Shown: positions 1 through 64,000, numbered from the stretch's first letter. The stretch is DNA of 64,000 nucleotides from Sulfurovum sp. (GCA_027049035.1 JALTVI010000093.1:52197-116196); one strand, 5' to 3'. Notes: a model not told the origin generated them from the letters alone. A program made the numbers and translations.

Positions 1-2
1 AA

Positions 3-1460
3 ATGTTGATAGATGGAGGGGGAGACTATGGAATAAATAATGTAACTTATGATTTTGGAAACCAGTTTGCAGGCCAAAGAGTAACGGTACAATTTAGTAC
101 TAATATTCTTGCTTCATCGAATACATGGGAATCGAATGATAGTATGGGTGTTTATGTTGATATAGGAGATGGAAACGGATATCAGCAGATTTATTCACAA
201 TCTGGACCAAGTAATATTGATGGTGTTACGCATACGATTTCAGCTCAGCTCGATACAACGGGTAAACTCAATATCGGGGTATTAAATAATAGTAGTTGGG
301 ACGGTGAAGACCTTTGGGTAGATGATTTTAGTGTTACATTAAGTAAATACCAGATAGATTTGACTCCTTCTCTTAATGACCAAGATAACGGTGGTGAAGT
401 GCTAAAAGATCTTATTATCAAAGATCTGCCGTCAAATGTAGTGCGTGTGGAAGACAGTGCAGGAAATGTACTGACTGCCAATGCGGATGGCACTTATACG
501 GTTACTGCTGCGCCTGCTGATGGTACGCCGCAGACAGTGTATGTCTATACCAGTGCTGCGCTGTCTCAGTCTCAGATCGATGCCGTCCATGCACGTGTCA
601 CTGCAGAGGAGACGGCAAGTGGTGATACCGCTACAGTAGAGGTGGATGCTGCAGGAACAGCGCAGATCATCGACGGCATCGTTGAAGGACTCTACTATGA
701 AACGACTTCAGGCTTGACGGGCTATACCGATGCGGATGGATACTTCGACTATGCTGACGGGGATGTCGTTACCTTCAAGATCGGTGATGTCTCCATTGGG
801 CAGATCGATACAGCTTCTATCGATGACGGCAAAGTGTTCCTGCAGGATGTTGCAGGGGTGGACAGAACCGATATGAATGACGAGTATGTCGAAAATATGG
901 CAGTACTGCTGCAGTCGCTTGACAGTGACAGCAGTGACAATATTGTCATTACCGAAGCGATGCACGAAGCGTTCTCGGATGAGAGTTTCGACCTTGCAAC
1001 GATCTCCGAGGCTGATCTTGCTTCAATCATCGAAGCAAACGGGGCACAGGCAGTTTCTGAAGAAGCAGCTATGGAACACGTTGGCAAGATGCTTGAAGCG
1101 TATGATGGTGTTGAAGAAGGAACGCTTGAGGTGCATGTGGCTGACAGCCTTGTGGGGCAGAGCGGATTTAACTTTGATTCACTCGGCGGGATGATGCATG
1201 AAACGCAAACCGGTGATATGGCTTCAAATGGACTCTCGGTGAGGATAGAAGAGCTGTTTGATATGGCCGGAGAGAAAAATCCGTTTGCCGCCATCCTGGA
1301 TGGCGAGGCCGGTGAAGCAGCTCCTGCCACCGGTGTAGAGGCGTGGCTTGCTGCAGGCACGACACACTTCAGCAGCCATGCAATGAGTGTACTGCAGAAC
1401 AATGAAGATGGGTCGATGACATTCTACACTGAACATACCGTTCAGACAACGGTCATCTGA
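3..1460 (+). CDS. C-terminal part of a large acidic secreted or adhesin-like protein (5' end lies outside the window). Probable substrate of the adjacent type I secretion system.
   Basis: The frame is open from the window edge. The protein is D/E/T/G/A-rich with no TM segment. It sits directly upstream of TolC/HlyB/HlyD-like genes. I see no clear RTX nonapeptide array in this portion. Confidence 0.5.
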   Translation: MLIDGGGDYGINNVTYDFGNQFAGQRVTVQFSTNILASSNTWESNDSMGVYVDIGDGNGYQQIYSQSGPSNIDGVTHTISAQLDTTGKLNIGVLNNSSWDGEDLWVDDFSVTLSKYQIDLTPSLNDQDNGGEVLKDLIIKDLPSNVVRVEDSAGNVLTANADGTYTVTAAPADGTPQTVYVYTSAALSQSQIDAVHARVTAEETASGDTATVEVDAAGTAQIIDGIVEGLYYETTSGLTGYTDADGYFDYADGDVVTFKIGDVSIGQIDTASIDDGKVFLQDVAGVDRTDMNDEYVENMAVLLQSLDSDSSDNIVITEAMHEAFSDESFDLATISEADLASIIEANGAQAVSEEAAMEHVGKMLEAYDGVEEGTLEVHVADSLVGQSGFNFDSLGGMMHETQTGDMASNGLSVRIEELFDMAGEKNPFAAILDGEAGEAAPATGVEAWLAAGTTHFSSHAMSVLQNNEDGSMTFYTEHTVQTTVI

Positions 1461-1551
1461 TGCTGAAAAGCGGCGTATGCCGCTGCATGCAGTCAATGAA
1501 ATATAGTATACATTACGCTATAATGCCTGCAGTTTTTTACAAAGGGGTGCT

Positions 1552-2832
1552 TTGAAACGGTACGTATGGCTTGTCGGGCTCATAACTGCTGCTCTGTTTG
1601 CGGCAGAAAACCCCATTGACATCTACATCCCCGCCGGCGATACGAAACAGTGCAGCACGCGTATCGATGCACTGCTGCAGAAAGCGTACGTGCACTACCC
1701 CAGTATCAGCGCGTCCGAGCGTCTCATTCTCAGTGCCAAGGCGCAGATAGAGTCAGCCAAGTGGAACTACTTTCCTACCCCCTCCATCGATTTTTCACAG
1801 GGACAGAGTGGACACAGGGGTGAAACCTATCGCATTGACCAGCCCTTGTGGACAGGGGGGAAGCTCGATGCGCTCAGTGACCTTGCCTATGCCAGGGGCG
1901 ATGAGGCCAAATATACGCTGGGTGAGAGTGCCTATGCGCTCTCCGAAAAGGTACTTAGTGTCATAGGAGCGCTCATTCAGGCGGATGGTGAGATCAAAGC
2001 GTTCGAGCAGGGCAAAAAAGACCTCGAAGAGCTCTCGAAAATGCTGCAGCGGCGTGTGACTGCCGGTGTCTCCTCCGAGTCAGACCAGGCACTCATAGAG
2101 GCGCGGATGTACCAGATAGAAGGTGACCTTATCACCGCACGCCAGCACTACGAGATGGCGCTTTCGCAGTTACAATTGCTTACGGGCAGCAGACGCGGGT
2201 GCGGCATTACCTTCAAAGGGGACAGACTGGTACACCGGAAACCGGACATGCACCGCATCGAGACAAAGATGCTGCGAAGCCACCCCACACTCAAAAAAGC
2301 CAAGTCTCAGGTAAAGATTGCCCAGGCGGAAAAGAAAAATGCCGATGCAGCCGTGATGCCCAACGTTTCGCTGCGTGCGGAGTATCAGCACGGTTCGGTC
2401 TACGAAAACACACCGGTGCAGAGCGATACGGTCGCCTATGTGGCAGTTTCTTTCAACCCCGGTGCGGGGCTTTCCTCTCTTTCGAACATCGAGAGTGCGA
2501 AATACAAAGTGCTTCAGGCACAGGATGAGCTTCGCACCAGAGAGCAGGAGCTGCGTGACCAGCTTGTACGTGACTTCTCGGACTACATGGCCGCATCGAG
2601 CCGTCTGAAGAGTATGGAGATGAACATCAAAGCCTCACGAGAAGTACTGGAGTCCTACAAACGGCTCTTTCTTGCCGGCAAGCGGCAGTGGCTTGACTTG
2701 GTCAATGCATCGCGCGAAGTGACGCAGAACTATGTCTCACTTGCGAGTTTGCGGGCTTCTCTGATTACTGCTGCGTACCGTCTGGCCCTTCAGGCGGGTG
2801 ACATCACCTTTAAAAAAGGAGCACGGCGATGA
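1552..2832 (+). CDS. TolC-family outer membrane efflux protein (T1SS outer membrane component)
   Basis: 426 aa with a TTG start. It has an N-terminal signal-like hydrophobic segment (VWLVGLITAALFA) and a two-repeat helical TolC-like layout. Its stop overlaps the next gene's start (ATGA). Confidence 0.8.
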   Translation: MKRYVWLVGLITAALFAAENPIDIYIPAGDTKQCSTRIDALLQKAYVHYPSISASERLILSAKAQIESAKWNYFPTPSIDFSQGQSGHRGETYRIDQPLWTGGKLDALSDLAYARGDEAKYTLGESAYALSEKVLSVIGALIQADGEIKAFEQGKKDLEELSKMLQRRVTAGVSSESDQALIEARMYQIEGDLITARQHYEMALSQLQLLTGSRRGCGITFKGDRLVHRKPDMHRIETKMLRSHPTLKKAKSQVKIAQAEKKNADAAVMPNVSLRAEYQHGSVYENTPVQSDTVAYVAVSFNPGAGLSSLSNIESAKYKVLQAQDELRTREQELRDQLVRDFSDYMAASSRLKSMEMNIKASREVLESYKRLFLAGKRQWLDLVNASREVTQNYVSLASLRASLITAAYRLALQAGDITFKKGARR

Positions 2833-4940
2833 TCTACAGTGATCTGCAGCAGGCAAAGGCCGATCTGCACTGGCTCGTGCGAGACTGTTCCGTACCTCCC
2901 TTTACTTCGCTTAGGCTGACGGAGTATGAGGCGGCAATGCTCGAAAAGGAGCTTGATGCGCATGATGACAGCTATATCCGTGAGTTTTACGGGATCATCT
3001 TCGAACGTGCGGGGCTGCGCCCAGTCGAGTGGCTGAGTGACATCGCACACCAGAGTCTGCCGGTGCTTGCCATGCTGCCCGAGAAGGGTATGTGCGTGGT
3101 GATGGAAAAAGAGCAGGACGGCAGCTGGAAGTGTGAAAGCCCCAACGGTATACAGCGGATCAAAGAGTTTCCAGAGGGAACACTTTTTGCCCCGATTAAA
3201 CTGCAGCGCAACCGAAAAGCCAAACGCAGTGCGATGGAGATGTTCAAAGAGATCGCGCTGCGGCAGAAGCGTACCATCACCTATGCGGCCATAGCGGCAC
3301 TGAGTATCAATATTCTGGCACTGGGAACATCGTTTTTCAGTATGCAGGTCTACGACAGAGTTATTCCCACACAGGGCATTCCGACACTCATCGCCCTTGG
3401 GATCGGCGTCTTCATTGCCATTTTGCTGGAGTTCATGCTCAAGCTTTCAAGGTCTTACATCGTTGACGGCGCCTCAGCGCATATGGATATCGAATATGCC
3501 CATGAGGTCTTTTCACGTTTCCTGAACATCCGCTCCGACGCACTGCCAAGAAGCATCGGTACACTCTCCAGCCAGCTGCAGAGCTATGCGACGGTGCGTG
3601 CGTTCATTACCAGTGCAGCACTCTATCTGTTTGTAGATTTCCCCTTTTCCCTCATTTTTCTTGCTGTGATCATTATGCTCTCGGGCTGGACCATCGGGTT
3701 GATCGTTGTCTTTTTTATGATTCTCTCCATTACTGTGGGAACACGTTTCCGTAGAAAGATAGAGCAGCTGACAAAAGATGCAACCAACGCATCGCACCAG
3801 AAGCTTGGACTGTTGGTCGAGAGTGTGGAAAATGCGGAGAGCATCAAGGCGACAGGGGCGGGGTGGAGTCTACTCAGCCGCTGGAACCACCTGAGTGAAG
3901 ATGCGGCATTCGATGACATTCAGATACGTCACTACAGTGACATGGCTACCTATATGTCGGGACTTTTTCAGCAGCTCAGCTACATTTCTGTTGTGGCGAT
4001 GGGAGCCTACCTGGTGGCAACGACAGACAAGCTGACGATGGGAGGGTTGATCGCTACGACGATCCTCTCTGGACGGGTACTTTCGCCTATTTCGATGCTG
4101 CCAAATCTGCTGGTGCAGTGGGGACGTACGAAAATCTCCATTGAAGATCTTGAAAATGTCTATGCGCTGGCACTCGACAACGAGGGGGTGGAGAGACCGC
4201 TCAACCCCACCGCGCTGCAGCCGCACTTCCGTTGCGAGCGTGTACGGTTTGCCTACGGTGAGCATACGCCGGTGGTGAACATTGAACAGCTGAGCATCAA
4301 ACATGGCGAAAAGGTGGCCATTTTGGGAACGATCGGTTCGGGGAAATCAACGCTGCTGAAAATCCTTGCCGGACTCTACCACCCTACCGAGGGGAAGGTT
4401 TACCTCGATAACATGGATATGCACCAGATCTCCCGCAACCGCCTCAACGAGCTGATCGGCTATCTGCCCCAGCATGTCAAACTGATCTCGGGAACACTGC
4501 GTGATAACCTGCTGCTGGGGCTGGTGGGTATTACCGATGAGCAGATCATGCAGGCAGCTTCTCAGACGGGACTGATACACCTTATCAATGCGCTGCCGCA
4601 GGGCCTTGATACGCCGGTACCCGAAGGGGGTGAGAGTGTTTCGGGCGGACAGAAGCAGATGATTGCACTGACACGGTTGGTGCTGACCAATGCCAAGGCG
4701 CTGTTGCTTGATGAACCTACAGCCAATATGGATGACGGTACGGAGCGGCAGATCCTCAAGACGATCAAAGAGAAGCTTGCACCCGAACACACCCTCATTG
4801 TCGTGACACACAAGCCCGCACTGCTGGCACTCGTTGACCGTATTATTGTCGTGACACCGCAAGGGGTGGTGATGGACGGTCCCAAAGAGCAGGTACTCGC
4901 CAAGCTCAATGCCAAACCGGTGAAAAAGGCGGCTTCATGA
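2829..4940 (+). CDS. Type I secretion system permease/ATPase (HlyB-like ABC transporter with an N-terminal C39-like domain)
   Basis: Walker A GTIGSGKST, ABC signature VSGGQKQ and Walker B LLLDEPT. A multi-TM block precedes the NBD. There is an extra N-terminal domain of about 130 aa. Confidence 0.9.
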   Translation: MIYSDLQQAKADLHWLVRDCSVPPFTSLRLTEYEAAMLEKELDAHDDSYIREFYGIIFERAGLRPVEWLSDIAHQSLPVLAMLPEKGMCVVMEKEQDGSWKCESPNGIQRIKEFPEGTLFAPIKLQRNRKAKRSAMEMFKEIALRQKRTITYAAIAALSINILALGTSFFSMQVYDRVIPTQGIPTLIALGIGVFIAILLEFMLKLSRSYIVDGASAHMDIEYAHEVFSRFLNIRSDALPRSIGTLSSQLQSYATVRAFITSAALYLFVDFPFSLIFLAVIIMLSGWTIGLIVVFFMILSITVGTRFRRKIEQLTKDATNASHQKLGLLVESVENAESIKATGAGWSLLSRWNHLSEDAAFDDIQIRHYSDMATYMSGLFQQLSYISVVAMGAYLVATTDKLTMGGLIATTILSGRVLSPISMLPNLLVQWGRTKISIEDLENVYALALDNEGVERPLNPTALQPHFRCERVRFAYGEHTPVVNIEQLSIKHGEKVAILGTIGSGKSTLLKILAGLYHPTEGKVYLDNMDMHQISRNRLNELIGYLPQHVKLISGTLRDNLLLGLVGITDEQIMQAASQTGLIHLINALPQGLDTPVPEGGESVSGGQKQMIALTRLVLTNAKALLLDEPTANMDDGTERQILKTIKEKLAPEHTLIVVTHKPALLALVDRIIVVTPQGVVMDGPKEQVLAKLNAKPVKKAAS

Positions 4941-6106
4941 GACGACGGCACCCCTATCAGATGAAGATCAACCCTGTATGGATGATTGTGGGTACACTGG
5001 CACTGGTAATTATCCCTTTTATCATCTGGGCTTCCTGGGCAAGGATCGATCAGATATCGCACGCCAGAGGGCAGGTGATCGCCGCGGCAAAGACGCAGCA
5101 GATCCAGTCGGCAATCGATGGCGTCATCGAAAAGATATATGTACACGAAGGTGACAAGGTAAAACGTGGCGACGATCTGGTGCTGCTTGAACGCTCTCAG
5201 GCGGAAGCGGCATACGAGGACAGCGAAGCGAAAGTGGCGGCGCTCAAGGCAACGCTTGTCCGTCTCGAGGCGGAGGTGTATGGCAAGCCGTTGAAGTTCG
5301 ATGAGAAACTCAAAAAAGAGTACCCGGAATTTGTCGAGAACCAAAAGGCGCTCTTTCAACGGCGGCAGCAGGCGCTGCACGATGACATCAAGGCGCTGGA
5401 AGAGTCGCTTGCATTGGCCAAAGAGGAGCTGAATCTGAACCTGCCCCTGCTTAAAAGCGGCGACATAGGAGCGACGGAGATTATCCGTCTCAAGCGGCAG
5501 ATTGCGGATCTCAAAGGAAAGATCACCAATACACGCAACAAGTACTTTCAGGAGTCGCAGGCAGATATGACCAAGGCTGAAGAGGAGCTCTCTACCAGAG
5601 AACAGGAGCTTGCAGACAAGAAGATCACGCTGGAGCGTACGCACATTACGTCGCCGATGAATGCCATTGTCAAAAATATCATCATCACCACACGCGGTGC
5701 CAGGGTACGCCCGGGAGATGTGATTATGGAGCTGGTACCTTTTGGCGACGAGCTGATCATCGAAGCGAAGATGAGCCCGGCGGACATCTCCTTTGTCAAG
5801 CCCGGCCAGCTTGCAGCCGTCAAACTCGATGCCTACGACTACAGCATCTACGGGATGTTCCACGGGAAAGTGAAGTACATCAGCCCCGATGCACTCAAAG
5901 AGCGTACCGCCGAAGGGGAGAAGTACTACTTCCGTGTGCTCATTTCGATGCCTGAGCCGGTACTGACGGCAAAGAACGGCAAGAAGATCGAACTCACTCC
6001 TGGGATGACGGCACAGATCAATATTATTACCGGCAACCGAAGCGTACTGACCTATCTGACGAAGCCGATTATCAAAACCTTCTCAGAGGCGATGCACGAG
6101 CGCTGA
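4937..6106 (+). CDS. HlyD-family type I secretion periplasmic adaptor
   Basis: Single N-terminal TM, a long coiled-coil middle region and a C-terminal beta domain. It overlaps the ABC gene by 4 nt. Confidence 0.9.
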   Translation: MRRRHPYQMKINPVWMIVGTLALVIIPFIIWASWARIDQISHARGQVIAAAKTQQIQSAIDGVIEKIYVHEGDKVKRGDDLVLLERSQAEAAYEDSEAKVAALKATLVRLEAEVYGKPLKFDEKLKKEYPEFVENQKALFQRRQQALHDDIKALEESLALAKEELNLNLPLLKSGDIGATEIIRLKRQIADLKGKITNTRNKYFQESQADMTKAEEELSTREQELADKKITLERTHITSPMNAIVKNIIITTRGARVRPGDVIMELVPFGDELIIEAKMSPADISFVKPGQLAAVKLDAYDYSIYGMFHGKVKYISPDALKERTAEGEKYYFRVLISMPEPVLTAKNGKKIELTPGMTAQINIITGNRSVLTYLTKPIIKTFSEAMHER

Positions 6107-6187
6107 TACCTCCGCTTTTTTACATTTAACTTTAGTTTACCTCACTCAAGTATACTCCAGGTAATTAATACTATTCAGGAGTTTCAC

Positions 6188-7135
6188 TTGAGTCAAATCA
6201 TTCAAAACATCAAACAGGAAATGGCGAAGGTCGTTGTCGGTCAGGAGAAGATGGTAGAGGGGCTGCTTGCCGGTCTGCTCTGCCGAGGGCACATTCTGCT
6301 TGAAGGTGTTCCCGGACTTGCAAAGACCACGACAGTCAACGCGCTGGCAAAGAGCCTTGGGCTTGACTTTAAACGTGTGCAGTTCACCCCGGATCTGCTT
6401 CCCTCGGATATCATCGGTACGGAGATTTACGATCCCTCCAACAACAGTTTCAAGATCAAACAGGGGCCGGTCTTTACCAACCTGCTGCTTGCAGATGAAA
6501 TCAACCGTGCACCGGCGAAAGTACAGTCGGCCCTTTTGGAAGTGATGCAGGAGCGTCAGGTGACCATCGGGGATGAGACCTTCAAGATCGACCTGCCGTT
6601 CTTGGTCATGGCGACACAGAACCCCGTTGAGCAGGAGGGGGCGTATGAGCTTCCTGAAGCACAGCTTGACCGTTTTATGATGAAAGTAGTCGTCGGCTAC
6701 AACACCAAGGAAGAAGAGCTTGAGATCGCGCGCCGCGTGGCGAACAACGCCTTTGGCGAAATAGAGCAGGTAGCGACCAAAGAGGATATCGAACGCATCC
6801 GAAAAGAGGCGATGGATGTCCATATGGATGAAGAGGTGGAGCGCTATATCATTGAACTGGTTGCAGCCACCCGTGACCCAAAAGCCTACGGCCTTGAAGA
6901 GCTTGCACCGTTCATCGAATTCGGTGCCAGCCCGCGTGCGAGTATCGATATGTACAAGGCAAGCCGTGCAGTTGCCTACCTCAAGGGGCAGGACTATGTC
7001 TCACCCATCGAGATCGCCTATATCGCCAAAGAGGTACTCAGACACCGTATCATTCTCAGCTACGAAGCGCTTGCCGAAGAGATCACGCAGGATCAGATCA
7101 TTGAGAAGATACTGGCAGCGGTACCGATTCCGTGA
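6188..7135 (+). CDS. MoxR-family AAA+ ATPase
   Basis: TTG start. Walker A-like GVPGLAKT and Walker B LLADEINR. It is the first gene of a MoxR/DUF58/VWA (Bat) operon. Confidence 0.9.
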   Translation: MSQIIQNIKQEMAKVVVGQEKMVEGLLAGLLCRGHILLEGVPGLAKTTTVNALAKSLGLDFKRVQFTPDLLPSDIIGTEIYDPSNNSFKIKQGPVFTNLLLADEINRAPAKVQSALLEVMQERQVTIGDETFKIDLPFLVMATQNPVEQEGAYELPEAQLDRFMMKVVVGYNTKEEELEIARRVANNAFGEIEQVATKEDIERIRKEAMDVHMDEEVERYIIELVAATRDPKAYGLEELAPFIEFGASPRASIDMYKASRAVAYLKGQDYVSPIEIAYIAKEVLRHRIILSYEALAEEITQDQIIEKILAAVPIP

Positions 7136-7151
7136 TCTTCAGGGAAGATCA

Positions 7152-7273
7152 AATGAGGAATGAAAAATTAGGAATGAGGAATAAAGGTATGCTTTTTTGC
7201 AAAAAGCTTTTATTGAATAGAAGCGTTGCACAGCAACGCAAACCTACACTATTCACTATTCACTATTCACCAT
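7152..7273 (+). repeat. Intercistronic heptamer-array element, copy A (moxR / DUF58 spacer)
   Basis: From left to right it contains:
- a left array of (GGAATGA)-type 7-mers
- hairpin GCTTTTT-TGC-AAAAAGC followed by TTTTATTG
- hairpin GCGTTGC-ACA-GCAACGC
- a right array of (CTATTCA) x3. Confidence 0.8.
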
Positions 7274-7301
7274 TAACTAACCTCCAAACGGAGGTGTCCT
7301 G

Positions 7302-8132
7302 ATGAATAAAGTAGCCAAAAAGATTGTCCTTAAGACCAGAAAACAAGTCTATGGGGATATGCTGGGCAACAACGCTTCGCTCTTCCAGGGTGAGGGGTTC
7401 GAGTTTGCCGAGCTGCGTGAGTATGTTTACGGAGACGATGTCCGAAAGATCGACTGGAAGACCACGGCGAAGCTTGGCAAGCCCTTTGTCAAAGTTTACA
7501 AGGAAGAGCGTGAGCTTAATGTCGTTGTGGTGACGATGCTGAGCGGTTCGATGTATTTTGGTACCGTCAAGCAGAAGAGTGACATCGCTGCCGAGGTGGT
7601 GGGTACCATCGGGTTTTCGGCAGTCAAGAATGCTGATCTCTTTTCGCATATGCTCTTTGCAGACAGAATGTATGATTTGAGCAAACCCAACAAAAAGCTC
7701 TTCTCCGTGCACAAAGCCGTTGAAGAGGTGACCGAGTTCGACCCTCTGGGGAAGCCTGCCGATTTCAAGGCGCTGGTCGAGACGCTCAATACACGGCTGA
7801 AGAAGAAGGCACTGCTCTTTATCATCTCCGATTTTGTCGGCGAGATAGACCTCAAGCTGCTTAGCAAAAAACACGATGTCTTTGCCGTGATGATCCGTGA
7901 CAAATTCGAAGAGGACCCCAGCGAGCTTGGCTACCTGCGTCTGATTGATATGGAGACCAAACAGAGTTTCGAGGGCAATATCGACAGCGGTACACTGAAA
8001 AGCTATAAAAAGGCACTGCTGAAAAACGATGAGACGCTATACAGACAGTTCAAGAAGCAGGGGATCCGTTTTGTGAAGATTTATACGCATGAAGATGCGG
8101 CGGTGAAGCTGATGAAAGGAATGAGGGGTTAG
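7302..8132 (+). CDS. DUF58 domain protein (MoxR-associated)
   Basis: Carries the motif LREYVYGDDVRKIDWK, typical of DUF58 proteins that follow MoxR. Confidence 0.85.
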   Translation: MNKVAKKIVLKTRKQVYGDMLGNNASLFQGEGFEFAELREYVYGDDVRKIDWKTTAKLGKPFVKVYKEERELNVVVVTMLSGSMYFGTVKQKSDIAAEVVGTIGFSAVKNADLFSHMLFADRMYDLSKPNKKLFSVHKAVEEVTEFDPLGKPADFKALVETLNTRLKKKALLFIISDFVGEIDLKLLSKKHDVFAVMIRDKFEEDPSELGYLRLIDMETKQSFEGNIDSGTLKSYKKALLKNDETLYRQFKKQGIRFVKIYTHEDAAVKLMKGMRG

Positions 8133-8203
8133 TGAAGAGTGAAGAGAGAAGAGTGAATAGTGTCGGTATGCTTTGCGGTGCAAAGCTTTTATTGAAAGAA
8201 GAG
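8116..8203 (+). repeat. Intercistronic heptamer-array element, copy C
   Basis: The sequence GGAATGAGG overlaps the last codons of the DUF58 gene. After the TAG stop comes a (GTGAAGA)n array, then hairpin GCTTTGC-GGT-GCAAAGC plus TTTTATTG. The element ends with GAAGAGG immediately before the downstream ATG. Confidence 0.75.
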
Positions 8204-8213
8204 GAGTATTTGT

Positions 8214-8621
8214 ATGAATGAGCAGAATTTGACGGCGCAGTTGAAAGATATCAAGCCGCTGGTTGAGATTCCCGACAGCAGTTTTTATATCTACTGGGGG
8301 TTGATAGGCTTTGCAGTGCTGCTGGGGCTGGGCATCCTCTTTTTTGTCGCCAAGAGGCTCTGGGAGAACCGCAAGAAGAATCTTGCCAAAGAGTATCTTG
8401 CCGCACTCAAGTCCATAGACTGGAGCAACAGCAAGAAGGCTGCCTACGAGGCGACACACTATGCAAGGCTTCTGGCGACAGACGAGAGACGCAAAGAGCT
8501 CTTCAGCCAGCTTGAGCCGATGTTGGAGAAGTACAAATACAAAAAAGTGGTCGACAAAGTCGATGACGATACATTAAGACAATACAAACTTTTTGTGCAG
8601 GTGGCAGATGAGTCAATTTAG
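8214..8621 (+). CDS. Small single-TM membrane protein of the Bat operon (DUF4381-like position)
   Basis: One hydrophobic helix (FYIYWGLIGFAVLLGLGILFFV). It occupies the conserved slot between the DUF58 and BatA genes. Confidence 0.5.
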   Translation: MNEQNLTAQLKDIKPLVEIPDSSFYIYWGLIGFAVLLGLGILFFVAKRLWENRKKNLAKEYLAALKSIDWSNSKKAAYEATHYARLLATDERRKELFSQLEPMLEKYKYKKVVDKVDDDTLRQYKLFVQVADESI

Positions 8622-9525
8622 TTTTGAATACCCGTTAGCGTTTCTGGTCATACTTCTCTTTATGACCTGTGCGAAGTGGTGTAAAGAGAGAAGCCGTGCA
8701 ATTTTCTTCCCCCATGTTGCGACACTGATCGCGTCGGAGGGGCGAAAGAGCACATGGCTGAATATCCTCAAGTGGGTTGGCATCGTCGCGGCGGTGACGG
8801 CACTGGCATCGCCGGTGATCACCAAGAGTTACTCCAACTCCAAAAAGGAGGGGCGTGACATCGTTCTGGTCATCGACAGTTCCGATTCGATGCGCCAGCA
8901 GGGGTTCGACCCCAACGACATCTTTAAGAACAAGTTCGATGTCGTCAAAGAGGTGGTCGAAGACTTCATTAAAAAGCGAAAGGATGACCGCATAGGGCTG
9001 GTCACCTTTGCTGATGTAGCATTCATCGCCTCACCGCTGACGTTCGAGAAGGATTTTCTGACCAATATTACACGCATGCAGAAGCTGGGTATCGCAGGAA
9101 AGCGTACAGCGATCAATGACGCGCTGGTACAGGCATACAACCTGCTTGACAAGAGCAAGGCCAAAAGCAAGATTGTCATTCTGCTCACCGACGGTATCGA
9201 CAATATGAGCAAGGTGCCTTTCCAGGATGTCAAGAGTATGATCGAAAAGCGCAAGGTCAAACTTTATGCTATCGGTATCGGCGGATCGAGAGATTACGAT
9301 GCAGCCTACCTGACGGCACTGGCCAAAGCCGGGCATGGCGAAGCGTTCGGTGCGCGTGACGCGACAGCGCTCGAGCGTGTCTATGACGAGATCGACAAGA
9401 TGGAGGCAAGCAAGCTGAACAACAAAAAGGTGGTCGAACACACCTACCTCTTTATCTACCCGCTCTTTTTGGCGGTACTTAGTCTGCTGCTGTTCATCTA
9501 TTTTAGAAACCAGAGAGGAATATAG
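8608..9525 (+). CDS. batA: VWA-domain membrane protein, BatA-like
   Basis: N- and C-terminal TM helices flank a VWA domain with the MIDAS motif DSSDSM. The ATG at 8608 is preferred over the upstream TTG at 8593. Confidence 0.8.
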   Translation: MSQFSFEYPLAFLVILLFMTCAKWCKERSRAIFFPHVATLIASEGRKSTWLNILKWVGIVAAVTALASPVITKSYSNSKKEGRDIVLVIDSSDSMRQQGFDPNDIFKNKFDVVKEVVEDFIKKRKDDRIGLVTFADVAFIASPLTFEKDFLTNITRMQKLGIAGKRTAINDALVQAYNLLDKSKAKSKIVILLTDGIDNMSKVPFQDVKSMIEKRKVKLYAIGIGGSRDYDAAYLTALAKAGHGEAFGARDATALERVYDEIDKMEASKLNNKKVVEHTYLFIYPLFLAVLSLLLFIYFRNQRGI

Positions 9526-9652
9526 AATGAGGAATGAGGAATTAGGAATGAGGAGTGGAGGTATGCTTTTTTGCAAAAAGCTTTTATTGAATAGAAGCGT
9601 TGCGCAGCAACGCAAACCACAACTATTCACTATTCACTATTCACTATTCACT
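9525..9652 (+). repeat. Intercistronic heptamer-array element, copy B (near-identical core to copy A)
   Basis: It starts at the batA stop codon. A (GGAATGA)n array is followed by the same two hairpins as copy A, with 1-3 nt differences. The right array is (CTATTCA) x4. Confidence 0.85.
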
Positions 9653-9675
9653 CCCGACAGAAGGGAGGTACACTG

Positions 9676-10683
9676 ATGGAGTTCGCATACCCCTACCTCT
9701 TCTGGGTGATGATCGTGCCGTTCGTGCTCTTTGCCGTGCTGGTTTCGACCAACAAAGAGCGGCTTTCGCGCATTTTTGATGCGAAGGTGCTCGAGCGGCT
9801 CAGTGCCGGGGATGAGAGTATGCCCCAGCGGCTGCGGAACATCATCCTCTTTTCGGCGATCTTCTTTATGATCGTCGCGATGGCGCGTCCGGTGGTCGAT
9901 GAGGGTGAGAAGAGTGTCGATGTGCAGGGTCTGACCGTACTGACGGCGCTGGATATTTCCGGTTCGATGCGCAGCAAAGATGTCTACCCCAACCGTCTGG
10001 AGTTTGCCAAGAAGAAGATGATGGCGTTTTTCGACGATATGCCAAGCGATGAGGTGGGTGTGGCAGCCTTTGCCTACTCGTCGTTCATCCTGGCACCCTT
10101 TACCAGCGACAAAGAGACGCTGAAAATGCTGGTAGAAGGGGTCGATGACTCCTACATCAGTATGGGGTCGACCGACTTCAGTGCGCTTGGAGAGCTTGCG
10201 GCAAACGTGCTCAAGGAGAAAAAGCCTAAGATCCTTGTTCTTTTCACCGACGGTGGTGATGAAGAGGCGATCACAGGCTTTTCGGACATTCTGAAAGCCA
10301 ACAACATAGACCTCTATGTGGTGCTGGTGGGAACCAAAAAGGGCGCACCTGTTCTGGATGAGAACGGCAAGCCGATGCTGCTCAAAGACGGCAGCATTGC
10401 CATTACACAGCGTAACGACGCCCTCGGACTGCTTGCGAAAGAGAATGGGGGTGCCTACGTCATTGCAGGAAACGGAAAGGATGACATGAAAAAACTGGCA
10501 GACCTGATTCACGCAAAGTACAAGATGCAGTCACAGGGTAAAGTGCAGATCAGACAGCGTACGGAGTATTTCTACTACCCGCTGGCATTCGGGCTTATGC
10601 TGCTGCTGATCGGGCTGAGTTCTTTCCCGCGTTTTGGTAACGGAAGCAGACCGCGTGCAGCGGCTAAAGGAGGTGTGCAATGA
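9676..10683 (+). CDS. batB: VWA-domain membrane protein, BatB-like
   Basis: TM helices plus a VWA domain with the MIDAS motif DISGSM. It overlaps the next gene by 4 nt. Confidence 0.8.
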   Translation: MEFAYPYLFWVMIVPFVLFAVLVSTNKERLSRIFDAKVLERLSAGDESMPQRLRNIILFSAIFFMIVAMARPVVDEGEKSVDVQGLTVLTALDISGSMRSKDVYPNRLEFAKKKMMAFFDDMPSDEVGVAAFAYSSFILAPFTSDKETLKMLVEGVDDSYISMGSTDFSALGELAANVLKEKKPKILVLFTDGGDEEAITGFSDILKANNIDLYVVLVGTKKGAPVLDENGKPMLLKDGSIAITQRNDALGLLAKENGGAYVIAGNGKDDMKKLADLIHAKYKMQSQGKVQIRQRTEYFYYPLAFGLMLLLIGLSSFPRFGNGSRPRAAAKGGVQ

Positions 10684-11567
10684 TGTGGCCCAAAAAGATG
10701 GTACTGCTCTTGCTTCTTTCCGCTACGGCGGCATTTGCAGGCCTGACCGATTTCAAGACCATCAAAGAGGCCAAAGAGGCGTACCATGCCAAAGAGTACA
10801 CCAAGAGTGCCGCACTCTTCAACTCGCTTGAAAAGGAGGCGCCGCAAAAGGCGTACGACCTTGGCAATGCCTACTACAAGTCCAAAAACTACGATGCCGC
10901 ACTCAAGGAGTATGAGAAGGCAAAGGGTGAAGGGGTAGATGAGGCGCAGCGTCTGCACAATGTCGGAAACGTTCACTTTATGAAAAACGAGCTCGACAAG
11001 GCGATAGAGGCGTATGAAAAGGCGCTGAAGATACGAGAGGACAAAGATACGCGTTTCAACCTGGAGCTTGCCAAGCGCAAAAAGAAGCAGCAGGAACAGA
11101 AGAAGAAACAGCAGAAAAAACAGAATAAGCAGAACAAAGACCAAAAGAAAAACGACAAAAACAAAGATCAGAAGAAGAACGACCAGAACAAAAAGAACGA
11201 TAAACAGAACAAAGACCAGAAAAAGAACGACAAAAGCAAGCAAAACGAGAACAAGAACGGCCAGAAGAAGAAAGACGACAACAAAAAAGGCCAGGACAAG
11301 AAGAAGCAGGATCAGAAAAAGAAAGATCAGCAGAAAAAGGGTGACAAGTCCAAAGGGGATTCGCAAAAAGAGAAGAAGCCTCAGAACAAAAAGGGCAGTG
11401 AAGCTTCCGGTCAGCCCAAAAAGCAGAAGATGAGCAAAGAAGAGAAGCTCAAGCAGGCGGAGATGAAGCGTCTGCTCAAGAAGATGGGACAGAAGAAGAC
11501 GCCGACGATGATGTATCAGATGAGCGGCGGAAAACCCAAAGAGCGTAAGGATATTAGACCGTGGTAG
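10680..11567 (+). CDS. batC: TPR-repeat protein, BatC-like, with a long K/N/Q/D-rich low-complexity tail
   Basis: Signal-like N-terminus, then TPR-like repeats (AYDLGNAYYKSKNYDAALKEYEKA and similar). These are followed by about 150 aa of KDQKKND-type repeats. Confidence 0.7.
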   Translation: MMWPKKMVLLLLLSATAAFAGLTDFKTIKEAKEAYHAKEYTKSAALFNSLEKEAPQKAYDLGNAYYKSKNYDAALKEYEKAKGEGVDEAQRLHNVGNVHFMKNELDKAIEAYEKALKIREDKDTRFNLELAKRKKKQQEQKKKQQKKQNKQNKDQKKNDKNKDQKKNDQNKKNDKQNKDQKKNDKSKQNENKNGQKKKDDNKKGQDKKKQDQKKKDQQKKGDKSKGDSQKEKKPQNKKGSEASGQPKKQKMSKEEKLKQAEMKRLLKKMGQKKTPTMMYQMSGGKPKERKDIRPW

Positions 11568-11582
11568 CGCGACGATATATCT

Positions 11583-11676
11583 ATGAGGGTTTGAACCGGT
11601 CACTCCTGCAGGTGCAAACGGCGAAGCCGCCCTGCGGGTTGGGTGCACCTTTGTCGCAACCGGCCCAAACCCTCAT
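11583..11676 (+). repeat. Structured TIR element, short copy (batC / batD spacer)
   Basis: The terminal inverted repeat is ATGAGGGTTTG..CCGG / CCGG..CAAACCCTCAT. The conserved core is GCAGGTGCAAA ... CGCCCTGCGGGTTGGGTGCACCTTTGTCG. Confidence 0.7.
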
Positions 11677-11696
11677 AAACAATAGCAACAGTAAAA

Positions 11697-13235
11697 ATGA
11701 ATAAGGAATGGACAATGAAAAAATTATGGATGATATCGGCACTCTTTTATCTGATGGCAATACATTTTCTCTATGCCGACAGTGCCGAAGCGGTGCTTTC
11801 GCAAAATGAAGTGGTGAAGGGCAATATGGCGCAGCTGCGTCTGATTGCTGAAGGGAATCGGCCGGAGTTTCCACGCATCGACAAAATCGGTGATGTGCCC
11901 GTGCTTGGCCGAAGCCGTACGCAGAACACGTCGCTGCAGGTAATCAACGGCAAGAGCAGCCTGACACATACGACCAGCCTCATACTGACGTTTGAGCCGA
12001 CAAAAGATATGATGATTCCCTCTTTTGATATCAAGATTGACGGTAAAACCTACAAAACGAAGCCGTTGAAACTGAAAGTGATCAAATCCTCCGCACCGCA
12101 AGGGGCAAGTAGCGGTATGTTCTCTTTGACGATGAAGGCGAACAAAACGGAAGTAATGGTGGGTGAGCCGCTTGTAGTTACTGTCTACTTCTCACTGCGA
12201 AATGATGTGCGTCTTTCGGAGAATCCGCAGTACAACCGGCCAGAGTTTAAGGGCTTCTTTGTCAAAGAGGTCGATGACGAGAAGCGCTATGTCAAAGGCA
12301 ACTACCATATTACCGAGCTGCGCTACATTCTTGTCCCGCAAAAGCCGGGTGAGTATCACATCGAGCCGGCAACGGCGAAAATTGGTCTGGCAGATACGAG
12401 CAGACGCGATATCTTCGGACGATTCTTTGGTACGATATGGAAACCTGTAAGCTCCAACGGCCTTACCGTTAAAGTCGATCCCGCACCACAGGATGCTGAT
12501 CTTATAGGACATTTCTATGTAGAGAGTAGTATAGACAAGACAAAGACCAAGGCAAACAAGCCTGTCAATCTGACTGTGATCATCGAGGGGGACGGCTCCC
12601 TTGAAGACTATGAGATGCCAAACTACGACATTGACGGAGTGACGGTCTACAGTGATGATGCAGAAGTAAAAACGGAAGTGATCGGCGATAAGCTCAAAAG
12701 TACCTATGTCAAGAAGTTCGCCTTCATCGCGGACCACAGTTTCGAGATTCCGGCACGCACGATCACAGCGTACGATCCGAAGACAAAAGAGACAAAAACG
12801 CTTGAGATCCCGGGTTACAGCATCGAGGTGGAGGTACCCAAAAGTGCACCCAACATGCCTGCCCAGACACCGGGCAGCTCTGCTGCAAGCGGCACACTGC
12901 ATACGGACCTGAAGCTGCCGCAGCAGGCAGAAGGTATTGCTGCCCAAGGGACAGCTTCCAAAAAAGTGGTAAGTGTACCTTCCTGGTGGCTGCTGGTTTT
13001 GGCATTCCTTGGCGGTATGGTGACGATGTATCTGCTTGGCAAACTTCAGTGGAAGAGAGCTCCCCGTCTCTTCAAAGAGTCCGAAGCGCTGAAGATCCTC
13101 TACGCCCATATGAGCGAGGATCCGCAGGTGGAGGCGATGGTACGTAAACTCTATGCGAAGAAAAATGGGCAAAAAGATGTTATCATTGACAAAAAAGAGC
13201 TCAGGGAGCTGGTGGAACGCTATACGAAAAAGTAG
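11697..13235 (+). CDS. batD: BatD-like (oxygen-tolerance family) protein
   Basis: Signal peptide (possible start at 11715, MKKLWMISALF), a large extracytoplasmic region and one C-terminal TM (WWLLVLAFLGGMVTMYLLG). It is the last gene of the Bat operon. Confidence 0.7.
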   Translation: MNKEWTMKKLWMISALFYLMAIHFLYADSAEAVLSQNEVVKGNMAQLRLIAEGNRPEFPRIDKIGDVPVLGRSRTQNTSLQVINGKSSLTHTTSLILTFEPTKDMMIPSFDIKIDGKTYKTKPLKLKVIKSSAPQGASSGMFSLTMKANKTEVMVGEPLVVTVYFSLRNDVRLSENPQYNRPEFKGFFVKEVDDEKRYVKGNYHITELRYILVPQKPGEYHIEPATAKIGLADTSRRDIFGRFFGTIWKPVSSNGLTVKVDPAPQDADLIGHFYVESSIDKTKTKANKPVNLTVIIEGDGSLEDYEMPNYDIDGVTVYSDDAEVKTEVIGDKLKSTYVKKFAFIADHSFEIPARTITAYDPKTKETKTLEIPGYSIEVEVPKSAPNMPAQTPGSSAASGTLHTDLKLPQQAEGIAAQGTASKKVVSVPSWWLLVLAFLGGMVTMYLLGKLQWKRAPRLFKESEALKILYAHMSEDPQVEAMVRKLYAKKNGQKDVIIDKKELRELVERYTKK

Positions 13236-13273
13236 CGCACTTCTCCTTTGAAGCATAGTGGAGGGAGAGAGTC

Positions 13274-15175
13274 GTGAGTGTTGCTAATGCCGCATTTTTC
13301 TACGGCAGCGTGGAAGAGGGTTATCTTGAAACAGTCAAATCAGCATTGAGTGAAAAACGGGTCTCCTTTTTCCCTCTCTCCGAACTCTTTAGCATAGAAC
13401 ACGCCCACTTTACCCATTTGATGGTCTGCGGCACCCTTGAAGAGATTAAAGAGGTACTCTCCTATGCGATCACGGAGCAGAAGAGTGTGGGCATAGTACC
13501 GCTTCCGGGGCAGAAGGAGCTGATGCGTACCTTCGCGCTCCCCTCCAAACCCAAAGAGAGCGCACTGCTGGCATACGAACCGGCAGAAGAGAAGATCGAT
13601 ATGCTCTTTTGCGAGAGTGAACCGGTGCTTCAGGAGGTGGTTATTGGCGATGTGCCGCCTTTGGATACCTACGATGCTGCGCTGAAACAAAGAAGCGTTC
13701 TGTCGCGCCTGAAGCTCTTTTGGCGTATACTGCAGAGGGTCAGGCGTTTGCACCACAGGCGCTTTTCAATCACGGACGAGAATGAAAAAATGCTGAAACT
13801 CTCCGCAGTGGGAATGGTGGCGGTGGAGTATGACAACGGCACCTTTGCTTCCAAACTGATATCTTCCCAGATTCACGCAAGCGACGGGAAGCTTACTTTG
13901 CTGATCCTTTCCCCCACCTCCATTCTTCAGTATGTCTCCTACCTTTTTGGTGCACTGGTACCGGGGTGGACACCCAAAGTGCTGCCTCGTTCACTGGGCT
14001 ACATTAGGGGAAGCTATTTGAAAATAGAGACGTCAACAAGACCTCCTGATGTACTGGTGGACGGGACGCTTCGCACACAGACACCCGCAACGCTTCGGGT
14101 AGACAAGCAGGCGGTGGCACTGAGTGTGGGAGAAGCCTTCTGGCAGAAGCAGTCCGAAGCTGTCAAGGGAAAGAACAGTGCCAAGATAGACCACCTTCCC
14201 AGCGATGAAGAGAGTGCTAGTTATCTGAGTAAGGCGATTCCATTCTTTTCACACGCATCACAGGAGCAGTACAGTACGCTTTTTTCCACACTGCGTGAAG
14301 AGGCGAAACTCACCTCAACGTTTATGACACTTTTGATTTTGGCAACAATGATCGCTACGTTCGGACTCTTTATCAACTCCGCCTCGGTCATCATCGGTGC
14401 GATGCTGCTGGCACCTCTGATGCAGCCTATTGTGAGTCTCAGTATGGGTGTACTGCGCCAGGACACTGTTTTGGAGTTGGTTTCAGTGCGTACCATTGCC
14501 ATAGGCGTACTCTCAGTCCTCTTGACCGCTGCCTTGATCGCCTGGCTGACACCCATTGCCAAGCTGACGACCGAAATGGCCGGGAGGCTCTCACCGACCA
14601 TTCTTGATCTTTTTGTAGCCATAGCGTCGGGTGCAGCTGCAGCATATGCCAAGAGCAACGAGAAGATCTCCGGTTCGCTTGCAGGTGTGGCAATTGCCGT
14701 GGCGCTGGTACCGCCCATCGCGGTTTCAGGCATCGGGCTTGGCTGGGGAGAGTGGCATATATTCTCTTCGGCATTTCTGCTCTTTTTGACCAACCTGGTA
14801 GGTATCGTGTTGTCGGCGGCACTTACCTTCATGCTGCTCGGCTATTCACCTATTGCTATTGCAAAAAAGGGTATTACAATATGGCTGGTAATTGTTTTGA
14901 TTGTTGCCGTACCGCTCTATAGTGCCTTTGAACAGATGAAGACGTCTGCATTACTGCAGCAGAAGCTGACCAACATAACATTCAGGCTTCAGCAGCATGA
15001 TGTAACACTGACACACATTGAAGTGCTGCCGCAGACAAAAGGGGTAGAGGTACGCTGTGAAGTAATTGCCACAGGAATGCTATCTTCCGACGAGAAGCGT
15101 TTGCTCAAAGAGGTAATTGAGAAAACTGCGCAAATCCCAGTGAAGGTGACTGCCACTTTCCGTTACAGGCTATAG
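13274..15175 (+). CDS. DUF389/TIGR00341-like integral membrane protein with an N-terminal soluble domain resembling a lipid-kinase fold
   Basis: GTG start. The C-terminal half has multiple Gly/Ala-rich TM helices (GAAAAYAKSNEKISGSLAGVAIAVALVPP), typical of DUF389. The N-terminal domain assignment is weak. Confidence 0.5.
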   Translation: MSVANAAFFYGSVEEGYLETVKSALSEKRVSFFPLSELFSIEHAHFTHLMVCGTLEEIKEVLSYAITEQKSVGIVPLPGQKELMRTFALPSKPKESALLAYEPAEEKIDMLFCESEPVLQEVVIGDVPPLDTYDAALKQRSVLSRLKLFWRILQRVRRLHHRRFSITDENEKMLKLSAVGMVAVEYDNGTFASKLISSQIHASDGKLTLLILSPTSILQYVSYLFGALVPGWTPKVLPRSLGYIRGSYLKIETSTRPPDVLVDGTLRTQTPATLRVDKQAVALSVGEAFWQKQSEAVKGKNSAKIDHLPSDEESASYLSKAIPFFSHASQEQYSTLFSTLREEAKLTSTFMTLLILATMIATFGLFINSASVIIGAMLLAPLMQPIVSLSMGVLRQDTVLELVSVRTIAIGVLSVLLTAALIAWLTPIAKLTTEMAGRLSPTILDLFVAIASGAAAAYAKSNEKISGSLAGVAIAVALVPPIAVSGIGLGWGEWHIFSSAFLLFLTNLVGIVLSAALTFMLLGYSPIAIAKKGITIWLVIVLIVAVPLYSAFEQMKTSALLQQKLTNITFRLQQHDVTLTHIEVLPQTKGVEVRCEVIATGMLSSDEKRLLKEVIEKTAQIPVKVTATFRYRL

Positions 15176-16024
15176 AATGTCATGCAGGCTGTTGGCCTCC
15201 TGCATCCAGCCATTAAGTGCTTTCCACTCCTCATTTTCAACCATATTCCGGCACATCTTCAGCTCCTTTTCGAAGGCTTCGATGGCGTCTATGAGGTTGG
15301 TCTTGTTTTGCCTGAAGATATCTTCCCACATACTGGGGGAGGATTTGGCAATGCGGCTCATATCTTTGAAGCCTCCGCCTGCAAGTGCGACGATGCTTTC
15401 AGGATCTTCCTGCCGCATAACGGCATTGGCGAGTGCGAAACTGAGTGCGTGAGGCATATGGGAAATGAACGCCGCATGCCGGTCGTGCTCCTCGGCTCCC
15501 ATGAAGACCATTTTCATGCCAAGGCGTTGAAAGAGTGCCTTAGCGGTCTCCTGCTGGACTTTTCCGCTCTTTTCAATGTCACACAGTACGACAACCTTTC
15601 CTTTGTAGAGGTCTGGCAGTGCTGCAGTCGGCCCGAACTTTTCAGTGCCTGTCATCGGGTGAGCGGTGACGAAAAAGTGGCGGGTCGTGGTGGGAATGCT
15701 GGCCGAGATCTTCGCCTTGGTGCTTCCAAAATCGATTACTGTAGTGTTTGGGTTGGCAGGTTTGAGCTGCTGTGCGACGGCGATGATGCCGTCGACCGGA
15801 ATGGTCAGAACGATGATATCACAGTGGGAGAGGGCGTCGAGTGAATCGACGATTTCATCGACAAGGCCCAGGTCGAGTGCCTCCTGACAGTGCTTTGGAT
15901 TGTGGTCAAGACCCAGAAAACGACACTCAGAGCCGCTCTTTTTGAGTGCCAGTGCCAGTGAACCGCCCATTAGTCCAAGGCCCACAATACCGATTTGTTT
16001 CAGCCCGATCTCTTCTGCTTGCAT
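15170..16024 (-). CDS. tyrA: Prephenate dehydrogenase
   Basis: NAD-binding motif IGIVGLGLMGGSLA at the N-terminus, counting from the ATG at 16024. The rest has a TyrA-like layout. Confidence 0.85.
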   Translation of the reverse strand: MQAEEIGLKQIGIVGLGLMGGSLALALKKSGSECRFLGLDHNPKHCQEALDLGLVDEIVDSLDALSHCDIIVLTIPVDGIIAVAQQLKPANPNTTVIDFGSTKAKISASIPTTTRHFFVTAHPMTGTEKFGPTAALPDLYKGKVVVLCDIEKSGKVQQETAKALFQRLGMKMVFMGAEEHDRHAAFISHMPHALSFALANAVMRQEDPESIVALAGGGFKDMSRIAKSSPSMWEDIFRQNKTNLIDAIEAFEKELKMCRNMVENEEWKALNGWMQEANSLHDIL

Positions 16025-16158
16025 CGATCCCTCTTTTGAAAACAAAGTTGCCGCCAAAGCCCGGCTACAGGTGGTGTTAAGTGGGATTATAGCATCTTTT
16101 CATACGCCTCTTATTGAAAAAACGATAAAATTAGTGCAAATTATTTCAAGGTGACTTT

Positions 16159-18468
16159 ATGATCAGAAAAATCGTACTCTCCTGGCTGCTGGTCGGCTCT
16201 CTTCTCTTCGCCCAAAAAATCACAAATATCAAGTTCGAAGGTTTGCACCATCTCTCCCCTTCTGTAGCGCTTGAAGTGGCGGACCTTCGTGTGGGTGACC
16301 CTATGGATATCGAAAAGATCAACGAATCGATTGTGAACTTCTACAATCAGGGCTACTTCGAGGATGTCTGGGTGGATAGAAAAGGCGGTACACTGATCTA
16401 TCACTTCAAAGAGAAGCCGGCCATTGCCCATGTCGAGATCAAAGGAATGGGATCTGACGATGAAGCGAAGAAACTGCTACAGAGCATCGGTCTCAAGCGT
16501 GGCGATATGTACGATAAGGCAAAAGTCGAACAAGCCAAGAAGCTGCTCTCAGAGCGTCTACAGAGTATGGGTAACTACGACTCCATTATCGAAGTGACTG
16601 AAAAGCCCGTAGGTGAGAATGCCGTTTCTATTGTTTTCAGCGTCAACAAGGGTGAGAAGATCAAAATCAAGAAGATCAACTTCATCGGTGCCAAGGAGCT
16701 CGACAAGGGTGACCTCGAACATGATCTCGTGAACAAGGAGGAGGATTTCCTTGGGTGGATCCCTTTTCTTAACGATGGAGAGGTGCATGTAGACCAGCTT
16801 GAGTACGATGCATATCGCCTTAAAGAAACCTATATGAAGCATGGGTATATTGATGCCGAAGTTGGCAAGCCGCTGATGCGTGTCGACTACAGTTCGGGTA
16901 CGGCGGAAGTGGATTACCAGATCAAAGAGGGACCGCAGTACCGTGTGGGAGATGTGACTATTTCACAGAACGTTCCGGGTATTAATACACAAGAGTTGCT
17001 TTCCAATCTCAAGCTGACAAAAGGAAAGATCTTCAATATCAAGCGTATGCGTAAAGATATGGAGATGATCAAGAATGCAGTAGGTGACCTTGGGTATGCC
17101 TATGCACATGTTTCTCCGCAGATGCGTAAAGATGAGGCGACCCATACGGTAAATCTGCAATATATCGTAGATCCCGGCAAGAAAGTGAAGATTCACGATG
17201 TATTGATCAGTGGAAACGATACGACCAAAGACCGTGTTATTAGACGCTATATCTATCTTGCGCCGGGTGACCTCTACAATGCAACGGATCTGAAAGAGAG
17301 CAAGCATGCACTTGGAAGAACCGGATTTTTTGAAAAAGTGGACATTCAGACACAGCGTATCTCTGACGATGAAGTCGACTTGCTTGTCAAAGTCAAAGAG
17401 ACCTCGACAGGTACCATTTCGCTTGGCGGCGGATACGGAAGCTACGAAGGGTTGATGGTCAATGCCAGTATCTCCGACAAGAACCTCTTTGGAACGGGGA
17501 TTACCGGAAGTCTTGGATTTGACATTTCAAAAATTTCCCAAAGCTACAACCTCTCGTTCGTCAACCCAAGAGTCTGGGACAGTCTCTACAGCCTTGGCTT
17601 GAGTTTCTACAAACGTAAGTATGAGTACTATGACTATACCGAAGATACACTGGGCGGGTCATTGAATGTCGGACGTCAGTTCTTTAGACACTGGTACGGT
17701 TCGGTAGGTATCGGTTATGTGGACAACAACTCCGAATACAACAATAACGACTATGACCCGAGACTTACACAGATATATAACGACCAGTATCGAAAAATTT
17801 CCGGTTTTGCAGGTATTTCCTTTGACAATACCGATGACTACTATCTGCCAAGAGAGGGATTTATCTTCTCGCTCAATGCAGAGTTCGCATCACTGGATGG
17901 TGATGACTACAATGCAAGTATCTATAAAGACGGCTATGCCAACTTTACAAAACTCAATATGCGTTTTGGTGCCTACTATGGATTGGAGGACTACATCGAC
18001 TATGACCTGATTCTTCGCTTCAAGTTTAGAGGAACCTACATCAAGCGTGTAAGTGACGATGAAAAACTTCCGGTTGCCGAAAGACTCTTTATGGGTGGTA
18101 TCGGAAGTGTAAGAGGCTACCAGGCATATTCACTTGCTCCAGAGCTTCCAAATGGTGACCGTATCGGTGGAACCTACCGTTCTTCCGCAACGGTAGAGGC
18201 GAGCGTACCGCTTTCGGAGGCCGCCAAGATGCGCCTTGCCTTCTTCTTTGACTACGGTATCATCGGTATGGACCCTGAGCCATATGCTACATCTACGGGT
18301 TCAATTGACCACTATGATCCGGGTGATATAAGCCGCTCTTCGGTTGGCGCAGTACTTGAATGGCAGTCTGGTTTCGGTCCGATCAACCTTGTCTTCGGAT
18401 ATGCACTTGATGACGAGCCGGGTGACGAGACAGCACCGTTCGAGTTTTCTATGGGAACGAAGTTCTAA
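16159..18468 (+). CDS. bamA: Outer membrane protein assembly factor BamA
   Basis: 769 aa with a signal peptide, POTRA-type repeats and a C-terminal beta-barrel ending in an aromatic residue (GTKF). Confidence 0.9.
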   Translation: MIRKIVLSWLLVGSLLFAQKITNIKFEGLHHLSPSVALEVADLRVGDPMDIEKINESIVNFYNQGYFEDVWVDRKGGTLIYHFKEKPAIAHVEIKGMGSDDEAKKLLQSIGLKRGDMYDKAKVEQAKKLLSERLQSMGNYDSIIEVTEKPVGENAVSIVFSVNKGEKIKIKKINFIGAKELDKGDLEHDLVNKEEDFLGWIPFLNDGEVHVDQLEYDAYRLKETYMKHGYIDAEVGKPLMRVDYSSGTAEVDYQIKEGPQYRVGDVTISQNVPGINTQELLSNLKLTKGKIFNIKRMRKDMEMIKNAVGDLGYAYAHVSPQMRKDEATHTVNLQYIVDPGKKVKIHDVLISGNDTTKDRVIRRYIYLAPGDLYNATDLKESKHALGRTGFFEKVDIQTQRISDDEVDLLVKVKETSTGTISLGGGYGSYEGLMVNASISDKNLFGTGITGSLGFDISKISQSYNLSFVNPRVWDSLYSLGLSFYKRKYEYYDYTEDTLGGSLNVGRQFFRHWYGSVGIGYVDNNSEYNNNDYDPRLTQIYNDQYRKISGFAGISFDNTDDYYLPREGFIFSLNAEFASLDGDDYNASIYKDGYANFTKLNMRFGAYYGLEDYIDYDLILRFKFRGTYIKRVSDDEKLPVAERLFMGGIGSVRGYQAYSLAPELPNGDRIGGTYRSSATVEASVPLSEAAKMRLAFFFDYGIIGMDPEPYATSTGSIDHYDPGDISRSSVGAVLEWQSGFGPINLVFGYALDDEPGDETAPFEFSMGTKF

Positions 18469-18498
18469 GAGTTGACGGTACGCGAAAGCGTATGTCAA

Positions 18499-18805
18499 AA
18501 TTAGGAATTAGGAATTGATATCCCTTGCGGGACAGCCCCGCAAAACGTTATGCGTTCAACTAACGTTAAGCCGAAGCTGTACCTAAGGGCATACATTTCA
18601 ATAAAGCTTTCGGTTCCAAAATATTTCTGGAATCGGAGGCTTTAGCCCCGACATATGGTATTTGGGTAATTTACAATGTGCCGAAGCTAAAGCTTTCGGT
18701 TCCAAAAGTTACTAAGCTTCATATTAGTCAAATTCTGAAAAATTGCTACCTGCTACCTGCTACCTGCTACCTGCTACCTGCTACCTGCTACCTGCTACCT
18801 GCTAA
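18499..18805 (+). repeat. Composite repeat region between bamA and ppx, bounded by heptamer arrays
   Basis: (AATTAGG) x2.5 lies at 18499-18518. The internal duplicated motif AAAGCTTTCGGTTCCAAAA appears twice, near 18604 and 18689. (TGCTACC) x about 8.9 lies at 18744-18805 and abuts the ppx stop codon. Confidence 0.8.
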
Positions 18806-20328
18806 TCCATTCCCAGCTCTCTACAGCGTGGAAGCCTCTCTTCATCTTCGATGATGATCGCGAACGGTATCGGCTTTTCGAGTGTCTTTATCTTCTCTTT
18901 TGCCAGATAGAGTGTCTGGTCAGAGTGGATGTAGAGCGTCTGGTTGCTGTAGCTGAAGGTGATCTTCGCATCGTTTGATGCTTCGTGAAGGAAGATGCTG
19001 AGCGTGTAGATGAAACTGAGCCACAGCAGGTTTTCTTTTGGAGGCAGCATCTCTGCGAAGGTGCCAAAGAGCGGTTTGTGCAGCAGCTCCTTACCGTGCA
19101 TGCGCAGCAGCAGGGAGACCAGCAGTATCTCTTCGTGCGTGAAGCCGTAGTTGAGCTCCTGCATCGCGATGTAGAAAGCGTGCTGGTGTGATTTGTAGAT
19201 GGTCAGTGTCTTGCCGATGTTGGAGAGCATCAGTGCCCACTGAAGCTCTTTTTTGTAGCGTTTGTCGTCATTTATCTCACACTGCATCAGGTCATAGAGA
19301 GCCGTAGCAATCCGGCGTTTGTGTTTCTTTTTTGACTCAATGTTTACGTAGGTTTTAAATCGGTCAAGCAGCGAACGGATGCTTGGATTGACATCTTTGG
19401 GGAAGGTGAGATTGTCGTTTTTGAGCAGCTTTTCCAAAAAGACCCCTTCACGTACACCGACCGCACTGGTCATCACTTTTTCGGCGCCGATATGCTCAAG
19501 AATGGCAAGCCAGATAAGCGTTCCTTCCCGTATGGTATCGTATCGGCTCTTTTTGAGGTTGAAGCGTTTGAGCCCTTTGGCGCTGGAACGGGTGATTGCT
19601 TCTAGGTATTCCCGGTGTGTCTCGATATCGTACGTGAACGCATGAAGTTTATCCAAAGGATACTCCATACGCTTCATGACACCTTTGCTCAGTGTTCGGG
19701 CCGTACCGCCGATACCGATGGCAAGGGTGGATTTGAAGTGTTCCGGAAGCTGTGAAAGTGCACTTTGAATATAGGCTTTGGCCTCACTTCTGGCCTCTTT
19801 ACGGGAGCACTGTTTGTCAAAAAAGAGTTCTTTGAGACGGACAGTTCCGAGATTGAGTGAATAGGTGTCGATGATTTTCCCGTTGGAGATGAGTGCCATA
19901 TCGGCTGAACCACCGCCGATATCGATGGTGATCGCTTCCTTTGCAGGCAGGAGATTTTTTACTGCAATGGCACCGTAAGCCGCTTCGGCGTTGCCGTCGA
20001 TGATGCGGATGGCCAGACCAAGCTCCTTGTGTATCCAGCGGACGAAAGCGTCACCGTTTGGTGCATCTCTTAGCGCCGACGTTGCAACACAGCGTACCGT
20101 ACGTGCCTGATATTTTTCAATGGTATGAAGAAAAGATTGAAGGGTCAAAAAGGCGCGCCGCACACCTACGGGCTGGAGATAGCCGCCCTTTTCGTAGGCT
20201 CCCTCTCCGATACGGACTTTGGATTTCTGTTCACAGATAAGATGGAAGCCGTAGCGGCTTGTTTTTTCATAGATGACGAGTCTGGCAGAGTTCGAACCGA
20301 TATCGATAATGGCGGTTCGTTTTGCCAT
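18802..20328 (-). CDS. Ppx/GppA-family phosphatase (exopolyphosphatase / pppGpp phosphohydrolase) with a C-terminal HD-like domain
   Basis: Carries the N-terminal motif AIIDIGSNSARLVIYE. The length fits a Ppx/GppA domain plus an HD domain. Confidence 0.85.
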   Translation of the reverse strand: MAKRTAIIDIGSNSARLVIYEKTSRYGFHLICEQKSKVRIGEGAYEKGGYLQPVGVRRAFLTLQSFLHTIEKYQARTVRCVATSALRDAPNGDAFVRWIHKELGLAIRIIDGNAEAAYGAIAVKNLLPAKEAITIDIGGGSADMALISNGKIIDTYSLNLGTVRLKELFFDKQCSRKEARSEAKAYIQSALSQLPEHFKSTLAIGIGGTARTLSKGVMKRMEYPLDKLHAFTYDIETHREYLEAITRSSAKGLKRFNLKKSRYDTIREGTLIWLAILEHIGAEKVMTSAVGVREGVFLEKLLKNDNLTFPKDVNPSIRSLLDRFKTYVNIESKKKHKRRIATALYDLMQCEINDDKRYKKELQWALMLSNIGKTLTIYKSHQHAFYIAMQELNYGFTHEEILLVSLLLRMHGKELLHKPLFGTFAEMLPPKENLLWLSFIYTLSIFLHEASNDAKITFSYSNQTLYIHSDQTLYLAKEKIKTLEKPIPFAIIIEDEERLPRCRELGMD

Positions 20329-20335
20329 AAGACGG

Positions 20336-20587
20336 CTACTCCTCTTCCTGGAGCTTCTCGAACTTGAATTTCAGCTCTTCAATGTTCTCGACATTGTCGG
20401 GGTCGGAGATGATGCAGTCGACCGGACAGACGGCGATACACTGGGGTTCGTCGAAATGGCCGACACACTCTGTACAGCGGTCCGGATCGATAATGTAGAT
20501 TGGATCGTTCTCTTCAATCGCTTCGTTGGGACACTCTTCTCTGCATGCATCGCAGGCGATACATTCATCTGTAATCAATAATGCCAA
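20336..20587 (-). CDS. YfhL-type 2x[4Fe-4S] ferredoxin
   Basis: 83 aa with two cysteine clusters: CIACDACREECP and CTECVGHFDEPQCIAVCP. Confidence 0.85.
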   Translation of the reverse strand: MALLITDECIACDACREECPNEAIEENDPIYIIDPDRCTECVGHFDEPQCIAVCPVDCIISDPDNVENIEELKFKFEKLQEEE

Positions 20588-20737
20588 TTTCTTTTCCTTT
20601 TGGTCGTCAGATTTGGTTTATAGGGAGTTATAACCAAGCAAAGCTTATGCTTTATTTAATAAAGCCTGAAAATAAAATTTTTGCTGCCTTGAGTGGGCAA
20701 AGATGCCCATTTGGTGTTGCATGAGAGAGGCGTATGG

Positions 20738-21421
20738 TCAACTGATCTTTTTAGGGAAGCAGAAACGGTATCCGCGGCGTCTGACAGTTTCAATGGTAGT
20801 GATGTCAAGCGGCTTGTCCATCTTTTGTCTGATCTGGTTGATAGCCACTTCGATGACATTCGGTGTGACCAGCTCAGGTTCTTCCCAGATGGCATCAAGC
20901 AGCTGCTCTTTGGAGACGATCTGGTCTTTGTGCATTGCAAGGTGTGTAAGGACTTCAAAGGGTTTCCCTTTCAGCTCTATCTCATTGCCCTGATAGATGA
21001 TCTTCTCCTCTTCCGGGTTGATGATCAGCTCCTGGATCTCGATGATGTTGGAGGCCCCAAAGCGAAGTTTCGCTTCAATACGCACCAGGAGTATATCCTC
21101 ATCAAGCGGTTTGCGAATGAAGTCGTCAGCACCCGCTTTGAGGGCTGCAATTTCACTCTCTTTGTCCAGTCGGTCGGAGATGACGATGACAGAGGTTTTG
21201 TGGGCATCTCTTTTGATATCGCTAATGAAGCTGAGTTGGCTTTCCGGGCTTCCCTTCGGCCAGTCGAGCAGTACGAGATCGTAGTTTCTGATATCGAGAT
21301 AGTACTTTGCATCACTCACATTTTCCGTGATATCACACTGATAATTGTTTTCGCCCAAAAGCTTGCCAAGCATTTCGTTTACCTGCACATCGTCTTCCAT
21401 GATCAATACTCTCATTGGCAT
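20738..21421 (-). CDS. OmpR-family response regulator (receiver domain plus winged-helix domain)
   Basis: Receiver motifs MRVLIMEDD and LVLLDW, with a C-terminal winged-helix domain (ETVRRRGYRF). No adjacent histidine kinase is present. Confidence 0.85.
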   Translation of the reverse strand: MPMRVLIMEDDVQVNEMLGKLLGENNYQCDITENVSDAKYYLDIRNYDLVLLDWPKGSPESQLSFISDIKRDAHKTSVIVISDRLDKESEIAALKAGADDFIRKPLDEDILLVRIEAKLRFGASNIIEIQELIINPEEEKIIYQGNEIELKGKPFEVLTHLAMHKDQIVSKEQLLDAIWEEPELVTPNVIEVAINQIRQKMDKPLDITTIETVRRRGYRFCFPKKIS

Positions 21422-21515
21422 GCCCCTTTTTTAAGTTATATTTAAATTATAGCATAAAAATAGAGGGTTTCTGAAAAAAATATTAAAATGCAGTATGAAA
21501 AGTGTGAAAAAGGTT

Positions 21516-21842
21516 TCAGTAGTGCCATTTTTGGCTGAGTGCCACCTGACACTTTTTGAGGATATCCGGTTTTTGGATTTTCAGATAGAGGGCGGTAATG
21601 TGGGGATAGCTTGAGAGTATCAGGGTTTCCAGGTCGAGCAGTGCCTCTTCCAGCAGCTCGTAACGTCTCTGCTGAACCCGTGCAGTAATCGTCTCTGCCA
21701 GGTCGGCATAGTCGATAAAAGCATCGTTTTCATAGTCGTATGTCGCTTCAAGATCGACGATGACACGCTGCGTGTGTTCACGTTCGAAGTCGAGCAGTCC
21801 GATGATTGCGTCGAATGTCAGTTGCTCGATATGAATGGTCAT
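21516..21842 (-). CDS. folB: Dihydroneopterin aldolase-like protein (FolB family)
   Basis: 108 aa. The N-terminus (IHIEQLTFDAIIGLLDFEREHTQRVIVDLE) matches the FolB-fold pattern. It sits directly downstream of plsY, as in many Campylobacterota. Confidence 0.65.
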   Translation of the reverse strand: MTIHIEQLTFDAIIGLLDFEREHTQRVIVDLEATYDYENDAFIDYADLAETITARVQQRRYELLEEALLDLETLILSSYPHITALYLKIQKPDILKKCQVALSQKWHY

Positions 21843-21843
21843 C

Positions 21844-22470
21844 TCAGATCACCTTTGTCTCTTCTCTTTTGATGAGGCGTACGATGTTGGGAATGTGTTT
21901 GTAGAAGATAACGATGGCAATGATCCAGATAGGTGCGTGTGACCCTATGCCGGGAACTTCAGGGTAGAGGATATAGGAAGCAATCAGCAGCGCTGCAAGA
22001 CCGATGAGTGAAGAGAGTGAAGAGATCTTCAGCCCCTTGCTTGCGCCAAGCCAGACAACAATGGCGATGAGTGAGGGAATGGGCATCAGTACCAGCAGCA
22101 CGCCAAAACCGGTAGCGACCCCTTTGCCTCCTTCAAAGTTTAGAAATACGGAGAAGCAGTGTCCCAGGACGGCAAGTACGGCAATGGTCCAGAGTGTACT
22201 CTCAGGAGCACCGAGTGCCATGGCGACAAAAATGACTACCATTCCCTTGACGGCATCAAGAAAGAGTGTTGCCGCACCGAGCTTCTTTGCCAGTGCAGGA
22301 TCTTTCTCTTTGACGACACGCAGGACGTTGGTGGCACCGATATTACCGCTGCCGGCCTGTTTGATGTCCACACCGGCAAACTGTTTGGCAAGCAGGTAGC
22401 CGAAAGGAATGCCTGAAATGAGGTAGGCGGCAAGATAGAGCAGAATATTCTGGTTGGTAAAAAAGTCCAT
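21844..22470 (-). CDS. plsY: Glycerol-3-phosphate acyltransferase PlsY
   Basis: Multi-TM protein with the GSGNIGATN motif. The start is placed at the ATG at 22470 (MDFFTNQNILLY), because the longer track ORF adds a non-homologous extension. Confidence 0.9.
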   Translation of the reverse strand: MDFFTNQNILLYLAAYLISGIPFGYLLAKQFAGVDIKQAGSGNIGATNVLRVVKEKDPALAKKLGAATLFLDAVKGMVVIFVAMALGAPESTLWTIAVLAVLGHCFSVFLNFEGGKGVATGFGVLLVLMPIPSLIAIVVWLGASKGLKISSLSSLIGLAALLIASYILYPEVPGIGSHAPIWIIAIVIFYKHIPNIVRLIKREETKVI

Positions 22471-22568
22471 AATCGTTCCAGATTTTAAGATGGGCACCCA
22501 AAGCGAGCGCGAAGTATGCAATTTTATCCGAATTTTGCTAAAATAGCCAGATTCTACAAGGATGGCAT

Positions 22569-23564
22569 ATGAGTATCGACTACAAAGCAGAGATTGAAAG
22601 ACTGAAAAAAGAACTGGATGTGACGCTGGTCGCACACTACTATCAACGTGATGAAGTCTTCGAGATGGCCGATATCACCGGAGACAGCCTCGAACTGGCA
22701 CGCCGTTGCAAGGCAGACGACAACCCGTGGGTGGTTTTCTGCGGTGTGGGGTTCATGGGGCAGAGTGTGAAGGTGATCGCCCCGGAGAAACGTGTGTTGA
22801 TGCCGAAGATCGCCTGTTGTGCAATGGCGAGGATGATCGACGGCAGCTACTTTGATGACAGTGTGAACTATATGGTCGAACACGGCATTGCAAAAGAGGA
22901 TATTCTGCCTATTACCTACATCAACTCCGACGCGACGGTCAAAGCGAAGGTTGGGGAGATGGGTGGTTATGTCTGTACCTCTTCCAATGCTTTCAAGATC
23001 ATAGAGAAGGGTCTGGAGACTGGCAAGAAGATCCTTTTTGTACCAGACCGCTGCCTGGGGCAGAACTTCGCTATCAAGATGGGGCTGAAGTCCTGCGTCA
23101 TTGGAGAGGGAGAGTGTAACCCCAAAGAGGCTGATGTCATCTGCTTCAATGGTTTCTGTTCGGTACATCAGCTCTTTACTGTCGACGATATCGAGTTCTA
23201 TCGCAACAAGTACCCGGGCATCAAGATCGCTGTCCACCCTGAGTGTGACCCGAAAGTGGTACAGGCAGCCGACTTCGCCGGTTCGACGTCACAGCTTATC
23301 AAGTATGTGAATGAACTGGACCCGGAGCAGAAAGTCGCTATCGGCACAGAGTACAACCTGGTCAACAGAATGCGCCAGAAGAATACGTATGTGCTCTCCT
23401 CGACCAAGCCGGAGTGTCCGACAATGAACGAAACGACGCTGGAGGATCTCTACAAAACGCTCAAGTCCATCGAGGAGGGTAACCCGATCAACGAGATACA
23501 AGTGGATGAACATACGGTCAAATACGCTAACCTTGCACTTGAGCGAATGTTGGCTATTAAGTAG
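22569..23564 (+). CDS. nadA: Quinolinate synthase NadA
   Basis: 331 aa with a NadA-like sequence throughout (VAHYYQRDEV, CSVHQLF, AVHPEC). Confidence 0.9.
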   Translation: MSIDYKAEIERLKKELDVTLVAHYYQRDEVFEMADITGDSLELARRCKADDNPWVVFCGVGFMGQSVKVIAPEKRVLMPKIACCAMARMIDGSYFDDSVNYMVEHGIAKEDILPITYINSDATVKAKVGEMGGYVCTSSNAFKIIEKGLETGKKILFVPDRCLGQNFAIKMGLKSCVIGEGECNPKEADVICFNGFCSVHQLFTVDDIEFYRNKYPGIKIAVHPECDPKVVQAADFAGSTSQLIKYVNELDPEQKVAIGTEYNLVNRMRQKNTYVLSSTKPECPTMNETTLEDLYKTLKSIEEGNPINEIQVDEHTVKYANLALERMLAIK

Positions 23565-23601
23565 TAAAGCAGGTATAATAGAGCACAAAGGAGTTTGGAG
23601 T

Positions 23602-24018
23602 ATGCTAAAAATAGCGGACAAACAATTGATTGTTGCAACGTTGCAAGAAGCGATACCCAAACTCCAGGCACTCTATCTGTTTGGAAGCCAGAGTGATGGT
23701 AGCGCGACACAGAAGAGCGATGTGGATATCGCCTATTTGAATCAGGTACCTCTTAGTGCATTGGAGCGATGGGAGATATCCAAAAAACTGGCTTCACTCC
23801 TTTCGTTGGATGTGGATCTGGTTGATATTGCTTCCGCCAATACGGTTTTTAAGTACCGGATTCTTTCTACTGGAGAACGCATTTATGGTGCGGGGTACGA
23901 GGTAGAGCAGTTTGAAACGCTGGCATACAGTTTTTATCTTCGCTTCAAAGAGGAGCGTCAGCCCATTGTGGATGAGATTGTGAAAAACAGGTCTGTTTTT
24001 GGAAATGTACATGCCTGA
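23602..24018 (+). CDS. mntA: MntA-type nucleotidyltransferase (antitoxin of a HepT/MntA module)
   Basis: Motif GSQSDGSATQKSDVDIAYL, matching GSX10DXD. The ATG at 23602 is preceded by AAGGAG. It overlaps the downstream DUF86 gene. Confidence 0.8.
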   Translation: MLKIADKQLIVATLQEAIPKLQALYLFGSQSDGSATQKSDVDIAYLNQVPLSALERWEISKKLASLLSLDVDLVDIASANTVFKYRILSTGERIYGAGYEVEQFETLAYSFYLRFKEERQPIVDEIVKNRSVFGNVHA

Positions 24019-24427
24019 TGTTGTACTGAATAAGATCCAGACCATTGAACGATGCTTGAAACGCATACGTGAAGAGTATGTAGGATATGAAGCGCATTTT
24101 GAAACAGACTATACGAAACAGGACTCTGTCATACTGAATCTGGAACGTGCTTCGCAGGCGAGTATCGATATTGCGACACATATTGTAAAAACGAGAAACC
24201 TTGGTCTTCCAAACTCCAGCCGCGAACTCTTCGATATGCTTTTGGATGCAGGTATCATCAGTGAAAAGAGCTGCAGACAGATGCAGGGTATGGTGGGATT
24301 TAGAAATATCGCTGTACACGATTATCAGAATTTGAATATCGAAATAGTCGTGGCTATTGTCGAAAAGCATCTTGGGGATTTTGAAACGTTTGAACAAGAG
24401 ATTTTTGAAGGCTATTTGAATGTTTGA
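24011..24427 (+). CDS. hepT: HepT-type (DUF86) RNase toxin
   Basis: RX4HXY motif present as RNIAVHDY. About 138 aa. The start is either 23999 or 24011. Confidence 0.8.
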   Translation: MPDVVLNKIQTIERCLKRIREEYVGYEAHFETDYTKQDSVILNLERASQASIDIATHIVKTRNLGLPNSSRELFDMLLDAGIISEKSCRQMQGMVGFRNIAVHDYQNLNIEIVVAIVEKHLGDFETFEQEIFEGYLNV

Positions 24428-24442
24428 GGAAAAAGGAAATAG

Positions 24443-25261
24443 ATGCTAAAAGAAAAATTTATCGAAGCGCTGGTGGCTGAAGATGTAGGCAGGGGAGACC
24501 TTTTTGCGCGTGTGAGTGAGAGTCTCGATATCCGCGCCTATGTCATCGCCAAGAGTGACGGCGTGTTTGGGGGACGTGAATATATCGATGTACTTGCAAA
24601 AATGTATGGCCTTTCGCTGCTGTGGGAAGTCAAGGATGGCAGTGCATTTGAAAAGGGCCAAAAGCTTTTCTTTGTTTCCGGTGATTCCAAAACGCTGCTT
24701 TCACTGGAACGCTCCATACTCGATATGGCACTGCATGCCAGCTCCATTGCGACACTGACGGCTCAATATGTCAAGGCGCTTGAAGGTACAGGGGTGAAGC
24801 TGCTTGATACACGTAAGACTCGTCCTCTGCTCCGTGAATTTGAAAAGTATGCAGTACGCTGCGGCGGCGGGCTCAATCACCGTATGGGGCTCGATGACTG
24901 TCTGATGCTCAAAGATACGCACCTGAAGACCATCAATGATCTTGATACTTTTATGGCAGAAGTGCGCCGAAAGATTCCCTTTACGGCAAAAGTGGAGATA
25001 GAGTGTGAAAGTTTCGAGATGGCACAGCGTGCGATGAAGGCTGGGGCGGACATTGTGATGTGTGACAATATGGATCTTGAGACGACACGCCGGGTAGTTA
25101 GCTGGCGCAACGAATATTTCCCGCACATTCTGCTTGAGGCAAGCGGTAATGTCACCCTTGAGACGATTGTCGAGATCGCTAAAACAGGTGTCGATGCGAT
25201 CTCATCCGGGGCCATTATTCACCAGGCAAACTGGATCGATCTCTCGATGCGTGTGGAGTAG
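24443..25261 (+). CDS. nadC: Nicotinate-nucleotide pyrophosphorylase (carboxylating) NadC
   Basis: 272 aa with a QPRTase-like sequence (LLDTRKTRPLLR, MLKDTH, VEIECE). Confidence 0.9.
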   Translation: MLKEKFIEALVAEDVGRGDLFARVSESLDIRAYVIAKSDGVFGGREYIDVLAKMYGLSLLWEVKDGSAFEKGQKLFFVSGDSKTLLSLERSILDMALHASSIATLTAQYVKALEGTGVKLLDTRKTRPLLREFEKYAVRCGGGLNHRMGLDDCLMLKDTHLKTINDLDTFMAEVRRKIPFTAKVEIECESFEMAQRAMKAGADIVMCDNMDLETTRRVVSWRNEYFPHILLEASGNVTLETIVEIAKTGVDAISSGAIIHQANWIDLSMRVE

Positions 25262-25264
25262 ATC

Positions 25265-26242
25265 ATGCATGACGATCGGATGCTGCAGGAGCTGGCCAAG
25301 GAAGCAGCCGGGCTGATCGATGCGGCACCCTCAGTCACTATCGTTACACACCTTAATCCCGATGCCGATACGCTGGGAACGGGACTGGGCATCTATGCAC
25401 TCATCAAAACCCATACAAAAAAGCCGGTGGAGATCGTCAATGCTTCGGATGATTTGCCGCGCTATCTCGATTTTCTGCCAAATTTTTCCAAAATAAAGAA
25501 GAGGATCGAGTATGAAAAGAGTCTGGTTATCGGAGTGGACTGTGGCAGTATCGAGCGTTTTGGCGTCGCCCTTGAGGGGCATCCGATCATCAACATCGAC
25601 CACCATCACAGCAATACACACTTCGGTACCCTCAATGCCGTACTGTCAGCCTATGCCTCCGCATCCCAGGTGGCGTTCAGGCTCTTTGAGAAGCTCTATA
25701 CGATTACAGTGCAGAGTGCGGTCTGCTTCTATACTGCACTGTTGTCGGATACGCGCTACTTTACGACCAGTTCGGTCAATGCCGAAGTCTTTGAAACGGC
25801 AAGCGAACTGGTGGCACTAGGTGCGGATCCTGCTCAGATTGCCACCAACTTTACTCAGCGTCGGCCGCTTGCTTCGCTTCGTATTCTGGAGCGTGCGCTC
25901 CATTCGCTCTCCCTCTATCTTGAAGGCAAGGTAGCGGTAATGGAGATTACACCGGCGGATATCGAGGCAACGGGTGCTGCGATGCCGGATATGGATGGTA
26001 TCGTCGATTATGGGAAATCTCTGGCGACTGTGGAGGTGGCGGTGCTTCTGATCGGGCTGAAGGATGGTACGGTACGTGTCTCGCTTCGCAGCAAAGGAGC
26101 GGATGTCTCAAAGGTCGCGGCACACTTTGGTGGCGGTGGACACAAGGTCGCTTCGGGCTTTACCCTTAAGGGCAGAGAAATGCAAGAAATTATCGATACA
26201 ATTTTGGAACAGATTATGCAATTAGGATTAATTGATGGCTAG
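25265..26242 (+). CDS. DHH/DHHA1 phosphoesterase (NrnA-like)
   Basis: Carries the DHH motif (NIDHHHSN), DADTLG, and the GGGH motif of DHHA1. Confidence 0.8.
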   Translation: MHDDRMLQELAKEAAGLIDAAPSVTIVTHLNPDADTLGTGLGIYALIKTHTKKPVEIVNASDDLPRYLDFLPNFSKIKKRIEYEKSLVIGVDCGSIERFGVALEGHPIINIDHHHSNTHFGTLNAVLSAYASASQVAFRLFEKLYTITVQSAVCFYTALLSDTRYFTTSSVNAEVFETASELVALGADPAQIATNFTQRRPLASLRILERALHSLSLYLEGKVAVMEITPADIEATGAAMPDMDGIVDYGKSLATVEVAVLLIGLKDGTVRVSLRSKGADVSKVAAHFGGGGHKVASGFTLKGREMQEIIDTILEQIMQLGLIDG

Positions 26243-27647
26243 AAGAACAAAACGAAAAAGCAAAGCAGGACTGATATTTTTTCTGCTGCTGCTCATCGGT
26301 GCCGGTGTCGGTGCGGCATATCTATATAACTCTCCGGAGTTCGAACGTGTCAAACCCTCAATAGAAGCACCGAAGCATCTCTACTGGAACAAAAGAACAC
26401 CTATTGAAATCACCCTGCGTGACAATACGGGACTGCGCAGCTACGAAGTGATACTCAGCGACGGAAAACATTCGGTGATTTTGGCACAGGGCCCTATTGA
26501 AGGTACACCGAAAAGCCATACCATCAAGATAAAATATCCCAAAAAGAGCACACTCGACCCAAAGGCAAAACACTATACGCTCCGCGTAAAGGCGACAGAT
26601 AAGAGTCTTTGGAATATGATGGAAGGCAACAGTGCCGCGAAAACCATTGATATTACAGTTGATTCTACACGTCCGAATGTCAATATTATTGCCAATTCAC
26701 GCATGATTAACCAGGGCGGCAGCGCATTGGTGGTTTTTCAGGCATCCGATGAGAATCTGGATAAGCTCTTTATCAAGGCAAACAAAAACAGTTTCAAGGC
26801 GCAGCCTTATAAAAAAGAGGGCTACTACGCGGCACTGATTGCCTGGCCATTTACGGACGAGAGTTTCGATGCAAAAGTCGTTGCAACGGACAAGGCGGGC
26901 AACCGGCGTGAAACGCATATCCCGCTCTACCACCGTAATCCACGTTACAAGGTATCGAAAATCCGAGCAACGGACAAATTCATCGACGGCAAGATCACCG
27001 ATTTGGCTTCCAGTGATCCGGAGTATGACAACATCAAGGACAGACTCAAAAAACTTAAAGCAATCAATGAAACGATGCGTCTGAAAAACGAAGCGCTGAT
27101 TCACAAACTGAGCAGACATGTTTCTGACGAGATGATTGACAGCTGGAAGGTCAAAAAGTTCTACCCGCTCAAAAACGGCAAGAAAGTGGCAAGTTTCGGA
27201 GATCACCGTTACTACTATTACGGCAGCAAAGATAACGTTGTTTCCGAATCCTACCACGTAGGGTATGATCTCGCCAGTACGAAGATGGCGAATGTTATTG
27301 CCTCCAATGCCGGTAAGGTCGTCTTTGCCGGAGAGAACGGTATTTACGGAAATATGCCGCTGATCGATCACGGCCTTGGTCTATATACGCTTTACGGCCA
27401 CTGCTCACAGCTTTTGGTTCAGGAGGGTGAGGCGGTACATGCAGGTCAGGTGATTGCGAAGACAGGGATGACCGGACTGGCGCTTGGGGATCATCTGCAC
27501 TTTGGCATTCTGGTACAGGGGATCGAAGTGCGTCCCATCGAGTGGTTCGATCAGAAATGGATCAAGAAGTTCATTGACAATGTATTTGAGGAAGCGGATG
27601 CGATCATCGAACCGGGTTTCCCAAAGTTTCCAAAAAAGAAGCATTAG
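26232..27647 (+). CDS. M23-family metallopeptidase
   Basis: N-terminal TM/signal segment. The C-terminal LytM motifs are HVGYDLAS and GDHLHFG. Confidence 0.85.
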   Translation: MMARRTKRKSKAGLIFFLLLLIGAGVGAAYLYNSPEFERVKPSIEAPKHLYWNKRTPIEITLRDNTGLRSYEVILSDGKHSVILAQGPIEGTPKSHTIKIKYPKKSTLDPKAKHYTLRVKATDKSLWNMMEGNSAAKTIDITVDSTRPNVNIIANSRMINQGGSALVVFQASDENLDKLFIKANKNSFKAQPYKKEGYYAALIAWPFTDESFDAKVVATDKAGNRRETHIPLYHRNPRYKVSKIRATDKFIDGKITDLASSDPEYDNIKDRLKKLKAINETMRLKNEALIHKLSRHVSDEMIDSWKVKKFYPLKNGKKVASFGDHRYYYYGSKDNVVSESYHVGYDLASTKMANVIASNAGKVVFAGENGIYGNMPLIDHGLGLYTLYGHCSQLLVQEGEAVHAGQVIAKTGMTGLALGDHLHFGILVQGIEVRPIEWFDQKWIKKFIDNVFEEADAIIEPGFPKFPKKKH

Positions 27648-27679
27648 ATCATTTTAAAAGAGAAGATACGTGGCGGTAA

Positions 27680-27845
27680 AGGTTTCATTCGATGGCGACA
27701 AAGGTGCACTCAGTCCGAAGGGTGGCGGCGCCTCCATGGCTACGCTTCACTCTGACCATTTCGGTTCCGAAGCTACAAAAGCAAAGCAGTTTGCTTTTGT
27801 TTACGCTTCTCACATTCGCACCTGCCGGAGATGTCGAATGAAACC
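27680..27845 (-). repeat. Structured TIR element, long copy (M23 peptidase / lpxC spacer), in inverted orientation
   Basis: The TIR is GGTTTCATTCGAT / (G)TCGAATGAAACC. The reverse complement carries GGCAGGTGCGAATGTGAGAAGCGTAAACAAAAGCAAACTGCTTTGCTTTTGTAGCTTCGGAACC and GAGTGCACCTTTGTCG, as in the 41617 copy. Confidence 0.8.
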
Positions 27846-27926
27846 GGAGATTTTCCAAGAATTTGTAATTGGCTATATTTTATAGTATAATGGTGCAATT
27901 TTATCTATTTTCAGAAAGGAGAGCCT

Positions 27927-28811
27927 ATGCGTCAAAGAACGATACAGAAACCGGTTGAAGTGATCGGTATCGGGCTGCATAAAGGTGAGCCTATCAAGCT
28001 TCGCCTCGAGCCGCTCGACGTGGATGCCGGTATCGTCTTCTACCGTGAAGACCTTGCGCTCTCCATCCCTCTCTCTCCCGCTTCAGTCATCGATACGCGT
28101 ATGGCGACGGTGATTGGGAGTGAAAAGGGGTTTATCTCCACTATCGAGCACTTCCTCTCCGCAGTCTATGCCTACGGTATCGACAACCTCAGGGTTGTCG
28201 TCAACGGCAACGAGATGCCGATCATGGATGGTTCGGCCATCTCTTTCTGTCTTCTGCTCGATGAAGCAGGGATTGCCGAGCAGGAGGCTTCCAAGAAGAT
28301 CATACGCATCAAGCGCACGGTTGAGGTCAAAGAGGGTGAAAAGTTCGTCCGCCTCTCTCCGTCAAAACAGGCATCGTTTGATTTTACCATCCGCTTCGAC
28401 CATCCTGTCATCGGAGAGCAGTCGCACGCATTTGTATTCGGGACACACAGCTTTATCGAAGAAATCGCCAGAGCCAGGACGTTCGGTTTTGCAAAAGATA
28501 TCCAGTATCTGCAGAGTCAGAATCTTGCACTGGGTGCAAGCTTGCAAAACGCCATCGGATTGGATGACCACAAGGTGCTCAACCCCGAAGGGTTGCGTTT
28601 TGAGAATGAATTCGCCCGCCACAAGATCCTCGATGCACTTGGGGATATGATGATCTCTGGACGCAACATTCTGGGCCGGTATGAATCGTTTGCCGGAAGC
28701 CATAATCTCAACTATCAGTTGACCTCGAAGCTGCTTTCTGACAGTAAAAACTACGAGCTGGTAGCGGTAAAAACACTTGAAAGCAGGGCATTTGCAAAAA
28801 GTTTCGCCTGA
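27927..28811 (+). CDS. lpxC: UDP-3-O-acyl-N-acetylglucosamine deacetylase LpxC
   Basis: 294 aa with an LpxC-like sequence throughout (RQRTIQKPVEVIGIGLHKG, EHFLSA, ARHKILDALGD). Confidence 0.95.
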   Translation: MRQRTIQKPVEVIGIGLHKGEPIKLRLEPLDVDAGIVFYREDLALSIPLSPASVIDTRMATVIGSEKGFISTIEHFLSAVYAYGIDNLRVVVNGNEMPIMDGSAISFCLLLDEAGIAEQEASKKIIRIKRTVEVKEGEKFVRLSPSKQASFDFTIRFDHPVIGEQSHAFVFGTHSFIEEIARARTFGFAKDIQYLQSQNLALGASLQNAIGLDDHKVLNPEGLRFENEFARHKILDALGDMMISGRNILGRYESFAGSHNLNYQLTSKLLSDSKNYELVAVKTLESRAFAKSFA

Positions 28812-29259
28812 GATCACCCTGCTGGTACTTGCGACGACGACACCGCTCCGCATCGGTGTCTACAAAGCGGGTCTGCTCATCGATGAACGCAGCAGTGAAG
28901 AGAAAACCTCCCAGATGCTGCTGCCGCTGCTGGAAGAGCTGATGGAGATCTACGATGTCAAACAGATCATCTATACCCGAAGCCCCGGCTCCTATATGGC
29001 TATCAAACTTACCTACATCACCCTCAAAACTATCGAGATCGTACGCGGTATACAATGTCTGGGGTGCAGTACGTTTGCGCTCAACGGCGGCAAACCGGTC
29101 AAAGCCATAGGCAACCTCTACTTTATCAAGGAAAAAGAGACTATAATTACAAAAAAATTTGAAGAGCCGGCCGATACATCGTTTGTATTGCCACACAGTA
29201 TTCAGGATCTCAAAGTAGATGAAGAATCGACACCAGCATATCTGCTGCCGGCTGTTTGA
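28777..29259 (+). CDS. Short TsaB-like protein (N-terminal domain only). The assignment is tentative.
   Basis: Segments LRIGVYK and [16 protein letters not shown] resemble the TsaB GPGSFTGLRI region. The start is uncertain because the ORF overlaps the end of lpxC. Confidence 0.45.
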
Positions 29260-30155
29260 TGGAAGAAGTTCCCATGTTTGTAAGCGTACCCGCCACTTCG
29301 GCAAACCTCGGACCCGGATTTGACACCCTCGGACTGGCTGTCGATCTGCGCAATGAAATTATCATCAAGCCCTCAAAGTTTCTCAGTCTCTCGACCCACG
29401 GCGAGGGCTCTGACAATCCAAAAATCAAAAAGAACACACTTTTTTTGAACATTTTCAACGAAAATTACACCCGCCTGAGCAACCGTACCGACAGTTTCCG
29501 GTTCGAGTTTCACAACCGCATTCCCATCTCACGCGGTTTGGGAAGCTCTTCGGCCGTCATTGTTGCAGCCCTTAGCGCTGCCTATACCGCAGCAGGTGTA
29601 CGGTACAACAAGCGCGAAATTCTCAACCAGGCATTGCGTTATGAGCATCATCCCGATAACATCACCCCAGCGGTGATGGGCGGATTCAACGTTGCCTGTG
29701 TCGAAGGAGACCGCGTCTACAGCAAGAAGCGCCGTCTGCCCGACTATCTGCGTGCCGTGGTAGTCGTTCCCAACCGTACCATCTCTACGGCACGCTCGCG
29801 TACGGTGCTGCCCAAAATGTACCGCAAAGAGGAGACGGTTTACTCCCTTTCGCGTGCCGCCTATATGACTGCACTCTTTATGAGCGAGTCGTGGGACCTG
29901 CTGCGTATCGCTTCCAAAGACAAGCTCCACCAGGCACGCCGTATGAAGATGATGCCTGAACTCTTCGAAGTGCAGAAGCTCGCGTTAAGACACGGTGCTT
30001 TGATGAGTACACTCTCGGGTTCGGGCTCGACATTCTTCAACCTTGTGTATGAAAAGGATGCACAGAAGATCCACACCGCGCTGCAAACACGCTTTCCCCA
30101 GTTCCGAGTCTTTACGCTGGGGCTGGACAACAACGGAGTCATCACCGGAAGTTAA
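29256..30155 (+). CDS. thrB: Homoserine kinase ThrB
   Basis: Motif [12 protein letters not shown] and the GHMP kinase motif GLGSSSA. Confidence 0.9.
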
Positions 30156-30187
30156 GCCGCGCGCTTAATATTTTGGGTATAATACCT

Positions 30188-30472
30188 ATGAAAAAATCAC
30201 AGCCTATACGAATGTGCATCGCGTGCCGAAGCAGACACCCTCAACACACTTTGATCAGACTGAAGCTTGAAGGTAAGGACATTATTGCGTATAACGGGTA
30301 TGGCAGAAGCATCTACCTGTGTGACACATGCAGCCAGAACAACAAGAAACTCAAAGGTTTAGTGAAACGTTTTCGTCTCGACGAAGAGCGTTTCATTAAG
30401 CTGTTGACGGAAACACGCCCTAACGTGGGCGAATGCGAACCCTCGCAGCCAAATGAAGGAGCAAATCAATAA
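30188..30472 (+). CDS. ylxR: YlxR/DUF448 RNA-binding protein
   Basis: Motif [11 protein letters not shown]. It sits immediately upstream of infB. The ATG at 30188 is preferred over the TTG at 30173. Confidence 0.8.
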
Positions 30473-33162
30473 TGGATAAAGTAAGAATCCAGGAAGTAGC
30501 AGAAGAAGCGGGATTGTCTAACGGCGAACTCATAGAAAAAGCCAAGGAACTCGGTTTCGATGTCAAGGCGGCCAACAGTGCCATCAGTCTTGACGATGCG
30601 GGTATTCTCGTAGATTATGCTATCAGTGGAACGCTTCCAAAAGGCTTCAAGAAGCCAGAAGAGAAGAAAAGAAAGATCACGGTTACCAAGAAGAAAGCCA
30701 AAGAAGAGACTCCGTCTCCTAAAGCAGAGGAGAAAGAGACAGTTTCCGAAACAGTGACCGAGGAGGCTGCGGCTGCAGCACCTGAAACGGAAGCGGCTGC
30801 AGATGAGGCAAAAGTGGAAGAAACGGCTCCCGCGTCTCAGGAAGCGCCGGCAGAAGAGGTTGCTCCAGAGCCCAAAGAGGAGACTCCCGAAGCCAAGCCT
30901 GCTCCAAAACAGCGCAAGGGAATCTCTGTCGTCAACAAGAAGAGTGATGAAGAGGCAGAAGCGCCTGCACAGCCAAGACGCAAGACCCTTTCACGAAGCG
31001 GTATCAAGATCGTCAGAAAAGCTAAGCCTGCCCCCGGACGCGCGGCGAAGAACATCTCCATGGGTGATGTCGCGCCTGCACCTTCGAAGAAGAAGGTCAA
31101 AAAGGGACCTGCTCAGGCAAAAGAGACCGGGAAGAAGATCGATATCTTCAACCACGACAGTATGAGCGGCGAGATCGACAGCGGCTTTGGTGAAGAGGAA
31201 GTGGTACTGCTTGACTTCTCCGATAAGAACATCTACGAAGAGATGATGCGTCAGGAGCAGAAGCGTAGAGAAGAGGCGAAAAAACGTGAACTTGCAGGCG
31301 GGGGTACGACACGCGGCAGACAGCCGTTCCGCCCTCAACAGCGCCGTTCCCTCAAGCGTGGCGGAAAGCGCAAGAAGTATACCAAAGAGGAGAGTAGTAC
31401 ACAGATCACCTCTGTAGAGATCCCGGAAAATGTAAGGGTATACGAGTTTGCCGAGAAAGTCGGCAAGACTGCCGGTGATGTCATCAAGGTGCTTTTCGCA
31501 CTGGGAATGATGGTGACCAAAAACGACTTCCTCAGCAAAGACGAGATAGAGATTCTCGCCGAAGAGTTCGAAGTTGAAGTGACCACGATGAACCCGCTTG
31601 ACGAGCTGGACTATGTGGCTGCCTACGATGCGATCCCCGACGAGCACCTCGAGGAGCGTCCTCCGGTTATTACCATTATGGGGCACGTCGACCACGGAAA
31701 GACCTCTCTGCTCGACAAGATCCGTTCTGCCAAAGTGGCAGACAAGGAAGCGGGCGGGATCACCCAGCATGTGGGTGCCTACCAGGTCGAGAAGAACGGC
31801 AAGAAGATCACCTTTGTCGACACTCCGGGTCACGAAGCCTTTACCGAGATGCGTGCGCGTGGTGCACAGGCGACAGATATCGTCATTATCGTCGTTGCGG
31901 CTGATGACGGCGTGATGCCTCAGACCAAAGAGGCGATCGCCCATACCAAGGCTGCAGGTGTACCGATGATCGTTGCGATCAACAAGATAGACAAGCCAAA
32001 CGCCAACCCTGACAATGTCAAGGCACAGCTTGCCGAAATTGACGTTATGGCGGCAGATTGGGGCGGCGAGTATGAGTTTATTCCCGTCTCTGCACATACA
32101 GGAGAGGGGATTGACGATCTGCTTGAGACCATTCTACTGCAGGCGGAAGTGATGGAGCTCAAAGCCGATCCTACCAGAAAGGCAAAAGCGATTGTTGTCG
32201 AAAGCTCCCTTGAGAAGGGCTTTGGACCGGTTGCGAACGTGATTATCAAAAACGGTACACTCAATGTTGGAGACAATGTCATTGTCGGTCAGACATACGG
32301 GCGTGTCAGAGTTATCAAAGACGATGACGGCAAAAATGTCAAGTCTGCGCCGCCAAGTGCCCCTGTGGCGGTTGTCGGGCTCAATGACGTACCCGGTGCG
32401 GGTGAAGTCATGGTGGCGATGGACTCAGAAAAGGAGGTGCGCGAACTTGCCGAAAAGCGTGCAGAGTACGAAAGAGCCAAGCAGCTTTCCAAGAGTACCA
32501 AAGCGTCCTTGGAAGATCTCTCAGCACTCATTGCCGAGGGGCAGCTCAAGTCACTGCCTGTCATCATCAAAGCGGACGTTCAGGGCTCGCTTGAAGCGAT
32601 CAAGGGAAGCCTCGAGAAGCTGCGTAACGAAGAGGTCAAGGTCAACATCATCCACGAAGGCGTGGGCGGCGTGACCGAGAGTGACGTGACACTTGCCGAT
32701 GCGAGTGAACACGCCGTGATTTTGGGCTTTAACGTCAGACCGACAGGTGCGGTCAAGAAGAAGGCAAAAGAGCTTGGTGTGGAGATCAACACCTACAACA
32801 TCATCTACGACCTGCTTGACGATGTCAAAGCGCTCCTTGGCGGTATGATGAGCCCTGTGATCAAAGAAGAGGTTACAGGCCAGGCGGAAGTACGCGAAAC
32901 TTTCGTTGTCGGCAAAGTCGGTACCATTGCCGGATGTAAGGTCACTGAGGGTGTCATTACCCGTAACTCCAAGGCAAGACTCATCCGTGACGGCGTGGTG
33001 GTTTACGAAAGCGCCATCTCGTCACTCAAGCGCTTCAACGAAGATGCCAAAGAGGTCAAGAACGGATACGAGTGTGGTATTATGCTCGAGAACTTCAACG
33101 ACATCAAAGAGGGCGATGTAATCGAAACCTTCAAAGATGTCGAAGAGCAGGTAACACTCTAG
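30472..33162 (+). CDS. infB: Translation initiation factor IF-2
   Basis: G-domain motifs [20 protein letters not shown] and NKID, with a charged K/E/A/P-rich N-terminal region. Confidence 0.95.
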
Positions 33163-33250
33163 TGAAGAGCTAAGAGTGAAGAGCGAAGAACGAAGAGTTT
33201 CGGTGTGCATTGGATACAATGCTCTTAGTATGATGAATAGAGAAGAGGTC
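33160..33250 (+). repeat. Intercistronic heptamer-array element, copy D (infB / rbfA spacer)
   Basis: It begins at the infB TAG with TAGTGAAGAG, the same junction as copy C. GTGAAGA/GCGAAGA 7-mers are followed by hairpin GCATTG-GATA-CAATGC. The element ends with GAAGAGG immediately before the downstream ATG. Confidence 0.7.
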
Positions 33251-33255
33251 TTTGT

Positions 33256-33636
33256 ATGACACCCGAAGAGATCAAACGCAAGCGTACGGAGTCGGTGCTT
33301 AGGGAGATCATTCCCGAAGCACTCTCTACGCTTGATGACAGCCGTATCAACTCCCTGCTGGTGACCGAAGTGGTCTGCTCCAGAGGCAGAAGCGATGCAA
33401 AGGTCTATCTGGACAAATCCTTTCTGACCGAAGCGGAGCAGCGTGAAGCACTGCGCCAGCTGCGTTCGGTAGCAGGTTACATCCAGAACTACTGCAAACA
33501 GAACGAGGGGTGGTTCAAAGCGCCACGCTTTACGTTCGAGTTTGATGAGCAGCTTGAGAAGCAGAGCCGTATGGAAGAGCTTTTCAAGCAGATAGCCAAG
33601 CGAAAAAACGATGAGGGAGAGAGTGATGAATCTTGA
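33256..33636 (+). CDS. rbfA: Ribosome-binding factor A
   Basis: 126 aa in the conserved infB-rbfA-rimP order, with an RbfA-like core (VTEVVCSRGRSDAKVYL). Confidence 0.85.
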   Translation: MTPEEIKRKRTESVLREIIPEALSTLDDSRINSLLVTEVVCSRGRSDAKVYLDKSFLTEAEQREALRQLRSVAGYIQNYCKQNEGWFKAPRFTFEFDEQLEKQSRMEELFKQIAKRKNDEGESDES

Positions 33637-34054
33637 AGAGCAGATCGCAAAGATTGTAGAGGCCAACGGCGCATCGCTCTATGATATCGAAACCGTAACG
33701 GAATTCGATGAAAAAATTTACCGTGTCTCCATTACCAAAGCGGGCGGTGTTTCGCTTGATCTGTGTGCGGATATCTCCGGTGAACTCTCCCCGTTTCTCG
33801 ACGTCAACCCTCCGATGCACGGACAGTACCGTCTGGAGGTCAGCTCACCCGGGATCGAGCGGAAACTGACCAAGCCTGCACATTTCAAGCAGTCCATAGG
33901 GGACAAGGTCAAGGTCAAAGTACTTGGCGGTGACAAGCTCAAGGGTACACTGAAGAGTGCGGATGACGAAGGCATCGTCATCGAGACCAAAGAGGGTGAG
34001 AAAGCGTTCAAATATAACGAACTGGGTACCGTCAAGACCTACTTCGAATTTTAA
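33626..34054 (+). CDS. rimP: Ribosome maturation factor RimP
   Basis: RimP-like sequence (YRLEVSSPGIERKL). It overlaps the end of rbfA. An alternative ATG lies at 33611. Confidence 0.85.
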   Translation: MNLEEQIAKIVEANGASLYDIETVTEFDEKIYRVSITKAGGVSLDLCADISGELSPFLDVNPPMHGQYRLEVSSPGIERKLTKPAHFKQSIGDKVKVKVLGGDKLKGTLKSADDEGIVIETKEGEKAFKYNELGTVKTYFEF

Positions 34055-34068
34055 TCAAGGAAGGCTGC

Positions 34069-35079
34069 ATGGGTGATAGGTTCTACATGCAGCTTGCCCT
34101 CGATGAGGCGTGGAAGTATCAGCTCTTAACCTATCCCAATCCAGCAGTCGGTGCCGTAGTCGTCAAGGACGGTGCCATACTCTCTATAGAAGCGCATCAA
34201 AAAGCGGGCACTTCGCATGCGGAGGTGCTTGCACTTCTTTCTGCCTATGAAACACTCTCCCAGACAACCATCGATTTTGACAGGTTCGATGCCCAAAAGG
34301 CACACGAATTTCTGCGACAACTCCCCAACGACTTTTTCAGTAGCTGCAGTATCTATGTGACTCTGGAGCCGTGTGCACACAGAGGAAAGACGCCATCATG
34401 TGCGATGCTGCTTCAATACCTCCGGCTAAAAGCGGTGATTGTCGGTATGAAGGACCCCATTGCCGGACACGGCGGGGGCGTTGAAATCATTCGCAGCGGC
34501 TCCAATGTACCCATCGTCAAAACGGGAGTACTTGAAGATGCGTGCAAAGCACTGCTTGAGCCCTTTCTACTCTGGCAGGAGCGTGCTTTCGTGCTTTTCA
34601 AGCTGGCACAGACGACCAACGGGCGTATTGGGGGAGGATATTTGAGCAGCAAAGAGTCACTCAGACATGTGCACAGACTGCGTTCCGTGTGCGACAGACT
34701 GCTCATTGGCGGCAATACGGTAAGAGTCGACAGGCCGACACTTGATTGCCGTTTTGTCGGTGCCCTGCCGCCGAACGTGACGATCTACTCGAAGTCGGAA
34801 ACGTTTGATAGTGAGATCCCGCTTTTTGGCATTGAGGGAAGAGAAGTAACTATTACACAGAAGCTTGACTTTCTTGACAAGCCCTCTTTCATTCTGGTCG
34901 AAGGAGGGGAGGGGATGCTGAATGCACTGCAAGGTCATATCGACTGGCTGTTGATCTATCAGACCCCTAAGCTCTCCAGCAACGAATTATCCTATAATAT
35001 CGACATGAATTTGACATTTCTGCACCAGAGAAATATTGGTGTGGATCTGATGATATGGAGCAGACAACTTGGGAATTGA
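34069..35079 (+). CDS. ribD: Bifunctional riboflavin biosynthesis deaminase/reductase RibD
   Basis: Zinc deaminase motifs HAEVLAL and PCAHRGKTPSC, followed by a C-terminal reductase domain. Confidence 0.85.
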   Translation: MGDRFYMQLALDEAWKYQLLTYPNPAVGAVVVKDGAILSIEAHQKAGTSHAEVLALLSAYETLSQTTIDFDRFDAQKAHEFLRQLPNDFFSSCSIYVTLEPCAHRGKTPSCAMLLQYLRLKAVIVGMKDPIAGHGGGVEIIRSGSNVPIVKTGVLEDACKALLEPFLLWQERAFVLFKLAQTTNGRIGGGYLSSKESLRHVHRLRSVCDRLLIGGNTVRVDRPTLDCRFVGALPPNVTIYSKSETFDSEIPLFGIEGREVTITQKLDFLDKPSFILVEGGEGMLNALQGHIDWLLIYQTPKLSSNELSYNIDMNLTFLHQRNIGVDLMIWSRQLGN

Positions 35080-35815
35080 AAAACTGACCGACAAAGAGCA
35101 AAAACAGCAGAAGATCGTGGAGATGTTCGACGACATCGCTGACACCTATGATCTGGCAAATCGTGTACTGAGCATGGGTATTGACATTCAGTGGCGAAAA
35201 AAGGGGTGTGACAAAGCCTTTGAGATACTGGATAAAAAAACGCTTGGACAGGTGACAGACGTTGCGACAGGAACAGGTGACCTGCTCATCTACTGGCGCG
35301 AACAGGCCCAGAAGAACGGTGTGGAAATCGAGAAGTATGTCGGCATCGATCCTTCTGTTGGGATGCTTGAAGTGGCACGGAAAAAGGTCGATTTTGCCGA
35401 GTTTATCGAAGGCAAGGCGCAGGAGCTTCCCATCGCAGATGAAAGCAGCGATGTTATCTCCATCAGCTATGGTATCCGCAATGTCGTCGACAGACCCGAG
35501 GCGCTGAGAGAGTTCCACCGAGCCCTGAAACCTGGCGGTATTGTGGTGATTTTGGAGTTTACCAAGCAGGAACGTACGGGGATACTGGACAAAGTAGTCG
35601 ATTTCGGTATGAAAAAGGTGCTGCCGCGTATCGGCGGGCTCATCTCCAAAAACTATGAAGCCTACAAATACCTTCCAGACTCTATTGAAGAGTTCCTTAC
35701 TACTGAAATGCTAAGCCAGGAACTTGAAGAGGCAGGGTTCGAGATGAAATACACCAAATCGTTCTCTATGGGAATATCAACGCTTTTGGTCGCCCAAAAG
35801 CGGATGGATGATTGA
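35069..35815 (+). CDS. ubiE: Demethylmenaquinone/ubiquinone methyltransferase (UbiE/MenG)
   Basis: TTG start overlapping the ribD stop. Carries MFDDIADTYD and the SAM motif DVATGTGDL. Confidence 0.85.
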   Translation: MGIEKLTDKEQKQQKIVEMFDDIADTYDLANRVLSMGIDIQWRKKGCDKAFEILDKKTLGQVTDVATGTGDLLIYWREQAQKNGVEIEKYVGIDPSVGMLEVARKKVDFAEFIEGKAQELPIADESSDVISISYGIRNVVDRPEALREFHRALKPGGIVVILEFTKQERTGILDKVVDFGMKKVLPRIGGLISKNYEAYKYLPDSIEEFLTTEMLSQELEEAGFEMKYTKSFSMGISTLLVAQKRMDD

Positions 35816-35895
35816 TGATGGAAAATGGAGGATGATGTATTGCTGGTTCAAATATTAATCTTCAATCTTCAATCCTCAATCTTCAATCCATCATT
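35803..35895 (+). repeat. Intercistronic heptamer-array element, copy E (ubiE / xseA spacer)
   Basis: The left array of GGATGGA/TGATTGA/TGATGGA-type 7-mers overlaps the ubiE stop. The right array is (AATCTTC)-type x5, partly complementary to the left arm. Confidence 0.75.
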
Positions 35896-35898
35896 TGT

Positions 35899-37164
35899 AT
35901 GGAGGATATCTCCATGCAAATGATGAGTGTTTCATCGCTTAATACCAAAATAAAATCCCTTCTTGAAGCGACCTTCATGCATATCCTTGTTGAGGGCGAG
36001 GTAGCTTCGGCAACCTACCACACCTCCGGGCATCTCTACTTTACCATCAAGGATGACAAGAGTTCTATTAAGTGTGTCATGTGGCGCTCATCGGTGGCAC
36101 GAATGAAGTTTCGTATCGAGAAGGGGATGCGGATTGTTGTCGAGGGTTCGGTGAGTGTCTATGCGCCGCGCGGAGAGTACCAGATACAGGCAGTGAAGTT
36201 CGAGCCATACGGACAGGGGGCACTGGCACTGGCATTCGAACAGCTCAAAGAGAAGCTCAAGGCAAAAGGGTACTTCGATGCAGTACGCAAGAAGCCGATA
36301 CCAAAACAGATACGCAAAATAGCACTGGTGACCGCCAAAGAGAGTGCGGCATTGCATGATATGCTAAAGATCATTGAGAAGCGCTGGCCTCTGGTGGAGG
36401 TGATCGTTGTCGATACACTGGTGCAGGGTGAACATGCTGCACGAAGTATCGCTTCAGCGCTGCGCTATGCCGACACGCTTGGTGCGGATGTGGTTATTGT
36501 CGGGCGTGGGGGTGGATCGACTGAGGATCTGTGGGCTTTCAACGAAGAGCCTGTAGCCGATGCGATCTTTGTGATGCAGACACCGGTAGTGAGTGCTGTG
36601 GGGCATGAAGTCGATGTGCTTATCAGTGATTATGTGGCGGATCTCCGTGCCCCGACACCCAGTGCCGCGATCGAGATGGTACTGCCGGATAGGAACGAAT
36701 TGCTCTTTTTGCTTGACGAACGGCTGGAACGCTTCATTCGGACTTTCGATCAACATTTGATGAGAAAAACGCAGCAGTTGCAGCATATGGAGGCACTGTT
36801 GTTGCAGAATGCACCTACGCGCAAACTGCAGGAGATTGCGCAGGTATTCGAGCGAATACGTCAGGAGTATGACCGTACCATGCGGTATAAACTTGATCAG
36901 TATACGGCACAACTGCTACCGCTGCATAATCATTTGAAGCAGAATATGGAGATGATCCTGCGACAGAAAATGCAGCAGGCAGCTCATCTTGAAGAGAAGC
37001 TGAAACTGAGTGACCCAAGGCTTCAGTGCAAGGAGGGATGGGCACAGATTTCAAAAGGGGGCAAGCCGGTTTCCCTACATAGAATTGATCCAGGAGAGAA
37101 ATTTATGCTTGAGGATGCATCTGTCAAAATAGAGGCACAATGCTTAAGTAAAAAAGAGATATGA
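35899..37164 (+). CDS. xseA: Exodeoxyribonuclease VII large subunit
   Basis: N-terminal OB fold (EGEVASATYHTSGHLYFTIKD), catalytic core and C-terminal coiled coil. The start may instead be at 35914. Confidence 0.9.
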   Translation: MEDISMQMMSVSSLNTKIKSLLEATFMHILVEGEVASATYHTSGHLYFTIKDDKSSIKCVMWRSSVARMKFRIEKGMRIVVEGSVSVYAPRGEYQIQAVKFEPYGQGALALAFEQLKEKLKAKGYFDAVRKKPIPKQIRKIALVTAKESAALHDMLKIIEKRWPLVEVIVVDTLVQGEHAARSIASALRYADTLGADVVIVGRGGGSTEDLWAFNEEPVADAIFVMQTPVVSAVGHEVDVLISDYVADLRAPTPSAAIEMVLPDRNELLFLLDERLERFIRTFDQHLMRKTQQLQHMEALLLQNAPTRKLQEIAQVFERIRQEYDRTMRYKLDQYTAQLLPLHNHLKQNMEMILRQKMQQAAHLEEKLKLSDPRLQCKEGWAQISKGGKPVSLHRIDPGEKFMLEDASVKIEAQCLSKKEI

Positions 37165-37238
37165 TAATAGGTTATGATAGTAGTTGCGTGGGCTAACAGG
37201 CGAATGCTCCTGAATGTTTTTGGCAAGGAAGAGGAAAT

Positions 37239-39017
37239 ATGACTTTTTCGCAGGAAATCTCTTTGATCTGTGCACTTCTTGTTGTCGCAGTTGTTGTGTT
37301 TGGCTTGCTTTACCGCAGCCGAAACCGTATGAAACAAGAGATTGAAGCAAGAATGGAAATGTTCAAAAAAGCCTTCAACGTTACCGAAGATGCTGTTATT
37401 GTACTTGATCGCAAAGGGCTTGTTGCCTATGCAAACCAGTCTGCATTAAAACTGCTTGGGCTTCCGAACGAGTTTGCAGACAAACCGCTCTCCCCCATGC
37501 CAAAAGTGAAAATCAAAAACGAGTGGATTCCCCTTGATCGTTTTCTCGAAGAGTTGCCGCACAAGAGAGAGGGGAAAATGTATACCTTCCCCAGATCGAG
37601 TCTGCTTTCAGATGCTGAAAAAGAGCATAGCATTCCGGTAAATCTCTTTATTGATACTGTTGCAGAGATAAAGGATATGGAGTGCTGTACAGTGATTCTG
37701 ATCCATGACCTGCGCAAAGAGCAGGAGCGCAATAAGGTTGCCTACTCCAATACATTGACCGATCTTCCCAATCAGCTTCAGGCCAAAGAGGACCTTCACA
37801 AACTCTTTTCCAAAATTCACCTGCACAACAAGAAACTTGCCCTGATGCTGATAGAGCTTGATAACCTGTCACAGATACGTGCAACCATCGGGTATGACCA
37901 GAGTGAAGCGATTATTATAGGGTTCGCCCAGTACCTCAAGAATCTGGCAAAATCTTCGTCCTTTTATGTCTATCATACCTACAGCAACCACTTTCTTATC
38001 TGTCTGCCTGTAGTGGAGACTGCCGATGAGGTGGTCTATCTGGGGCGGCAGATTCAGGGTCGTCTGGCATCTCTTTATACTGTCAATAATGTCCGTTTTC
38101 ATCTGACTGCTTCGATCGGTATCAGTATCTATCCTGACAGTGGTTCAACGCTTGTGCTGATGGACCGTGCTTACAAGGCACTGGCACAGGCACAGAAAAG
38201 CGGTTTGGGACAGATCTCCATCTATGTTCAGAACGAGTATGAGAAGAAGTATGATGAGGTAGAGATATACAACGCTTTGAGTGAAGCGATTGACAAAAAA
38301 GAGTTTGAAGTATACTACCAGCCGATTGTCAGAAGCAGAGGCAGAGAGGTTGTCGGTGCAGAAGCGCTTGTACGCTGGACGCATAAACAGTACGGTGTGA
38401 TTCCTCCGGATGTTTTCATTCCACTGCTAGAGAAGTCTGGATTTATCATAGAACTTGGACAATTCGTACTCTCAGAAGTACTCAAGCAGCAGAAACGCTG
38501 GGAGATGTTCAAGTTCAAACCCATCGAGGTCTCTATCAATATGTCTCTGCTTGAGATAGAGGCGGAGGGGTTTGTTGAAAATGTGGCACAACAGCTTGTT
38601 GAGCACCAGGTGCCTCCGGAACTGATCAAGTTCGAGATCACCGAGGGGGTGGCGATGAAGAATGAAACTGAAGCGGATCAGCAGCTTCAGGCACTTAAAA
38701 AGCTTGGTGTGACCATTGCACTCGATGATTTTGGAACAGGCTATACTTCATTCGGATATCTTAAAAAATTTCCGGCTGACATATTGAAGATTGACAAGTC
38801 ACTGGTGGAGTACATTATTACGAATGAGGAGGATCAGCGTATCGTTAAGGCGATGATCGACCTTGCGCACAATCTGGGTATGAAAATTGTTGTCGAGGGG
38901 ATCGAAACCAACGAGATGGCAGATATGATGACGGAGTTCGGTGCCGATTACCTGCAGGGGTACTATTTCAGCAAACCGATTCCTGCGTATGAGTTTCAGG
39001 AGATGATACGGCTGTAA
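37239..39017 (+). CDS. Membrane-anchored PAS / degenerate-GGDEF / EAL protein (probable c-di-GMP phosphodiesterase)
   Basis: N-terminal TM helix. The GGDEF position reads YSNHF. The EAL domain motifs appear intact (EALVRW, DDFGTGYTS, KIDKSL, EGIET). Confidence 0.85.
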   Translation: MTFSQEISLICALLVVAVVVFGLLYRSRNRMKQEIEARMEMFKKAFNVTEDAVIVLDRKGLVAYANQSALKLLGLPNEFADKPLSPMPKVKIKNEWIPLDRFLEELPHKREGKMYTFPRSSLLSDAEKEHSIPVNLFIDTVAEIKDMECCTVILIHDLRKEQERNKVAYSNTLTDLPNQLQAKEDLHKLFSKIHLHNKKLALMLIELDNLSQIRATIGYDQSEAIIIGFAQYLKNLAKSSSFYVYHTYSNHFLICLPVVETADEVVYLGRQIQGRLASLYTVNNVRFHLTASIGISIYPDSGSTLVLMDRAYKALAQAQKSGLGQISIYVQNEYEKKYDEVEIYNALSEAIDKKEFEVYYQPIVRSRGREVVGAEALVRWTHKQYGVIPPDVFIPLLEKSGFIIELGQFVLSEVLKQQKRWEMFKFKPIEVSINMSLLEIEAEGFVENVAQQLVEHQVPPELIKFEITEGVAMKNETEADQQLQALKKLGVTIALDDFGTGYTSFGYLKKFPADILKIDKSLVEYIITNEEDQRIVKAMIDLAHNLGMKIVVEGIETNEMADMMTEFGADYLQGYYFSKPIPAYEFQEMIRL

Positions 39018-39467
39018 TATTTCAGTTTTGGAATATTTTACTAGTTTCGAAGAGAGGTATGATGTTGTTATCATGCATTCGATGCGGGATCTTGACATGG
39101 TTGTGTGTTAAATGTTCCTCTTCATTTCTTTTTTCTTTGTAGCAGCACAAAGCAAAAAGAAAAGCTGATGCCCTGACGGGTTGTCAAATATCTGCCACTC
39201 TCTGGAAAGTTGCTATGACAATCGATATTTATTTGGCTTGAGGTCATCCCGCACTTGATGCGGGATCTTGATGTAGTTTTTAACTGAAGTATTTTTCTCA
39301 GATAATGAGATTTGACCAAGTGGTGGGATGAATTCCTGCCTACGCGGGTCGCATTGCTCCACCGCTACGGTTTCGAACCTACAAACGACACGCAGGTGTC
39401 GTTTGCTTTACGGTTCTCCCAGCCTACGGTGGTCTCGTCGAGACATCATCTTCGGTTTCGAACCTAT

Positions 39468-39489
39468 AAAGTCCAAACTATTGGACTTT
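39468..39489. terminator. Hairpin AAAGTCCA-AACTA-TTGGACTTT between the convergent GGDEF/EAL and groEL genes (possible terminator)
   Basis: The stem-loop lies 12 nt from the groEL stop. The T-run is better on the plus strand (TTTATTTA) than on the minus strand. It forms part of a tandemly duplicated module. Confidence 0.35.
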
Positions 39490-39500
39490 ATTTACGGTTC

Positions 39501-41162
<1,662 letters not shown>

Positions 41163-41179
41163 TTATATAATAGTTTTGT

Positions 41180-41440
41180 TTATCCGATGACACCGAGAAT
41201 GTCGGAGAGCTCCATGACAAGGTATTCTTTGTCGTCAAGTATCAGCTCTGTACCTGCATACTTGCCGAATACGACAGTGTCGCCTACATTGACCTCTTCA
41301 ACATCGCTTCCGATGGCCAGTACTTTGCCCTGTGAAGGCTTCTCTTTGGCATTATCGGGTATGATGATACCACTCGCCGTTGTATTTACCTCTTCGACTC
41401 TCTCTACAAGCAGTCTGTCACCAAGTGGTTTGAAGTTCAT
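41180..41440 (-). CDS. groES: Co-chaperonin GroES
   Basis: Begins [15 protein letters not shown] from the ATG at 41440. The track ORF's upstream extension was rejected. Confidence 0.95.
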
Positions 41441-41616
41441 CTTTAAATCCTCCGTATCTGTTAAATTTTGTATCGCGATTGTACAACATTTTTTTAACAA
41501 TGTCAATAACATTTAGTCGATTTGACTAAAACTTTCTTCAAATTTTTGTACAGCTTTTTTTGAAAAGACGGTTTTTTGTGCTATAATTGCAGCATTCAAG
41601 ACCTCTGAATGACCTC

Positions 41617-41780
41617 GGTTTCACTCGATAACTCTGGCAGGTGCAAATGTGAGAAGCGTAAACAAAAGCAAACTGCTTTGCTTTTGTAGCTTCGGAACCG
41701 TAGCGGTCGTAACAAAGTGTAGCCGCGAAGGTTAAACGCCCTACGGGTTGAGTGCACCTTTGTCGTCATCGAGTGAAACC
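41617..41780 (+). repeat. Structured TIR element, long copy (between the groES upstream region and the glutaredoxin-like gene)
   Basis: The TIR is GGTTTCACTCGAT / ATCGAGTGAAACC. It has the same core as the other two copies and the same internal module as the 27680 copy. Confidence 0.8.
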
Positions 41781-41835
41781 TTGATGCTAAACTATTCAGT
41801 AGGTGTACATTTTCAGTATGCAGGAGTCTACAAAA

Positions 41836-42075
41836 ATGGAAAAGAAACAGAAGAAAATAGTGCTTTTTACCTCTCCGGGCTGCAAATGGTGTACCGTAGC
41901 CAAGGAGTATTTCAAAAAGAACGGTCTGAAGTTCAAACAGATCGACATCAGCAAAGACACCAAAGCAGCGCAGGATTGTGCCAGACACGGTTGCCGCGGG
42001 GTGCCCGTGGTACTGGTGGGCAGCCGCTGGATCTGCGGATTTGACCAGAAAGCGATAGAAAAAGCACTTGACTAA
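41836..42075 (+). CDS. Glutaredoxin-like protein (YruB/NrdH-like)
   Basis: CxxC motif in IVLFTSPGCKWC, plus GVPVVLVG. The ATG at 41836 lies 10 nt downstream of AGGAG. Confidence 0.8.
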   Translation: MEKKQKKIVLFTSPGCKWCTVAKEYFKKNGLKFKQIDISKDTKAAQDCARHGCRGVPVVLVGSRWICGFDQKAIEKALD

Positions 42076-42132
42076 GCGTTTTTAACCGCACTTTAAGAAA
42101 GAATGGACTAAAATCACGGCCTCCAAAGACAC

Positions 42133-42209
42133 GTCAAGGTAGCTCAGCTGGTTAGAGCGCTGGTCTCATAAGCCGGAGGTCGAGGGTTCAAGTCCCTCTC
42201 TTGACACCA
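42133..42209 (+). tRNA. tRNA with CAU anticodon (elongator Met or lysidine-type Ile2, not resolved). Serves as the integration target of the island.
   Basis: A hand-folded cloverleaf shows these parts:
- acceptor GTCAAGG / TCTTGAC
- D arm TAGCTCAGCTGGTTAGAGC
- anticodon loop CTCATAA
- T arm GAGGG-TTCAAGT-CCCTC
- encoded CCA. Confidence 0.85.
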
Positions 42210-42210
42210 C
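42184..42210 (+). repeat. attL-type direct repeat (3' part of the tRNA)
   Basis: Identical 27-mer to the one at 55081-55107. Confidence 0.85.
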
Positions 42211-42239
42211 CACAATCCCCTATATAGCGTCATTTCAGA

Positions 42240-43298
42240 CTATCCAATTTTTAAGTCTGCCAAAACTCTGCCAATTTTTGACATATCCGGTTTGATTTTT
42301 CCGGTGTAGTGCTCACGGTTTACCCCGTCATCTACATGACCCAACTGATCCAAGATCCAATCGTTTGGCATACCGTACTGCTTGAGTAGGGTATTGCATG
42401 ATCTTCGCAATGTTTGAAGCGTACCCTCTTTGATATGGCACTGTTTGCATAGTCTCTTGATCGATTCACTGATGTTGCTTGGTTTGACATAGGGCACACC
42501 CGTATGTGTGACAAAGACAAAATCATTTTTCAAACCGGTCAAACGCTGCTGCATCTTGAGTGCCTGCTTCGCCTGTGGCAGCATATCGATGATTCGGACA
42601 CGCTTGGACTTTGTAACATCCTCGATCCCCTCTCTAATACGTGTATCGACGGTAATCGTTTGGGCATTCCAGTCTATATCGTGCCATCGCAGTGCAATGA
42701 GTTCAGATCCTCTCAAGCCTGTAAAGAGCGTAAAGAGCAAAATATTTTTGAGTTGCCCGGAAGCATTCTCAATGAGCACTTTCATCTCTGATTGGTTAAA
42801 GATCTGTACTTCTCTGTATTGCTTTTTGGGTACCTTAACGAACTTGAGCGGATTTTTGTGGATGAGCTCATCACACAAAGCCATCTCTAAAATAGCATTC
42901 ATCGTTGCCCTGTAGTTCTTGATGGTCTTAGGCGCAAAGCCGCAATCATTTTGCCATTTGACAATATGGCTTGCCTTGATCTGCGTAAGATCCATATTGC
43001 CAAAGGTTTTGCAAAGCGTGTTGAAACGCTGGATCTCCTCTTTTTGTGAAAAGGTGTTTCGGTTGTTTTTGGTGATCTCGATGACCATCTCCCCATACTC
43101 TCTAAAAGTAATGAGCTCTTGGGTTACTTTGCCGAATTTCTTCTCATAGAGTTCCATAAATGCACTGTCTGCATGTTTTTGGTACCACTTGAGCAGTCTG
43201 TTGTCTGCTTTCTTGCCGGTGGTAAGTCTATGACGCTTACCGTTTACGGTATCGTCAAGGATGATAATGTTAAACTTATTAACGGTTACTCTTGCCAA
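42240..43298 (-). CDS. int: Tyrosine-type site-specific integrase
   Basis: 352 aa with a SAM-like N-terminal domain. Catalytic-domain motifs are GLRGSELIALRWHDID and a C-terminal LGH...REHY. It is adjacent to the tRNA. Confidence 0.9.
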   Translation of the reverse strand: MARVTVNKFNIIILDDTVNGKRHRLTTGKKADNRLLKWYQKHADSAFMELYEKKFGKVTQELITFREYGEMVIEITKNNRNTFSQKEEIQRFNTLCKTFGNMDLTQIKASHIVKWQNDCGFAPKTIKNYRATMNAILEMALCDELIHKNPLKFVKVPKKQYREVQIFNQSEMKVLIENASGQLKNILLFTLFTGLRGSELIALRWHDIDWNAQTITVDTRIREGIEDVTKSKRVRIIDMLPQAKQALKMQQRLTGLKNDFVFVTHTGVPYVKPSNISESIKRLCKQCHIKEGTLQTLRRSCNTLLKQYGMPNDWILDQLGHVDDGVNREHYTGKIKPDMSKIGRVLADLKIG

Positions 43299-43332
43299 CT
43301 TCGTTTCCTTCCGTCAGCTGTTGGCGTACACA

Positions 43333-43566
43333 TTATACAACCTTTCTCTTTACCAAATGAAGTGCTGAAACATGGATAAACCAGTTTTTCCCATGCTTTT
43401 CAAATAGCTCTGGCGGCAGGTTGTTGTAGCACCATTTTCTTAAACCGTCAATCGTTTTGTACCCGCACTCTTCCGCATATTGCTGAGATAGCGGTATCCA
43501 TGTGGGCAGGCTTCGGTGGATTTGTAAAATCTCATCCAGTTTTTGGTCAATTTTGTTTAGTAGCAT
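43333..43566 (-). CDS. Small hypothetical protein (possible DNA-binding or recombination-directionality factor)
   Basis: 77-aa ORF directly upstream of int on the same strand. I recognise no motif. Confidence 0.3.
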   Translation of the reverse strand: MLLNKIDQKLDEILQIHRSLPTWIPLSQQYAEECGYKTIDGLRKWCYNNLPPELFEKHGKNWFIHVSALHLVKRKVV

Positions 43567-43587
43567 AGGGGTGCCTCCTTTGTACTG

Positions 43588-43983
43588 TTATGATTTTTTG
43601 AATTGCATTAACGCTTTTGCATACTCCAGCAAAACAGATTGCTGCTTTTCGATGGTTTGTATCAAGGCTTCCACATCTTGAAAACCGTGTTCTCCTAACT
43701 TGGCAGACTGGTTATCTTGATTGGTGGTGAGCCACCACTTAAAAAGACCTCCAAGCCGTCCAAGGTCGGCTTTGGATTGCAAGAGGAGATCAACGGCAAA
43801 CTCATCCACTACAGCTCTAAGTGGATAATTTAATACCGCCTTACGGATAAAGGTACCTGTGCGATGTGGATGACCTGTCATTTTTGCTTTGAGACGGATT
43901 TTCTCTTTTTCCTCTTTGGTTACACGGATCATAATGTGTGCCTGGCGTTTTCTCACTTCTGATTTTTTACGCTTGGCATCCAT
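43588..43983 (-). CDS. MobC-like / RHH mobilization accessory protein
   Basis: N-terminal basic RHH-like segment (HIMIRVTKEEKEKIRLKAKMTG). A later segment (DLGRLGGLFKWWLTTNQ) resembles the MobC motif (GxNLNQ region). This is a memory-based similarity. Confidence 0.5.
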   Translation of the reverse strand: MDAKRKKSEVRKRQAHIMIRVTKEEKEKIRLKAKMTGHPHRTGTFIRKAVLNYPLRAVVDEFAVDLLLQSKADLGRLGGLFKWWLTTNQDNQSAKLGEHGFQDVEALIQTIEKQQSVLLEYAKALMQFKKS

Positions 43984-44731
43984 TGGCTATCCTTTGTTCT
44001 ATCACCTCAAATGCCGGTGAAAGGATCTTCTCCACATACGCTTCGCTCTCATCGTATATTTGGAGCAGGGTGCTAAATTGAGCGATACGACGGTTATCGT
44101 CATCATCAAAAGCATCATCCAGCATCTCTTCAAGTGCTCTCTTCTCTGCTTCATCAAATGCGATCTCGTAGATGCTTTTTCCGTTGCGTCTGCTTAGATC
44201 TACCACATCACTCTCCGTCAAGATAAGATACTCCGCCTTTGGAAATGCCCGGAAAAAGTCTCCATATTGAAATTGCAAACGCTTAGGGTTTCTTACCCTT
44301 GAGAGAGCAAAGATCACCGGCACATCAAAGCCCTTGATCATCTCATAGGTCTTTTCAGCGTTTTTCAAATCTTGGTATCCTCCGCTCATCGGAATAATAA
44401 AGAGATCGATCTTTCGATAAAGCCGTGTCTTTTTCAATCCCTCAATGATGATGGTGGTGGTTTTGTTACCGCCAACATCAATCACGATGTTTTTATCCTT
44501 GGGTACCAAGATTGTATCTTTCAATACTTCATCCACATCCGTACCGTCTCCGATCTCCACCTGGGATGATTTGATTTTGGAGTTTGAGAATGTTTCACTA
44601 TCTTTGTTCTCATCGTCAAACTCAATGAGCTGCACTTCCTGCTTTTTTGCAAGGAATGAAGCTGCTGCCACTTGAAATGCCACGGTGCTTTTTGATGCAC
44701 CTCCTTTTGTGTTTACTACTGTGATTGTCAT
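43967..44731 (-). CDS. parA: ParA-family partition ATPase
   Basis: Deviant Walker A motif in VVNTKGGASKST. About 254 aa. It overlaps its neighbours and so appears to be in an operon. Confidence 0.8.
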   Translation of the reverse strand: MTITVVNTKGGASKSTVAFQVAAASFLAKKQEVQLIEFDDENKDSETFSNSKIKSSQVEIGDGTDVDEVLKDTILVPKDKNIVIDVGGNKTTTIIIEGLKKTRLYRKIDLFIIPMSGGYQDLKNAEKTYEMIKGFDVPVIFALSRVRNPKRLQFQYGDFFRAFPKAEYLILTESDVVDLSRRNGKSIYEIAFDEAEKRALEEMLDDAFDDDDNRRIAQFSTLLQIYDESEAYVEKILSPAFEVIEQRIANGCQA

Positions 44732-45489
44732 TGTTTATCTTCCTTTTTTTGATGTAAGATAGGCAGTTGATCTGCTAAAGCATACGCATACAGTTTTTCC
44801 CATATCTCCATCGCACGGATCCCCTGAAAGGTCTCACCACTGATCCTGTCACAAAGAAGTCCTTTCCCTGTGATATAGATCTCTATTTTGCTATTGGTAT
44901 ACTGGTCTACCGAAGTGCCTATGGTGCTGTTCCTGTAGGTACCCCTCATATAGTTGATAAAACTGTTTTTAGATTTGAGAAAGCCGACTCTTTTAGAGAG
45001 AGAAGATATATTTATATCTTCTTGATGGTTTATATATGAGGGTTCAAGGTGTTCACCTGAGTGAACAGGGGTAGTGTTCACTTCGCATGATTTTTGTACT
45101 GTTTTAGCACTGTTCACAGAGTGAACACACTCTTTCTTCCTTTTTGCTTTTTGATATGCATTTTCAAACTCTTCAAGATACTTTTTGCGTTCTTTATTTT
45201 GAGAGAGTGCTACCGTTGCCAGCTTGGAAATATTGATCGTATAAAGTGTACTTGCATCACTACCGTTTTTTCTTTTTCTCTTTTTTCGGTCTATCATATT
45301 GATGCTCTCATATGCTTTAGCAATATAGGTGATATTGGTTTTCCCCATAGAGCACTTTTGTGAGAGTGTTGCCAAAGAAGGAAAGCATACCCCCTGATCA
45401 TTGGCGTTATCACATAATGCGAGCAGATAAACTTTTGATGAAGGTTTATAGGGTGTTTCAAATGCCAGTGTCATAAGCTTGATTGACAT
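44728..45489 (-). CDS. HTH-domain replication-initiator-like protein
   Basis: The N-terminal pattern (KVYLLALCDNANDQGVCFPSLATLSQKCSMGKTNI) is typical of HTH_36-type plasmid/phage replication proteins. Confidence 0.55.
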   Translation of the reverse strand: MSIKLMTLAFETPYKPSSKVYLLALCDNANDQGVCFPSLATLSQKCSMGKTNITYIAKAYESINMIDRKKRKRKNGSDASTLYTINISKLATVALSQNKERKKYLEEFENAYQKAKRKKECVHSVNSAKTVQKSCEVNTTPVHSGEHLEPSYINHQEDINISSLSKRVGFLKSKNSFINYMRGTYRNSTIGTSVDQYTNSKIEIYITGKGLLCDRISGETFQGIRAMEIWEKLYAYALADQLPILHQKKEDKQ

Positions 45490-45526
45490 TACTGTACCTC
45501 ATGTTTGGCTTGACGGATATTATTGG

Positions 45527-45694
45527 TCAGCCAGGTTTCGATCCATTCCCGTTTATAGACCACACATGTTTACCGGTTTTGGTATAGGTGATTTTTCTAT
45601 GCCTTCGTGCTTCAACCTGTGTATTCAAAGGGATTTTTGGAAAGCCTTCTGCTCTGCCTTCCGCCAGTTCTTTGGGATATATCCATTCACTCAT
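45527..45694 (-). pseudogene. Small excisionase/AlpA-like ORF, possibly frameshifted
   Basis: A hand-translated 55-aa ORF (MSEWIYPKELAEGRAEGFPK...) lies below the track's length cutoff. A second frame continues as VVYKREWIETWLTNNIRQAKHEVQ and stops at a TAATG overlapping the rep-like start. Confidence 0.25.
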
Positions 45695-45772
45695 TTTCGC
45701 TCCCATGCTTGATTTGTTGCAGTATAGAAAAATGCAAAAACGAATGTCAAATAGCCAAGTTTTATGAAAAAA

Positions 45773-45900
45773 GTGAGATGATCTAACGAAAGGGAAATAG
45801 AATTACCCAATGGGAAATTTGGTTTCCTTTTTTGTCTGTTTTGGTGAGTTGATCTAACGAAAAGGGTAATTTTATTTCCAGATTGGAAATTTGATTACCT
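45773..45900. repeat. Two imperfect direct repeats of about 55 bp (iteron-like), upstream of the rep-like operon
   Basis: The repeats are GTGAGATGATCTAACGAAAGGGAAATAGAATTACCCAATGGGAAATTTGGTTTCC (45773-45827) and GTGAGTTGATCTAACGAAAAGGGTAATTTTATTTCCAGATTGGAAATTTGATTACC (45845-45900). Confidence 0.6.
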
Positions 45901-46015
45901 CATGCAAAAAATGTGAAAAATGGTTGTTTTTTGTGTATTTGTGTAGTTTTGTTACATATTATGAGTCAATTGTTTGACTATATGCAAAGAAAGATAAATA
46001 AAAATTTAAATAGAC

Positions 46016-46948
46016 CTATGAATTGCCAATTTCTTTTATTAAATTGTAAACATGTATCTTCCCAATACCGGTTGAGCGTTTTTTACTTTTTACTGGAAAA
46101 TCATATAATGCGCCATAATTAGCATCTTCTCTACTATCTTCATTATTAACTAAAAAAACTGCACATCCAATTGCGTTGGGCTTTGTACCTATTGGAGCAA
46201 CTCTAAAACTTTTTCCTGTTTGAGCTATTTTTTCAAGTAGTTTCAAACTTTGATATGGATTATTTGCTGAGACATATTTTATTTCGGAAAAAGAATACCT
46301 AGGATCAAAAAATTTTAAATGGTTATTTATTGTTCTATTTTCCCAACCTGGTGAAAATCCTGGTAATGGAACAATAGGAATAAAGTTTTCGTAAATGACT
46401 TCCTCGGTTGAAAATATTTGACCTAACCTTTGTTTTTCAAAACCTAAGAAAACAACCAGTTCTACTTTTTCAAGTTCAGTATTTATTGTGAATCCTGGCA
46501 AAGGTGGAAATGGTTGGAGTTTATCGGATAAAGAGAATTCATCATGTGTTGTAATTGAACTGTTAAGAAACTGATACTCTGATGGTTCAACATACAGAAT
46601 TTGAATATTTTGTATAGTTTCCATTTTATTTGAGTCACTAAGAATATAAAGAATTTCTGCAAAACTCAATGTAGTTGCATCAATTATTATAGATGAATAT
46701 TTATATTTTTCCAGTAGTTCTTCCGTTAACTCATTTTTTTTGAATTTTTTTTCTTTGTCTTGAAAAGAAAAGTCCATTTCATCATATTTTAGATAAACTT
46801 TGTTTTTTATCTCTTGTTGATCAAAAAGGGATTCAACAAACCTTCCTCTATCGTCCAAAGCATAGTCTCCATGATACGCAACATAGTCGGTCTCAAATGA
46901 AACTTCATCTGGATTGTTATATGTTTCAATATTTTTAAATTTCCACAT
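46016..46948 (-). CDS. Hypothetical 310-aa protein, fourth gene of the AT-rich cassette
   Basis: The ATG at 46948 overlaps the upstream stop (TAATG). Possible Rossmann-like strand motifs are IIIDATTLS and VAPIGTKPNAIG. I recognise no family. Confidence 0.6.
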   Translation of the reverse strand: MWKFKNIETYNNPDEVSFETDYVAYHGDYALDDRGRFVESLFDQQEIKNKVYLKYDEMDFSFQDKEKKFKKNELTEELLEKYKYSSIIIDATTLSFAEILYILSDSNKMETIQNIQILYVEPSEYQFLNSSITTHDEFSLSDKLQPFPPLPGFTINTELEKVELVVFLGFEKQRLGQIFSTEEVIYENFIPIVPLPGFSPGWENRTINNHLKFFDPRYSFSEIKYVSANNPYQSLKLLEKIAQTGKSFRVAPIGTKPNAIGCAVFLVNNEDSREDANYGALYDFPVKSKKRSTGIGKIHVYNLIKEIGNS

Positions 46949-48945
46949 TAATAGTTTTCTCCAAACAAACCTAAGTCTCCCGCATCTTCTATTTTCCATT
47001 CTTTAACAAATTTCTTGTATAACTTGTCAAATTCTGCATCACTACTTAAAAAAAGAATTTTGATTTCTTCTGGACTAAAAACTATTTTATGTATCTTTCT
47101 CATACTAATCTTATAATAGGGAGCGAGAATAGGAGTTAACATAAATTCTTTTGTTACAATACTATCACTTGAGTCTTTTGTTGTTTCATCAAATTCTTGC
47201 AGTACATTCCAAAGCTTTGCTTCGTATAATAATGTATTAACCTTTTCATCAAGCGATTCTAATGCGTGTGTTTCAACAGAAAAATGTATATTCTCTGGTT
47301 TACTTTGAGTTTTTATTTTTTGCTTTAATGAGAAAACAATTCCTAGTCTATTTGCTATTTTTTGTAAGTCTTTACCGTAAGATCCCAGTTCCGAAATTGT
47401 ATCAAGCTCTTGTCTACTACAAAATTTAGCTGCTTTTGCTTGGAGTTCAATATTTACCTTTGGTATTTCTGCTTTTGCTTGAGTTGAGTTTTCAAACTCT
47501 ACAAATGATTGATAACATAATTCAAGTAAATGGCGTAAATTATTTCTGGACATTAAACAAAATCTCTCAAATCCTGCATATATTGGACATATTCTTTGAG
47601 GGAATGATATATAAATATATAATATTGAACCAACTAAAGTATTGGATATTTGTTCTTTATATGCTGATACAGCTTTAGATTTTACTCCTTTTTTGTATTC
47701 TTGAAATAATCTATATAATTCATCGGGTAATATACGAGACCTAAATAAAAGAGTTGCATTTACAACTGATGCATCAGGAAATTCTTCATCATAGAAATAT
47801 GAAGCTGGAAAATCACTACCTTTCGTTTTTAATGCAAGTTGTATATTTTTAATTAGCTTGTTCTTTAATGTTTTATCTGACATTATTAAATTAGCAATCT
47901 CTCTATAACTTAACGATGGAAATAACTCATTAGCAAATAAAATTATTCTATTTTTATACTCAGTTGATTTTCTATCTATAAGTTCCTTTTCTACTGATAT
48001 TCTATTTCTATCAATAATTTTATTTTCAGGGAAAAACTCTTGAATTTTCGATGCTATAATCTCAGCAGAGAGTAATTTGAAATCATCATCCGTTTTCGCA
48101 TATACATCATCAATTAAATCTATTATTCGATGATCATTTCTTCTTTGAGTATGTTCACTGCTTGTCGTTTCATCAGTTATATGAGCATGTTTTTTATATG
48201 CAATACTAAATATAAGAGGAGATTCTCCATGTTTCATCCATGTATTTATAATTTTTTGATGCTCTTCCCTTAAATTTTCAAATTCATCAATAAAAATATG
48301 AAAAGTTGTATCCTTAAAAAAATTATTATCTTTCCATATTTGGATTATATATTCTATTGTTGCTTTACCATCTAAATAAAAGTAAAAGTCATCTTTTGGA
48401 TTATGAAGCCAATTTTGCAACTTAAATAATAATCCTCTTATTTTTGTCCTCAATTCTACTAAACGAATTTCTTGATCAATTTTTAATTCTTCAGTAAAGT
48501 CTTTTGGTATCATAAAATCTTTTAATTTATTTTTCATGCTTATATCATCATAGTTTGACTCCAAGAATACATCAATAAGTTCTGAAAACTTCATTAATAG
48601 TGATAAGGCTACATATGTATTAAATACCGCATCCCATTTATTATCTAGATAAGACTCATTAATCAATTGAACAAAATGTGTATCTGGCTTCCAATATATA
48701 CCAATAGTATCAATATCATTTTTTACTAATTTAAGCCTTTTATTACTCAATTGCGTGTGATATGCATGATATTTAAGATACATTGTTTTTCCGGTACCTC
48801 TTCCACCAATAACTTTTACACCTTTAGTTTCATGTAATAAATTAAATTGAGCATAGTTTAATGGAAGAACATATTTTCCCCATAAATCATCAGGAAATTC
48901 TTCAGCTCTATTTTTCTTAAATATTTGAGATAGTCTTTGTTGCAT
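46948..48945 (-). CDS. 665-aa P-loop NTPase (AAA/ORC-Cdc6-like or STAND-like), third gene of the cassette
   Basis: Walker A motif VIGGRGTGKT and Walker B motif FHIFIDEFE. The large helical C-terminal region has no recognisable motif. Confidence 0.75.
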   Translation of the reverse strand: MQQRLSQIFKKNRAEEFPDDLWGKYVLPLNYAQFNLLHETKGVKVIGGRGTGKTMYLKYHAYHTQLSNKRLKLVKNDIDTIGIYWKPDTHFVQLINESYLDNKWDAVFNTYVALSLLMKFSELIDVFLESNYDDISMKNKLKDFMIPKDFTEELKIDQEIRLVELRTKIRGLLFKLQNWLHNPKDDFYFYLDGKATIEYIIQIWKDNNFFKDTTFHIFIDEFENLREEHQKIINTWMKHGESPLIFSIAYKKHAHITDETTSSEHTQRRNDHRIIDLIDDVYAKTDDDFKLLSAEIIASKIQEFFPENKIIDRNRISVEKELIDRKSTEYKNRIILFANELFPSLSYREIANLIMSDKTLKNKLIKNIQLALKTKGSDFPASYFYDEEFPDASVVNATLLFRSRILPDELYRLFQEYKKGVKSKAVSAYKEQISNTLVGSILYIYISFPQRICPIYAGFERFCLMSRNNLRHLLELCYQSFVEFENSTQAKAEIPKVNIELQAKAAKFCSRQELDTISELGSYGKDLQKIANRLGIVFSLKQKIKTQSKPENIHFSVETHALESLDEKVNTLLYEAKLWNVLQEFDETTKDSSDSIVTKEFMLTPILAPYYKISMRKIHKIVFSPEEIKILFLSSDAEFDKLYKKFVKEWKIEDAGDLGLFGENY

Positions 48946-48954
48946 TTTTTTCCT

Positions 48955-49860
48955 TTATCTTGGCACGAGATGATTCCAGGATTCGTCTGTATACCAAAGT
49001 ATTGGCAGTGTATTATTTGGAGTTGAAACTGAAAATAGATATGTTAAAGCGAGGTCACCTCTACCATACAATTCATTAGTTAATTTTGTTTTTTTATGTA
49101 TTAAGTCAATATACATAGCTTCAAGTTTTTCGAGATCAATACTTTCCACAATTTTTGGCATAAATTCCTTATTAAAAAAATTATATCGTTCATCTAGTAT
49201 TTCAACTGGGATTATTCTAACAGTGGGATATTTTTCATAGTTAAATGATTCTAAAGCGGTTTTAGTTGCCGATAGAGGGCAATAAAGTAAGATGAGCCCT
49301 TTAGTATCAGCATAAAATTTTTCTAAATATGTATTAAATTGTTCACCTGTTCCCATTATATCATCAAAAAGAACAACAATTTTACACAAAGATCTATCTA
49401 TCTCTGATAACTCTTCTGCTGAAACTTTTAATCTATTATGAAAACTTCCATGTCTTGCAAATTCTCTTAGAATTGTGCTACCACTTTTTCCTGTTTCTCT
49501 ATCTACATTTTCAACGGTAGAAAATCTTAAAGGTAATCCTGATCCTTTTACTAAGTTATTATGAAATTGATCAAGCGATGCAATTTCTAAAATTTCTAAC
49601 TTGTTTAGTTCTGTTGGTAAAATAATATCAACTATATATTGATACATAGAGAGCATAGATACATTATTCCTATATATTAGCCTATAAATAATAAGTGCTG
49701 ATAAAAATTTTTCATGATCTGTCTCAAAATTTCTTAACCATAATAAAAAGTCTTCTTCTTGTATGTCCCAAAAGTTGATTTTAATATATTTAATAGCACT
49801 TTCTTTCATATCGTCATAAAATTCTTTCCATTCTGAAGGCAGCTCAAACATCAATTTCAC
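48955..49860 (-). CDS. Phosphoribosyltransferase-like domain protein, second gene of the cassette
   Basis: The segment KIVVLFDDIMGTGEQF matches the PRPP-binding loop pattern of type I PRTases (hydrophobic strand, DD, then TG). The N-terminal 170 aa or so are unassigned. Confidence 0.6.
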   Translation of the reverse strand: MKLMFELPSEWKEFYDDMKESAIKYIKINFWDIQEEDFLLWLRNFETDHEKFLSALIIYRLIYRNNVSMLSMYQYIVDIILPTELNKLEILEIASLDQFHNNLVKGSGLPLRFSTVENVDRETGKSGSTILREFARHGSFHNRLKVSAEELSEIDRSLCKIVVLFDDIMGTGEQFNTYLEKFYADTKGLILLYCPLSATKTALESFNYEKYPTVRIIPVEILDERYNFFNKEFMPKIVESIDLEKLEAMYIDLIHKKTKLTNELYGRGDLALTYLFSVSTPNNTLPILWYTDESWNHLVPR

Positions 49861-51031
49861 CTTTTATATAAATTGGAAAGTTTTCCACATCACTAAGAGT
49901 GATATGCTTTGCCGCAACGCCTTTAGCACAAGCATGAATCATTTTCTGCCCTTCTTCTGAGGACAAAAATCTAAAGATGATACTTCTAAAATCCATCTTT
50001 GCTCTAATAATAATCACACAATCTGTAGGTACAAAATATCCTTTTTCAACTATACTTATTTTTCCAATAACAGAGGTGCCTACACGAGCTAAGACTATAT
50101 CTCCAGCTCGTGCAATTTTTGTAGAATATTTTGTTAATTTTGATGAAGACTGTAGACTATTCGACACTGTATCCTTTTTTAATGAAGTTGTATGAAGAAT
50201 ATGTCGATTAGGAACTTCATTTAGCATATATTTAGATTTTCCTCTAAATATTTCTGCAACATCTTTCAGCTTTTTAGCTTTCTTGGGAAGAATTTGATTA
50301 TTGATATAATTAAATGAGAAATCTGATCTCGTGATAGCTTCATCCGTACTTATTTTTATTTTCTTCCCATCGAGGTTGGAAAGTATAATATTATAGTTTT
50401 GATTTTGAAAACTTTTTTTCAAAATCATAATATGAGTTTTCGCTGGAGTGTTCTTAAATATATTACTTGGTAGCTCAACTATTTTTTCAATATGATAGTT
50501 GAAAAATAAAAATTTCCTAAAATATGCCAATGACTCGTTAGTGAAAAATCCATCTGGCAATATGAGTGCCAGTGTTCCATTGTCTTTTAATATTTTCAGG
50601 TTTTGAAGTATAAATGGAATTTCTGAAGGGATGTATTTCCCTTTATTATATTTTTGCAAATCAAATTCAGCCAAAAGTCTATCGATATCCTTATCTTTTT
50701 TGATTTTGTGAAATGGTGGGTTTCCCAAACATAGATCCACTTTTCCAGTGATACTAGATATTTTATTTATCGTATTATATTTAAGTACATCAAAATTTGT
50801 ACAATGTAGATTAGGGCATAAAGTTGTTATTTTTTTGCAACAATACAAATCAATATCGTTACCATAATAATGAGATAGATCCCAACGCTTTTTTGCTTCA
50901 ATCAAAAGTGCCCCTTCTCCAATTGCAAGATCAATTATTTTTTCTGGAGAAGAAATGTTTAATTCATTAATCAAAATTTGACTATATTTGGCAGGTGTAA
51001 AAAATTGTTTAAATGTCGCTGCCATTGTCAT
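49844..51031 (-). CDS. Gamma-class N6-adenine DNA methyltransferase with a fused target-recognition domain, first gene of the cassette
   Basis: Motif X is QFFTP, motif I is IIDLAIGEGALL and motif IV is NPPF. The C-terminal half resembles a single HsdS-type TRD (ARAGDIVLARVGTSVIGKISIV). Confidence 0.85.
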   Translation of the reverse strand: MTMAATFKQFFTPAKYSQILINELNISSPEKIIDLAIGEGALLIEAKKRWDLSHYYGNDIDLYCCKKITTLCPNLHCTNFDVLKYNTINKISSITGKVDLCLGNPPFHKIKKDKDIDRLLAEFDLQKYNKGKYIPSEIPFILQNLKILKDNGTLALILPDGFFTNESLAYFRKFLFFNYHIEKIVELPSNIFKNTPAKTHIMILKKSFQNQNYNIILSNLDGKKIKISTDEAITRSDFSFNYINNQILPKKAKKLKDVAEIFRGKSKYMLNEVPNRHILHTTSLKKDTVSNSLQSSSKLTKYSTKIARAGDIVLARVGTSVIGKISIVEKGYFVPTDCVIIIRAKMDFRSIIFRFLSSEEGQKMIHACAKGVAAKHITLSDVENFPIYIKGEIDV

Positions 51032-51393
51032 TTTATAGACCCTTCTCGATTTTATGAATAAAAAAATTTTATCATACTCATTCTTTATACTAAATATATG
51101 TATATTTTTTTATTGAACATCCCTCGGATGCGAATACTCTTCAGGACGTTAATGCTATGGCTTCGGCTTGCCGACGGTATAGCATTCACCCTTCCTGCCT
51201 TTTGTCTCTGTCACATTTTAAAACATTTTAGCAAACTTTGGCTAAGTCCTCTCCGCCAATTGGTCATAATTGGCTATAGGCGTTTAAAATTGCAATAAGA
51301 TGCATGATAGCTTGGTATAGTTTGCTTAGATTTGATAAGTTTTGCTATAATTTGTCAAAATGTACTAAAATGCAATAGTAAGGAGTGTTGGCA

Positions 51394-51786
51394 ATGGCAG
51401 CGGCACGGGGTATGCAGAAAGTTGAGTTTTTTACCCATATTGATGAGATCAAAACCATGTATGACAGTGGTTATGTCGTGTTGAAAATTCTCTATGAAGA
51501 ACTCAAGAAAAAATATAACTGGTCAATGTCTTATTGGTCATTTTGCAAGTACATGAAAGAGGAGATAATCTCCAAAGAGATCCAAGTTACACCAAAAAAT
51601 GAAAACACCTCTCAAGTCGATCTTCAAATTCAACCGGTTGTTAAAAATGTTAAAAAAAGCACAATAGATCAAAACAATGATGCCGACTCTGAAAAAGTTG
51701 ATGAATCAGACAAGGAAGAGAAACAGCGTCTTGCCCAGGAGATATTGGATAGGAACGCTGCTTTTATATCTGAGAAATGGAAATAG
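51394..51786 (+). CDS. Hypothetical island protein with an acidic C-terminus
   Basis: The ATG lies 9 nt downstream of AAGGAG. No motif recognised. Confidence 0.5.
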   Translation: MAAARGMQKVEFFTHIDEIKTMYDSGYVVLKILYEELKKKYNWSMSYWSFCKYMKEEIISKEIQVTPKNENTSQVDLQIQPVVKNVKKSTIDQNNDADSEKVDESDKEEKQRLAQEILDRNAAFISEKWK

Positions 51787-51821
51787 GGCTGTTGCACAGT
51801 TTTGTAGTCACATCGTAATGG

Positions 51822-52094
51822 CTATACGATCTCTTGAGACTTTTGCCATTGCTCCTCTGCAAGATCCATCCAGGGCTTGGCTGCATCTTTCATCTTTTGT
51901 GTAGCTACTTGGTAGTCGATAGCCTCAAGATCCTTTCGTTTGACCTCATTTAGCCATACCTGGACAAAGTTATCCTCTGCATCTTTAAATTGTGCTGCAT
52001 CGATGCCCTGTTGTGTCTCAAGTTGAGTAAGTGCTGCCATAGCTGTGCTATACATTTCTCTGAGTACATCATATTCCATTGGTGTCGCCATCAT
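51822..52094 (-). CDS. Hypothetical 90-aa helical protein
   Basis: Its start overlaps the stop of the upstream RHH gene (ATGA-type coupling). Confidence 0.45.
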   Translation of the reverse strand: MMATPMEYDVLREMYSTAMAALTQLETQQGIDAAQFKDAEDNFVQVWLNEVKRKDLEAIDYQVATQKMKDAAKPWMDLAEEQWQKSQEIV

Positions 52095-52495
52095 TGCTCC
52101 TTGTGTTGAAATTGATCCAAAAGCAAACTGATTGTTTGTGAAAGATTCAGCTCCAAAGCCTTGGCTTGGGCTGAGAGTCGCTCATGCACTTCTTTATCCA
52201 AAGTAATCTGCGTGCGTTTATGTCGGTTGCGTGATTTTCCCACCCGCATGGCTACACGAAGCTTTTTGAGTTGCTCATCACTGAGATACTCCCTGATCCA
52301 CTCGTTGAGCTGCTCAAACACCGATTCATTCACCGGCAGCATCTCATCGAAGTTCCGCAACGCTTTACGGGCTTGATCTTTGTTTGTGGCATCACGCCAA
52401 AAAGAGGGGCTTTTATCAAAGCTACGACGCAGATACGCCAGGGCGATGGTGTACTCCTCTTCGTCTCTGATACGCCATCGGTTGGATCGCTGCAT
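52091..52495 (-). CDS. Ribbon-helix-helix DNA-binding protein with MatP-like architecture
   Basis: C-terminal RHH segment (TQITLDKEVHERLSAQAKALELNLSQTISLLL), preceded by a basic stretch and a helical N-domain (NEWIREYLSDEQLKKLR). The order mirrors E. coli MatP as I remember it. Confidence 0.5.
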   Translation of the reverse strand: MQRSNRWRIRDEEEYTIALAYLRRSFDKSPSFWRDATNKDQARKALRNFDEMLPVNESVFEQLNEWIREYLSDEQLKKLRVAMRVGKSRNRHKRTQITLDKEVHERLSAQAKALELNLSQTISLLLDQFQHKEQ

Positions 52496-52698
52496 CGTTA
52501 CCCCTAATTTTAATTGTTACATTGTAATATATATTATTTAAAAACTACTAATAGTTGTTAATTTGATTTTTTTCTAAAATCGTTATAATTACCTGTGATT
52601 AGATGAGCGAACATTCCAACAGTTGCAAAGACAGCATAAAAAAGAATGTACTCGAAAAAAAATTTTTAGAAAATTAAAAATTATTTGGAGACGAACTG

Positions 52699-53502
52699 AT
52701 GATTGAAAAACTTAATAAACAACCCCTGTATGTAAAACTCTATATAAGTACAATAATTCTTTTAGGTTTATTAGCATTAGTTAGTGGTTTTTTTAAAAAT
52801 GTAAATTTTTTTTCAAAAATTATCGTTTATCTTTTTTTAATAAATATTTTTCTTGCTGCATCATTGCATACTTTTTATACCATAAAGCTATTATGGAATA
52901 ATAAGATACTTAAACTGCTTTTTTCAGCTTTATTGGGCTATATAGTAATATTTACCGATAGTAAAATAAGAATAAACATTTATAATATAGTTAAAGAAAA
53001 TCCAGATAACTTTACACCTGCTATTCATGCTTTAGACCTCATATATGTTTACATTTACTTTATTTTGAGTGTAATCAGTATATTGTTCATTTTAAGTATT
53101 GTTGCTCCATTGGTAGATATGGTATTTGAGAGTTTTTCAAAAAAAATAGGAGTAACTGCTAAGATATTTCCTATGTTAATTATTGCAATTTTCTTTATTT
53201 TGTTTTTCGTGTATAATGCTAAAAATATAAATACTTTCGATAAAAAAATAAAAGAAAAAACCCTTCTATTCACTTCTTATTATCCCAATAGAACATGTAA
53301 TAATCGTGATGCGTATAGGCACTATATTAGGTTAGTTGGAGTTTCTGGAAAGATATCGATATCAAATGTTACAGTTGATGAATTTTTAGTGTCAGGTCCA
53401 GTAGATTCGCTTTTTAGCATAATAAAGTTGGATAAAGATATTGAGTTTTATTCTGATTATTGTGATAAAATCGATGCTAATGTATCTTTGAACTCTTTGT
53501 AA
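52699..53502 (+). CDS. Very AT-rich multi-pass membrane protein, hypothetical
   Basis: Five or six hydrophobic helices. It lies in the second AT-rich patch of the island. Confidence 0.55.
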   Translation: MIEKLNKQPLYVKLYISTIILLGLLALVSGFFKNVNFFSKIIVYLFLINIFLAASLHTFYTIKLLWNNKILKLLFSALLGYIVIFTDSKIRINIYNIVKENPDNFTPAIHALDLIYVYIYFILSVISILFILSIVAPLVDMVFESFSKKIGVTAKIFPMLIIAIFFILFFVYNAKNINTFDKKIKEKTLLFTSYYPNRTCNNRDAYRHYIRLVGVSGKISISNVTVDEFLVSGPVDSLFSIIKLDKDIEFYSDYCDKIDANVSLNSL

Positions 53503-53623
53503 TCCAATAATATTCATTGTGGGGTTTTCAATTCCTTCAAAATTAAAAGGATCCTCATTTTTGGCTTTGATCAAAGTTGATGATATACTGAGGTAAGGTA
53601 AGTAGGGCTTTTGCGGGGGCTGA

Positions 53624-53893
53624 TTATACGGTGGTTTTGAAATCTTGTAGGTAAGCGGTCACATACTCTATGAGTCTGTCATTCACGCAGTCTTTATATT
53701 TGAGCGGTACAGACAAAGTAAGCTCAATACCGAAAAACGCTGCCATCTTCTCTCCGGCAAGATCAGTATAGCCTCTCTCAAGAGTGACAACAATAAAAAA
53801 TATTGATAGGCACTTTCTGTTTGGGGTCACTATTCCAAAGAATCGCTTTGGGTAATCCTTGATGTTTTGTCTGAGAAAGGGTGAACCCCACAA
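53624..53893 (-). CDS. Hypothetical 89-aa ORF
   Basis: Supported only as an ORF. No motif recognised. Confidence 0.25.
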   Translation of the reverse strand: MWGSPFLRQNIKDYPKRFFGIVTPNRKCLSIFFIVVTLERGYTDLAGEKMAAFFGIELTLSVPLKYKDCVNDRLIEYVTAYLQDFKTTV

Positions 53894-53946
53894 TTTGACA
53901 AAACGGCGATATTCGCCTATAATTAAGAAAAAGTAAAAGGTTATCT

Positions 53947-54435
53947 ATGAACCAGCAGCAAATGCATAAACTTCTCGGTGTGCCTGAACGAACCCTAAGA
54001 GATTGGAAAAACGGTAAAAGAGAAAAACTCTACCGGCTTTTGGAGAGTTTGGATTTTGAGGCTGCTCAGAAACTGTTACAGATGAATGATGCCCAAGATC
54101 TAAAAAGACTCCTTGAAAATGAACGTTACTACACGTCATTACGTGAGTTTGAAAGAGATCTCTACAGCGTGTTGGTTTCCGGTAGAGATGTGAATGTATG
54201 GCGTAAATTGGCAGGCGATACCGCACTCTCCAAAGAGGCGAGGGCAAGAGCTGCATACCTCTATAGCTTTATGACCGATAAAATGGTAAAGCTCTCTTTT
54301 CAAAAAGAGCTTGATACGGGATTGTACCACAGCAATCGCAACAGTAATGGTGATGGCTTGGCAAGGCTTTACGGGCTTAAAAACGGTATCGATATGCAGC
54401 GGTTTAACCAATATAAAATGACAGGCAGATTCTAA
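53947..54435 (+). CDS. HTH-domain protein (putative antitoxin or regulator paired with the downstream nucleotidyltransferase)
   Basis: N-terminal HTH-like segment (QMHKLLGVPERTLRDWKNGK). Its stop overlaps the next start (TAATG). Confidence 0.55.
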   Translation: MNQQQMHKLLGVPERTLRDWKNGKREKLYRLLESLDFEAAQKLLQMNDAQDLKRLLENERYYTSLREFERDLYSVLVSGRDVNVWRKLAGDTALSKEARARAAYLYSFMTDKMVKLSFQKELDTGLYHSNRNSNGDGLARLYGLKNGIDMQRFNQYKMTGRF

Positions 54436-54980
54436 TGGTACCTCATAGTTTTAAAGAGGCGATCATCGAGATGATGAAACAGATCGCCAAAGAGATACCC
54501 GATAGCCATAAAAAAGTGCCGGTCAAAGCCTATTTGACCGGTGGTGGTGCGGTGCACTACTATTGTAACAGCAGAGTATCCGATGATATCGATCTGATCA
54601 TGCAGTTTTCTGTCAAGATCCCTGAGAATCTTTTCGTTGTATGGATGAATGATGAGGGGATGTTGGAGCAGGTACATTATGATCATACTTACAACAGTAC
54701 TTTTGGATTGCTTCATGAAGACTATGAAGATCGGGCAGTGCATATGGTGACAATCGATGACAAGTTTGAGATATATTTGCTTTCACCGGAAGATCTTATT
54801 ATCTCTAAACTGATTCGTTTTGCACAGAATGATGAAGAGGATATCCGAAATATCATCGCTACAGGCAGAGTTGATAAAGATCTTTTATATGAATTGGCGA
54901 CAGATGCCATCAGTGTAGGTGTAGGATTTCAAAAGAAGTTTGTAGAGACCAATTTGGCGCAAGTGATGGAGATGTTTTGA
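54435..54980 (+). CDS. Minimal nucleotidyltransferase-fold protein (DUF6036 / AbiEii-like)
   Basis: Motif LTGGGAVHYYCNSRVSDDIDLIM, which fits GG-x-A...R-x-S/T-x-DID. Confidence 0.6.
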   Translation: MVPHSFKEAIIEMMKQIAKEIPDSHKKVPVKAYLTGGGAVHYYCNSRVSDDIDLIMQFSVKIPENLFVVWMNDEGMLEQVHYDHTYNSTFGLLHEDYEDRAVHMVTIDDKFEIYLLSPEDLIISKLIRFAQNDEEDIRNIIATGRVDKDLLYELATDAISVGVGFQKKFVETNLAQVMEMF

Positions 54981-55080
54981 GTTTGGCAGACTCTGCCAAA
55001 AAAGTCAGTTTTTAGTGTGCCAACAGCCGACTACTTTTAGTATAAAGCCCGAAAATGCGGCTATATGGGGATTTGTCGTA

Positions 55081-55107
55081 GGGTTCAAGTCCCTCTCTTG
55101 ACACCAC
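55081..55107 (+). repeat. attR-type direct repeat (duplicated tRNA 3' end)
   Basis: Identical 27-mer to the one at 42184-42210. No complete tRNA is present here. Confidence 0.85.
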
Positions 55108-55188
55108 TTTCAAAAACGTTACATTTAATCCACCTTTTTACACTTTCTGACTATAATTCCATAACATTTCACAGGCAGGTTTCCTTTT

Positions 55189-56433
55189 ATGATCGATCTT
55201 AAATATGTAGAGAAGAATTTTGACGAAGCGGCGGCAAGGCTGAAGAAGAAGGGTGTCGATACACAGACACTCGAGAAGCTCAAAACCCTTTTTGGACAAC
55301 TCAAAGAGGCCAATGCGGCACTTGAAGCGGCACAGGCCGAGCAGAACAGTATGTCCAAACTCTTTGGGCAGTACAAGCGCGAGGGCAAAGATATCGGTGA
55401 GCTCAAAGCGAAGGTTGATGCTAACAAGGAGCGCATCGCGCAGCTTCAGGAGAAAGCTAGAGAAGCCGAAGCGGTGCTCTATGAAGTGGCGCTTGCCATT
55501 CCGAACTTTCCAGACGACTCCGTTCCCGAAGGGGAAGATGAAGAGGACAATGTCGAGCTTCGCAAAGTACTGGAGCCAAGAGTTTTTGACTTTGAGCCGC
55601 TGGAGCATTGGGCACTGGCCGAGAAGAACGGCTGGATCGACTTCGAGCGCGGTGTGAAGCTAGCAAAAAGCCGATTTTCGGTGCTGCGTGGTGATGCTGC
55701 AAGGCTTGAAAGAGCGCTTATCAACTTCTTTCTTGACACCAATAGAGAAAAGGGGTTTGAAGAGCTCTGCGTTCCTTTTATGAACAATGCACAGATGCTG
55801 CAGGGTACCGGACAGCTGCCGAAGTTCGAAGAGGATCTCTTCAAGATCGAAGATGAAGACCTCTACCTGATTCCGACAGCCGAAGTGCCGCTGACCAATA
55901 TGTACAATGACGAAATTTTGTCTGAAGAGAAACTGCCTGTACTGATGACAGGCTATACCCCATGCTTTAGAAAAGAGGCAGGAAGTGCAGGCCGTGACAC
56001 CCGCGGGATAATCCGTCAGCACCAGTTCGATAAGGTCGAGATGGTCGCTATTGCCCATCCTGACAAAAGCGATGAGGTGTTCGAGATGATGGTGCAGAAC
56101 GCTTCAGACATTCTCACCGCACTTGGACTGCCCCACCGCGTGGTGGAGCTGTGCGGCGGAGACCTCGGCTTTTCTGCGGCACGTACTATCGACCTTGAGG
56201 TGTGGCTGCCAGGACAGAATAAGTACCGTGAGATCAGCTCCATCTCCAACACCCGAGATTTCCAGGCAAGACGCGCCAAGATCCGCTTTAAAGATGGGAA
56301 GAAGAACAGACTGGTGCATACCCTCAACGGCTCCGCACTGGCGGTAGGGCGTACGCTGATTGCGATTATGGAGAATTATCAGAATGAGGACGGAAGTATC
56401 GAGATTCCGGAAGTGTTGAAGAAGTATATGTAA
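55189..56433 (+). CDS. serS: Seryl-tRNA synthetase
   Basis: 414 aa with an N-terminal coiled-coil arm and a class II core ([29 protein letters not shown]). Confidence 0.95.
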
Positions 56434-56442
56434 TATTTCTTG

Positions 56443-56535
56443 TTATTGGTATATTGGTCATTGGTGTATTGGGAAAGGAGAACAGAAAGAAACTTCTGTC
56501 AAACTAACCAATAACCAATAACCAATAACCAATGG
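56443..56535 (+). repeat. Heptamer-array inverted repeat between the convergent serS and leuA genes (probable bidirectional terminator-like hairpin)
   Basis: The left arm is (TATTGGT)-type x4 at 56443-56472. The right arm is (ACCAATA) x4 at 56506-56535 and is the reverse complement of the left. The central hairpin is ACAGAA-AGAAAC-TTCTGT. Confidence 0.8.
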
Positions 56536-58086
56536 CTACAATATTACCTTATGCGGTCTCTCTTTCAATTTCCCTTTCATACTCAGATAACTGTTGAGCG
56601 CGCCGATGTAGGCTCTGGCACTGGCGAGCATCGTATCGATGTGCAGGCCATGGCCGATGACGGCGGGTTCGTCGTTGAAGCTGACCTTGACGGTGACGTT
56701 GGCAAGGGCATCTTTACCCTCTGAGACCGACTTGACACGGTACTCGTCGAGTCTTCCGGTGTATCCGGTGATACGGTCGATGGCTTTGAATACCGCATCG
56801 ATCGTGCCGCCGCCGATGCTGGCATCCATCACCTCACCCTTTTGGGTCTTTATCTTGACAGCCGCGCTTGGGACCCCCTCGCTACAATCCATTAGCTGAA
56901 GCGAAATGATTTCGAAGACCTGTGTCGCCTTGGTCATCTCGTTGGTGACAAGTGCACGTATATCATCATCGTAGATCTCTTTTTTGCGGTCGGCCAGAAT
57001 TTTAAAGCGCTCGAAAGCGCGATTGAGCGCTTCGTCATCAAGGGTGAAGCCAAGTTTGGCAAGCTTGTCCTTGAATGCCGCACGTCCGGAGTGTTTACCA
57101 AGTACCAGTGTATCGCTCAGATCAAGCCCGATATCTTCGGGACGGATGATCTCATATGTCTCCTTGTGCTTGAGCACGCCATCCTGATGAATGCCGCTTT
57201 CATGCGCAAAGGCGTTCTTGCCGACAATGGCCTTGTTGGGCTGCGGTTCAATGCCTGTAATGGTAGCGATAAGTCTACTGGTGGGGTAGATCTCTTTGGT
57301 GTTGATGTTGGTGGTAAAGTCGCCAAATACATCGTTTCTGACCTTCAGTGCCATCACGATCTCTTCGAGCGCGGCATTCCCCGCACGCTCACCAAGACCG
57401 TTGATGGTACACTCCACCTGTCGTGCCCCGTTCATCACCGCTTCAAGCGAGTTGGCGACACCAAGCCCCAGGTCGTTGTGGTTATGTACGGAGATGATAG
57501 CTCTGCCTTTGGTGTATTCGCTCATCTCCTTGACCATCGCGCCGATTTCGAAGGGGAGTCTGAACCCCACGGTATCGGGGAGGTTGATGGTAGTAGCCCC
57601 CGCTTCAATGACCGCATCGGAGATCTCTTTCATAAATCCGATATCCGAACGCCCTGCATCCTCGCAGCTAAACTCTACATCGTCTACGAAAGTACGCGCA
57701 TAGGCGACGGCATCGACGGCACGTCTGATGACCTCGTCGGGCTTCATCTTCAGTTTGTACTCCATATGGATAGGACTGGTTGCGATGAAGGTATGGATAC
57801 GCTTCATCTGCGCCTTTGCGATCGCTTCGCCTGCAGCTTTGATGTCACCCTCAACAGCGCGTGCCAACGAGCAGACGGTGGAGTTTTTTACTCGTTGTGC
57901 GATCTTCTCGATGGCATCGAAATCACCGGGACTCGCTGCAGCGAAGCCCGCCTCGATGATATCCACACCCAAACGCTCAAGCTGCGCGGCGATCTGGATC
58001 TTCTCTTCAGTGTTCATCGAAGCGCCGGGGCTCTGCTCTCCGTCACGCAATGTGGTGTCAAATATTTTAATGGTTTCTGTTGTCAT
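56536..58086 (-). CDS. leuA: 2-isopropylmalate synthase
   Basis: Motif [14 protein letters not shown], counting from the ATG at 58086, plus a C-terminal LeuA regulatory domain. Confidence 0.9.
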
Positions 58087-58351
58087 ACTGTTTGCCTTGT
58101 TGTCTATGGTACCGTTAGAGTGGTGGCCAAAACGGTAGAAAAATTGTCTAATTCTACCCAAAAAGGGGTTAATTAGAAACTAAATACGTAAAAAGGGTCT
58201 GAAGGGAGGATTATAGAGATAGTAGCAGAAGAGTGGTCTTTGGCGTGAAGATGGTGTGCGTTTGCATAAAGTGTTTCATTTGACTCTCCTGTTTGAATTT
58301 TTGGCAAGTATACTTGTTTTTTTGCAGTTTGTCAACCGACAGAGGAGGGCA

Positions 58352-60382
58352 TCAGCCCTCGTTTTCCTCATTTTCGTTTGTATCTTCGGCACTTTCTACC
58401 TGAGCATCGGCACGCTTCTGTACGCGTTCGGCTTTTTCCTCTGCACTCTTTGCAACCTGTGCCTTGTGTGCGAGGCGGCTTGGCATGCCGTGCTCTTTTT
58501 CAAAGTTTTCGATGATCTTTCGTACAGTGCTTCCTTCGATCACCTCTGCATCGAGCAGCTCTTTTGCCATACCCTCAATGGCACCCTTGTAGAGCTCAAG
58601 TGTCTCTTTAACATAGGTGTAGCGCTCGTTGAGGGTGCGTTTGATGTACGCATCCATCTCTTCAGCCATCTTTTCGCTGTAGTCGGTACTGACCGCACCG
58701 CCGCCAAGGAAGGAGTTCTGACTGCGTGAGAGGACCATGAGTCCGGCCACTTCAGTCATACCGTAAACAGAGATCATATCTTTCAAAATGGCCGTGGCAC
58801 GGTCGAGGTCGTTGCCCGCACCGGTACTGATTTCGCCAATGAAGACCTCTTCCGCCGCACGTCCGCCAAGCAGTACGTCCACTTCGGCAATGAGTTCGTG
58901 TTTTTGCTTGAGGAAGCGCTCTTCATCTTCAGGGAGGTGAAGTGTATAGCCCAGTGCGCCAAGCCCTCTTGGGATGATGGAGACCTTCGTGACGCGTGTC
59001 GCCCCTTCGGTAAGCTCCGCCATCAGGGCATGGCCGCTTTCGTGGTAGGCGACGATCTTTTTCTCTTTTTCGTTGATCTTGCGGTTTTTCTTCTCAAGAC
59101 CTACAAATGAACGCTCGATCGCTTCAAGCAGATCCGACTGCTCGATCTGCTTTTTGTTCTGGCGTCCGGCAAGCAGGGCCGCTTCGTTGATGATGTTGGC
59201 AAGGTCAGCACCGGCAAGTCCGGCTGTCTGCTTTGCGACCACTTCAAGGTCGACGTCAGGTGCGAGTTTGACATCTTTGGAGTGGACTTTCAAGATGGCA
59301 AGACGCCCTTCGTAGTCGGGTTTGTCCACCAAAACCTGTCGGTCGAAACGGCCTGCACGTAGCAGGGCGGCATCAAGGGTTTCCGGGCGGTTGGTGGCGG
59401 CCAGTACGATGACAGGCGTGTCGGTACCAAAGCCGTCCATCTCCGCAAGAAGCTGGTTGAGTGTCTGTTCGCGCTCGTCGTTTCCGCCCATCTGCCCGCC
59501 TGAGGCTCTGGATTTACCGATGGCGTCGATCTCGTCGATGAAGATGATGGAGGGTGCCTCTTTCTTCGCCTGCGCGAAAAGGTCACGCACACGGCTGGCA
59601 CCTACACCGACGAACATTTCGATGAAGCTCGAACCGCTTACAGAGAAGAACGGCACGCTCGCTTCTCCCGCAACCGCTTTGGCAAGCAGGGTCTTACCGG
59701 TACCCGGAGGGCCCACAAGCAGGACACCCTTTGGAATTTTGGCACCCAATTCGATGTAGCGCTCGGGGAATTTCAGGAAGTCGACAATCTCTTTGACTTC
59801 GTCTTTTGCCTCTTCCACCCCCTGCACATCGTCAAACTTGGTGTCGGGCTTTTCGGAGTTGATGAGCTTGTCGGCTTTACCGGCACCCAGAATACCTCCG
59901 CCCATCCCTTTGGACATCTTTTTGGCCAGGAAGATCCAGATGGCAAAGAAGATGAGAATAGGCAGCAGCATGCTGATGAGTTCGGAGATAAAACTGTTTC
60001 CTACGACACCTTCGTAGGGAATCTTCTTCTTTTCAAGCAGGGGAATCAGCGTTTCATCGTAGGTAGGTACGTTTTGTGCCACATAGCGGATTTTGCGTCC
60101 GCCCTCTTCGCTGATCGCTTCCACACTGGTGGGGGTAAGCTTGACACTCTTTATCGTCCCCTCTTTGATCTTTGCCTTGATATCGGAGTACTTTACCTGT
60201 TTGGTGAGTGATACCTTCTGGGTGTTCATCATCGTACTGAGACTCCCGCCGCCGTCTCCGACGAACGATTTGAAGATCAGAATGATGACGATGGAGAAGA
60301 TGGCAAAGGCCAGCAGGGGGTTGTCGTTGAAAAAGTTGTTATTGTTGTTATTCTGGTTTTGGTTATTCTGGTTGTTCGCCAT
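58352..60382 (-). CDS. ftsH: ATP-dependent zinc metalloprotease FtsH
   Basis: Walker A GPPGTGKT, Walker B IIFIDEID and zinc site HESGH. The N-terminus is unusually N/Q-rich ([16 protein letters not shown]). Confidence 0.95.
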
Positions 60383-61202
60383 TCGTGTCCTTTGTGTAAA
60401 CTAAAGTAACCCACTCATCCCTGTGGATACGTCTTTGAAGCGACAGGTCGCTGAACGCTTCGGCAACTGCTGCTTCTTTTTTATCTAAAATCCCTGAAAG
60501 TATCAAGGTGCCTCCGGGTTTGACCACGCTTTTGAGATCGTCTGCGATAAAGCGCAACACATCGGCGATGATGTTGGCAATGACCACATCGTAACTTCCT
60601 TCAGCCTTGTCGACAGAGCCCTCCCAGAGTCTGCTGTAGCGCTCTTCGTTGAGTGCGAAGTTCTGTTTGCAGCTCTCTACTGAGATAGGGTCGGTATCGC
60701 AAAGTTCGACCGTTGCACCCAGTTTGGTACATGCCAACCCCAGAATCCCGGACCCGCAGCCGACATCGATGACGCTGTCACCGGGCTTGACGACATCGCT
60801 GATGGCCTGCAGACAGGAAAAGGTCGTGGTGTGGTGGCCCGAGCCAAATGCCAGAGCAGGGTCGATCTTGATATTGATCAGATCCTCTTTGGGTGGATGC
60901 CAGCTTGGGAAGATGTAGAACTTCCCCGCTTCAATGGGCTGGATGGACTCCTGGTAGGTCTTGATCCAGTCGACATTCTCTTTCTCTTCGAGAGTGAAGT
61001 CCATTGCTATGGGTGCTTCAAGTTCGCTCTGCAAGGCTATCAGGGCATCCCTAACCGAGGTTAAATCATCTTCGCTTCGCAAAATCAGTTTGTCTTTGCC
61101 AAATTCGATCCCTTCATCGTGTATATTCATAATGAAGTCGGCGATGAGGTCGACATAGCGCTCATCGAGGGTGATGGTCAGTTCGTAATAGCTATTTTGC
61201 AT
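60363..61202 (-). CDS. prmA: Ribosomal protein L11 methyltransferase PrmA
   Basis: SAM motif [11 protein letters not shown]. The start is placed at the ATG at 61202 ([10 protein letters not shown]). Confidence 0.85.
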
Positions 61203-61905
61203 GGACAGCCCTGAATGCCTCTTCAAGATCGAGCGTACCCTCATAGAAGGCTTTGCCGACAATGGTGCCGTCAATCCCCGCTTCAAGCAGCGCGTGAATG
61301 TCACTCATGTCTTTGAGTCCGCCGCTGGCGATGGTCTCAAGCCCCGAAGCTTCTTTGATGGCAAGGGTAAAGTCGATGTTGACACCCGTCATCATACCGT
61401 CTCTGCCCACATCGGTACAGATGATCGCCTCCACACCCGCATCGGCGAACTCTTTTGCAAGGTCGGTCGCTTTCATATCGGAGGTCTCTGCCCACCCTTC
61501 TACTGCGACCATACCGTCGATGGCATCGATACCCACGACGATGGGGTATTTTGCTGCCATCGCCTTGACAAATGTAGGATCTTTCACAGCAATGGAGCCG
61601 AGGATCAGCCTGTCGATACCAAGGTCGAGGTACATTCTAATGGTCTCTTCATCACGGATGCCGCCGCCAAGCTCGAGTTTGAGGTTGCAGTTTTCACGGA
61701 TTTTCCTGATCTGCTCGAGGTTTTCCGGTTTGCCTGCAAAGGCACCGTTGAGGTCGACCAGATGCACCCATTCGCTGCCAAGCTCTTCGAAGCGTTTGGC
61801 TACCCGCCACGGTTCGTCACTATAGATCTTTGCCGAATCCATCAATCCTTTGGAGAGTCGGACGGCTTTGCCGTCTTTGAGGTCGATCGCGGGAAGAATT
61901 GTCAT
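61192..61905 (-). CDS. hisA: ProFAR isomerase HisA
   Basis: Begins [15 protein letters not shown] and has a (beta/alpha)8 HisA-like sequence. Confidence 0.9.
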
Positions 61906-61924
61906 TTTTGGGCTCCGTCAAAAA

Positions 61925-62045
61925 TGGATTGAGGATTGAGGATTGATGATGGATGATGTTCGTATGCATCGCTTTGCGATGCTTTTATTGTTGGGTGTGT
62001 TTGCATGTTTATCCTTTGTAGGGTGCGTAATCACGCACCATCCTA
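61925..62045 (+). repeat. Heptamer-array element, copy G (hisA / hisH spacer)
   Basis: (GGATTGA) x3 plus TGATGGA-type units, then hairpin GCATCGC-TTT-GCGATGC followed by TTTTATTG, then hairpin GGTGCGT-AATC-ACGCACC. Confidence 0.75.
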
Positions 62046-62696
62046 TAGTTTTGTGAAATTTTCGATGATTTTCAGGCCGTTTTTGTGGCTCTTTTCGGGG
62101 TGGGGTTGGATGCCGAAGACGTTTTCGTTCTGCACTGCCGAGACGAACTCGTACCCGTAGTAGGTCTTCCCTATGGTGTAGGCATCGTCACATACGGCAT
62201 GGTAGGAGTGGACAAAGTAGAGGTAAAATTCGTTTGGAAGCCCGTCAAAAAGCACCGACCTCCCATCTTCCATCTTCCATCTTTCATCCTCCATCCTTTT
62301 TGTGCTTTGCACGAAAAGCTCGTTCCACCCCATATGCGGTACCTTCAGCGGATGATCGAATCTGCTCTCGTCAAACGCGACGACCTTGCCCGGAATCAGC
62401 CCAAGTCCCTTGTGGTCGCCAAACTCTTCGCTGCTCTCGAAAAGAAGCTGCATCCCCAGACAGATGCCAAGCAGTGGTTTGCCGTTTGCCGCAAAAGCAG
62501 TGACCGCTTCATCCATGCCGTTGCTTTGCAGGTGTTCCATCGCATCCCCGAAAGCACCGACGCCCGGCAGGATGAGCTTGTCGTAACTCTCCAGTTTTTC
62601 AGGGTCACTCTCGAGTTTCGCATCGGCGCCCACTTTCTTGAACGCGTTGATAACGGAGGCGAGATTGCCCATATTGTAGTCGACGATGCCTATCAT
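62043..62696 (-). CDS. hisH: Imidazole glycerol phosphate synthase glutaminase subunit HisH, carrying an in-frame insertion derived from a heptamer array
   Basis: Catalytic Cys in GICLGMQLL and the C-terminal HPEKS motif. An extra segment (STKRMEDERWKMEDGR) follows HMGWN. Confidence 0.9.
   Translation of the reverse strand: MIGIVDYNMGNLASVINAFKKVGADAKLESDPEKLESYDKLILPGVGAFGDAMEHLQSNGMDEAVTAFAANGKPLLGICLGMQLLFESSEEFGDHKGLGLIPGKVVAFDESRFDHPLKVPHMGWNELFVQSTKRMEDERWKMEDGRSVLFDGLPNEFYLYFVHSYHAVCDDAYTIGKTYYGYEFVSAVQNENVFGIQPHPEKSHKNGLKIIENFTKL
62263..62297 (+). repeat. Five tandem heptamers (CCATCTT x3, TCATCCT, CCATCCT) inside the hisH coding sequence
   Basis: Read directly from the sequence. 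On the coding (minus) strand these units encode KRMEDERWKMEDGR. Confidence 0.85.
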
Positions 62697-62813
62697 GCAG
62701 ATTATCCCTTCATCTCAAAATAATCGTGATTATATCAAATTAAATTGAAAGGGGCAGGGCGTGCCCTTTTAGGATATTTCGATAAAATTGTACAAACTTT
62801 CCAAAGGGGTGCT

Positions 62814-63824
62814 ATGCGGGTTGCCATCGTCAAACTTTCGGCTATGGGTGATATTGTCCATGCGATGGTTGCACTGCAGTACCTAAAACGGTACGATCCT
62901 TCCATGACAATAGACTGGGTTGTGGAAGAGGCGTTCGTACCGCTGTTGGAGTACAACCCGCATATCGATGCCATTTTGCCCGTAAACCTCAAGCGTCTGA
63001 AAAAAGAGAGAATGACACTTTTTGATGAAGTGAAAAAGGTACGTACCTACGCGGCAAACAGGTATGATCTTGTTATCGATGCACAGGGGCTCTTCAAATC
63101 AGCACTTGTAACCAGGCTGCTCGGCATAAACCGTACGGGCTTTGACAAGGACTCCATACGGGAAAAGGGTGCGGCTTTGTTGTACAACAGGCACATTGCA
63201 GTACCCTATGAGACCAATGTGGTCGAGCGAAATCTGCAGCTGCTCCTGGGAGCGTTGAATGTGTCTCAAAAGGATATCCCGGAATTGGCGGAACTTGAAG
63301 CGATGGAACCGTTTCTTTTCTTTTCCGAAGAGGACCGTCATATGGCGAAGAGTTTCATGGATACAGCGATGCACAATCTCATTTGGATTGTCGGTTCAAG
63401 CTGGGAGAGCAAGGTATATCCCAAAGAGAGATTTGCTGAGTCAATCGGGGCGCTTAAAGCAAACCATCTTCTTGTCTGGGGAAGCGAAGCGGAGCATGAA
63501 CGAGCGCGCTATATTGCAGAGCAGACAGGGGCGAAGGTCCTGCCGAAACTCTCTCTGAATGAACTTAAAGCTGTCATTGCTTCTGCGGACCTGGTCATTG
63601 GTGGAGACAGCGGTCCGACTCATATGGCATGGGCACTCAAGCGGCCCAGTATTACACTGTTCGGGCCAACACCATCATTCCGAAATACCGTAGAGACAGC
63701 CATAAACCGGGTACTCGACTGCGGCAAAAGGGTCGATCCGCTCCGGCTTGACAAAACAGACAGGTGTATCGGCAATATCGCTCCCGCTGAAGTTGTTACC
63801 CTGGCAAAGGAGTTGTTATCGTGA
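62814..63824 (+). CDS. waaC: Lipopolysaccharide heptosyltransferase I (GT9 family)
   Basis: Begins MRVAIVKLSAMGDIVHA. C-terminal motif GGDSGPTHMA. Confidence 0.8.
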   Translation: MRVAIVKLSAMGDIVHAMVALQYLKRYDPSMTIDWVVEEAFVPLLEYNPHIDAILPVNLKRLKKERMTLFDEVKKVRTYAANRYDLVIDAQGLFKSALVTRLLGINRTGFDKDSIREKGAALLYNRHIAVPYETNVVERNLQLLLGALNVSQKDIPELAELEAMEPFLFFSEEDRHMAKSFMDTAMHNLIWIVGSSWESKVYPKERFAESIGALKANHLLVWGSEAEHERARYIAEQTGAKVLPKLSLNELKAVIASADLVIGGDSGPTHMAWALKRPSITLFGPTPSFRNTVETAINRVLDCGKRVDPLRLDKTDRCIGNIAPAEVVTLAKELLS

Positions 63825-64000
63825 CCGATATGCTTTATGTGGCGGCATTTAACTTTTTCAGGTTCTTTATCAGGATTTTGCCTGACCCTGTTATGGATGC
63901 CATGATCAAGGGGTTGGCTTGGCTAATTTACATCTTTGACAAAAAACACCGCAAAATTGCGGAAGTCAATCTCGATTTGGCATACGGTGATGCTCTAAGC
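63821..64000 (+). CDS. Lipid A biosynthesis acyltransferase (LpxL/HtrB family), 5' part only
   Basis: The GTG start overlaps the waaC stop. The N-terminal hydrophobic anchor is followed by HRKIAEVNLDLAYGD, which resembles the start of LpxL-type proteins. The gene is truncated by the window edge. Confidence 0.55.
   Translation, partial: MTDMLYVAAFNFFRFFIRILPDPVMDAMIKGLAWLIYIFDKKHRKIAEVNLDLAYGDALS

Follow-up and report, generated by a model that had tools for sequence, protein, structure and literature searches.

In a deep-sea Sulfurovum, many spacers between genes consist of 7-base tandem repeats combined with a conserved small hairpin, and these spacers are a lineage-specific version of the heptamer repeats already known from bacteria. 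By a slight balance of probability, the copies form a modular mosaic of slippage-prone DNA repeats that have been filtered by translation signals, rather than one structured RNA, and most likely they are not a dedicated regulatory switch. The basic unit would comprise an optional boundary hairpin, a C-poor heptanucleotide microsatellite, and a palindromic module of 29 to 31 nt, with units occurring singly in either orientation or, as in the elements that we call A and C, in convergent pairs.

Within the window, by which we mean the whole stretch of 64,000 nucleotides that was analyzed, Tandem Repeats Finder (TRF) placed period-7 arrays at positions 7152, 7247, 8131, 9525, 9622, 18499, 18744, 33164, 35803, 35857, 56442, 56505, and 61926, the one at 56442 being scored with a period of 8 and containing indels. 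Every site at which a preliminary description of this DNA had listed heptamers thus carries TRF arrays, and a further array at 62263 was missing from that list; the gene names given there (serS, leuA, infB, rbfA, MoxR, DUF58, and BatA/B) were likewise confirmed. With a stringent detector, the window yielded nine period-7 arrays, as opposed to 0.05 in composition-preserving shuffles, and no arrays of periods 8 to 12. Coding sequence occupies 91% of the window, yet 13 of the 14 arrays fall between genes (binomial P = 4e-13). The units are poor in C (AGTGAAK, AATKAGG, and similar); AGTGAAT and AGTGAAG are the commonest, and AATGAGG, AATTAGG, and AGGTAGG also occur. Because AGTGAAK, AATKAGG, and TATTGGT lack G-tracts, and hence the four or more G3–4 tracts of G-quadruplex heptamers, quadruplexes are not expected. 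Stop codons number 0 to 9 per array on the purine strand and 0 to 4 on the complementary strand, and only 6 of the 13 intergenic arrays in the window close every one of the three frames, which weakens the notion that the arrays are designed three-frame stop cassettes.

Table 1. Features of elements A to H and of the hisH array, with positions counted from the first nucleotide of the window.
Element	Feature	Position	Strand	Basis
A	Boundary hairpin TGATCTTCAGGGAAGATCA, contains MoxR stop	7133–7151	+	MFE fold, hairpin scan
A	Heptamer array, C-free (AATGAGG/AATTAGG type)	7152–7186	+	TRF, array detector
A	Hairpin module GTATGC-N13-GCTTTTATTG	7187–7215	+	Pattern match; covariance model 7172–7216, 58.9 bits
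A	Second unit, inverted	7214–7279	-	Covariance model 7214–7258, E = 5e-8, outside training set
A	Hairpin ACCTCCAAACGGAGGT, pairs SD of DUF58 gene (ATG 7302)	7280–7295	+	Fold, -9.8 kcal/mol
B	Heptamer array (AGTGAAG/AGTGAAT)	8129–8163	+	TRF, array detector
B	Module 8166–8194, then AAAGAAGAGGAGTATTTGT	8166–8213	+	Pattern match; covariance model, 66.2 bits; terminator-like
C	Array with BatA stop TAG 9523–9525, and module 9561–9589	9521–9589	+	TRF, pattern, covariance model
C	Inverted unit: hairpin 9597–9613, (AGTGAAT)n 9619–9655	9588–9667	-	Covariance model, E = 8e-8
C	SD hairpin CTCCCGACAGAAGGGAG before BatB ATG 9676	9651–9667		Fold
D	Left: hairpin and (AATTAGG)x2.6 after bamA-like gene	18471–18520	+	TRF, fold
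D	Right: (AGGTAGC)x8.7, from ppx/gppA stop codon	18740–18807	-	TRF, array detector
E	infB stop TAG opens (AGTGAAG/AGCGAAG) array	33160–33250	+	TRF
F	Boundary hairpin 35781–35802, two opposed arrays	35781–35890	.	TRF, fold, array detector
G	Convergent (TATTGGT)n after serS (+) and leuA (-)	56440–56538	.	TRF, fold
H	Boundary hairpin 61903–61926, (GGATTGA)n, module 61962–61990	61903–61990	+	TRF, pattern, covariance model
hisH	Heptamer array AAGATGG/AGGATGG, in frame, encodes KRMEDERWKMEDGRS	62255–62298	-	TRF

Elements A and C consist of two convergent units each, and the inverted units inside both were found by the covariance model although it had not been trained on them. On the minus strand, the inverted unit of A reads as (AGTGAAT)n, GTTTGC, a hairpin at 7223–7239, and TTCTATTC, a terminator-like arrangement, and a terminator scan scored the corresponding hairpin of C as terminator-like on the minus strand as well. 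The two elements (A, 7143–7304; C, 9517–9678) are 85% identical over 162 nt and flank unrelated genes. A near-identity of ≈75 bp had earlier been assigned to A and B; it belongs to A and C instead, and B shares only a 64-nt unit at 69 to 72%. The boundary hairpin of A is present in L117 and L118 and missing in L119 and L122. In B, the first unit is the source of the DUF58 stop TAG (8130–8132), and alignment with the empty site identifies AAAGAAGAGGAGTATTTGT as the source of the SD of the following gene (ATG 8214). The run GGAATGAGG, which had been described as an array encoding the end of the DUF58 protein, is indeed coding, but it is native sequence that is kept in relatives without the element.

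The remaining elements are more varied. The 220-nt middle of D holds an unrelated repeat, TAAAGCTTTCGGTTCCAAAA, twice. Element E carries a degenerate module (GTGTGC.., 33188–33229; E = 0.009 in the covariance model) followed by GAAGAGG, the rbfA SD, and is identical in a second sample. In F, which has no conserved module, the plus-strand array (35802–35838) overlaps ubiE at its end, including the stop codon, and the minus-strand array (35853–35890) sits 8 nt before xseA. The arrays of G surround a hairpin at 56482–56499; their arms were said to be exact reverse complements, and although the left arm is imperfect, a long hairpin of ≈-39 kcal/mol is predicted. Element H is antisense to its operon, hisH-hisA (minus strand), and its boundary hairpin pairs with the hisA start region. 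A GTAG REP at 62018–62039 belongs to a separate family that shares these spacers.

The hairpin module is a palindrome of 29 to 31 nt, in which GTATGC is followed by a 7-bp stem with a 3-nt loop and then by GCTTTTATTG. Its flanks are conserved, with GTATGC invariant, around a stem that varies in sequence and yet stays paired: pairing holds in 97.6% of cells over 24 copies, compared with 30 to 51% in slid controls, and both-sided (compensatory) changes occur at five of the seven stem pairs. We consider that selection, or template switching within the palindrome, may keep the stems paired. The hairpin with its trailing TTTTATTG occurs exactly at 7188, 8167, 9562, and 61963, where the expected number is zero. 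Every copy had been described as heptamers plus a hairpin; arrays are present in all of them, but the conserved hairpin is carried only by A, B, C, E, and H, whereas D, F, and G have their arrays around unrelated hairpins. A lax scan for hairpins 3′ of arrays gave no enrichment overall; only stems of at least 7 bp were enriched (14% versus 3%).

The module has seven copies in the 64 kb of the window and further ones at many Sulfurovaceae loci, and it is restricted to the Sulfurovaceae. Its core had 116 genome matches, ≈20 of them from Sulfurovum, Nitratifractor, or related MAGs, and all of those ≈20 have a heptamer array directly upstream in a single register, the register of array relative to module being constant. 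Among 100 array-bearing genome loci, the core was absent save from two Sulfurovum loci, and it was absent from 100 viral loci; the idea that this hairpin accompanies arrays in other phyla or phages was dropped accordingly. Neither plasmids nor phages gave a BLAST match to element A.

Most orthologous junctions are without the element. In genomes 95 to 96% identical in protein, B as a whole is a clean 85-nt indel relative to L117 and L118. Relative to the same two, the hairpin module of site C forms a 33-nt indel, and three close relatives lack it; the array there differs by a 21-nt indel, or three repeat units, in L158. The units at C also change in concert (AATGAGG/AATGAGA/AATTAAA/TAATGAA and, in another set, CTATTCA/CTCTTCA/CTCATCA). 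From the whole-unit indels and concerted changes, we infer replication slippage, by which the arrays, as members of the known bacterial class of heptameric simple-sequence repeats, would grow, shrink, and homogenize, while the module would be a REP-like dispersed repeat nested in them and gained or lost as a discrete indel. The proposal of a slippage-prone repeat class in the preliminary description fits these whole-unit differences, concerted changes, and module indels between relatives, and its likening of the elements to STRR heptamers and REP/BIME sequences agrees with the indels, the concerted change, and the position rule described below. The unit-number variation that it proposed to look for is seen as the 21-nt difference between relatives but not among independent samples of the same population, in which the arrays are identical, with no copy-number polymorphism; the arrays are therefore not hypermutable on short timescales. 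Pure slippage is also insufficient, since a third-unit variant (AATTAGG or AATTAGA) persists while every unit changes at position 7, and since some units are preferred across phyla.

The same indels bear on a different origin, in which the copies are non-autonomous transposable elements of the MITE, REPIN, or PATE type, copied into junctions by a postulated hairpin-recognizing transposase encoded elsewhere, with the heptamer arrays either belonging to the element or serving as its favored target. Clean presence or absence of 85 nt at near-identical junctions, the two similar 162-nt copies beside unrelated genes, and the variable stem between conserved flanks would all suit such an origin, as would the other small inserts found inside arrays in L119, L007, and L125. 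Sulfurovum is also known to have tyrosine transposases as well as REPs with a GTAG tag, the latter from Sulfurovum sp. NBC37-1 (PMC3733652). The in-frame hisH array, which counts in favor of the mosaic too, points the same way: it lies at an insertion hot spot, a single loop in which different lineages carry REPs, a further repeat, or arrays that differ in unit and lie in either orientation. In L068, moreover, identical boundary hairpins stand beside two different genes, so at least some of these hairpins are carried by the element; the notion that boundary hairpins are inverted duplications of host flank, which L142 and L152 fit and L068 does not, was partly rejected. Against transposition, filled-versus-empty alignments at B and C define neither terminal inverted repeats nor a target-site duplication, the two marks of a MITE, and each arm of a composite is an array in its own right, with no conserved pairing between the two. 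A candidate duplication at B, the right-hand similarity TTATTGAA-N-AGAAG, is also found in A and C and is thus element sequence. The modules vary independently, with arrays lacking the hairpin and hairpin indels in otherwise conserved elements, and like arrays occur in phyla without this hairpin. We regard transposition as an unlikely account of the elements.

A mosaic filtered by translation signals also bears on where the arrays sit. The 5′ end of an array abuts a gene end: Sulfurovaceae arrays start ≈-11 to +30 nt from the upstream stop or finish 8 to 29 nt before the downstream start, and in diverse genomes and viral contigs, the median array-to-ORF distance is 10 to 36 nt on the 5′ side versus 94 to 135 nt on the 3′ side, so the rule holds across phyla and viral contigs. 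Convergent pairing of arrays is enriched 16-fold. As had been described, arrays begin at or overlap the upstream stop, supplying or overlapping it in B, C, E, and F; TAGTGAAGAG stands after the DUF58 gene and again after infB; and SD-like sequences (GAAGAGG/GGAGG) precede the downstream ATG. The strand rule could arise if the survivors were those arrangements compatible with the translation signals of their neighbors. The stop-rich, C-poor strand would then be the coding strand just past a stop codon, often as the source of that codon, and the G-poor strand, almost free of stops, would face the next start, with a fresh SD usually placed in a hairpin. An overlapping or tightly coupled junction would become a structured spacer of 90 to 170 nt. 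Translation would probably be uncoupled by it, and the RNA hairpins that come with it may be leaky terminators or 3′-end protectors.

The Sulfurovum units (AGTGAAK, AATKAGG) recur across phyla and in viral contigs, and some units are 2 to 8 times commoner across phyla than composition-matched controls. The case for AGTGAAK as a uniquely universal unit is weakened, common as it is across phyla, by controls just 3 to 7 times rarer and by TGANTAG arrays, in which any base can stand at N (A 46, T 38, G 21, C 13). A literature search for the unit sequences found no bacterial paper. Boundary hairpins often mask the RBS of the next gene, and beside arrays, the RBS lies in a hairpin of -6 kcal/mol or lower in 18 of 27 cases compared with 33 of 351 control genes (7-fold), with the SD paired in 12 of 27 compared with 61 of 351. 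Shared units with a shared position rule, the 16-fold convergent pairing, and the 7-fold RBS burial allow a joint reading. The unit would be a mobile "junction cassette," with a stop-rich heptamer leader at one end and a hairpin-masked SD at the other, that lives between translationally coupled genes, and the arrays would be pan-bacterial and phage gene-end punctuation, purine-rich, placed right after stops, and would arise from a sequence-biased process or be recognized by a conserved factor rather than be produced by neutral slippage. This combination has, in our estimate, a low probability. RBS burial beside arrays hints at a selected role, which the slippage-and-filtering explanation that we favor treats as secondary.

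Rather improbable is the proposal that the copies are dedicated cis-acting RNA elements inside operons, in which the hairpin and U-tract would either act as an intrinsic terminator that leaks or stop 3′ exonucleases, and the arrays and SD-masking hairpins would tune downstream translation, for example, as a ribosome standby site before a closed RBS. In its favor are the RBS burial, the compensatory changes that keep the stems, the stop codons and SDs that come from elements, and three hairpins of terminator-like pattern, 8170–8186 (+), 7239–7223 (-), and 9613–9597 (-). Like intrinsic terminators, the module has a 7-bp stem with G-C pairs at the bottom and a 3-nt loop followed by TTTTATTG; unlike them, it has conserved bases 5′ and beyond the U-tract, lies within operons, several units being found between co-transcribed genes, and shows no preference for the sense strand, with 15 solo units sense and 12 antisense to transcription. 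A single long conserved arm-to-arm hairpin, which folds in the window, is not retained in L117 or L118, and the 3′ pyrimidine run of its "arm" is the purine array of an inverted unit. The module is dispensable at site C, and with Rfam covariance models, only the tRNA reached gathering score, nothing at the elements having E ≤ 1. Given the 15:12 strand ratio, the lost arm stem, and the mostly element-free junctions, these analyses give no support to the earlier suggestion that the elements are dedicated to controlling the processing, stability, or attenuation of mRNA. RNA-level effects may nevertheless occur, the RBS beside arrays being unusually often buried in hairpins.

Very improbable is a role for the arrays as platforms for a putative ssRNA- or ssDNA-binding protein with a 7-nt period (S1, cold-shock proteins, and CsrA being candidates), by analogy with HutP, which binds (UAG-N4)3: the strict period with a variable unit sequence, the NAG at 7-nt spacing in most units (UAG in AGTGAAT and AATTAGG, GAG in AATGAGG), and the preference for certain units across phyla would fit, but arrays lie on either strand relative to transcription, units without AG exist (TATTGGT, GATGGAT), and unit sequence drifts between orthologous arrays.

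Among long simple repeats, those with a heptanucleotide unit are over-represented most strongly in many bacterial genomes. The heptamers of Xanthomonas (GGGAATC) and Nostoc (GGGGA(C/T)T) have a 7-nt unit, typically ≈4 copies, and a strong intergenic bias (PMC4692102, Rehm et al. 2015, where Mrazek et al. 2007 is cited). An equal positional and strand rule has been published for them, the G-rich strand being the coding one where an array lies within 0 to 50 nt past a stop, which it often overlaps, or the non-coding one where it lies just before a start; convergent inverted pairs occur among the arrays, the same loci in relatives differ in length and sequence, and no link to phase-variable genes is seen (PMC4692102). 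The Sulfurovum arrays resemble these repeats (STRR in heterocystous cyanobacteria) in unit length, intergenic bias, strand rule, convergent pairs, variation at orthologous loci, and the lack of a link to phase-variable genes, and with a tandem 7-nt unit, a non-coding bias, a position rule, and orthologous variation in length and sequence, they fall within the LSSR/STRR class. They differ from the Xanthomonas and Nostoc arrays as described in having no G-tracts and in being joined in fixed register to a palindromic module, often with boundary hairpins.

TAACTGA repeats, which have a scattered phylogeny among marine Beggiatoaceae, some cyanobacteria, and Bacteroidetes, form intergenic arrays of 2 to 6 copies close to start codons, with stops on one strand, the other strand open, and occasional in-frame genic copies (MacGregor 2015, PMC4679880). 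S1, Csp, and CsrA have been proposed to bind them, proposals similar to the protein platform considered above and counted in its favor (PMC4679880). The Sulfurovum elements are likewise intergenic heptamers near start codons with strand-asymmetric stops, an occasional in-frame copy, and a scattered distribution. TAACTGA is a single dominant unit whose related heptamers are rarely repeated, with no associated conserved hairpin described, whereas Sulfurovum has many related units and such a hairpin. Like REP, BIME, and REPIN sequences, the module is a short, apparently dispersed palindrome with conserved flanks, single or in inverted pairs, within operons, and gained or lost between relatives; unlike REP/BIME, it is tagged not by GTAG or CGTC but by GTATGC, its invariant flank, its stem varies, and a heptamer array always precedes it. 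BOX of Streptococcus pneumoniae and Correia of Neisseria are modular intergenic repeats with variable internal subunit number that are co-transcribed and form long hairpins. Sulfurovum elements are similarly modular, intergenic, and variable in subunits, but BOX and Correia have subunits of at least 45 nt and defined ends (boxA/boxC, or terminal inverted repeats and a TA duplication), with no sequence similarity.

The Sulfurovum case makes it testable why the period is 7 and whether the arrays have a role, as it offers a register-locked hairpin, filled and empty junctions, and concerted units; further handles are the in-frame hisH hot spot, the masked RBS beside arrays, and the units and rule shared with distant phyla and viral contigs. 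That the elements replace native stop codons and RBS bears on annotation and operon models in Campylobacterota, and the G-poor strand of the arrays, being nearly free of stops, gives rise to spurious antisense ORFs. Short-read assemblies are broken by the elements, and one Logan contig ends inside one.

We found heptamer arrays at all eight sites named in the preliminary description (elements A to H, starting at 7152, 8116, 9525, 18499, 33160, 35803, 56443, and 61925), with Tandem Repeats Finder detecting a period-7 array at each as well as an additional one at 62263. A stringent detector returned nine period-7 arrays in the window versus 0.05 in shuffles, along with three to five arrays of periods 5-6 and none of periods 8-12. 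Although coding sequence makes up 91% of the window, 13 of the 14 arrays fall between genes (P = 4e-13). The gene names initially assigned were right, in that MoxR, DUF58, BatA, BatB, infB, rbfA, serS, and leuA flank the elements, and the hairpin with trailing TTTTATTG occurs exactly at four sites, with none expected. The copy at 61925-62045 is also present, but its setting required correction: its neighbors are the minus-strand genes hisH and hisA, and it sits in the spacer separating them. An ENA metagenome scaffold, ERZ23495399 (REYS20-1 scaffold_369), has the same sequence as the window, and arrays are likewise identical in other samples of the same population. The DUF58 protein of the window shares 95-96% identity with Sulfurovum MAG proteins, which makes the source a Sulfurovum (Campylobacterota). 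An independent, window-identical short-read contig (L361, a Logan contig of SRR10312489) starts within the 3' array of element A; heptamer arrays break assemblies.

We next searched 185,579 species genomes with the pattern GTATGC-N13-GCTTTTATTG, the hairpin module of the basic unit. Among the 116 rows returned, about 20 are true hairpins, all from Sulfurovum, Nitratifractor, or related vent MAGs, and the GTATGC hairpin was not found outside Sulfurovaceae. Directly upstream of every true hairpin lies a purine-rich heptamer array in a single register (...AGTGAAT AGTTTTG GTATGC...). In the hairpin helix, 97.6% of cells are paired versus 30-51% in slid controls, with two-sided changes in five of seven pairs. 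A covariance model trained on Sulfurovaceae hairpin copies revealed a degenerate unit after infB as well as minus-strand units in elements A and C, the latter outside the training set, and thus what had been described there as a second heptamer run is the purine array of an inverted unit. Elements A and C, which are 85% identical over 162 nt, are convergent unit pairs; B, E, and H are single units; and D, F, and G comprise heptamer arrays surrounding unrelated hairpins. A hairpin adjoins the gene-proximal array end in 24 of 57 units, compared with 37 of 570 control positions. At 18602-18707, the central part of element D contains an exact 20-nt direct repeat, TAAAGCTTTCGGTTCCAAAA, with copies 86 nt apart, within an imperfect inverted repeat of 36 nt. 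This repeat bears no relation to the heptamer units, and the remaining fetched loci hold no exact match to it.

Additional units and repeats located in the window
Feature	Position	Strand	Basis
Further hairpin units	7214-7258 and 9588-9632	minus	covariance model, E about 5e-8
In-frame heptamer array inside hisH	62255-62298	minus	Tandem Repeats Finder; orthologues in L160-L239
GTAG-tagged REP (TGTAGGGTGCGTAATCACGCACC)	62018-62039		adjoins heptamer unit between hisH and hisA

Comparison of 34 Sulfurovaceae copies of the MoxR-DUF58-Bat operon shows that most junctions are empty (0-40 nt) and that others contain a heptamer-hairpin element, GTAG-type REPs, or a hairpin variant (GTATGCGGTGCAGTGGCTCCGC). 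Element B behaves as a clean 85-nt indel: the window and one relative (L119) carry it, and two others (L117 and L118) lack it and have a DUF58 stop codon that overlaps the following start. Two indels are seen at site C, one of 33 nt corresponding to the plus-strand hairpin module and one of 21 nt corresponding to three heptamer units, and L121 and L126 lack the whole element. Orthologous arrays also display concerted changes carried by every unit, in one series AATGAGG / AATGAGA / AATTAAA / TAATGAA and in a second CTATTCA / CTCTTCA / CTCATCA. Other small inserts occur within arrays of L119, L007, and L125; it seems that arrays are places where such elements land. An insert of ~32 nt, CCAAGGGCACTTGTCACTTYGTTCGGGCGCAC, lies within heptamer arrays of two different genomes (L119, about 6290-6325; L007, about 2690-2720), and the corresponding array of L125 holds a different one. 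That the elements are a true transposon is unlikely in our view.

One surface loop of HisH, following GWNELFVQ, is an insertion hot spot. Orthologues show a base state of 203 residues for the protein. Depending on lineage, the loop holds heptamer arrays that are in frame, built from several units, and found in both orientations; GTAG-type REPs, also in frame (L189 and L206); or a ~60-nt repeat in one or two copies (L225, L227, and L236). The native sequence at the loop is itself palindromic (CTTTTTGTGCAAAAAG). GTAGGG palindromes similar to the GTAG REP of the window occupy other junctions of relatives (L005, L027, L063, L065, L126, L127, L131, L132, L139, L141, and L147). This agrees with the GTAG REP class reported in Sulfurovum sp. 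NBC37-1 (PMC3733652).

The arrays consistently place the 5' end of their purine strand against a gene, the same rule published for GGGAATC and GGGGATT repeats (PMC4692102). On the coding strand, the purine array follows the stop codon at -11 to +30 nt, often providing the stop itself; on the other strand, its 5' end points toward a start codon at a distance of 8-29 nt. Stop codons are frequent on the purine strand, yet three-frame closure occurs in only six of 13 intergenic window arrays. Next to arrays facing a start, a stable hairpin usually encloses the ribosome-binding site: MFE is ≤ -6 kcal/mol for 18 of 27 such sites versus 33 of 351 in control genes, with the Shine-Dalgarno sequence paired in 12 of 27 versus 61 of 351. 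The elements may have effects at the RNA level, all of which we infer; the proposal that they control mRNA as a dedicated RNA regulator appears quite improbable. Solo hairpin units are oriented sense to co-directional neighbors in 15 cases and antisense in 12, and the long stem that the two arms are predicted to form in the window is lost in L117 and L118. About 3.1 kb past the DUF58 gene, L124, L129, L130, L142, and L143 have a junction with an A-rich array, (AAAAATG/AAAAATT)n, followed by GGAG and located 6-8 nt ahead of a start codon; an antisense (AGTGAAT)n array comes directly after it. In several of these genomes the loci contain no GTATGC hairpin, and at the window counterpart the genes overlap with no element.

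Array sequences extend well beyond Sulfurovum. In genomes of many phyla, (AGTGAAK)3 is present at no fewer than 120 loci (chance expectation, about two), and the viral contigs that carry it also number at least 120; (AATKAGG)3 occurs in 103 viral contigs. Composition-matched control units give 18 and 35. All four TGANTAG units occur, so unit preference is moderate. An inverted pyrimidine partner lies within 160 nt of 22% of these arrays (1.4% of controls), a stem of at least 7 bp follows 14% (versus 3%), and the 5' rule relative to ORFs is valid in both the genome and viral sets. The Sulfurovum elements matched no Rfam family, plasmid, or phage record. Some viral contigs are rich in (AATKAGG)n arrays; one 100-kb contig, IMGVR_UViG_3300021256_000006, has at least seven in the loci examined (L542, L545, L557, L570, L571, L577, and L606), often followed by (TTGACAG)n-type arrays. 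Convergent composites of the form array-hairpin-hairpin-array occur in two loci (L539 and L560); their hairpins terminate in TTTGATTGAA, recalling Sulfurovum TTTTATTGAA.

The arrays belong to a known, still unexplained class of bacterial heptameric repeats, and the Sulfurovaceae hairpin is a REP-like module nesting in them. Heptamers are reported to be the most over-represented long simple repeats, for which polymerase slippage is the proposed cause (PMC4692102, PMC4679880). The best-supported account, which we hold to be somewhat more probable than its negation, is turnover at the DNA level filtered by translation signals: array units would be gained, lost, and altered by slippage, template switching may contribute, and translation signals would select among the products.

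Elsewhere in the window, a low-GC block at about 44000-54000 (GC 0.28-0.34 versus about 0.50), transcribed mostly from the minus strand, is probably a horizontally acquired island and contains none of elements A to H. Two arrays of 2.1 copies, both marginal, were listed: TTTTTAC at 46080 within this block and another at 62477 outside it. Inside the ORF at 10680-11567, downstream of BatB, dense A-rich repeats of periods 9-75 (11082-11339) make up a coding stretch of low complexity, rich in Lys, Glu, and Gln, that has no relation to the heptamer arrays.

Follow-up and report, generated by a model that had tools for sequence, protein, structure and literature searches.

The window analyzed here is a 64,000-nt stretch of Sulfurovum sp. 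DNA (GCA_027049035.1 JALTVI010000093.1:52197-116196). Its ORF listing places four tightly coupled minus-strand genes at 46016-51031, within a 12.9-kb integrative element that is enclosed by a perfect 28-nt direct repeat. The genes and landmarks are as follows.

42133-42209: tRNA-Met
42183-42210, plus strand: attL, first copy of the 28-nt direct repeat, at the tRNA-Met 3' end; left island boundary
42240-43298: integrase, an island gene
46016-46999, minus strand: gene 4 ORF, 327 aa; gene 46016-46948, 310 aa
46948-48945, minus strand: gene 3, ORF of 665 aa
48955-49860, minus strand: gene 2 ORF, GTG start, 301 aa; likeliest gene 48955-49851
49844-51031, minus strand: gene 1, ORF of 395 aa
55080-55107, plus strand: attR, second copy of the 28-nt repeat, right island boundary just upstream of serS
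55189-56433: serS, identified by Pfam

The tRNA-Met and the perfect repeat confirm the tRNA-integrated island described in an earlier note on this DNA. Besides the integrase, the island carries NikA-like, ParA-like and HTH rep-like genes. The AT-rich block is likewise evident, with G+C of 27.3-29.9% across 46-51 kb versus about 43-55% in the window's host sequence (host ~50%). The window also holds a DUF6036/Xre toxin-antitoxin pair.

Direct reading of the junctions, together with the ORF listing, bore out the four co-directional, coupled ORFs of the earlier note. Genes 3 and 4 have TAATG in common, a 1-nt overlap, and genes 2 and 3 are separated by a 9-nt spacer that contains AGGA, both as originally reported. 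Gene 2 is overlapped by the gene 1 stop; this overlap exists, but is likely 8 nt rather than the 17 nt first given. The most likely start of gene 2 is the ATG at 49851, which yields 298 aa and is matched by gene calls on identical contigs and by P0325, the GTG at 49860 being the alternative. We place the start of gene 4 at 46948 (310 aa) because homologue N-termini align there. All of the motifs previously quoted are present in the translations (QFFTP, DLAIGEGALL, NPPF, KIVVLFDDIMGTGEQF, GGRGTGKT and IFIDEFE).

As indicated by concordant Pfam, PADLOC and PDB matches, gene 1 combines a gamma-class N6-adenine DNA methyltransferase (residues ~1-235) with one fused HsdS-like target-recognition domain (TRD; ~250-395), in agreement with its first description. 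It matches N6_Mtase (3e-23) and Eco57I (8e-14) in Pfam and, over its full length, the PADLOC model MTase_II (PDLC03285, 4.1e-76); the C-terminal part matches PADLOC Specificity_I (9.5e-9, residues 253-388) and the NCBIfam MAD5 S-subunit (4e-8, residues 204-390). Its closest PDB relative is EcoR124 HsdM (6.4e-12). Residues N104-P105-P106 and G38 are invariant among 20 orthologues.

Gene 2, which the earlier note had termed PRTase-like, belongs by its Pfam match to PRTase-CE (PF24390, 1.7e-38; cut-off 27 bits), has a phosphoribosyltransferase fold and is predicted to be a PRPP-dependent effector. Across 21 orthologues there is no variation at S126 or at the PRPP-loop residues D166, D167, G170, G172 and Q174. 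The suggested NAD-type effector chemistry found no support, whereas PRPP chemistry is supported. The proposed link to retrons held up as well: gene 2 matches the PADLOC retron model PRTase_III-A (7.7e-19), and elsewhere PF24390 fused to a wHTH (PF24409) adjoins an RVT_1 reverse transcriptase in a retron-like arrangement. PRTase-CE is also fused to a sigma54-type AAA+ domain (P0414). These architectures mark PRTase-CE as a modular, putative effector that is also used beside retron reverse transcriptases. A profile search of the PDB gave a best match of E = 0.6 and matched no PRTase toxin.

Gene 3 (665 aa) is predicted to be an ORC-CDC6-like AAA+ ATPase (PF24389, 1.4e-86) serving as a DNA-sensing switch. 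That it is a P-loop NTPase, as previously proposed, is supported by this match and by the Walker A (G47, R49, G50, G52, K53, T54) and Walker B (D220, E221) residues, which are invariant in 55 homologues. No PADLOC family, BrxC models included, matched at E<=1, nor did any NCBIfam family, and PDB profile searches found no match for the C-terminal domain. The AlphaFold2 model (mean pLDDT 90.4) includes a helical insert between strands, at 97-206. In Foldseek it matched Cdc6/ORC structures (7tji_I, prob 0.99; 2qby_A, 0.98; 1fnn_A, 0.96), with low TM-scores, and also RADAR RdrA as well as RuvBL and clamp loaders, the latter two comparable to the Cdc6/Orc1 matches; the Pfam name fits the Cdc6/Orc1 placement.

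The earlier note could name no motif in gene 4, which nonetheless falls in the CARF superfamily. PADLOC CARF6 (PDLC01920, 5.4e-54) covers residues 24-320 of the 327-aa ORF, with no Pfam family matched, and the AlphaFold2 model (pLDDT 88.6, pTM 0.91) matched the CARF domains of Csa3 (2wte, prob 1.00), Can2 (8bao, rmsd 3.2, 125 columns), Csm6, Card1 and Cad1 in Foldseek, with weaker whole-length matches to SAVED proteins. As modelled, gene 4 is a CARF6-family protein with two Rossmann-like lobes, of which the C-terminal one is a canonical CARF domain, and has no fused effector or output domain. Its invariant residues (R34, T92, Y119, P122, Y125, G169, E171, R174, P196, G254, T255, P257, D283, P285 and R291) all lie at strand C-terminal ends in the alignment and model. 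The sole PADLOC REase match of gene 4 (E = 0.009) is noise.

Pfam, PADLOC, NCBIfam and PDB profile searches, together with AlphaFold and Foldseek for genes 3 and 4, detected no nuclease, helicase or HsdR-like domain, in agreement with the earlier note. A type I, II or III restriction-modification system was rejected, as the Pfam, PADLOC and NCBIfam scans and the structural comparisons of genes 3 and 4 gave no endonuclease (PD-(D/E)xK, HNH, GIY-YIG or PLD) or HsdR/Res helicase-nuclease, and none emerged as a conserved neighbour gene.

Defining the cassette from neighbourhoods of Pfam PF24390 and PF24389, we found the PRTase-ATPase-CARF core complete in 79 distinct loci, spread over many phyla of bacteria. 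The PRT-ORC-CARF order is constant in all of these distinct cores (79/79), with median gaps of 3 nt and -4 nt. The same gamma-methylase family with a TRD lies <=2 kb from the core in 71 of the 74 distinct loci with enough flank, and the four-gene cassette is conserved beyond this genome, a recurrence greater than chance. This methylase may be upstream or downstream of the core and on either strand (opposite in 7 loci); the arrangement seen here, with a gamma-class N6A methylase with TRD overlapping gene 2, recurs at 35 of these 79 loci. In 21 neighbourhoods we saw no further gene conserved beyond these four. Spearman correlations of pairwise identities with ORC were 0.85 for PRT, 0.79 for CARF and 0.52 for the methylase N-domain. 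Across these loci the four genes are inherited as a unit, and the core genes keep both their translational coupling and their order.

One further locus has its gamma-methylase 2.9 kb from the core, and in the rest an unrelated DNA methylase takes its place, either PF01555 or, in a few cases, the C5 family PF00145. In a Clostridiales locus (L025), a PF01555 N6/N4 methylase lies 12 nt upstream of the core, L115 and L116 have a PF00145 C5 methylase 85 nt downstream, and L033 has a C5 methylase, which could belong to a neighbouring system, plus Vsr. The methylase class swaps beside a constant core; therefore, the core appears to require DNA methylation and not one methylase protein. Such a requirement, read from gene neighbourhoods, is the logic of restriction-modification. 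The adjacency and the substitute methylases also argue for the functional link between the methylase and the other three genes that the earlier note had drawn.

The carriers examined are all mobile elements: the tRNA island described here, an IncFII plasmid, a lambdoid prophage and plasmids in PLSDB, where the cassette is present on 147 plasmids (130 from Klebsiella; 133/147 conjugative). Such carriage would fit a role in defence or exclusion.

The locus is one copy of a widespread four-gene module borne by mobile elements. We infer a defence function with sensor and effector roles, and regard it as about an even call that this module works in restriction-modification fashion without a nuclease, as follows. 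The methyltransferase would modify its target sites in both the host and the element. The ORC/Cdc6-like ATPase, complexed with the PRTase and the CARF protein, would read DNA and undergo an ATP switch at unmethylated incoming sites. This switching would free the PRTase-CE effector, whose PRPP-dependent chemistry may upset the nucleotide pool by analogy with ShosT, so that the invader, and probably the infected cell too, would stop replicating. The ShosT analogy is one of fold and role rather than close homology, because the PDB matches of PRTase-CE are insignificant. The two-lobed CARF protein would bind a nucleotide-type ligand, most simply the PRTase product or a PRPP-derived metabolite, and would set the response threshold or restrain the PRTase. 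This putative CARF role is the weakest step of the mechanism, with no cyclic-nucleotide-making enzyme present. The methylase TRD is unusually conserved, without shuffling among close relatives; classical restriction-modification systems diversify specificity, which counts against the mechanism, as do the small number of C5-methylase cases and the doubtful assignment of the L033 methylase.

The core might instead be built around a signal, with the PRTase making a PRPP-derived messenger on unmethylated DNA, the tandem-CARF protein as receptor and the ATPase as an effector that coats or clamps foreign DNA and stops it replicating, in BREX-like exclusion without cleavage. We consider this unlikely, albeit in keeping with several features: the PRTase is the cassette's sole nucleotide-making enzyme, CARF/SAVED proteins are dedicated nucleotide sensors, conserved CARF residues at strand ends of both lobes suggest a selected pocket, ORC/Cdc6-type ATPases bind and remodel DNA, and BrxC scaffolds BREX, another system with no obvious classical restriction nuclease (PMC12839542). 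However, PRTase-CE is found again as the terminal partner of unrelated sensor modules, one with a retron reverse transcriptase and one with a sigma54-type AAA+ domain, which is effector-like rather than typical of a signal generator, and the CARF protein has no output domain. We also know of no PRTase that makes a second messenger. Alternatively, the ATPase could deliver the PRTase to unmethylated sites for base removal or phosphoribose transfer, a possibility that we judge very unlikely. R.PabI is a restriction glycosylase that removes a base, and the core acts genetically as the 'R' partner of three methylase classes, a behaviour accounted for most simply by an attack on the base or site that methylation shields. 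DNA-related work is also known for some proteins with the PRTase fold, ComFC among them (for background, PMC5512222). Against this reading, the complete PRPP-binding loop shows no variation, suggesting a small-molecule substrate, the CARF protein is left without a role, and we know of no PRTase that acts on DNA bases.

Mobile, largely conjugative carriage would also suit a post-segregational killing pair in which the methylase and a toxic core stabilise plasmids, islands and prophages, as would the toxin-antitoxin neighbours: VapBC on an IncR plasmid, CcdA/HTH genes in Pectobacterium and DUF6036/Xre in the window. Restriction-modification systems are known to act as addiction modules, but the classical ones also defend, so addiction is compatible with defence, and the lambdoid prophage copy sits in an accessory slot typical of anti-phage cargo; addiction as the explanation strikes us as decidedly unlikely. 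It is exceedingly improbable that the locus merely juxtaposes an orphan type II methylase and an independent three-gene abortive-infection/CARF-signalling module answering outside cyclic oligoadenylates, e.g. from type III CRISPR. The opposite-strand methylases, the weaker co-evolution of methylase with core than among core genes and the usual service of CARF domains in type III CRISPR systems would accord with two units. They are set against methylase adjacency across many phyla, with another DNA methylase in the exceptions, and against a cassette that travels alone on ~50-kb Klebsiella plasmids, with no CRISPR genes in the 16-kb plasmid stretch read and nothing cas-like inside the island.

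Returning to the nuclease-free, restriction-modification-like module, the locus has PF24390 with the DD loop, PF24389 directly downstream, an overlapping CARF6 gene and an adjacent methylase, the features that mark the cassette. The four-gene system is absent from PADLOC, and we found neither a paper on it nor an experimental test of it. It was previously called undescribed, which is too strong for its components, since these families are already catalogued (PRTase-CE PF24390 and ORC-CDC6-like PF24389 in Pfam, 'ORC-CDC6 family AAA ATPase' as a name at NCBI, and CARF6 in a CARF census that has been published). The overall interpretation of the earlier note is thus partly supported: the conserved nuclease-free cassette holds, while the orphan status of gene 4, the NAD chemistry and the novelty of the components do not.

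An ORC/Cdc6-like ATPase and an N6A methylase form the core of BREX and BREX-related systems, where the ATPase is the presumed scaffold of a complex that scans DNA (PMC12839542). The cassette resembles BREX and its DUF499/Hma-type relatives in combining an N6-adenine methylase for predicted self marking with a large AAA+ ATPase of putative ORC/Cdc6 clade, in a core without a classical restriction endonuclease. Unlike BREX, it lacks PglZ, BrxA/B/L and a helicase, its partners are a PRTase and a CARF protein, and gene 3 is about half the size of BrxC. BREX membership was rejected given the missing PglZ, the lack of a PADLOC match (BrxC included) for gene 3 and a gene 1 score against the NCBIfam PglX model of 28.9 bits (cut-off 500). 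MADS was likewise rejected (NCBIfam MAD2, 54.4 bits versus 720; MAD5, 32.5 versus 400; PADLOC mad2, a partial domain only).

PRTases are viewed as likely effectors of retrons (PMC9122126), and gene 2 shares PF24390 with the PRTase-wHTH proteins found beside reverse transcriptases (PADLOC 'PRTase_III-A'). In contrast to these, gene 2 has no fused wHTH, and its putative sensor is ATPase, CARF and methylation rather than msDNA. A retron was rejected, as the scanned island ORFs contain no RVT domain, in line with the reverse transcriptase absence noted before, and Rfam finds a tRNA alone. Gene 4 has the CARF fold of type III CRISPR sensors and a two-lobed build that recalls the SAVED proteins of CBASS, but this sensor has no fused effector and is always linked to DNA methylation; neither system was accepted, as scans of the cassette and island turned up neither Cas10 nor a CD-NTase nor any other cyclase, and the 21 neighbourhoods examined share none.

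PRTase toxins such as ShosT bind PRPP, disturb purine metabolism and block replication (PMC11961720, PMC12961424). Like ShosTA and PsyrTA, the cassette is predicted to pair a PRPP-binding PRTase toxin with a Rossmann-fold partner that binds nucleic acid or nucleotides. It differs in that the partner has a CARF rather than a DprA fold, an ATPase and a methylase are added, and the sequence similarity of gene 2 to any solved PRTase is insignificant. As in classical type II restriction-modification, a stand-alone methylase carrying a recognition domain of its own adjoins genes that apparently need it, and is variable in position and orientation and exchangeable in class beside a constant partner. 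In contrast to the classical systems, no restriction endonuclease fold was found in the three partner proteins, which together constitute a predicted ATP- and PRPP-dependent module.

The four co-directional minus-strand reading frames described in the earlier note were borne out by an ORF listing of the window:

49844-51031, minus strand, gene 1 (methylase)
48955-49860, minus strand, gene 2 (PRTase-CE)
46948-48945, minus strand, gene 3 (ORC-CDC6-like ATPase)
46016-46999, minus strand, gene 4 (CARF protein)

Together they form a compact 5 kb cassette, the junctions of which were read directly. The final codons of gene 1 overlap gene 2, the 9-nt spacer 5' of gene 3 includes AGGA, and a TAATG is common to the gene 3 stop and the gene 4 start. 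The start of gene 2 is most likely the ATG at 49851, yielding a product of 298 aa, since it is also the start in the database protein P0325 and in the genes called on two identical metagenome contigs. The proposed overlap of genes 1 and 2 was thus present, but with this start it measures 8 nt rather than 17 nt. Homologue N-termini align at position 46948, placing the start of gene 4 there and giving a protein of 310 aa.

Gene 3 belongs to Pfam PF24389 'ORC-CDC6-like' (1.4e-86) and matched no family in PADLOC or NCBIfam. Its Walker A and B residues were invariant across 55 homologues. Foldseek matched the gene 3 model to Cdc6/Orc1 (probabilities 0.96-0.99), RuvBL, clamp loaders and RADAR RdrA, with no nuclease among the matches; these whole-model matches were dominated by the AAA+ core, and the helical middle and C-terminal domain received no assignment. 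Clustered at 50% identity, the family comprised 734 representatives (E<=1e-3), of which 136 reached E<=1e-30; nearly all members are of ~660 aa. Gene 1 encodes a gamma-class N6-adenine DNA methyltransferase that has a single HsdS-like target-recognition domain (TRD). It matched Pfam N6_Mtase (3e-23) and, over its full length, the PADLOC type II methylase model PDLC03285 (4.1e-76), while residues ~250-390 matched type I specificity-subunit models; its closest solved relative is EcoR124 HsdM. Hypervariable specificity of the kind produced by type I TRD shuffling was considered and rejected, because in close relatives the TRD follows the other parts of the system.

Gene 4, for which the earlier note could name no motif, in fact matched the PADLOC CARF6 models (5.4e-54). 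Its predicted structure (pLDDT 88.6, pTM 0.91) consists of two Rossmann-like lobes, of which the C-terminal one can be superposed on known CARF domains (Csa3, Can2, Csm6, Card1 and Cad1); SAVED proteins were weaker matches to the whole protein, and no effector domain was found in it. Invariant residues, e.g. G169, E171, R174, G254-T255-x-P257, D283 and R291, all lie at C-terminal strand ends, the predicted ligand-binding face in proteins of this fold. Profile searches of PDB sequences returned noise only for gene 2, for gene 3 and its C-terminal domain, and for gene 4, and the fold assignment for this reason relies on AlphaFold and Foldseek.

Gene 2 was assigned to Pfam PF24390 'PRTase-CE' (1.7e-38) and also matched the PADLOC retron type III-A PRTase models (7.7e-19), with PRPP-loop residues D166, D167, G170, G172 and Q174 invariant across 21 orthologues. 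Elsewhere, PF24390 fused to a wHTH (PF24409) lies beside RVT_1 reverse transcriptases, an arrangement like that of retrons, and the 522-aa database protein P0414 joins a sigma54-type AAA+ domain to PRTase-CE, a fusion that supports functional coupling of the ATPase and PRTase activities. When one domain turns up repeatedly downstream of sensor modules that are unrelated to each other, it is usually an effector, and by this analogy we read PRTase-CE as the putative effector of the cassette. An effector role is likewise supported by work on the PRTase toxin ShosT, a PRPP-binding protein that combines PRTase with pyrophosphatase activity, upsets purine metabolism and prevents normal replication (PMC11961720, PMC12961424), and by the retron literature, in which PRTases are regarded as probable effectors (PMC9122126).

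A gene 3 profile run against a single genome of each species recovered 23 loci, from Campylobacterota, Gammaproteobacteria, Bacteroidota and relatives, Planctomycetota, Thermodesulfobacteriota, Chloroflexota and Clostridiales; one of these, a 2.2-kb Methanoperedens contig, has no more than the ATPase gene and a portion of the CARF gene. Consistent with the four-gene operon proposed from the sequence, clustering of all ORFs within 6 kb gave exactly four conserved families and no fifth. The addition of 79 metagenome loci and others brought the number of distinct complete cores, that is the PRTase-ATPase-CARF trio, to 79. The order PRTase-ATPase-CARF was constant throughout these, with median gaps of 3 nt and -4 nt. 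A methylase of the gamma-class family lay <=2 kb from the core in 71 of the 74 loci with enough flank, and 2.9 kb away in one further locus; it was found upstream on the same strand (n=35), downstream on the same strand (n=31) or on the opposite strand (n=7). Pairwise identities correlated with those of the ATPase for the PRTase (Spearman 0.85), the CARF protein (0.79) and the methylase N-domain (0.52), showing co-evolution of all four proteins. The gammaproteobacterial locus L010 has the cassette-type methylase twice (5775-6929 and 10883-12112), flanking the core on both sides, and the two copies could represent two specificities.

At some loci the methylase family itself has been exchanged. 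A PF01555 N6/N4 methylase lies 12 nt upstream of the core in the Clostridiales locus L025, and in loci L115 and L116, which have no gamma-class methylase, the core is followed after 85 nt by a PF00145 C5-cytosine methylase. Locus L033 has a C5 methylase and Vsr with the core, although this methylase could belong to a neighbouring system. Because the methylase family is exchanged among loci, the core appears to need DNA methylation as such and not one particular methylase protein. Such exchange is predicted only by a restriction-modification type of logic, in which the three-gene core would take the 'R' role. In L115, the C5-linked core is followed by genes for a HAD hydrolase, a dCTP deaminase-like protein and an HhH-GPD DNA glycosylase (6277-9683), which might form a nucleotide or base-repair accessory set.

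All carriers examined were mobile elements or small islets, as follows:

tRNA-Met island, the window
IncFII conjugative plasmid, Enterobacter hormaechei
lambdoid prophage, between the replication and Q regions, Yersinia enterocolitica
islet, Pectobacterium
cassette at 4852-9903, K. pneumoniae IncR plasmid OW968048.1 (locus L031)

The cassette was present on 147 PLSDB plasmids (Klebsiella, 130; conjugative, 133). Annotation of the 51-kb IncR plasmid calls each of the core's three products 'hypothetical protein' and gives the methylase as tRNA1(Val) (adenine(37)-N6)-methyltransferase, a name that is almost certainly wrong. Among 5,426 complete RefSeq E. coli genomes only 4 had the cassette, in each case on a plasmid in strain C600 or J53, and 2 of the records state the source 'conjugation assay'. 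A phage-borne system was rejected, given one IMG/VR contig only and no true match among 50,697 phage records. In the Yersinia prophage (locus L030), a Mom-family gene (PF25680, 5256-5978) lies ~2 kb from the cassette; Mom is a DNA-modification protein of phage Mu, and this prophage may have a second DNA-modification function.

In the window, placement of the block within a tRNA-linked island was upheld by a 12.9-kb element that has one copy of a perfect 28-nt direct repeat at either end:

42183-42210, left 28-nt repeat, tRNA-Met 3' end
55080-55107, right 28-nt repeat, before serS

Besides the cassette it contains integrase, NikA-like, ParA-like and HTH rep-like genes, and is integrative and probably mobilisable. 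The AT-richness noticed earlier also held, with 27-30% G+C over 46-51 kb as opposed to some 43-55% in the window's host DNA. The nearest relatives of this cassette copy are Sulfurovum and Sulfurimonas versions (gene 4, 91% identical; gene 2, 88% identical), a kinship that fits the low G+C and a recent transfer into a host of ~50% G+C. Two 22-nt direct repeats (45773-45794 and 45844-45865; 71 nt apart, 91% identical) that look like iterons lie just upstream of an HTH_36 rep-like gene. At 53947-54980, an Xre-like HTH gene adjoins a DUF6036 nucleotidyltransferase gene with start/stop overlap; the two resemble a pair of toxin-antitoxin type and would be a second accessory module of the island. An RHH/MatP_C-like gene (52091-52495) directly precedes a 267-aa, very hydrophobic ORF without a Pfam family (52699-53502), where the DNA is AT-rich (34-35% G+C). 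An Rfam scan detected tRNA only, and AT-rich DNA made a promoter/terminator scan uninformative (41 promoter-like sites observed vs 34 expected). Neither the cassette nor host DNA gave a Megablast match in the E. coli genome and plasmid collections, which do not include the window's own lineage. At 90% identity, SerS, FtsH and the methylase each cluster with no other protein.

An ORC/Cdc6-clade ATPase with an N6A methylase is the core of BREX and BREX-related systems, in which the ATPase is proposed as the scaffold of a DNA-scanning complex (PMC12839542). We rate the cassette as a candidate for methylation-gated immunity with a non-nucleolytic, PRPP-based arm. In the mechanism we propose, the methylase would mark self DNA, and the ATPase complex, with ATP as the switch, would detect unmethylated sites on incoming DNA. 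PRPP-dependent PRTase activity would then be released, starving or poisoning replication, and the CARF protein would bind a nucleotide-type ligand, so tuning the response or restraining the PRTase. As a whole, this scheme of marking, sensing, toxicity and tuning stands at about even chances. Its weak points are that the PRTase-CE sequence is not close to any solved PRTase, that the ATPase's middle and C-terminal domains matched nothing, and that the TRD is unusually conserved, not shuffled.

More tentatively, the cassette might be a non-cutting restriction-modification analogue, in which an ORC/Cdc6-like AAA+ switch reads methylation and unmethylated DNA triggers PRPP-based chemistry, leading to collapse of the nucleotide pool or to a new PRPP-derived messenger for a tandem-CARF receptor; epigenetic self-marking would then be coupled in a new way to a metabolic immune response. 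It is unlikely that the roles are reversed, with the PRTase as signal generator and the ATPase as effector. That the cassette is mainly an addiction module strikes us as improbable, direct action of the PRTase on DNA as slightly more so, and a coincidental adjacency of methylase and core as very improbable.

If methylation-gated immunity with a PRPP-based arm is correct, methylation-based self/non-self discrimination would be wired to a PRPP-dependent effector and a cyclase-less CARF sensor, not to a nuclease. It would join restriction-modification/BREX, retron and toxin-antitoxin PRTase effectors, and CARF/SAVED nucleotide sensing, which are now studied separately. Nor is it rare: the ATPase family counts 734 clusters, the cassette extends over many bacterial phyla, and conjugative plasmids of clinical Klebsiella carry it. 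In this host of clinical importance it may have a bearing on plasmid traffic and on phage therapy.

The earlier note had called the system a candidate for an undescribed one. A literature search found no paper combining these components, but names already exist for the component families (Pfam PF24389 and PF24390, NCBI 'ORC-CDC6 family AAA ATPase', PADLOC CARF6). Two computational surveys in NAR, by Burroughs et al. in 2015 and Makarova et al. in 2020, may have remarked on the four-gene neighbourhood. No PADLOC-DB v2.0.0 system includes gene 3, since no model there matches it. As first suggested, none of the methods applied revealed a nuclease, helicase or HsdR-like domain in the four proteins. 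The cassette lacks the features that define type I-III restriction-modification, BREX, MADS, retrons or CARF/SAVED cyclic-nucleotide signalling, yet it has a working logic in common with BREX-type systems, with the PRTase effectors of retrons and ShosTA, and with CARF sensors.
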